25,739 bases of DNA, taken from assembly GCA_039589315.1 (NCBI GenBank), contig JBDHHQ010000060.1, positions 1-25,739 on the forward strand, read 5' to 3'. The position numbers and the translations under genes were made by a program. Below, in pieces: positions 1 to 25,739 of this stretch. Numbering within the stretch: position 1 is the first letter of the stretch; the number at the start of each line of letters is the position of its first letter. This DNA comes from Gemmatimonadota bacterium (GTDB lineage: Bacteria; Gemmatimonadota; Gemmatimonadetes; Longimicrobiales; Gaopeijiaceae). The notes under the pieces were generated by a model. The model did no database searches. It saw nothing but the letters and a program-made list of their open reading frames with translations, and was not told the origin of the DNA.

Positions 1-2
1 CG

Positions 3-1187
3 GCCTTCCACCCGTTCGACCACGCGTCGCTGACCACGGCTCGCTCCGTCTTCCACGTCATCCGGGAGGAGGGCTCAATCCTGGTGCACCACCCGTACCA
101 GTCGTTCAACTCTTCGGTCGAGCGCTTTCTCGAGGAGGCGAGTGGCGATCCCAAGGTTCGAGCCATCAAGATGACCTTCTACCGGACGTCGGAGGACTCC
201 AAGGCCATCCGCTACCTGATGGATGCGGCTCGCAATGGCAAGCAGGTCGCGGTGGTGATGGAGCTCAAGGCTCGATTCGATGAAGAGGCCAACCTTCGGT
301 GGGCCAACCGGCTCGGCAGCATGGGGATCCACGTTACGTACGGGGTAATGGGCCTGAAGACCCACTGTAAGGTGATCCTGGTCGTGCGGCAGGACTACGA
401 CGGGCTCCGTCGCTACGCCCACATAGGAACCGGGAACTATCATGCCGGCACCGCGCGGCTCTACGGAGACGTGGGCCTGATGACGTGCGACCCGGGTATC
501 GGTGGCGACCTGACGGAGGTGTTCAACTACCTCACGACCGGATACAAGCCGAAGCGGGACTACAGAAAGGTCAAGGCGGCACCCAAGGGCCTCAAGAAGG
601 CGATCCTCGACAGAATCACCCGGGAGATGGAGCACCAGGAGGCTGGCGCGGAAGGACACATCCAGATCAAGATGAACGCCCTCGAGGATTCCGAAGTCAC
701 CCGCGCTCTCTACGAGGCATCGAGGGCCGGTGTGAAGGTGGACCTGATCGTTCGGGACACCTGCCGGCTTCGGCCTGGCATCCCGGGACTCTCCGAGAAC
801 GTGACGGTGCTGAGTATCGTGGGCCGTTACCTCGAGCATGCGCGTGTCTACTACTTCCGCAATGCCGGTGACGAGGAGTACTGGATCGGTTCCGCCGACT
901 GCATGCAGCGTAACTTGCAGAGTCGAGTCGAAGTGATGGCCCCGGTTGAGAAACCACGCCTCCAGGAGCAGCTCCGACACCTTCTCGACACGCAGCTGGG
1001 GGACCGGCGGCGTGCCTGGGAGATGCAGTCCGACGGGAGCTATGTCCAACGCTTCCCCGCCGATCCCGACGAGGAAGTGGATTCCCAGGAGAGCTTCATG
1101 GCCTGGGCCGAGTCAGAGCATCACCAGGCTACTCGGCTCAAGCGGCGCCAGGTCAGGGGCCTCCAAGAGGGCAATCTCCCACGCTGA
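3..1187 (+). CDS. ppk1: Polyphosphate kinase 1, C-terminal part (5' end outside window)
   Basis: Frame is open from position 3 (AFHPFDHASLTTARSVFHVIREEGSILVHHPYQSF). PPK1 motifs: HHPYxSF, IKMTxYRT, ELKARFDEEAN, KTHCK, GTGNYH, KMNAL, SIVGRYLEHAR, GSADxMxRNL. Confidence 0.96.
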   Translation, partial: AFHPFDHASLTTARSVFHVIREEGSILVHHPYQSFNSSVERFLEEASGDPKVRAIKMTFYRTSEDSKAIRYLMDAARNGKQVAVVMELKARFDEEANLRWANRLGSMGIHVTYGVMGLKTHCKVILVVRQDYDGLRRYAHIGTGNYHAGTARLYGDVGLMTCDPGIGGDLTEVFNYLTTGYKPKRDYRKVKAAPKGLKKAILDRITREMEHQEAGAEGHIQIKMNALEDSEVTRALYEASRAGVKVDLIVRDTCRLRPGIPGLSENVTVLSIVGRYLEHARVYYFRNAGDEEYWIGSADCMQRNLQSRVEVMAPVEKPRLQEQLRHLLDTQLGDRRRAWEMQSDGSYVQRFPADPDEEVDSQESFMAWAESEHHQATRLKRRQVRGLQEGNLPR

Positions 1188-1259
1188 CCGCGTCGCTCGA
1201 TCGCGCAACCACCACCTGCCGTGGCCAGGAGCCCACTGCATGAGAAGGACCTCGAGCCA

Positions 1260-2885
1260 GTGAGCACGGGACAGACGGAGCGGACGGGGCAGTCGGTGTT
1301 GGTGCGAGAGGCCCGGGAGGCCGACGCACCGTCCATCCGTGAGATCTTCGAGTCCAGCTACGGCTCCGACTACCCGTACCCCGAGTTCTACGACGACGAG
1401 TCCATCCGGCGGATGATCCTCCGGGAGGACGAGCTGGTGCTCGTGGCCGAGGAGCCCGGGCGAGGCCTGTTGGCAACCGGGTCGGTCATTCTGGAGATCG
1501 GCGCGTTCGCAGACCTGGTCGGCGAGTTCGGCCGTCTGGCGGTCCGTCCGGATGCGCGCGGGCAGGGGATTGGCCGACTGTTGGTAGAAGAGAGGGTCCG
1601 TCGCGTCTCCAATCGCTTGCACCTGGGCCTCATGGAGGGCCGGGTGACACACCCGTTCACCCAGCGACTGGCGCTCGGATACGGGTTCGCGGCCGTGGGC
1701 TTCCTGCCGCTGAAGGAGCCCTTCGGTCCCCGACGGGAAAGCTATGCCCTCCTGATCCGGCATTTCGGCGACGGACTGGCTCTTCGGTCCAACAACCCCA
1801 GGATCATCCCGGAGGCGTACGCGCTCGCTGGTCTCGCCATGGAGAACCTGGGTCACCCCCTGGATGTCGTGGTGAGCGAATCCGGAGCGCCGTATCCGGA
1901 AGGCGGGAGCTACGAGGTCACCGAGCTCAAGACCGACGCCTATCCCGCGCTTCTCCGCATCGCCCGGGGGCGGATTCGGAAGCGCGAGATCTTCGGTCCG
2001 CTCCGGCTTCACTACGGCCTGTTCCGGCTCCAGGCCACGCACGCGACCTACCTCATCGCCCGCGAGCGCGGCCATGTGGTCGGAGGCATCGGCTTCATCC
2101 TTCACCAGGGCGCCGGGATCGTGCGCGTATTCGAGCTGATCGCGATTCGGGACGATGTGGTACGGGTGCTGCTCTCCGAGCTGGTGCAGAGAGCGGAGCA
2201 CTACTGGGACGCCGACTACGTGGAAATCGACGTCAGCGCCAACTCGGTCCGAATGCAGCGGACGCTCCTGGAGCTGGGATTCGCGCCTACGGCGTACATC
2301 CCCGCCATGGTCTTTCACGAGGTCGAACGCCTCGACGTCGTGCGCATGTCCCTCCTCTTCGTGCCGCCGGACCTGGGCGAGCTCGCCCTCATTCCTCCCT
2401 CCAGAGAGCTGGCCGAGGTGGTCATGCGGGGCTTCCACCGCCACGAGGTCCTCCCGGGCGTCTCGGAGCTCCTCGGATCGGTGGGGTTGTTTCGGGGACT
2501 CAGCGAGGAACAGGCCTGCAGGATCGTGGGTGTCTGGAAGCGTCGAGAGTTCGAGCCTGGCGAGACGATCTTCTCGGTGCGGGATCCCGCCGCAGAGGTC
2601 TACGTGGTGCTCGGTGGGCAGGTCGACGTCACTCGGGACGACGGGCGTCGCATCGGCTCGGTAGGTGCGGGGCACTGCTTGGGCGAGGTCGCACTGCTGA
2701 CGGACACGGCACACTCGGCGAGAGCGGTGGCCGTGAACGGCGTCGAGGTGGGTGCCATCTCCCGACAGTCGCTGGAGAGTCTGCTGCGGTCCCGCCCGGA
2801 CATCGGGGTCGTGGTGAACCGCAATCTGGCCCTGGAATTGGGCTCGAAGCTCCGACAGGCCGACGAGGTGGCCGGAGAGGCCTGA
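1260..2885 (+). CDS. GNAT acetyltransferase (one clear and one degenerate GNAT-like domain) fused to a C-terminal cyclic-nucleotide-binding domain
   Basis: Acetyl-CoA motif A RLAVRPDARGQGIGRLL. Second GNAT-like unit (YLIARERGHVVGGIG...LLELGFAP). cNMP fold LFRGLSEE..FEPGETIF..VYVVLGGQV..GHCLGEVALL..HSARAVA. In-frame GTG at 1260 has AGAAGGA upstream; the ORF track start at 1221 is the alternative. Confidence 0.85.
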   Translation: MSTGQTERTGQSVLVREAREADAPSIREIFESSYGSDYPYPEFYDDESIRRMILREDELVLVAEEPGRGLLATGSVILEIGAFADLVGEFGRLAVRPDARGQGIGRLLVEERVRRVSNRLHLGLMEGRVTHPFTQRLALGYGFAAVGFLPLKEPFGPRRESYALLIRHFGDGLALRSNNPRIIPEAYALAGLAMENLGHPLDVVVSESGAPYPEGGSYEVTELKTDAYPALLRIARGRIRKREIFGPLRLHYGLFRLQATHATYLIARERGHVVGGIGFILHQGAGIVRVFELIAIRDDVVRVLLSELVQRAEHYWDADYVEIDVSANSVRMQRTLLELGFAPTAYIPAMVFHEVERLDVVRMSLLFVPPDLGELALIPPSRELAEVVMRGFHRHEVLPGVSELLGSVGLFRGLSEEQACRIVGVWKRREFEPGETIFSVRDPAAEVYVVLGGQVDVTRDDGRRIGSVGAGHCLGEVALLTDTAHSARAVAVNGVEVGAISRQSLESLLRSRPDIGVVVNRNLALELGSKLRQADEVAGEA

Positions 2886-2889
2886 GCAG

Positions 2890-4425
2890 CTACGTCTTGG
2901 GAGGAGGGAGGCCGTCCTCCGGCGTCCACCCCAACACCCGGTGGAGGATGCGGCGGGCGTGCGGCGGGACGTCTGTGACCATCGTGTCGAGGCCGGCCCT
3001 GCGGGCGTCGTCGACGATCTGTTCGAGGACCAGCGCTCCGCTCAGGTCGATGCGCCCGAGGCCTCCGAGGTGGATCACCACCCTGTCCGCCTCTTCGGCG
3101 TCAGCCAGCTCATCCAGGAGGGCCCGCTCCACGCGAGGTGCGGATCCGTACCACAGCACCCCCCTCGGGTGGAGGTGCACGGTGCCTCCGACGGTCCGCG
3201 TTTCGGCGCCTGGCCTCATCTCTCTCAGGACGTGGACCACCAGCGCCGCCCCCATGCCCAGGACCACGGCATGATCGACCCGGGGCGCCAACCCGACCGT
3301 GAGCAGGAACGTGCTCCACCCGACGGCGGCCTGGGCCCGGGACAGGCGCCACAGACGCGCCAGCGGGCGGACCCGCACGAGCCCCAGCACCGCCGTGATC
3401 ACGATGCCGGCCAGGATCGCGGTCGGCAGGGCCTCCAGAACGCTGGCGAAGGGGAGGAAGGCGAGAACGACGAGGCCCGTGATGGCTCCGCTCCACTTGG
3501 AGGTGGCGCCCGCCAGGTGGTTGAGGCTGCTCCGGGAGAACGAGCCGCCCACGGGGAACCCGCCCCCCAGACCTGCGGCCAGATTGGCCACCCCCTGGCT
3601 GATGAACTCACGGCTGGGGTCCCAGCGTTGCCGCTCCTGGGTGGCAAACGTGCGGGCAATGGAGGCGGCTTCGGCGAACCCCACGAGGGCGATGACCGCG
3701 CCCGCCAGGGTCAGGGAGGGCAACGCCGTCCACGGCAGGTCCAGGGTGAAGGGGGGCGCCCCTGACGGGATCGCTCCCACGCGCGGGCCCTGGTATCCGG
3801 TCACGTGTGAGAACGCCAGGCCCACCACCGTGGCCACCAGCACGCCGGGAATCAGCCGATGGATGCGCCTTCCCCCGAGGATGGCGACGATAGTGAACGC
3901 TGCCAGGCCGATGGAGGCCAGCTCCCAGCTTCCCGGGTGTGTCACAGACCAGAGAGTGCGCGGGCCGACCCCGGTTACCGGCGGGCGCACACCGAGCGCT
4001 CCGGGGATCTGCGAGCCTATGATCAGCAGCGCCGCCGCAGTCGTGAATCCCTCGAGCATGGGTTGGGACATCAGGTAGGAGATCCACCCGGCCTTCGCGC
4101 TGCCAATGGCCACGCGGAACACCCCAACGACCAGAGCCAGCACGGCGGCCAAGCCCACGTACTCCGGGGTCGCGACCTGAGCCATGGGGACCAGCGCCCC
4201 CAGCGTGAGGAGCGAGGTGAGGGCCACGGGGCCTGTCTGCAGGTATGGCGACGAGGCCAAGAACGCGGCCGCCAGAGGGGCCACGGCCGCGGCATACAGC
4301 CCGGTGGGACCAGGTAGGCCCGCCAGCTCGGCGTATGCCATGGACTGGGGGATCAGCACCAGGCCGACGCTGGCCCCGGCCACTGCGTCCCGTAGGGACG
4401 GCGTCCGGCTTACGGGCCGTCGCAC
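2890..4425 (-). CDS. SulP/SLC26 family anion transporter with C-terminal STAS domain
   Basis: PQSMAYAELAGLP, GLYAA, QTGP and GGSFSRSSLN motifs, many hydrophobic segments, STAS-like RIDLSG. GGAGG lies upstream of the GTG. Overlaps the upstream gene by 16 bp. Confidence 0.93.
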   Translation of the reverse strand: MRRPVSRTPSLRDAVAGASVGLVLIPQSMAYAELAGLPGPTGLYAAAVAPLAAAFLASSPYLQTGPVALTSLLTLGALVPMAQVATPEYVGLAAVLALVVGVFRVAIGSAKAGWISYLMSQPMLEGFTTAAALLIIGSQIPGALGVRPPVTGVGPRTLWSVTHPGSWELASIGLAAFTIVAILGGRRIHRLIPGVLVATVVGLAFSHVTGYQGPRVGAIPSGAPPFTLDLPWTALPSLTLAGAVIALVGFAEAASIARTFATQERQRWDPSREFISQGVANLAAGLGGGFPVGGSFSRSSLNHLAGATSKWSGAITGLVVLAFLPFASVLEALPTAILAGIVITAVLGLVRVRPLARLWRLSRAQAAVGWSTFLLTVGLAPRVDHAVVLGMGAALVVHVLREMRPGAETRTVGGTVHLHPRGVLWYGSAPRVERALLDELADAEEADRVVIHLGGLGRIDLSGALVLEQIVDDARRAGLDTMVTDVPPHARRILHRVLGWTPEDGLPPPKT

Positions 4426-5294
4426 AGCTGCGCCTCCGACGCGTCTCGGGCCAGATGCGCAAGCCTCGTAGCCGTATGTCGCGCCCTCTCCGTCCAGAAG
4501 CCTGCGATCTGGACCTCTGTGTCATCCACCAAGCCTTGGTGTCTGGTTACCCACGCCTCGGCTTCCCCGGCGAGCCAGCCGAGCATGCGAGCGGCGTCCT
4601 GGGAGAACAGAGCCTGCAGGGCGTACCGCCGCTCGCCGGCTCGGAGGCCGAGGCCGGTGTCACTGGCCGCCCGCGCCAGATCCGCCCGTGTGAGGATCAT
4701 GCCTGAACGGACGGGGGTGAGGAGCCCGTCCAGGAATGCCTCGCCGCCTTCGGCTCTCGGGTCCGGCAGGTCTGGCGCCTCTCGCAGGTGAAGGGGCAGG
4801 GAGCCCGTGTGTTCGCTCCCTCGGGCTGCCTCCCTCACGGCGGCTTTGAGCAGCGTTGCCCACGACCGGTAGAAGGGGTGGCCCAGCTCGCTCACTCTCG
4901 AGAGGTAGGGTCCGGTCCATGGCAACAGATGCTCGTGCAGCAACGCCGTCGCGCCCCTACCCAGGAGGCCCGCTTCGGCCGGGTCGGGTCCAGCGCGGGC
5001 GGCCTCTGCCAGGTTCGCGTAGAGTCCGAGCAGCGTGGTCAGATGATCAGGCTCGGGGGGCGGCGCGGTGCCCACGGCTCGCCAGAAGCCGGCGACCCGG
5101 TCACGTGCCTCTCCACCCAGCTTCCCTTCCGCACCGAGATAGAGCGACGCGTACGGCGGCAACTGGAAGAGGAAGAGCTCCGTGTGCTCCGTCTCGTCGG
5201 GCAGGGGGCCGAGCTCCAGGAGCTCGGCCGCGCGACGGAGCCCTGGCTCCGGGGGTCCTGCCAGCGCTCCGAGTGCGCGGAACAGCTCGGGCAC
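4410..5294 (-). CDS. TorD/DmsD family molybdoenzyme maturation chaperone (extended C-terminus)
   Basis: PPYASLY and PEPDHL motifs, then LLHEHLLPW..YL and PFY. Starts 1 nt after the molybdoenzyme stop. Confidence 0.88.
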   Translation of the reverse strand: MPELFRALGALAGPPEPGLRRAAELLELGPLPDETEHTELFLFQLPPYASLYLGAEGKLGGEARDRVAGFWRAVGTAPPPEPDHLTTLLGLYANLAEAARAGPDPAEAGLLGRGATALLHEHLLPWTGPYLSRVSELGHPFYRSWATLLKAAVREAARGSEHTGSLPLHLREAPDLPDPRAEGGEAFLDGLLTPVRSGMILTRADLARAASDTGLGLRAGERRYALQALFSQDAARMLGWLAGEAEAWVTRHQGLVDDTEVQIAGFWTERARHTATRLAHLARDASEAQLCDGP

Positions 5295-5295
5295 G

Positions 5296-8274
5296 CTATT
5301 CGGCGCCCGACGGTGCGTCCGGTTCCGAGGATGCTCGCTCCTCGGCCTCCGCCGGGGCTGCCGGCCCCGGTTCCTTGCCGTTGGTGGGCAGGTCGTAGGC
5401 AGGACGCTCGGGGCGCACGGGGCGAAGCAGCCAGTACGGTCTCCGAGTTCCGTCGGGCGAATGCCGATCGGCGGGACGAGTGATCTCGAGCCACTGCTTG
5501 TAGACCTGGTGCGACTTGTCCGTGTCCACCGACACGTCTCCGTATTGATCCCCGGGCAGCGCCTGCTTGACTCTCACGGCGTTGTGCCAGCAGTGCATTC
5601 CCGAGATCGGATCCGGGTGGACCGGGAACGTGAGATTCTGGTGCACGCCCACATCGGTCCACCAGATCCGGCTGGTATCCGGGTCTCCGGACTCGAACGG
5701 GCCCAGCTCCTCTTCCGTGCGCAGAGCCCAGTTGGATCCTTCCTGGCCCAGGTCCACGGTGGCCATGCCCTGCCGCTGACCGTCGCCGCTGAGCTTCCAG
5801 CGCCCCATGTGATGGCTGCAGGCGACCACGCCGGGGCGGATCCCCTCGGTGACCCACGCCTTGGCCACGAAGTGGCCGATCTCCGTCTCCACACGCACCA
5901 GATCGCTGGTCTTCACGTCGATGCGGGCGGCGTCGAACGGATGGATCCACAGCGGGTTGGTGTGGGCGATCTCGTCGAGCCACTTGGCGTTGGCGCTGCG
6001 GGTGTGGATCTGGATGGGCACCCGGAACGTGGAGATCAGGACGAGCTGGTCGCTCTCCATGTTCTGCCTGTGGACGTGGCTCTTCTGGTAACCCGGCAGG
6101 GCGAGCTCGGGCCAGCCCCAATCGTGGAGGGTCCGGGACCACAGCTCCAGCTTTCCGGTCGGGGTGGGGAAGCCCCTCAGGAGCTCACGGCCCACTTGGA
6201 CGCCGGCGCGACGGCGGCCCTCGCCGTCGCCGTCCAGCGGAGGCTGCGGCACCACGTTGGGCGACTCGGGTTTGGGCGCCCGGGTGAACACGCGGCCGGC
6301 GGGGTCGATGCGCACGTCCTCGAGCTCCGCTTCAGGCAACAGTTCCTCATGGATCGGGCCGACCTTGCCCTCCACCTCGAAGGCACCGTAGCGGCGCATG
6401 AATTCAAGTGGTGTAAGTCCCTCTGCAGCAGCAGCTTCAGGTAGTCCAGGAACGGAGTTCTCGAAGATCCAGCCGTAGTACTCGTCGACGGTCAGCTTCT
6501 CGCCGGTGTGCTTCCTCGACTCGAAGAACTCTCGCATCCCCAGAGACCCGTCGGGGTCGATGCGCCACGTGAGCTCGATCCAGAACTCGTTCTCTTCCCA
6601 GACTTCACCGGGCGTCACCGCGCGAGTGTCTGCGACGGATTCGCCCATGCGGTTCCGGGCCGCCCTGAGCACGGGCTGCCGGAATCCGATCCACCGACCC
6701 GCATAGGTCTCGTACGAGTGGATGTCGTGCCGCTCCGAGCCCAGCCCCATGGGCAGGACGTAGTCGGCAAAGTAGGCGGTTTCGTTCCACGTGGGCGTCA
6801 GCGCAACGTGCAGACCCACCAGATCCTCATTGGCGAGCATCTCGATCCAACTGAACCCGTCCGGGTTGGTCCAGACCGGGTTGTAGACCCGGGTGAAGTA
6901 CACGTCCAGCTTGCCGCGGCCCTCCTTGACCAGGTGGGGCAGCAGGAAGGACATCTCCATGAGGCTCAGCGGATACTCGGTGGGCCAGGTCAGCTCATTC
7001 CACCAGTCCGGGTGCCTCGGCGAGCGGATCGGCTTGGGCACGAACTTGTTCCACGCGTTGGGGAACAGCCCACCCTCGGTGCCGATGGCTCCGAGGAGCG
7101 CGTTCAACAGGAAGAGGGTCCGGGAGACCTGCCACCCACCCAGATTGCCGGCGGCGGCACTCCGCCAGTTGTGGGTCGCCAGTCGGGTTCCCGCTGTTGC
7201 CACGACCTCTGCCACCTGCCGGAGCATCCCCTCGTCGGCGCCCGACTCCATGGCCGCCCGCTCGAACGTGAAATCCGCCCAGAGCGTCTTGAGGACTTGC
7301 TCGAAGACCTCGAAGGTGGCGGGCTTGTCCGGATGGAGCTCTTGCATGAACTCGTGCCAGTTCCACCAGCGGCGGACGAATTCCCGATTGTACCGGCCCG
7401 TCTGAATCAAGTGATTGGCGACGGCCAGCAGGATCGCGGGTTCCGATCCGGGATGCGACGAGACCCAGAAGTCGGCGTGGGTCGCCGTGTTGGACAGTCG
7501 GGTGTCGAAGACGATGAGCTTGGCGCCCTTCTGCTTGCCCTCCATCACGCGTTGGGCGTGGGGGTTGAAATAGTGGCCCGCTTCCAGGTGGCTGCTGATG
7601 AGGAGAATCACCTCGGCGTGGGTGTGGTCGGGGCTGGGTCGGTCCATGCCACACCAGAAGTGGTACCCCGTGCGAGCACCGCTCGAACAGATGTTCGTGT
7701 GGGAGTTGTGGCCGTCGATCCCCCAGGCGGCCAACATGCGCTCGGTAAAGCCATCTTCGCCCGGCCGGCCGACGTGATACATCACCTCCTTCTGCCGTCC
7801 TTCCTGGACGGCCTTCCGAATCCGGCCGGCGATGTCGTCCAACGCCTCGTCCCAGCTCACCTGCTTCCAGCGGCCTTTTCCTCGGGCTCCAACACGCTTC
7901 AGCGGGTGGAGAATCCGGTCCGGATCGATGACCTGGTTCAACGTGGCCGGGCCCTTTGCGCAGTTGCGGCCCCGGGAGCCCGGGTGCTCGGGATTCCCCT
8001 CGAACTTCCGCACCTGGAGGGTCTCACGGTCCACATAGGCCAGGAGTCCGCAGGCCGACTCGCAGTTGAAGCAGGTCGTGGGCACCAGCATGTACCGGCG
8101 CTCCTTGCGCTCCGGCCACGCCTTGGAGTCGAGCTCCACCCAGTCGTTCCACCTCTCCTTCGGCGGAAACGACGCCAGGTGAATCCGGCTCGGGCCTGGA
8201 TAGAAGGTCTCGCCGCGGGCTTCTGCTTCGGCCCGGGCCTGAGCGACTTTCGAGCTGAGTTCGTTCAGATTCAT
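5296..8274 (-). CDS. DMSO-reductase-family (bis-MGD Mo/W) oxidoreductase catalytic subunit, Psr/Phs/Ttr/Arr-like, no Tat signal, substrate unknown
   Basis: FS0 motif CFNCESACG...RNCAKG, DPDRILHPLKR, SWDEALD, SHTNICSS (putative Cys ligand), NETAYFADYVLP, C-terminal LWIHPFDA...VTEGIRPGVV. Probable ATG at 8274; the ORF-track start at 8361 lies inside the upstream gene. Confidence 0.92.
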   Translation of the reverse strand: MNLNELSSKVAQARAEAEARGETFYPGPSRIHLASFPPKERWNDWVELDSKAWPERKERRYMLVPTTCFNCESACGLLAYVDRETLQVRKFEGNPEHPGSRGRNCAKGPATLNQVIDPDRILHPLKRVGARGKGRWKQVSWDEALDDIAGRIRKAVQEGRQKEVMYHVGRPGEDGFTERMLAAWGIDGHNSHTNICSSGARTGYHFWCGMDRPSPDHTHAEVILLISSHLEAGHYFNPHAQRVMEGKQKGAKLIVFDTRLSNTATHADFWVSSHPGSEPAILLAVANHLIQTGRYNREFVRRWWNWHEFMQELHPDKPATFEVFEQVLKTLWADFTFERAAMESGADEGMLRQVAEVVATAGTRLATHNWRSAAAGNLGGWQVSRTLFLLNALLGAIGTEGGLFPNAWNKFVPKPIRSPRHPDWWNELTWPTEYPLSLMEMSFLLPHLVKEGRGKLDVYFTRVYNPVWTNPDGFSWIEMLANEDLVGLHVALTPTWNETAYFADYVLPMGLGSERHDIHSYETYAGRWIGFRQPVLRAARNRMGESVADTRAVTPGEVWEENEFWIELTWRIDPDGSLGMREFFESRKHTGEKLTVDEYYGWIFENSVPGLPEAAAAEGLTPLEFMRRYGAFEVEGKVGPIHEELLPEAELEDVRIDPAGRVFTRAPKPESPNVVPQPPLDGDGEGRRRAGVQVGRELLRGFPTPTGKLELWSRTLHDWGWPELALPGYQKSHVHRQNMESDQLVLISTFRVPIQIHTRSANAKWLDEIAHTNPLWIHPFDAARIDVKTSDLVRVETEIGHFVAKAWVTEGIRPGVVACSHHMGRWKLSGDGQRQGMATVDLGQEGSNWALRTEEELGPFESGDPDTSRIWWTDVGVHQNLTFPVHPDPISGMHCWHNAVRVKQALPGDQYGDVSVDTDKSHQVYKQWLEITRPADRHSPDGTRRPYWLLRPVRPERPAYDLPTNGKEPGPAAPAEAEERASSEPDAPSGAE

Positions 8275-8326
8275 GATCGTTGAGTCATCCCGCCGTGGGA
8301 GTGTCGTTCCGACAGGATCGACACTC

Positions 8327-9862
8327 CTACGCAAGGGGGACCGTTTGGGCCGCCTGGACATAGGCGTGCTCGTGAAGGAGTAGGCCCACTAGCCCAACCA
8401 GAGCCAGCCAGGGCGACACCCACGGTGCCCCGACCGCCACGACGGCGAGGATGAGGCCACCCCAGAAGTAGCCCGCATACCTGCCGCGGGTCATCTCGCG
8501 GGCAGCCAGGCGGGCGTGGGCAGTGGGGTGTCCGGACGTGGCCTCACCCAGTGCCAGAAGCGCGTGACCGGCGGTGGCGGCCGCGAACAGCCATACCAAT
8601 GGGGCCATGGGCTGCGGCATCCCGAAGGACGACAGGAGTGCCATGGCACCCGCGCCTGCCATGACCGCCTGGAAGCCCAGGTGCGCGGGCAGAAGCGGGT
8701 TCTGCCACAGGTCGCGGGCCCGGGCCTGGGCGAACAGATAGGCCGTGTACACCGCAGTGAGCAGCGCCAGCGGACCGCCCGCAATGGCCAGCGTTCGTGT
8801 CAGCTCGGCCCGACCCACGGCGACGACGGCTATGTGGGCTGTAACGATCGCTCCGAACCCACCGATGACGAACGCTCCCTTCACGAGCCAGCTTCGCCAT
8901 TGGTGCTTGGTGAAGATCATGTAGAAGCGCTCGGGGTGCTCCAGATCCCAGATCAACAGCCCGCCCGTGATACCCAGGAAGAGCATGGCCAGGACCGGTG
9001 CGCCCCAGGTCCACAAGGGGTCGGTCCACGAGAGCCAGCCACCCACGGCCAGGATCAGCGGGGCCAGGTAGGCGCCCGCGGCAATGGACTTGGTCCACGT
9101 GTATAGGCTGACTCGGTAGTCCCACGGAGCCTTGTGGGGTACGTCGTAGGCCAGCACCGCGGCCGCGGAGTTGTTCCACGGGCCGGGATGGCCGGACTCC
9201 ACGGCGTGGCTGCCTGTACCGGCCTGGCTCCACATGAGCTGACCGCCTTCAGGGCGTTGCGCCGCCAGCGGGTCGAGGGTCACCTGGTCGGCGCCCTTGT
9301 AGAAGAGCTTGGGCCGCGTCTCCTTCTCCGGCCTCCGGACGCTGACGGCCTCCCGGTTCACGATCTCCGCGACCAGGGACAGGGGATCGTTCATGTCTCC
9401 CACCATGATCGCCTGGGTGGGGCAGACCACCACGCACGCCGGCTCGAGTCCCACGTCGAGCCGATGCGCGCAGAAGTTGCACTTCTCGGCCGAGTGGTCA
9501 TCCGGGTTGATGAAGATGGCGTCGTAAGGGCACGCGGCGATGCAGGCCTTGCAGCCGATGCAGATGGACTTGTCGAAGTCTACGATCCCGTCCGGGCGTT
9601 GGTGCATCGCCGCCGTGGGACAGGCCGTCACACACGGAGCATCCTCGCACTGGTTGCAGCGTGTGACCTGGAAGGAGCGACGCGCCTGTGGGAAGAACCC
9701 CGTGTCCACGTACTTCACATAAGTGCGTGTAACTCCCAGGGGCACTTCATTTTCCGATTTGCAGGCAGTCGTGCAGGCGTGACACCCGATGCACCGGGTG
9801 TGGTCGATGACTTTGGCCCACTTGGGGCTGGCCCCGGAGCCGACCGTCGTGGTTTGGAGCAT
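8327..9862 (-). CDS. Fused 4x[4Fe-4S] electron-transfer subunit (NrfC/DmsB/PsrB-like) and NrfD/PsrC-type membrane anchor
   Basis: Four Cys groups: CIGCHACTTAC, CNQCEDAPCVTACP, CIGCKACIAACP, CNFC..CVVVCP. These are followed by NrfD hallmarks (PW..VSLY, LIWDLEHPERF, SWLVKG, YTAYLF..RDLW) and about 8 hydrophobic helices. Confidence 0.93.
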   Translation of the reverse strand: MLQTTTVGSGASPKWAKVIDHTRCIGCHACTTACKSENEVPLGVTRTYVKYVDTGFFPQARRSFQVTRCNQCEDAPCVTACPTAAMHQRPDGIVDFDKSICIGCKACIAACPYDAIFINPDDHSAEKCNFCAHRLDVGLEPACVVVCPTQAIMVGDMNDPLSLVAEIVNREAVSVRRPEKETRPKLFYKGADQVTLDPLAAQRPEGGQLMWSQAGTGSHAVESGHPGPWNNSAAAVLAYDVPHKAPWDYRVSLYTWTKSIAAGAYLAPLILAVGGWLSWTDPLWTWGAPVLAMLFLGITGGLLIWDLEHPERFYMIFTKHQWRSWLVKGAFVIGGFGAIVTAHIAVVAVGRAELTRTLAIAGGPLALLTAVYTAYLFAQARARDLWQNPLLPAHLGFQAVMAGAGAMALLSSFGMPQPMAPLVWLFAAATAGHALLALGEATSGHPTAHARLAAREMTRGRYAGYFWGGLILAVVAVGAPWVSPWLALVGLVGLLLHEHAYVQAAQTVPLA

Positions 9863-10056
9863 GGCCTGTTTCGTGACTGGTAGGTCGTGCCGCGGGCGGG
9901 CGGGGGCCCAGCGGGGCGGACGCTGGCACAGGATAGGGAGATGGGGCGAGAATCGCTATCGGGAAACCCCCACCGCTTTGGCGGGGACTGCGCTGGCTCC
10001 TGGCGGCCCTGCGTGTCGATCTGCTTTGGCTCTCGAGTGTCGCGCCGCCTGAAGCC

Positions 10057-10146
10057 CCTCAGGCCTATCAGGGCGAACCCGGTAGCGATGATCCCTCAGA
10101 CCAACGCGAATGCAGCCATGCCGCCGAGTGCGGCGTCGCAGCGAGA
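10057..10146 (-). pseudogene. Degenerate fragment of an eighth array paralog (third TM segment only)
   Basis: Manual translation gives SRCDAALGGMAAFALV*GIIATGFALIGLR, matching TWRNAVLGGVAAFGLWGVIATGLLL of R6. TGA at 10096-10098 sits where the conserved Trp of WG is expected. Confidence 0.65.
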
Positions 10147-10174
10147 CGCGGTTTATCTCGCGGGCACCCGATGG

Positions 10175-12265
10175 CTACCGCTCGCCCGCGGCGATCTCTT
10201 CATGCTCGACTCGCTGCCGCATCTCGGCGATCTCGCGCCTGCTGTCTTCGACCAGCGTCTGGAATCGTGGGTCGTCACGCACCGAGTCCATCATGGGGTC
10301 GAACTCTGCGTAGTAACGCTGGGCTGCCTGGAAGCCAGCAGCCCGGGAGCGCTCCGCGAAGTCCAGCGCCTCCTCTCGTCGTCCGAGGGCGGCGTGGATC
10401 GCGCCGATCTCCCAGATGAATGCCGCATGGTCGGCGCCGGCATCGAGCCGTTGCTGAAGGTCGCGAGCTTGCACCTCGAGAAGCCGCGTCCCGACCTCTG
10501 AGTCCCCGGCCAGATACGTGGCGTAGGCCCGTGCGGTTTGCAGATGGTACCATGCCCAGGGGTTTGCTCCCGGCGCTGTTTCCGCCAGCCGATCCGTGAT
10601 GGCCAGAGCGCGGGACGGATCGTGGTCAGCGAGCGCGATCAGCGCGTCGAATGCCAGATACCACGTTTGGTTCTCACTTTCCGCCCTCCAACGCTCCATC
10701 ATGCCGACCGCGGCCGCGAGGTCGCCGCGGTGCAGCTCGATAATGGTCCCGTACACGGCTCGCGTGGGTCCCGAATTCCCGTCGACGTCGACCTGCTCGG
10801 CGTAAACCCGATCCGCGCGCTCGAAGTCGCCGAGCACCGCGTATGTCGCTGCCACGTTCGCTGGCCCGAAAGTCGTGGGGTTGAGCCGGGTGGATCGCTT
10901 GTACCACCGTAAGGCCTCGTCATGCTGTCCCTTGCGGGCGTAGTCGACGCCGATGTTGTTGGTCGCCCCATGATGATTCGGGTCTCTGGCCACGGCCTGG
11001 AGGTTGGCCTCGAGTGAGCGCTCGTACTTGGCCTCTACGCTGTACGTGAGTGCCAGCGCCTTGTACCCGGCCGCGACTTCAGGGGCGAGCTCGATGGCCT
11101 TTTGTGCGTAGGTCCGGGCAGAGTCCGCCCACTCCATCGCGTACCCGAAGAGGAGTACCCGCTGCCCGAAGGCGTCCGCGATTCCGGCCCAGGCCTCCGC
11201 ATAGTCCGGGTCGATCTCCAGGACCTCCCTGAACAGCCGGATCGCCTCATCGTTGTCCTCGGGCGTGTAGGTCTGGTAGACCTCGCGGCCCCGGATATAG
11301 AGGTCGTAAGCCGTCAGGTCGTCCGTCGGACGACGGGCGATGCGTGAAGCTTCTTGCGGAGAGAGAGTGGCGCGCAGCGCTGCCGCGATCTGCTGGGCGA
11401 TCTCGGTCTGGATCGCGAAGACGTTCGCGGCCGTGAGCGCCCGGTCGAAGTTGTCGGCCCAGAGGTGCTCGTCGGTGCGGGCGTCGATGAGCTGGGCGGT
11501 GATCCGCACGTTGTCGCCCGATCGCCGAACGCTGCCCTCGAGAATCGAGCCTACGCCGAGCTCACCGGCGATCTCGCTCATGCCCAGCGCGGTCTCCCGG
11601 TAGGCAAGCACCGACGTCCGGGAGATCACCGTCAGGTCGGCGATCTTGGACAGTTGGGTCAGGACGTCTTCGTGGATCCCGTCCGCGAAGTGTGCGTTCT
11701 CCGTGTCCGAGCTCAGATTGTCGAAGGGAAGGACGGCAATCGCTTTCAGGGCATCGTCTCCCAACCCGTTGGCGGTTTCGCCGCCGTCCCCGGCGATCCA
11801 TCGGGTCGATCCCAGCCAGAGCGTGGCCAAGACTCCCCAGAGAGCGAATGCCAGCACCCCACCGGTGATGGCGTTCTTCCAGGTGAGGAGCCGATAGAGC
11901 TTCGGTGGGCGGGTCGTAGGGCGGTCGAGGGAGCCGGTGCCGGCAGCGACGTTGGTGCTCGGCGGCTCCGGGACCGCCGCGGCTGCCGTACCCTCCGCAC
12001 CGGGGTCGCCCGGTGCCTTGCCCCCCGGCACCCCTCCCGCCAACCCCTGCTGCACGATGGCCGTGGCCAGGATGATGGGCAGCCCGATCACCAGCAGCGC
12101 CAAAGCGAAGCCCGGGAACCACTCCGGCAGCCCAAAGCTACTGACCAGTACGTCCACGACCTGGAGCGCGATCCACGACCCCAGGACATAGACGCCCAGC
12201 GCACGCCAGAAGAAGCCGCGCTTGGCGTGGCGAGCGAAGTCGCCGAGACTCGGCTGCTGGCTCAT
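10175..12265 (-). CDS. Array paralog R7: 3-TM anchor + TolB-like domain + TPR repeats
   Basis: N-terminal TM pair, TWKNAITGGVLAFALWG, IAVLPFDNLS..FADGIHEDVLTQLSKI..EGSVRR..AQLID..HLWADNFDR, TPRs, C-terminal DPMMDSVRDDPRF. ATGA overlap with R6 at 12262-12265. Confidence 0.9.
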   Translation of the reverse strand: MSQQPSLGDFARHAKRGFFWRALGVYVLGSWIALQVVDVLVSSFGLPEWFPGFALALLVIGLPIILATAIVQQGLAGGVPGGKAPGDPGAEGTAAAAVPEPPSTNVAAGTGSLDRPTTRPPKLYRLLTWKNAITGGVLAFALWGVLATLWLGSTRWIAGDGGETANGLGDDALKAIAVLPFDNLSSDTENAHFADGIHEDVLTQLSKIADLTVISRTSVLAYRETALGMSEIAGELGVGSILEGSVRRSGDNVRITAQLIDARTDEHLWADNFDRALTAANVFAIQTEIAQQIAAALRATLSPQEASRIARRPTDDLTAYDLYIRGREVYQTYTPEDNDEAIRLFREVLEIDPDYAEAWAGIADAFGQRVLLFGYAMEWADSARTYAQKAIELAPEVAAGYKALALTYSVEAKYERSLEANLQAVARDPNHHGATNNIGVDYARKGQHDEALRWYKRSTRLNPTTFGPANVAATYAVLGDFERADRVYAEQVDVDGNSGPTRAVYGTIIELHRGDLAAAVGMMERWRAESENQTWYLAFDALIALADHDPSRALAITDRLAETAPGANPWAWYHLQTARAYATYLAGDSEVGTRLLEVQARDLQQRLDAGADHAAFIWEIGAIHAALGRREEALDFAERSRAAGFQAAQRYYAEFDPMMDSVRDDPRFQTLVEDSRREIAEMRQRVEHEEIAAGER
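11441..11494. repeat. 54-bp perfect direct repeat shared by R7 (11441-11494) and R4 (18118-18171)
   Basis: ccggtcgaagttgtcggcccagaggtgctcgtcggtgcgggcgtcgatgagctg read at both sites; flanking bases differ. Confidence 0.85.
11610..11668. repeat. 59-bp perfect direct repeat shared by R7 (11610-11668) and R6 (13694-13752)
   Basis: accgacgtccgggagatcaccgtcaggtcggcgatcttggacagttgggtcaggacgtc read at both sites; flanking bases differ. Confidence 0.85.
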
Positions 12266-14391
12266 CGGAGGCCTGCCTGGATCTCTTCGGCTTCCACCCG
12301 CCGCCGTTGCTCCTCGATCTCGCGACGGCTCTCCTCGAACATGGCCACGATTCGAGGATCGTCACGTACCGATGCCATCATGGGTTCGATCTCCAGGTAG
12401 CCGTTTGCGGGCTGGAAGCCGGCCTCCCGAGCCTGGGTCGCCAGTCGGACTGCCTCTTCGGGTTCACCCAATGCCGCGTGAATCGCGGCCAGCTCCCAGA
12501 AAAGGCCCGGGCGGTCGGCGCCCGCAGCGAGGTGCGATCGGATCGCCGCTGCTCTATCTGCCAAGAGGGCCTGACCCTCGGCCTCGTCGCCCGTCCGCAT
12601 CATCGCGTAGCCCAGGCGCGTCTGAAGATCGTAGAAGACGATCTCGAGCGAGGCTCCCGGCGACAGCTCGAAGGCTCGCTCCGCCGATTCCCTTGCGCCC
12701 TCTAGATCCCCTGCCGCAGTGCGTGCCGCTGCGTCGAAGGCAAGAAAGACGGGCACGTCCCAGAGCTCGGCTCGACCGGCGTTTGAGCGTTGCAGCGCAG
12801 CCGACGGGTCACGCGTGTAGAGCTCGAGCATGATCCCGTAGTTCGTCCGCCTGAAAAGCGCCGCTTCAACGTCGGCCGCCTCGGCATAGGCCCGTCGAGC
12901 GATGTCCTCCTCTCCCAAGAGTGCGTAGGCCGTCACTTTGTTCAACGCGGCGAAGGCCAACGGGTTCAATCTCACGGCTCGCTTGTACCACCGGATCGCC
13001 TCGTCGTATTGGCCAAGGCGCTCGTAGCTGAACCCAGCGTTGTTGACTGCGGCGTAGTGGTTCGGATCACGGGCAATGGCCTCAAGGGCCGCCTCGAGAG
13101 CGGCCCGCTCACGACCGCGCATCGTCATGGAAAACGCCAGAGCCTTGTAGCCGGTCGCGACCCTTGGGTCGAGGTCGATGGCGTGGCGCGCGAGGGCCTC
13201 GGCCGAGTCGGCCCACTCTATGGGGTAGCCGAACAGCTGGACTCGCTGGTCGTAAGCGTCGGCGAGTCCGGCAAAGGGCTCCGCGTAGCCCGGGTCGCTG
13301 GAAATAGCCTCCTTGAAGAGCCGGATGGCCTCTTCGTTGTCATCGGTCAGGTAGCGCTGGTACGCCTCCCGTCCGCGAATGTAGAGATCGTAAGCCGTGA
13401 GATCTGTCGTTGGCACGTGAGCGATCCGCGTTTCCTCTTCGGGCGACAGCGTAGCCCGCAACGCCTCCGCGATTTGACGGGCGATCTCGGTCTGGATCGC
13501 GAACACGCTGGCGGCGGTGAGGCCGCGGTCGAAGTTGTCGGCCCAGAGATGCTGGTCGGTCTCCGCGTCGATGAGCTGAGCCGTGATGCGCACGTTGTCG
13601 CCGGCCCGTCGTACGCTCCCCTCCAGGATCGAACCCACTCCGAGCTCGTCAGCGATCTGGCGCAGGCTCTTCTCGGTTGTGCGGTAGGGGAGGACCGACG
13701 TCCGGGAGATCACCGTCAGGTCGGCGATCTTGGACAGTTGGGTCAGGACGTCCTCGTGAATGCCGTCGGCGAAGTAGGCGTTGTCAGCGTCGGCGCTCAA
13801 GTTGTCGAATGGGAGCACCGCGATGGCCTTGAGGCCGTCGTCTCGGCGGTCGTCGGTGCCGCCGACCGCCGATCGCTGGTCATTGGTCGACAGCAGCAGA
13901 CCCGTTGCGATGACACCCCAGAGTCCAAACGCGGCCACGCCGCCTAGAACCGCGTTCCGCCAGGTGAAGAGTCGGTGGACGGTGCCGGGCTCGCCCGTGG
14001 CCGGCCGAATGGCCGAGAGGCCTCCGGTCGTCGGGGAGGCGGCGGAATCCAGGGTTTCCAGGGCATCCAGCGAGCCCGGGGCCTCGCCCGAGCCTGCTGA
14101 GGAGCCCCCGGCGCTGGGGCCCGCCTTGGCTCGCGCCTCCCTGGAGCCGGGCCCGTCTCGGCCTCTGACACCCTCCTGGACGATGGCCGTTGCCATGACG
14201 ATGGGGAAGCCGATCAGGAGCAAAAGCACCGCGGTTCCGTACGCCCAATCCGGCATCTCAAAACGCTGGATCACGTGGTCGGCGGCCTCGAGCACGGCCC
14301 AGGACGCGCCCAGGTACAGGATCATCACCTGCCACAGGGAGCGGCGGTGGGCCTCGCGCACCAGGCGCTTCATGCCGTTGTCCGGGCTCAT
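12262..14391 (-). CDS. Array paralog R6: 3-TM anchor + TolB-like domain + TPR repeats
   Basis: Same architecture and core motifs as R7. Start placed at ATG 14391 (MSPDNGMKRLVREAHRRSLWQ) by alignment with paralogs; the ORF-track extension to 14637 overlaps R5 and looks non-coding. Confidence 0.9.
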   Translation of the reverse strand: MSPDNGMKRLVREAHRRSLWQVMILYLGASWAVLEAADHVIQRFEMPDWAYGTAVLLLLIGFPIVMATAIVQEGVRGRDGPGSREARAKAGPSAGGSSAGSGEAPGSLDALETLDSAASPTTGGLSAIRPATGEPGTVHRLFTWRNAVLGGVAAFGLWGVIATGLLLSTNDQRSAVGGTDDRRDDGLKAIAVLPFDNLSADADNAYFADGIHEDVLTQLSKIADLTVISRTSVLPYRTTEKSLRQIADELGVGSILEGSVRRAGDNVRITAQLIDAETDQHLWADNFDRGLTAASVFAIQTEIARQIAEALRATLSPEEETRIAHVPTTDLTAYDLYIRGREAYQRYLTDDNEEAIRLFKEAISSDPGYAEPFAGLADAYDQRVQLFGYPIEWADSAEALARHAIDLDPRVATGYKALAFSMTMRGRERAALEAALEAIARDPNHYAAVNNAGFSYERLGQYDEAIRWYKRAVRLNPLAFAALNKVTAYALLGEEDIARRAYAEAADVEAALFRRTNYGIMLELYTRDPSAALQRSNAGRAELWDVPVFLAFDAAARTAAGDLEGARESAERAFELSPGASLEIVFYDLQTRLGYAMMRTGDEAEGQALLADRAAAIRSHLAAGADRPGLFWELAAIHAALGEPEEAVRLATQAREAGFQPANGYLEIEPMMASVRDDPRIVAMFEESRREIEEQRRRVEAEEIQAGLR

Positions 14392-14465
14392 GACGCCCCC
14401 CACGCCGGGCTCGCCCAGAGGGAGCCTGCGATCCACGGGCTTCCGCGCCCCCGGTCCGGGGTCAT
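14388..14465 (-). CDS. Candidate 25-aa mini-ORF bridging R5 and R6 (MTPDRGRGSPWIAGSLWASPAWGAS)
   Basis: ATG overlaps the R5 stop (ATGA 14465-14462) with GGAGG 6 nt upstream. Its TGA overlaps the R6 start (ATGA 14391-14388). Confidence 0.4.
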   Translation of the reverse strand: MTPDRGRGSPWIAGSLWASPAWGAS

Positions 14466-16864
14466 GGCGTCCCTCCGGCCAGCGCGGCCGCTCGTTCCCG
14501 GGCGTGCTCGACCCTCGGCTGCAGCACCGGATCGGCACGGGCCCACGCCTCGGCGAAGTCGGCGTAGTGCTTCGCCGCCCGTTCGGCATCGCCGAGCCGC
14601 TCGTACAGGGGCCCGAGGCGAGAAAGGGCCAGGACACGGTCTGCTGGATAGAAGGTCAGGTCATAGACCTCTTCGGCCACCCCCTCCCAGAGCTCGGCGG
14701 CATGCGCAAGATCGTCCGATCGCTGGTGCAGGGTCGCCAGCTCGACACGGTAGCAACGATCACAGTGCAGGTCTCGCTGCAGTGCCTCGAACGCCCCGAT
14801 GGCCTCGCCGATGCGATCCCGTCCCACTTCGATCCATGCAGACGCCTCTCGACGGTCCCACTCGAAGCCGGGGGGGCGGTCATCGGGCGGAAGCTCACTC
14901 TCCCACCGCCCGAACAGGCGCTCCGCCTCGGCCACGGCTCCGGATGCGGCCAGCTCGCGGATCACGTCTCGCCAGCGACGCTGGGTTGCGGCCAGGTCCT
15001 CGAAGGACCACCGCTCGAGCGCGTTGAGAGCGAAGCCGGCCGCAGCGGTGGTGTCGCCGAGGAAGTCCCTGACCACGGAGCCTTCGATGAGCGCCGTCTC
15101 GATCGCCATCCGGCCGAGTCCGAGGGTGTTGGCGAGCCGGGCGCCCTCTTCGAGATGGGAACGGGCTTCGTCCATACGGCCCAGCGAGACGTCGAAGGCC
15201 GCTGCCAGCCGCCAGCCGATGGACCGGATGTTGGGAAGCGTCTCCTCGTCGCCGGTTTGTGTGGCCACCGCCTCATGCACAGAGGCGGAATCGCCGACTT
15301 GCAATTCGATCAGGCTCCGCGACCAGCCGAGGTAGGTATGACCCGGGTACCGCTGTTCGTAACGCTCTTGCGCGGCTCGGGCCTGCGCGGTGTCGCGCTG
15401 AAACAGGTAGGCTCGGACCCGGTTCCAGTTCGCCACCGAGGACTCGCCCGGTCCTCCGACCGCACGCTCCAATAGCTCGATCGCTTCTTCGAACTCGTCC
15501 CGGTCGAAGAGCGTCAGTGCCAGGTTGTTCAAGGCCGCGCTCTCGTCGGGCGCAACCCGAAGGGCGTTGCGGTAGGCCAGGATCTCGGCGTCCACGTCTC
15601 CGGTGACACGGCTGTGGTAGTACGCCTCGGTGAGATACCGTTCGCGCTCGGTCAATCGGTCGCGATTCTCGTACGCCGCGAGCGTGGCGTCTCGGCTCCG
15701 GGGCCCCACCGAGCCCTGATTGAAGAGGAGCACGGCGATCTTGCGGTGCGCCATGGCGAACGCGGGATCGAGCTCCACAGCCTCCTCCAACAGGGCGAGC
15801 GCTGCCGGGTAGTCGCCTTCTTCCTCGGCGCGTTCTGCCGCCGTCAGCTTCTGCAGAGCGGACAGGGACGCCGTGGTGGCGCGCTCCAGCGGCTCGCCGG
15901 CCCGGATCGAGCGAAGCGACTCCCCCGTGCCCTCGCGGATGTTCTGGGAGAGCTGGTCGATGGCGTCCACGACCTCGTCGTCCGATCGGGCGGTCTCACG
16001 AAATGCTTTGAGCACGTCGCCGGATTGGGCGGCGACGACCGAGGCGCTGATCACGTAGGCACTCCCGGCCGTGGCGATCTCGCCCTGGATCACCGCCTTG
16101 AAGCCCTCACGCACGGCGACTTCTCGGGCGAGTTCGGCCGTGAGCTCGACGTCGGAGCTTCGACCCATGAGGCCCAGCACGTCGCCAACGCGACTCGGCG
16201 TGACGAGCGCCAGCACGGGCGACTCGACCAGATCGACCCGTAGGACTTCCGTGACCACGTCGCCGAGACCGTCCTTGCCCGTCGTATTCGCGAAGTCGGC
16301 GAGGACGACCGGGTCGCGCTCGTCCAGGACGCCCTGCGCCACCAGCGAGCCCACTGGCCCTACCCCGGTGGACCACATCACGAAGTAGGCGAACACGGTG
16401 ACGCCCAGCAGGGCAAAGGCGAACACGCCGCCCAGCACCGCGTTGCGCCAGGTAAGGAGCCGGTGGTGCATGCCGGGGCGGGCTGTCGCCTGGCCTTGGG
16501 CGCCCGTGGAGTCGGTGGGCGGAGCGGTCGCACGCGCAGGCGCCGACTGTGCCGCGGGCTCCGCGTCAACCGACACTTGGCGGGCGCGTCGGTCGACCTC
16601 GCCGGGCTGCTCGGCCTCACGATCGTCCGCCCGTCCGCTTCCGGGCAGCCCCTCCTGCACGACCGCCGTCGCCAGGCAGACGGGCAGACCGATGAGGAGC
16701 AGGACGACGGCGAACCCTGGCGTCCAGTCCGGCAGCCCCGCACTCTCCGTCAGCACCTCGACGACCTGTAGGACCACCCATCCGGCCACCAGGTAGATGC
16801 CCAGCACCTGCCAGATCGACCGGCGATGGACTTCGCGGATCAGGTCCCTCACGGCGCTCATCAC
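14462..16864 (-). CDS. Array paralog R5 (divergent subfamily): 3-TM anchor + variant TolB-like domain + TPR repeats
   Basis: Shares HRRSIWQVLGIY..LPDW..IGLP and TWRNAVLGGVFAFAL, but the core is DPVVLADFANTTG..REGFKAVIQGEI..LERATTASL. TPRs (EAVELDPAFAMAHRKIA) and C-terminal WARADPVLQPRV. Start is GTG 16864 or ATG 16861; both overlap the R4 stop. Confidence 0.88.
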   Translation of the reverse strand: MMSAVRDLIREVHRRSIWQVLGIYLVAGWVVLQVVEVLTESAGLPDWTPGFAVVLLLIGLPVCLATAVVQEGLPGSGRADDREAEQPGEVDRRARQVSVDAEPAAQSAPARATAPPTDSTGAQGQATARPGMHHRLLTWRNAVLGGVFAFALLGVTVFAYFVMWSTGVGPVGSLVAQGVLDERDPVVLADFANTTGKDGLGDVVTEVLRVDLVESPVLALVTPSRVGDVLGLMGRSSDVELTAELAREVAVREGFKAVIQGEIATAGSAYVISASVVAAQSGDVLKAFRETARSDDEVVDAIDQLSQNIREGTGESLRSIRAGEPLERATTASLSALQKLTAAERAEEEGDYPAALALLEEAVELDPAFAMAHRKIAVLLFNQGSVGPRSRDATLAAYENRDRLTERERYLTEAYYHSRVTGDVDAEILAYRNALRVAPDESAALNNLALTLFDRDEFEEAIELLERAVGGPGESSVANWNRVRAYLFQRDTAQARAAQERYEQRYPGHTYLGWSRSLIELQVGDSASVHEAVATQTGDEETLPNIRSIGWRLAAAFDVSLGRMDEARSHLEEGARLANTLGLGRMAIETALIEGSVVRDFLGDTTAAAGFALNALERWSFEDLAATQRRWRDVIRELAASGAVAEAERLFGRWESELPPDDRPPGFEWDRREASAWIEVGRDRIGEAIGAFEALQRDLHCDRCYRVELATLHQRSDDLAHAAELWEGVAEEVYDLTFYPADRVLALSRLGPLYERLGDAERAAKHYADFAEAWARADPVLQPRVEHARERAAALAGGTP

Positions 16865-18933
16865 AGGCTACCTTCGGCTTCCCAGCGCTCGACGTTGGCG
16901 CGCTGCTCGGCCAGGTCGTCGGCGATGCGGCTCATGAGGGTCTGCCATCGGACTGTCTCCCGGACGGAATCGAAGACCGGATCGACGTCGAGTCCCAGGA
17001 CGTAGCGGAAGCCCTGGTCATAGGCTCGCTCCGCCCAATCGAGGGCCGCATCCGTGCTCCCGAGAGCAGCGTGCACGCCGGCCACGTCGAACGAGTAGGT
17101 GTTCAGGTCCGAGCCCTCCTCGACGCGCTTCGTCAGGTCATCCCGCAGACCCTCCAGGAGCCGTCGACCCTCGTCCACTTCGCCGGTCTGGAGCAAGGCG
17201 CTTCCCAGGAACAGGTGGACGTGATGGTAGCCCCACAACTCGTCCCCAGGGCTCGAGCTGAGCGCCGCTCGCGCGTGGCGGATCACAGTCTCCCAATCCC
17301 CCAGGAAGAAGGCGTCCGTCGCCACGGCGATGTGGCGGTTCGCCGATTCCGGATCTTCCTCCAAGCGGGTCAGGGACTGCTGAAGAGACCCGGCGTAGTC
17401 CCCTCGACCCCATCGCACCTGCCGCAGAGCGAATGCGGCGCCGCCGTTGTCGGGTTGAAGCTGCAGGACTTCCAACGCCCTCTCTTCGGCCCGGTCGAAG
17501 TCACCCAGCGCGTTCAGGGTGCTCGATACGTTGGTGCTTGCCGGCCCCACGGTGGGGTCGATGCGCGCGGCGCGGAGGAAATACCGCAGCGACTCGTCGT
17601 GACGCCCGATGTCGCGGTAGTCGACCCCGGCGTTGTTCAGCGCCGAAGAGTGGTTCGGATCCAACTCGATGGCCCGGAGATTCGACTCCAAGGAAAGCTG
17701 GATACGCCCCTGCTGGCTGTAGGCGAGAGCGAGCGCTTTGTGACCTGCGGCCAGCTCCGGATCCAGCTCGAGCGACTTGCGTGCCATCGACTCGGACGAG
17801 TCGGCCCATTCGATCCCGAAGCCGAAGCGCTGCGCACGCTGCCCATAAGCGTCGGCCAGCCCCGCCCAGGCATCCGCATACTCCCCGTCACGGGAGAGGG
17901 CCTCCCCGAAGAGCCGGATGGCCTCTTCGTTGCCCTCCTTCGTCAAGTCGGAATACACGTTCCGGCCCTGCAGGTAGAAGTCGTAGGCCGCCAGATCCTC
18001 GGTGGGGGTGCGGGCGATCTGACGCTCGGCCGAAGGGGTCAGCGTGGCCTGGAGCGCGTCGGCGATCTTCTGTGCGATCTCGGATTGCAGAGAGAAGAGG
18101 CTGGCCGCCGAGAGCCTCCGGTCGAAGTTGTCGGCCCAGAGGTGCTCGTCGGTGCGGGCGTCGATGAGCTGCGCGGTGATACGTACTTCGTCACCGGCCC
18201 GTCGCACGCTTCCCTCGACGATCGCGCCGACACCCAGCTCGCTGCCGATCTCGGCAATGGGCTTTCCCGTGTCACGGTAAGCCAGCACCGAAGTGCGGGA
18301 GATCACGGTCAGATCGGCGATCTTGGACAGCTGGGTCAGCACGTCCTCGTGGATCCCGTCGGCGAAGTAGGCGTTGTCCGGATCCGGGCTCAGGTTGTCG
18401 AACGGCAGCACCGCGACGGAGCGGAGCCGATCCTCGGCCTCCCCACCGGTTTCGACCGGCGCAGCTCCAGGGCGTGAGCCAGAGAGCAACACCGCCGTGG
18501 CGACCAATCCCCAGAGCGCGAACGCCAGGACCCCGCCGCCCATGGCGTGTCGCCAGGTAAGGAGGCGCTGGAGGGTGGGTGGGTCGGCGGTGTGGGCGAG
18601 CCCCTGTCCCGCGGCTACCCTCTGGGCTCCTGGGTCCCTCGGGAACTCCTGCGCATCAGCGGCGCCCGGATCCGTCGGCACCCGGCCATGCGTGGGGGTG
18701 GGCGGCGTGCCCGGCCGCACGCCCTCCTGCACGAAGGCGGTGGCGACCACTACGGGCAGCCCGATCACCAGGAGGGCCAGAGCGAAGGGGGGGAGCCACT
18801 CGGGCAGCCCGAAGCTGTCCACGAGCAAATCCACCACCTGAAGCGCGATCCAGGACCCCACGATGTAGATGCCCAGTACCTGCCACAGGGAACGGCGGTG
18901 GATCTCTTGGATCAGACTCCGAAGACCGCTCAT
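16861..18933 (-). CDS. Array paralog R4: 3-TM anchor + TolB-like domain + TPR repeats
   Basis: Same core motifs. Start at ATG 18933 (MSGLRSLIQEIHRRSLWQ), ATGA overlap with the R3 stop. Confidence 0.9.
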   Translation of the reverse strand: MSGLRSLIQEIHRRSLWQVLGIYIVGSWIALQVVDLLVDSFGLPEWLPPFALALLVIGLPVVVATAFVQEGVRPGTPPTPTHGRVPTDPGAADAQEFPRDPGAQRVAAGQGLAHTADPPTLQRLLTWRHAMGGGVLAFALWGLVATAVLLSGSRPGAAPVETGGEAEDRLRSVAVLPFDNLSPDPDNAYFADGIHEDVLTQLSKIADLTVISRTSVLAYRDTGKPIAEIGSELGVGAIVEGSVRRAGDEVRITAQLIDARTDEHLWADNFDRRLSAASLFSLQSEIAQKIADALQATLTPSAERQIARTPTEDLAAYDFYLQGRNVYSDLTKEGNEEAIRLFGEALSRDGEYADAWAGLADAYGQRAQRFGFGIEWADSSESMARKSLELDPELAAGHKALALAYSQQGRIQLSLESNLRAIELDPNHSSALNNAGVDYRDIGRHDESLRYFLRAARIDPTVGPASTNVSSTLNALGDFDRAEERALEVLQLQPDNGGAAFALRQVRWGRGDYAGSLQQSLTRLEEDPESANRHIAVATDAFFLGDWETVIRHARAALSSSPGDELWGYHHVHLFLGSALLQTGEVDEGRRLLEGLRDDLTKRVEEGSDLNTYSFDVAGVHAALGSTDAALDWAERAYDQGFRYVLGLDVDPVFDSVRETVRWQTLMSRIADDLAEQRANVERWEAEGSL

Positions 18934-21107
18934 GGCGTTCCGCTCTCCGCTTCTTCCCGCTGCACGCTGGCGCGCATCACGGCCACGTCCTCCGCCATGC
19001 GAGTCGTGAGCGCTCGCCAGCGGGGATGCTCCCGCACCGAGTCGAACGCCGGATCGACATCGAGGCCGATGGTGAAGCGGTAGCCTTGATCGTAGGCCGC
19101 CTCCATCCAATCGAGAGCGGCGTCCGTGTCGCCCAGGGTCGCGTCGATGGCCGCGAGCTCGAACTGGTTGGAGTTCTGCTCCGGCATGACTTCGGTGCGG
19201 CGCAGGAGACGGTCGCGGAAGTCCTCCAGCACCTTTCGCCCCTGAGCCTCCTGACCGGTTCGCATCAGGGACACGCCGAGGAGAACCTGGGGGTAGTGGC
19301 TCTGGGCATACTCGGTGTCCGGCGAAAGGCGCAAGGCCTCCTGCGTGGCCTGTATCGTGGTCTCGAAGTCGCTCAGCAGGAATGCGTCGCTCGCGACCCA
19401 GAGCTGCGTCCGGGAGACGCCAGGGTCTGCCGCCATGACTGCTTTGGAGCGCTCCAGCGCGCCAGCGTAGTCGCCCCGCAGTTGGTCCACCGAGCGCAAG
19501 ACGTTGATGGCCGATTCGTTGGACGGCTGGAGCCGCAGGATCTCCTGCGCCCGGGCCTCGGCCTGGTTGGCCATTCCCAGGAACGCGTAGTCGAAGGCGA
19601 TGTTCGAGCTGGCGAACCCGGTCGTCGGTTCCAGTCGGTAGGCCCGCTTTTGGTACCGGAGCGCCTCGTCGAACCGCCCCAGGAAGAGCTGATCCACCCC
19701 GATGTTGTTCAGCGGGGCACTGTAGTTCGGGTCCAGCTCAACGGCCTTGAGGTTGTTCTCGAGGCTGGCCCGGATCTGGCCCCGGCTGTTGAGGGCTAGT
19801 GCCAGGGCCTTGTACCCCTGCGGAAGGTCCGGGTTGATCTGAAGGGCCCGGCGTGCGACGGCCTCTGCCGAGTCGGCCCATTCGCGGCCGTATCCGAAGC
19901 GGACCACCCGCTGCGCGTACGCATCCGCGAGTCCCGCCCAGGCGTCCGCGTAGTCCGGATCCCTGGACAGCGCTTCGAGGAACAGCCGGACGGCCTCGTC
20001 GTTGCCGGCATCACTGTAGAGTTGGTAGGTGTTCCGGGCCTGCAGGTAAAAGTCGTACGCGGCAAGATCCGACGTGGGGCTCCGCGTGATCTGCTCTTCT
20101 TCGGCTGGGCTCAGGGTCGCCGCCAGCGCTTCGGCGATGCGCTGGGCGATCTCGGACTGGATCGCGAAGATGTTGGCCGCCGTGAGCTGCCGGTCGAAGT
20201 TGTCGGCCCACAGATGCTCGTCCGTGCGTGCGTCGATCAGCTGGGCGGTGATGCGGACGTTGTCCCCGGCGCGCCGGACGCTTCCCTCCAGGATCGACCC
20301 GACGCCGAGCTCGGCGGCGATGTCACCCAGGCCGAGCGCGGTGTCCCGGTAGGGCAGGACCGACGTACGGGAGATCACGGTCAGATCGCCCAGCTTGGAC
20401 AGTTGGGTCAGGACGTCCTCATGGATGCCGTCGGCGAAGTAGGCGTTCTCTTCTTCGGCGCTCAGGTTGTCGAAGGGTAGCACCGCGATGGCGCGGAGCA
20501 GCTCGCCGGAATCGGAAGGCGTGCTCGAGGATTCTCTTGGACCGGCCCGACCGGAGAGGAGCAGCGCCGTCGCCACCACGCCCCAGAGAGCGAAGGCCAA
20601 CACGCCACCGGCGATGGCGTTCCGCCACGTGAACAGTCGTTGGGCGGCAGATGACCCGGTTACGAGCGGGGCGTAGCCGTCCGTTCCGGCGGGAGCCGCG
20701 GTCGGTGTCGGGGCAGCGAACTCTCCTGCCGCCGGTTCCGGGCCGTCTGCCGCAGTGATCGGGTGACCTCTCGTGGTCGCGGTGGCGTGCGATTCCGCCG
20801 CGGCCACGTCCGCGTCCGACGTTTCGTCGGAAACGTGGCGGGGTGGAACGGCGGCGGTCCCCGCTTCCTCGCTTCCCCCGCGCCAGCCCTGCTGGACGAT
20901 GGCCGTGGCGAGCACCATCGGGAAGCCGATGATCAGCAGCACCAGCGCCATCCCAGGTAGCCAATCCGGCAGGTTGCCCGCTTCGACGATGCCCTGAACC
21001 ACCTCCAAGGCGAACCAGGCGCCCACGGCGTACACCGTGACCACCTGCCACACCGAGCGACGGTGGATCTTCTGCAGGAGTCCGGCGCGGTCGTTCGCCT
21101 CCCTCAT
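18930..21107 (-). CDS. Array paralog R3: 3-TM anchor + TolB-like domain + TPR repeats
   Basis: Same core motifs. ATG 21107 (MREANDRAGLLQKIHRRSVWQ) is preceded by a strong GAGGAGG Shine-Dalgarno. Confidence 0.9.
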   Translation of the reverse strand: MREANDRAGLLQKIHRRSVWQVVTVYAVGAWFALEVVQGIVEAGNLPDWLPGMALVLLIIGFPMVLATAIVQQGWRGGSEEAGTAAVPPRHVSDETSDADVAAAESHATATTRGHPITAADGPEPAAGEFAAPTPTAAPAGTDGYAPLVTGSSAAQRLFTWRNAIAGGVLAFALWGVVATALLLSGRAGPRESSSTPSDSGELLRAIAVLPFDNLSAEEENAYFADGIHEDVLTQLSKLGDLTVISRTSVLPYRDTALGLGDIAAELGVGSILEGSVRRAGDNVRITAQLIDARTDEHLWADNFDRQLTAANIFAIQSEIAQRIAEALAATLSPAEEEQITRSPTSDLAAYDFYLQARNTYQLYSDAGNDEAVRLFLEALSRDPDYADAWAGLADAYAQRVVRFGYGREWADSAEAVARRALQINPDLPQGYKALALALNSRGQIRASLENNLKAVELDPNYSAPLNNIGVDQLFLGRFDEALRYQKRAYRLEPTTGFASSNIAFDYAFLGMANQAEARAQEILRLQPSNESAINVLRSVDQLRGDYAGALERSKAVMAADPGVSRTQLWVASDAFLLSDFETTIQATQEALRLSPDTEYAQSHYPQVLLGVSLMRTGQEAQGRKVLEDFRDRLLRRTEVMPEQNSNQFELAAIDATLGDTDAALDWMEAAYDQGYRFTIGLDVDPAFDSVREHPRWRALTTRMAEDVAVMRASVQREEAESGTP

Positions 21108-21178
21108 GGGCCCTCCTCGCTGGAGGGAGGGGCCGGAGTCCACGTCGCGGACCGGGTCGCCATGGTGAACATGCTCAT
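21104..21178 (-). CDS. Candidate 24-aa mini-ORF bridging R2 and R3 (MSMFTMATRSATWTPAPPSSEEGP)
   Basis: ATG overlaps the R2 stop (ATGA 21178-21175) after GGGGGAG. Its TGA overlaps the R3 start (ATGA 21107-21104). Three in-frame ATGs in the first six codons. Confidence 0.4.
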   Translation of the reverse strand: MSMFTMATRSATWTPAPPSSEEGP

Positions 21179-23205
21179 CGCTCCCCCGCCCGGGTCTCTT
21201 CGCGCTCGATCTCTGACCGCATGCGTTCGACGTCAGCGCTCACCTCGGCCAGGATACCCTGGAAGCGCGGGTCGTCACGCAGCGGATCCCAGACCGGATC
21301 GCGCTCGATCAAGTGCACCCCGCGGAAGCCCGCGTCTGAAGCCCGGCCCAGCCAGTCCAGGGCCTCGTCCAGCCGTTCCAGGGCGGCGTAGATGCTGGCC
21401 GTCGAGTAGCTCCAGAACACGAAATCCGGAGTGTCTCGAGCGCGCGCCACCGTCCTCTCCAGATCGCGCTGGAGGGACGGACCTGCTGCTTCCGGCTGTC
21501 CCAGACGGCGAAGGCTCCGGCCTACTACCAGGTCGAGGTGCATGAAGTACAGCACCCCTTGGTCCGGCGAAAGCTCGAGGCCGCGCCGAGCTAGCTCCAG
21601 GGCGCGCTCGTCCCGGCCGGTGAAGGATAGGAAGTTGGCGGCGCTTGCGATTCGAACCGGATCGTCGGGGGCGACTTCGACCAGCCGCTCCGCCAGGCCT
21701 GCAGCCTCGTGATCGTTCCCCGTGAACCAATGAAGCTGGGCAAGGGTTTGGAGGGTGGCGTCCGCATCGGGCTCCAGCGCGAGCGCGTCGTCCAGGATCC
21801 GTCGGGCAATCTCGTACTCACGAAGCTGCATGTACGCGCTGGCGAGATTCGTTCGTGAAAAGGCCTGGTTGGGCTGGAGGGCGAATGAACGCTTGGTCCA
21901 CCGCAAGTTCTCGGCGAGGCGCCCCATGCGCTGATAGGTGGCCCCGACGTTGTTGATCGCGTCGGCGTTGTTGGGCGCGAGCTCGACGGCTCTCAGGTTG
22001 GCCTCCAGACTCCCATTCAGGTCTCCCTCCGCGACATGTGCCAGGGCCAGGGCTTTGTGGGCGCTGGCCAACTCCGGATCGAGCTCGATGGCGTGCCGCG
22101 CGGCGGCCTCGGCTGAATCCGCCCACTCGATTCCGTACCCGTACCGCAGCACCCGCTGACCATATGCGTCGGCCAAACCGGCCCACGGCTCCGCGTAGGA
22201 CGGGTCGCGGTCGACGGAGGTCCGGAAGAGGCGAATGGCCTCGGTGTTGGCCTCCTCGGTATAGAGCCGGTACCGCTCACGACCGCGCAGCGTCGCGTCG
22301 TACGCCATCAAGTCCTCGGTGGGCTGACGCTCGATCCGCGTGGTCACCTCGGGAGAGAGGGTGGTGGTCAGAGCCTTGGCGATCCGTTGCGCGATCTCCG
22401 TCTGGATCGAGAAGATGTTGGCAGCCGTGAGCGCCCGGTCGAAGTTGTCGGCCCACAGGTGCTCGTCAGTGCTGGCGTCGATCAGCTGCGCCGTGATGCG
22501 AACATTGTCGCCCGCTCGTCGGACGCTGCCCTCGACGATGGCGCCGGCGCCGAGCTCTCGGCCGATGTCGGACAGGTTCTTCGTGGTCTCGCGGTAGCCC
22601 ATGACCGAGGTCCGGGAGATGATCGTCAGGTCTTCGATCTTCGAGAGCTGAGTCAGGACGTCCTCGTGAATGCCGTCGGCGAAGAAGGCGTTCTCCTGGT
22701 CCGCGCTGAGGTTGTCGAAGGGCAGGACGGCCACCGTACGCAGGGCAGCCTGGCCGCCGTCCGCGCCGCTGACGGTCCGAGCGGCGTCGCGTCCCCCGAC
22801 CACGAGCCACACGGCTGCAACCACGCCCCAAAGGGCGAAGGCGAGCACACCACCGAGGATTGCGTTGCGCCACGTGAACAGGCGGTGGGCGGAGGAGGGC
22901 AGGACGGGCTCCACAGACTGCGGCGCGTCGAGGGCCGAGCTTGGCTTCACCTCCGAGGGGGTGGCGACCGGCGGCACCACCGGGCTCGCTTGGATGATCG
23001 CCGTGGCAAGGACGATGGGTAGCCCGATCACCAGCAGAGCTACGGCAAATGCCGGGAACCAGTCCGGCAGGCCGAAGTTCTGCGCCAGGAAGTCCACCAC
23101 CTGTAGCGCGACCCACGAAGCCACGAGGTAGACGCCCAGCGTCTGCCACAACCGGTGGCTTCGCGCGACGGCGACGAGGCGGGGGAGCTCGTTCTGCTCG
23201 CTCAT
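21175..23205 (-). CDS. Array paralog R2: 3-TM anchor + TolB-like domain + TPR repeats
   Basis: Same core motifs, C-terminal DPVWDPLRDDPRFQ. ATGA overlap with R1 at 23202-23205. Confidence 0.9.
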   Translation of the reverse strand: MSEQNELPRLVAVARSHRLWQTLGVYLVASWVALQVVDFLAQNFGLPDWFPAFAVALLVIGLPIVLATAIIQASPVVPPVATPSEVKPSSALDAPQSVEPVLPSSAHRLFTWRNAILGGVLAFALWGVVAAVWLVVGGRDAARTVSGADGGQAALRTVAVLPFDNLSADQENAFFADGIHEDVLTQLSKIEDLTIISRTSVMGYRETTKNLSDIGRELGAGAIVEGSVRRAGDNVRITAQLIDASTDEHLWADNFDRALTAANIFSIQTEIAQRIAKALTTTLSPEVTTRIERQPTEDLMAYDATLRGRERYRLYTEEANTEAIRLFRTSVDRDPSYAEPWAGLADAYGQRVLRYGYGIEWADSAEAAARHAIELDPELASAHKALALAHVAEGDLNGSLEANLRAVELAPNNADAINNVGATYQRMGRLAENLRWTKRSFALQPNQAFSRTNLASAYMQLREYEIARRILDDALALEPDADATLQTLAQLHWFTGNDHEAAGLAERLVEVAPDDPVRIASAANFLSFTGRDERALELARRGLELSPDQGVLYFMHLDLVVGRSLRRLGQPEAAGPSLQRDLERTVARARDTPDFVFWSYSTASIYAALERLDEALDWLGRASDAGFRGVHLIERDPVWDPLRDDPRFQGILAEVSADVERMRSEIEREETRAGER

Positions 23206-25310
23206 CGCCGACCCGCCCGGGTCTCTTCGCGCTCGATCGTAAGACGCTGGCGCTCTACGTCTTCCCGCATCGTGCCGAGGATCTCCTGGAAGCGGGGATC
23301 GTCCCGCGCCGCGTCGAAGACCGGATCGTGCTCGACGTAGAACGGGTATCGCCAGCCGGCCTCGTAGGCGGCCTCGAGCCAGTCCAGGGCCGGGCTCAGC
23401 TCACCTCGGGCCGCGTGAACCGACGCGATCTCGAACGGGACGACCGCCGCTTCGGGGCGTCTCTCCCAGTCCGCCATCCGACGCGCCAGGACGTCGTCCA
23501 ACAGCTCGTTCCCTGCCTCCGTGGCGCCTTCCCTGAGGAGCGCGTATCCACCGGTCAGACCGGCCAGTCGCCACCCAACCACGTCCTGATCCGGCGACAG
23601 CTCGAGACTGCGCTGGGCCAACTCGGCCGCGACGTCGAAGCGGCGCGCGAAGAGGTTAGCCTCCGCTGCCCACGCCAGGAAGAAGATGCTGTTCGGGTCC
23701 TGTTCCAGGACATCGTCCGCAACATCGGCGCCAGCGTCCGCGTGCCCCTCGAAGATGTGAAGGAATCCCAGGTACAGTCGTGTGTCCGGGTCCGTCGGAT
23801 CGAAGCGTAAGGCCTCGTCGAGACGAGCGTGTGCGATATCGAAATCGCCGAGCAATGCGTACCCAAAGGCCGCGTTGGCCCGCGCGAAGGCCAGGTTGGG
23901 CTGAAGGCGATACGATCGGCTCATGAGACGGAACGCGTCGTCATGGCGACCGAGACGCTGGTACGATACTCCCGCGTTGTTGACGGGATCGGAGTAGTTG
24001 GGGTCCAACTCCATGGCTCGGAGGTTCGATTCGATGGACGCCACGTCGTCTCCGCGAGCCCCCTGGGCGAGCCCGAGGGCCTTGTATGCGGTGGCCAGGT
24101 CCGGATCCAGCTCCAGTGCACGTCGTGCGGCGGCTTCGGACGAGTCAGCCCACTCCAGCCCATACCCGTACCGGATCACGCGCTGCCCGTAGGCATCCGA
24201 CAGGCCGGCCCAGGGCTCGGCGAATGAGGCGTCCCCGTCGATGGCGAGCCGAAAGAGCCGGATGGCCTCGTTGTTGGCTCCATCGGTGTACAGCCGATAC
24301 GCCTCCCGGCCCCGGAGGGAGGCCAGGTAGGCATCCAGGTCCTCAGTGGGCCGGCGCACCAGCCGGTCTTCTTCTTCCGGCGACAGCGTCGCGGCCAGCG
24401 CGTCCGCGATCCGCTGTGCGATCTCCGTCTGGATGGCAAAGACATTCGCGGCGGTGAGGGCTCGATCGAAGTTGTCCGCCCAGAGGTGACGGTCCGTCTC
24501 CGCGTCGATGAGCTGTGCGGTGATACGCACGTTGTCGCCGCTCCGGCGCACGCTGCCCTCGAGGATCGTCCCCACGTCCAGCTGGCGCGCGATCTCGGCC
24601 AGGGGCGTCGCGGCATCCCGGTACGCCAGCACCGATGTGCGCGAGATCACTGTCAGATCGCCGATCCGGGACAGCTGCGTCAGGACGTCCTCGTGGATGC
24701 CGTCCGCAAAGAACGCGTTCTCGGCGTCCGTGCTCAGGTTGTCGAAGGGGAGCACGGCGATGGACTTCAGCCTCTCGCTTCCGCTGGTCACGGCAGTTCC
24801 ACCGACCAGGGGCTCGTCGGCGGGACGCAATTCCCGGTCGACCCACACCTTCACGCCCATCCAAGCGGCGGCGAGGACGCCCCAGAGTGCGAAGGCCAGA
24901 ACGCCACCGCCGATGGCGTTCCGCCACGTCAACAGTCGGAGGAGCCGGGGCGGACGAGTGCTGGGCCGGTCCAGTGAGCCGGTACCGCGGGCCAGGTCGG
25001 AGGAGGCGGGCACTTGGGGGATGGTCTCGGACGGTCTTGGTTTCTCCCGGACGCCGGTGCCGACAGGGGCCGGTGCCGCGCCGCCCCCACCGCCCACCCC
25101 CTCCTGCACGAAGGCGGTCGCCACCACGATCGGGAAGCCCACGATCAGGAGCATCACGGCGAACGCCGGAAACCACTCCGGGAGCCCGAGAGAGTCCACC
25201 AGCGTCTCGACCACCTGTAGGGCTATCCAGCCGCCCAATAGATAGATGCCGATGACCTGCCACACGGACCTACGGTGAATCTCGTGTATGAGGCGCTTCA
25301 GGTGGGACAA
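23202..25310 (-). CDS. Array paralog R1: 3-TM anchor + TolB-like domain + TPR repeats
   Basis: Same core motifs. Probable TTG start at 25310 (MSHLKRLIHEIHRRSVWQ, aligning with the R4/R5 starts); exact start uncertain (ORF track 25394). Confidence 0.88.
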   Translation of the reverse strand: MSHLKRLIHEIHRRSVWQVIGIYLLGGWIALQVVETLVDSLGLPEWFPAFAVMLLIVGFPIVVATAFVQEGVGGGGGAAPAPVGTGVREKPRPSETIPQVPASSDLARGTGSLDRPSTRPPRLLRLLTWRNAIGGGVLAFALWGVLAAAWMGVKVWVDRELRPADEPLVGGTAVTSGSERLKSIAVLPFDNLSTDAENAFFADGIHEDVLTQLSRIGDLTVISRTSVLAYRDAATPLAEIARQLDVGTILEGSVRRSGDNVRITAQLIDAETDRHLWADNFDRALTAANVFAIQTEIAQRIADALAATLSPEEEDRLVRRPTEDLDAYLASLRGREAYRLYTDGANNEAIRLFRLAIDGDASFAEPWAGLSDAYGQRVIRYGYGLEWADSSEAAARRALELDPDLATAYKALGLAQGARGDDVASIESNLRAMELDPNYSDPVNNAGVSYQRLGRHDDAFRLMSRSYRLQPNLAFARANAAFGYALLGDFDIAHARLDEALRFDPTDPDTRLYLGFLHIFEGHADAGADVADDVLEQDPNSIFFLAWAAEANLFARRFDVAAELAQRSLELSPDQDVVGWRLAGLTGGYALLREGATEAGNELLDDVLARRMADWERRPEAAVVPFEIASVHAARGELSPALDWLEAAYEAGWRYPFYVEHDPVFDAARDDPRFQEILGTMREDVERQRLTIEREETRAGRR

Positions 25311-25360
25311 TCGGCTACTCGGTGGGTCGGGGGCTCGAGCCGCGTCGCATATGTCCCTTG

Positions 25361-25390
25361 ATAATGCGCCGGAATCGGTCGAAACGGCAA
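25361..25390 (-). promoter_or_regulatory. Candidate sigma70-type promoter for the array
   Basis: TTGCCG-18 bp-CATTAT (4/6 and 4/6 to consensus) in a locally AT-richer patch about 50 bp upstream of the proposed R1 start. Confidence 0.3.
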
Positions 25391-25573
25391 GCAAGACCCA
25401 CGGCGGCTGACCTGGTGGTGGGACCCCGGGGCCACTGTGTCTTGGGGCGGAGGCGCGTGGGCCGTCCGGCTACTCGGATCTCAAGGCTGCCATGGGATCG
25501 GCTCGGACGGCGCTCCTGTCGACTGTCAAGGGGAAGGAGCCGGCTGGAGTCGGACCCGGGCAGAGGGACCGCG

Positions 25574-25738
25574 TCAGCTGGACCCGGGCACGAGGTTTCC
25601 CGCGATCCAAACGGACTCCAGTGAACGGGTGTTGGCGACATCTGCCGTAGGATCTGCCCCGAGGACCAGGAGGTCTGCCCACTTGCCCGCCTCCAACGTC
25701 CCCACGTCGTCCAGCCCCATGCAAGCCGCGGCATCCCG
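25574..25738 (-). CDS. Amidohydrolase family protein, C-terminal tail (5' part outside window; missing from the ORF track)
   Basis: Manual translation RDAAACMGLDDVGTLEAGKWADLLVLGADPTADVANTRSLESVWIAGNLVPGSS* contains the classic GxLxxGKxADLxVLxxDP...VWxxG end of metal-dependent amidohydrolases. Confidence 0.85.
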   Translation of the reverse strand, partial: RDAAACMGLDDVGTLEAGKWADLLVLGADPTADVANTRSLESVWIAGNLVPGSS

Positions 25739-25739
25739 G

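Follow-up and report, generated by a model that had tools for sequence, protein, structure and literature searches.

A seven-gene array of output-less TolB-like/TPR membrane proteins in Gemmatimonadota: candidate sensor halves of split receptors

Described relatives and the layout of the array

As far as the accessible portions of the sources cited here describe them, several known systems resemble parts of the locus studied in this work. The periplasmic part of E. coli CadC consists of two subdomains (10.1101/2022.04.08.487670), and CadC is under the control of the permease LysP (PMC6978683). A Cache_heme-HAMP (CHH) receptor has a docked Ser/Thr kinase that phosphorylates a receptor threonine (10.64898/2026.05.25.727664), while in GlnH-GlnX-PknG a membrane sensor and a Hanks-type kinase are coupled in trans (10.1101/2021.06.11.448168). 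In plants, many kinase-less receptor-like proteins rely on one adaptor kinase, SOBIR1 (PMC6637861), whose complexes need a transmembrane motif, to judge by a title in the reference list of the same paper. There has been no account so far of how output-less 'TolB-like/TPR' membrane proteins could signal, and our literature search, which covered mostly openly readable main texts, returned no paper on this protein family or on its membrane hairpin.

The window analysed here is a stretch of 25,739 nucleotides from a Gemmatimonadota bacterium, in which an earlier note had pointed out seven co-oriented paralogs over about 15 kb. These are indeed present: seven minus-strand ORFs of 676-799 aa, all co-oriented and each encoding a protein with three transmembrane helices (3-TM), occupy positions 10175-25310. 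Like CadC (3LY7), six of the products have an outer alpha/beta sandwich and then TPR helices behind a membrane helix; unlike CadC, all seven lack a winged-helix output and have three membrane helices rather than one, a longer TPR array, dozens of paralogues and, in six of the seven, no cysteines. They share the core and the TPRs with TolB-like/TPR-tailed kinases, class III cyclases and BTAD regulators, fusions that are also present in this genome, but they begin at the hairpin. With CHH-STPK and GlnH-GlnX-PknG, as described in the texts cited, they have in common a membrane sensor without output and, in our proposal, trans coupling to a Hanks-type kinase. However, those systems are encoded in a single operon and dock in the cytoplasm via HAMP or TPR, whereas the array has unlinked candidate partners (C3 and C10, see below), contact is proposed between membrane modules that are homologous, and a small number of effectors would serve many receptors. 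The likeness to the plant receptors, again to the extent of the cited text, is one of logic only: there is no homology, and the array has TPR instead of LRR sensors and a 3-TM module.

All features given below lie on the minus strand. G1 (23202..25310) encodes about 702 aa, its start codon being uncertain (the database protein P0009 has 687 aa), and displays the common architecture: a class A hairpin, a linker (in G1 with a Ser/Thr motif), a third transmembrane helix (TM3), a CadC-like alpha/beta core and TPRs. The same architecture is found in G2 (21175..23205; 676 aa), G3 (18930..21107; 725 aa), G4 (16861..18933; 690 aa), G6 (12262..14391; 709 aa) and G7 (10175..12265; 696 aa), while G5 (14462..16861; 799 aa) combines the hairpin and TM3 of the others with another ectodomain, a TIGR04510-like region plus TPRs. 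In each protein the linker between hairpin and TM3 is disordered. Neighbouring genes overlap at four of the six junctions (4 nt in G1/G2, G3/G4 and G6/G7, 1 nt in G4/G5); the other two are gaps of 67 and 70 nt. Upstream lies the 3′ end of an amidohydrolase gene (25574..25738), outside the system, and 312 nt downstream an NrfC/NrfD fusion gene (8327..9862) heads a molybdopterin oxidoreductase operon for which no link to the array has been shown; the array is therefore complete at seven genes. Neither a sigma-70 promoter nor a minus-strand terminator was found between G7 and nrfC/D. The array and the operon downstream of it, NrfC/NrfD fusion included, are syntenic in a same-genus genome (G001); G2, G3 and G5 have orthologues there (80, 83 and 81% identity, 98% in the G3 hairpin), and G4 has no counterpart. 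Misassembly, a concern of the earlier note, was rejected on the strength of this synteny and of the self-matches of at least 99 nt, which are only 67-77% identical (one 62-nt patch reaches 92%).

Fold and divergence of the ectodomains

The AlphaFold2 model of G2, the copy used for structure modelling, has a pLDDT of 90.6 and long helices at residues 17-44, 50-73 and 112-143. Compared with CadC (3LY7) it gives Z 20.4 and rmsd 4.2 over 305 aligned residues; residues 141-473 pair with CadC 190-511, and the CadC periplasmic domain is covered over its whole length. Foldseek gives a TM score of 0.67 by target length, for G2 only. APC/C TPR subunits tie with CadC on Z, and the TPR superhelix is also similar to peptide-binding Rap/NprR domains (Z 17-19). 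On the strength of this model, the outer part of six array proteins is predicted to fold like the CadC periplasmic sensor, an alpha/beta domain followed by TPRs.

That none of the seven has an output domain, as claimed previously, agrees with our Pfam and NCBIfam searches. Pfam matches in G1-G7 are confined to TPR families, plus one weak MIT match in G6 (E 0.008). Guanylate_cyc has no match on the array contig (C60), so G5 has no cyclase domain; Trans_reg_C has none there either, and the array proteins start about 10-15 aa ahead of TM1. No kinase domain was found on this contig or in the window. The G5 ectodomain scores 165 bits with TIGR04510, the model for a peptide-modification-system cyclase, whose cut-off is 400, and matches profile positions 242-565 only. 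A cryptic catalytic domain, which by the earlier note would refute its reading, turned up neither in Pfam, NCBIfam or a PDB sequence search nor among the fold matches listed, which are dominated by TPRs and barely probe residues 1-155. For the N-terminal module, the ESM Atlas returned only unnamed clusters of 115-124 aa, and a search restricted to named entries gave no usable match. Relatives of the array proteins carry the source name 'TolB-like protein', consistent with the COG5616 label given in the earlier note. Identity with TolB of Tol-Pal can be rejected, since TIGR02800 scores 20-27 bits against 343, over profile positions 6-190 of 418 only, and the model shows TPR helices where a beta-propeller would be expected.

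The reported gradient from a conserved core to variable TPRs is clearly present. Over the 15 pairs of the six non-G5 copies, mean identity is 56% in the hairpin, 33% in the linker, 74% in TM3, 80% in the core, and 56, 30 and 41% in the proximal, distal and terminal TPRs. All motifs named earlier are identical in these six copies; the core as a whole is not invariant, being only 76-85% identical. Third-position differences of 0.56-0.65, against 0.62-0.64 expected at saturation, led us to reject recent gene conversion as the reason for the conserved core; with synonymous sites saturated between paralogues, the array duplications must be old. Groove-focused diversification, also suggested in the earlier note, did not materialize. 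With TPR positions assigned by register, identity between ectodomain groups is 30% in the groove and 35% at outer positions (p 0.15); within the groups both values are 68%. Nor do the distal TPRs show positive selection: their dN/dS in the orthologue pairs of G2, G3 and G5 is 0.13-0.22, which indicates purifying selection.

The diversity of the array arises by module swapping through recombination. G6 has an ectodomain in common with a dispersed paralogue of another hairpin type (C159), the two being 47% identical in the hairpin and 70% in the distal TPRs (AU p 0.0002; the AU tests cover the hairpin tree, and the groups were picked after the identity table and both trees had been seen). Crossovers in or just past the conserved core exchange ectodomains between hairpin types, and genes are gained and lost. 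This combination of conserved hairpin types with ectodomains swapped between them is new, and the exchange would re-wire ligand specificity onto a fixed membrane address. Swapped ectodomains, together with congeners that differ in array copy number and content (seven versus at least five genes) and with 11 short or broken ORFs among the 96 hairpin ORFs of the genome, might also be expected of an immune repertoire in an arms race with phages or predators, shaped by positive selection on the TPR groove. We consider this very improbable, given the lack of groove bias, the purifying selection on distal TPRs, the age of the duplications, the housekeeping character of the neighbouring genes and the outcome of PADLOC, which scanned three of the seven array proteins and gave no match for G2 and G5 and one weak, unspecific TPR match for G7.

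The membrane hairpin and its sensor-less carriers

Each array protein begins with a two-helix membrane hairpin, located at 25101..25298 in G1, with equivalents at 22987-23184 in G2, 20889-21086 in G3, 18724-18921 in G4, 16652-16849 in G5, 14173-14370 in G6 and 12047-12244 in G7. This unnamed domain is found in 20,954 sequence clusters at E<=0.001, and in none of 61 members did a Pfam or NCBIfam model match it with an E-value below 0.002. It stands at the start of 111 of the 120 best G2 matches, as it does in the array. Genome-wide, 72 of the 96 hairpin ORFs are full-length and output-less and seven are effector-bearing; output-less 'TolB-like/TPR' membrane proteins account for ~2.4% of the genome. 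Although the array is the largest cluster among these ORFs, it holds just seven of the 96, and another seven-gene array exists in locus L023; a self-contained system is thus not supported. Hairpins sort into very conserved types, those of the array belonging to class A, which has 27 members in the genome. Paralogous hairpins are 42-73% identical. In four orthologue pairs hairpins are 90-98% identical with dN/dS of 0.01-0.06, compared with 0.06-0.09 for flanking enzyme and transporter genes, and among orthologues the strongest constraint falls on the hairpin rather than on the core. Such constraint appears to go beyond the need of a passive anchor.

The hairpin has further carriers. Six intact output-less hairpin ORFs lack TM3 (seven of the 72 rows, one row being a broken hairpin), and because of this absence their core is predicted to be cytoplasmic. 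Soluble cyclase-core and kinase-core proteins exist as well; therefore, the hairpin, which also anchors purely cytoplasmic proteins, may be a generic anchor. Among 109 matches to shorter relatives, taken with a length limit of 370 aa that excludes kinase fusions, many are cut or broken and none has an N-terminal effector. In L201, L203 and L205 hairpins are preceded by long open frames, which by eye look like non-coding lead-in.

The proposal to search the genome for kinase, cyclase or winged-helix fusions proved fruitful: the same modules recur elsewhere in it on kinase, cyclase and BTAD proteins. G5 is the kinase-less counterpart of one such kinase (C166), with 33% identity over 773 columns, hairpin included. 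Two of the seven effector-bearing hairpin ORFs, the C3 kinase and the C10 BTAD-kinase, stop after TM3; both are retained in the same-genus genome, and PADLOC matches these sensor-less kinases to kinase-domain models only. A conserved Ser/Thr kinase family, mostly single-copy, ends in this way with the 3-TM module, right after TM3. Among the best 120 relatives of the C3 kinase, all have the hairpin and VAxK, 119 keep DFG, and in 118 the protein ends at most 70 aa from the hairpin. A second sensor-less effector is a hairpin-HisKA-REC-cyclase, with the hairpin present in 12 of 12 loci fetched. The occurrence of the hairpin module on sensor-less effectors, namely this cyclase and the kinase-3TM family with its two members in the genome, is new.

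Since the anchor also sits on sensor-less kinases, two receptor halves may well meet in the membrane. We propose, at somewhat less than an even chance, that the seven genes encode sensor halves of split inner-membrane receptors that couple via the membrane module to kinases or cyclases. With the N-terminus inside and the C-terminus outside, the sensor would be periplasmic, and its TPR superhelix would bind peptides or protein surfaces. Inside the membrane, the shared module would bring receptors together with members that carry an effector, be these sensor-less kinases, the hairpin-cyclase or full kinase, cyclase or BTAD receptors, and ligand-driven clustering would switch the effector. Signalling in trans had been suggested earlier through either the core or the TM bundle; the sensor-less kinases share the TM bundle, which favours this route over the core. 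A kinase and a cyclase bearing only the membrane module are concrete candidate partners. In favour of split receptors, sensor-less kinases fall into two subtypes whose hairpin ends correspond to the receptor classes B and C. Speaking against them, the array hairpins are class A, whereas the two sensor-less kinases of the genome are of class C and class B, and class C also holds for each of the 120 best relatives of the C3 kinase; the genome census found no sensor-less class-A effector. If split receptors exist, bacteria run membrane-assembled many-receptors-to-one-adaptor networks, whose naturally recombining modules could be used for engineered sensors. If they do not, a family model would still be worthwhile for the hairpin as a large, so far undescribed anchor in signalling.

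A more doubtful extension is that the hairpin serves as a membrane address code, by which dozens of output-less receptors per genome plug class-wise into a few sensor-less kinases and cyclases, while recombination at the core re-wires the ectodomains. If true, bacteria would have their own version of the plant RLP-SOBIR1 networks, spanning a domain family of some 21,000 clusters. The strong hairpin constraint might also reflect helix contacts by which the receptors control non-homologous membrane partners such as transporters, channels or intramembrane proteases, a reversal of the control of CadC by LysP (PMC6978683, in its accessible part). This seems quite unlikely: the array includes no transporter or protease gene, 60 of 78 related loci contain a single hairpin gene (their other neighbours were screened for kinases only), and it is kinases and cyclases that repeatedly carry the module.

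The linker motif and co-occurrence across the order

Also new is a Ser/Thr motif conserved in the linker, predicted to be cytoplasmic. It reads GTGSLDRPSTRP in G1 (24951..24986), 16 residues ahead of RLxTW, and recurs in G7 (11906..11941). At this fixed spacing, the motif is present in 26 of 274 distinct class-A linkers, with codons varying synonymously; across 50 shuffles the highest count of any 5-mer was 6. Within split receptors of class A, the array included, it would be a likely phosphorylation or docking site. Its T-x-x-L spacing presumably fits the FHA preference, and the genome has 87 Pkinase and two FHA matches. The motif could also mean that signalling needs no pairing of homologous modules: once clustered, receptors would expose it, along with basic amphipathic segments, to phosphothreonine readers or unrelated kinases, the hairpin providing homo-oligomer identity only. 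Conservation of a motif in an otherwise free linker, the lack of a sensor-less class-A effector in the census and the receptor threonine phosphorylated by the CHH kinase (10.64898/2026.05.25.727664, as far as its text is accessible) are in line with this idea. We nevertheless rate it as rather unlikely, for the motif occurs in under a tenth of class-A linkers and in only two of the seven array proteins, and the idea leaves unexplained why the same module is kept in class-matched subtypes of sensor-less kinases.

Split receptors with unlinked partners were also considered in terms of genome content. Within about 1.5 kb of a sensor-less kinase, no hairpin receptor gene was found in 29 of 30 loci, which speaks against this arrangement. 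We surveyed 150 genomes of the order, among which kin are not independent and effectors are counted among the hairpin matches. The co-occurrence seen there favours split receptors: of the 54 genomes with 1-3 hairpin matches, one has the kinase-3TM, while with 4-9 matches the figure is 11 of 25 and with at least 10 it is 16 of 22. Either this kinase or the hairpin-cyclase was found in 20 of the latter 22, or 19 if G024 (25 hairpin matches), which has a cyclase fragment only, is dropped. On the other side, neither effector was found in G094 (13 hairpin matches, 96% complete) or G152 (11 matches, 99% complete), and among the kinase, BTAD and cyclase loci fetched from G024 and G058 none has an effector followed by a hairpin.

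Such receptor-rich genomes without a detected effector, the 72 output-less versus seven effector-bearing ORFs, the hairpin on purely cytoplasmic proteins and the likeness of the TPR superhelix to Rap/NprR would all suit non-signalling periplasmic binding proteins, tethered to the membrane as capture, decoy or scaffold proteins for envelope enzymes, toxins or peptides; their hairpin would be a generic anchor left over from ancestral kinase or cyclase receptors whose output has been lost. To this possibility we assign a low probability: capture alone requires neither type-specific hairpin conservation, nor a selected cytoplasmic motif, nor a CadC sensor fold. Against split receptors, the hairpin-cyclase also turns up where hairpin matches number only 1-3 (G030, G090 and G128, and two more genomes by partial matches), and hence needs no receptor repertoire.

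The array and the anatomy of its proteins

As the earlier note had claimed, the array interval is filled by seven co-oriented paralogues, all on the minus strand, from G1 (23202–25310) to G7 (10175–12265); four of the six junctions overlap by 1–4 nt, and the other two are gaps of 67 and 70 nt. An amidohydrolase gene ends upstream of the array. The NrfC/D–molybdopterin oxidoreductase operon begins 312 nt downstream; it encodes an NrfC/NrfD fusion, a molybdopterin oxidoreductase, a TorD-like chaperone and a SulP-STAS transporter (2890–9862, minus strand, the orientation of the array) and is syntenic in G001, a genome of the same genus. The window takes in contig C60 entire, from an assembly of 6.67 Mb (95% complete, 5.07% contamination), and named relatives of the array proteins come almost throughout from Gemmatimonadota, several of them from Longimicrobiales, and the host is accordingly assigned to that phylum. 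The seven-gene array is genuine, because self-matches of at least 99 nt within the window are only 67–77% identical and in G001 five or more genes form a syntenic array, ended by a contig edge, ahead of the same operon. The same two observations contradict the misassembly that had been feared, and the proposed comparison of copy number is answered in part, by seven genes against at least five. The sole high-identity self-match, a 62-nt patch 92% identical between the third membrane helix (TM3) regions of G3 and G1 (20578–20639 and 24877–24938), is possibly a short conversion tract. Elsewhere in the window, downstream of a polyphosphate kinase gene, a plus-strand gene (1221–2885) fuses GNAT acetyltransferase domains to a cNMP-binding domain and is 92% conserved in G001.

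The predicted model of G2 (pLDDT 90.6) comprises helices at residues 17–44 and 50–73 (the hairpin), a disordered linker, a helix at 112–143 (TM3), an alpha/beta domain (the core) and a TPR superhelix. Since basic residues lie ahead of TM1 and TM3 and the TM1–TM2 loop is acidic, we infer from the sequence an N-in, C-out topology. Over residues 141–473 the model aligns with the CadC periplasmic domain along its full length (Z 20.4, rmsd 4.2, 305 aligned); APC/C TPR subunits tie with CadC on Z with a less specific alignment, and peptide-binding Rap/NprR domains come next (Z 17–19). The family nevertheless falls outside CadC/ToxR, TolB and TIGR04510. Invariant groove asparagines in TPRs are a sign of peptide backbone binding, and all seven array proteins keep the groove-helix asparagines of two repeats unchanged, which suggests that these TPRs bind peptide backbone. 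A Pfam/NCBIfam domain search found no catalytic or DNA-binding family in G1–G7, bearing out the claim that all seven lack an output domain. The named core motifs are indeed identical in six copies, but the core overall is 76–85% identical rather than invariant; the strong divergence ascribed to the distal TPRs is evident (24–40% identity). The single layout proposed for all seven holds for the hairpin and TM3, which G5 shares, but not for the ectodomain (core and TPRs), which differs in G5. A CxxC lies near the G5 C-terminus (about 14730–14750); the other six proteins are without cysteine.

Sources of receptor diversity

G2, G3 and G5 have clear orthologues in G001 (80–83% identity), with distal TPRs at 74–81% identity and dN/dS of 0.13–0.22, no sign of the positive selection for which the earlier note had proposed to look. 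The flanking genes are at 92–94% (0.06–0.09), and constraint is strongest on the hairpin (90–98%, 0.01–0.06), all dN/dS values being pairwise Nei–Gojobori estimates on GC-rich DNA.

Modules have been exchanged. The G001 gene at the G1 position has a core 93% identical but a distal TPR region only 36% identical, and the last gene of the G001 array combines the G6 hairpin (98%) with a G7-like core (94%) and different TPRs. A set of 62 close relatives includes 27 pairs whose distal parts are at least 55% identical; 7 of these have hairpin identity of at most 70%, and 33 of 71 pairs with hairpin identity of at least 86% have distal identity of at most 40%. Hairpin and ectodomain trees of 37 of these relatives (partial and distant rows excluded) conflict at the starred branches: the hairpin tree contains the clades G6/h67/P0015/P0043 and G7/P0025/P0037 (h67 being a hairpin paralogue and P-numbers database proteins), whereas the ectodomain tree pairs G6 with a protein of contig C159, G7 with P0015, h67 with P0025 and P0037 with P0043. 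AU tests on the hairpin data rejected three ectodomain pairs (p 3e-9, 2e-4 and 6e-57), the groups having been picked post hoc. Identity switches within or just past the core. Synonymous sites are saturated in every region among paralogues; therefore, core conservation reflects selection, and recent conversion as its cause is ruled out.

Groove-focused diversification found no support: with positions classed by repeat register and the usual TPR position classes, groove-facing and outward sites vary alike, both between groups (30 versus 35% identity, p 0.15) and within them (68 versus 68%). The diversity arose through old duplications, gene gain and loss, and the exchange of modules, with no detectable groove-focused selection. 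An immunity repertoire driven by an arms race is very improbable.

The hairpin and its repertoire

The unnamed hairpin, a link between sensor-less effectors and a set of receptors that recombine, is the main point of interest. In the studied genome (G000), iterated searching with a hairpin profile retrieved 96 ORFs, a count possibly inflated by assembly contamination (G001 has 40 matches, but with a different profile). Seventy-two are full-length and output-less, 65 of them with the third helix; 6 are cut by contig ends, 11 are short or broken, and 7 carry an effector, as assigned from domain searches of G000 (kinase, cyclase and BTAD-type matches). Simple end motifs divide the 96 into classes A (27), B (32), C (18), D (9) and other (10), the array hairpins being class A. 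Eight further clusters of 2–4 hairpin genes lie in G000, another seven-gene array occurs in locus L023, and among 78 related loci, 60 have just one hairpin gene. The array, as 7 of 96 ORFs, is thus not the special self-contained set it had seemed, and is in itself ordinary for the lineage. A 61-member hairpin profile matched 20,954 clusters (50% identity) and, within the order, 102 of 151 genomes, and for none of the 61 members did Pfam/NCBIfam offer a family better than E 0.002. The family is real, widespread and apparently undescribed, no description of the hairpin or of the output-less receptors having been found in searches that cover part of the literature.

One G000 protein (C42:14427–16163) has two tandem hairpin matches, as do some database proteins (P0241–P0244). 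The 3-TM module (hairpin, linker and TM3) also occurs alone (L189:1908–2420 in G058, P0428, P0432, P0454), in some cases on long contigs; such proteins could be free adaptors, inhibitors or products of broken genes.

A GTGSLDRP(S/T)TRP-like linker motif, always exactly 16 residues ahead of RLxTW, is shared by two array members, G1 and G7, with six class-A paralogues dispersed elsewhere in the genome, and GTGSLD is found in only these 8 of 61,697 ORFs. Its codons vary synonymously within the set, and 26 distinct class-A linkers out of 274 contain the motif. That the receptors signal through it to unrelated partners is an unlikely account.

Sensor-less effectors and a proposed receptor coupling

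The proposed search for fusions succeeded, yielding kinases, cyclases and BTAD proteins built from the same modules. In G000, a 414-aa kinase (C3:132021–133262) and a 648-aa BTAD-kinase (C10:38474–40417) both carry the complete 3-TM module and end after TM3, and G5 aligns end to end, from the hairpin onward, with a kinase on contig C166. The sensor-less kinases form a conserved family: of the best 120 relatives, every one contains the hairpin, 118 terminate no more than 70 aa past it, and catalytic motifs are kept. Loci from other genomes fall into two subtypes; by their hairpin ends, one corresponds to receptor class C and the other to class B. The second sensor-less effector, a hairpin-HisKA-REC-cyclase, has matches in 25 of 151 genomes, and the hairpin is present in all 12 fetched loci.

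Effectors tend to accompany large repertoires. Among 150 relatives, kinase-3TM proteins occur in 1/54, 11/25 and 16/22 of the genomes that have 1–3, 4–9 and at least 10 hairpin matches, respectively (0/52, 9/23 and 16/22 without the unpublished G046, G097, G110 and G160), and either effector in 6/54, 15/25 and 20/22; these counts rest on only 12 and 8 candidates scored per genome and on non-independent kin, effectors themselves count as hairpin matches, and some cyclase matches lack hairpin coverage. Neither effector was found in G094 (13 hairpin matches) or G152 (11), and only a cyclase fragment was detected in G024. We doubt that the receptors are non-signalling capture or scaffold proteins. 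The hairpin-cyclase is present in genomes with 1–3 matches, and the G000 census found no sensor-less effector of class A, the class to which the array belongs. That the receptors control unrelated membrane proteins is decidedly unlikely.

We tentatively favour, well short of confidence, split receptors coupled through the shared membrane module. The periplasmic TPR domain would bind a ligand and the receptor would cluster; the module would then transmit clustering to a kinase or cyclase bearing the same module. Of this scheme, the analysis establishes the architecture, the families of partners and the exchange of modules, whereas topology, ligand, association and activation are inferences. An array receptor would resemble a CadC sensor stripped of its output (CadC as described in 10.1101/2022.04.08.487670 and PMC6978683). 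It would also resemble the split CHH-kinase pair (10.64898/2026.05.25.727664), GlnH-GlnX-PknG (10.1101/2021.06.11.448168) and plant RLP-SOBIR1 (PMC6637861). The bacterial split systems have an operon-linked kinase, whereas the array has none; no kinase gene lies in the window, and 29 of 30 sensor-less kinase loci lack a hairpin receptor gene within about 1.5 kb. Some orphan hairpin proteins lack TM3 and soluble effector-core proteins also exist, so neither hairpin nor core is tied to one membrane side.

Several further proteins deserve mention. A G000 HisKA-REC-cyclase gene, without the hairpin that its relatives carry, lies about 45 nt past a hairpin-core-TPR gene without TM3 (C13:15973–19718; L132:3974–7719), a pair that may reflect fission of a hairpin-cyclase with an inserted cytoplasmic core-TPR. 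A single 1719-aa frame in G052 (L204:846–6002) runs from hairpin through kinase and AAA_16 ATPase to TPRs, a putative membrane-tethered STAND-like kinase. In three genomes (L170:2631–3611, L172, L174), the gene beside the type-B sensor-less kinase encodes a PP2C-like phosphatase. The C3 and C10 kinases have an HRDVRP catalytic loop, whereas the 73 remaining matched kinase ORFs have HRDxKP; both are common in the sensor-less family. Many of the 87 kinase matches in G000 have, judged by eye, a single TM and propeller-like tails, and about ten Ser/Thr kinase genes lie in one stretch of contig C42 (30463–67269).
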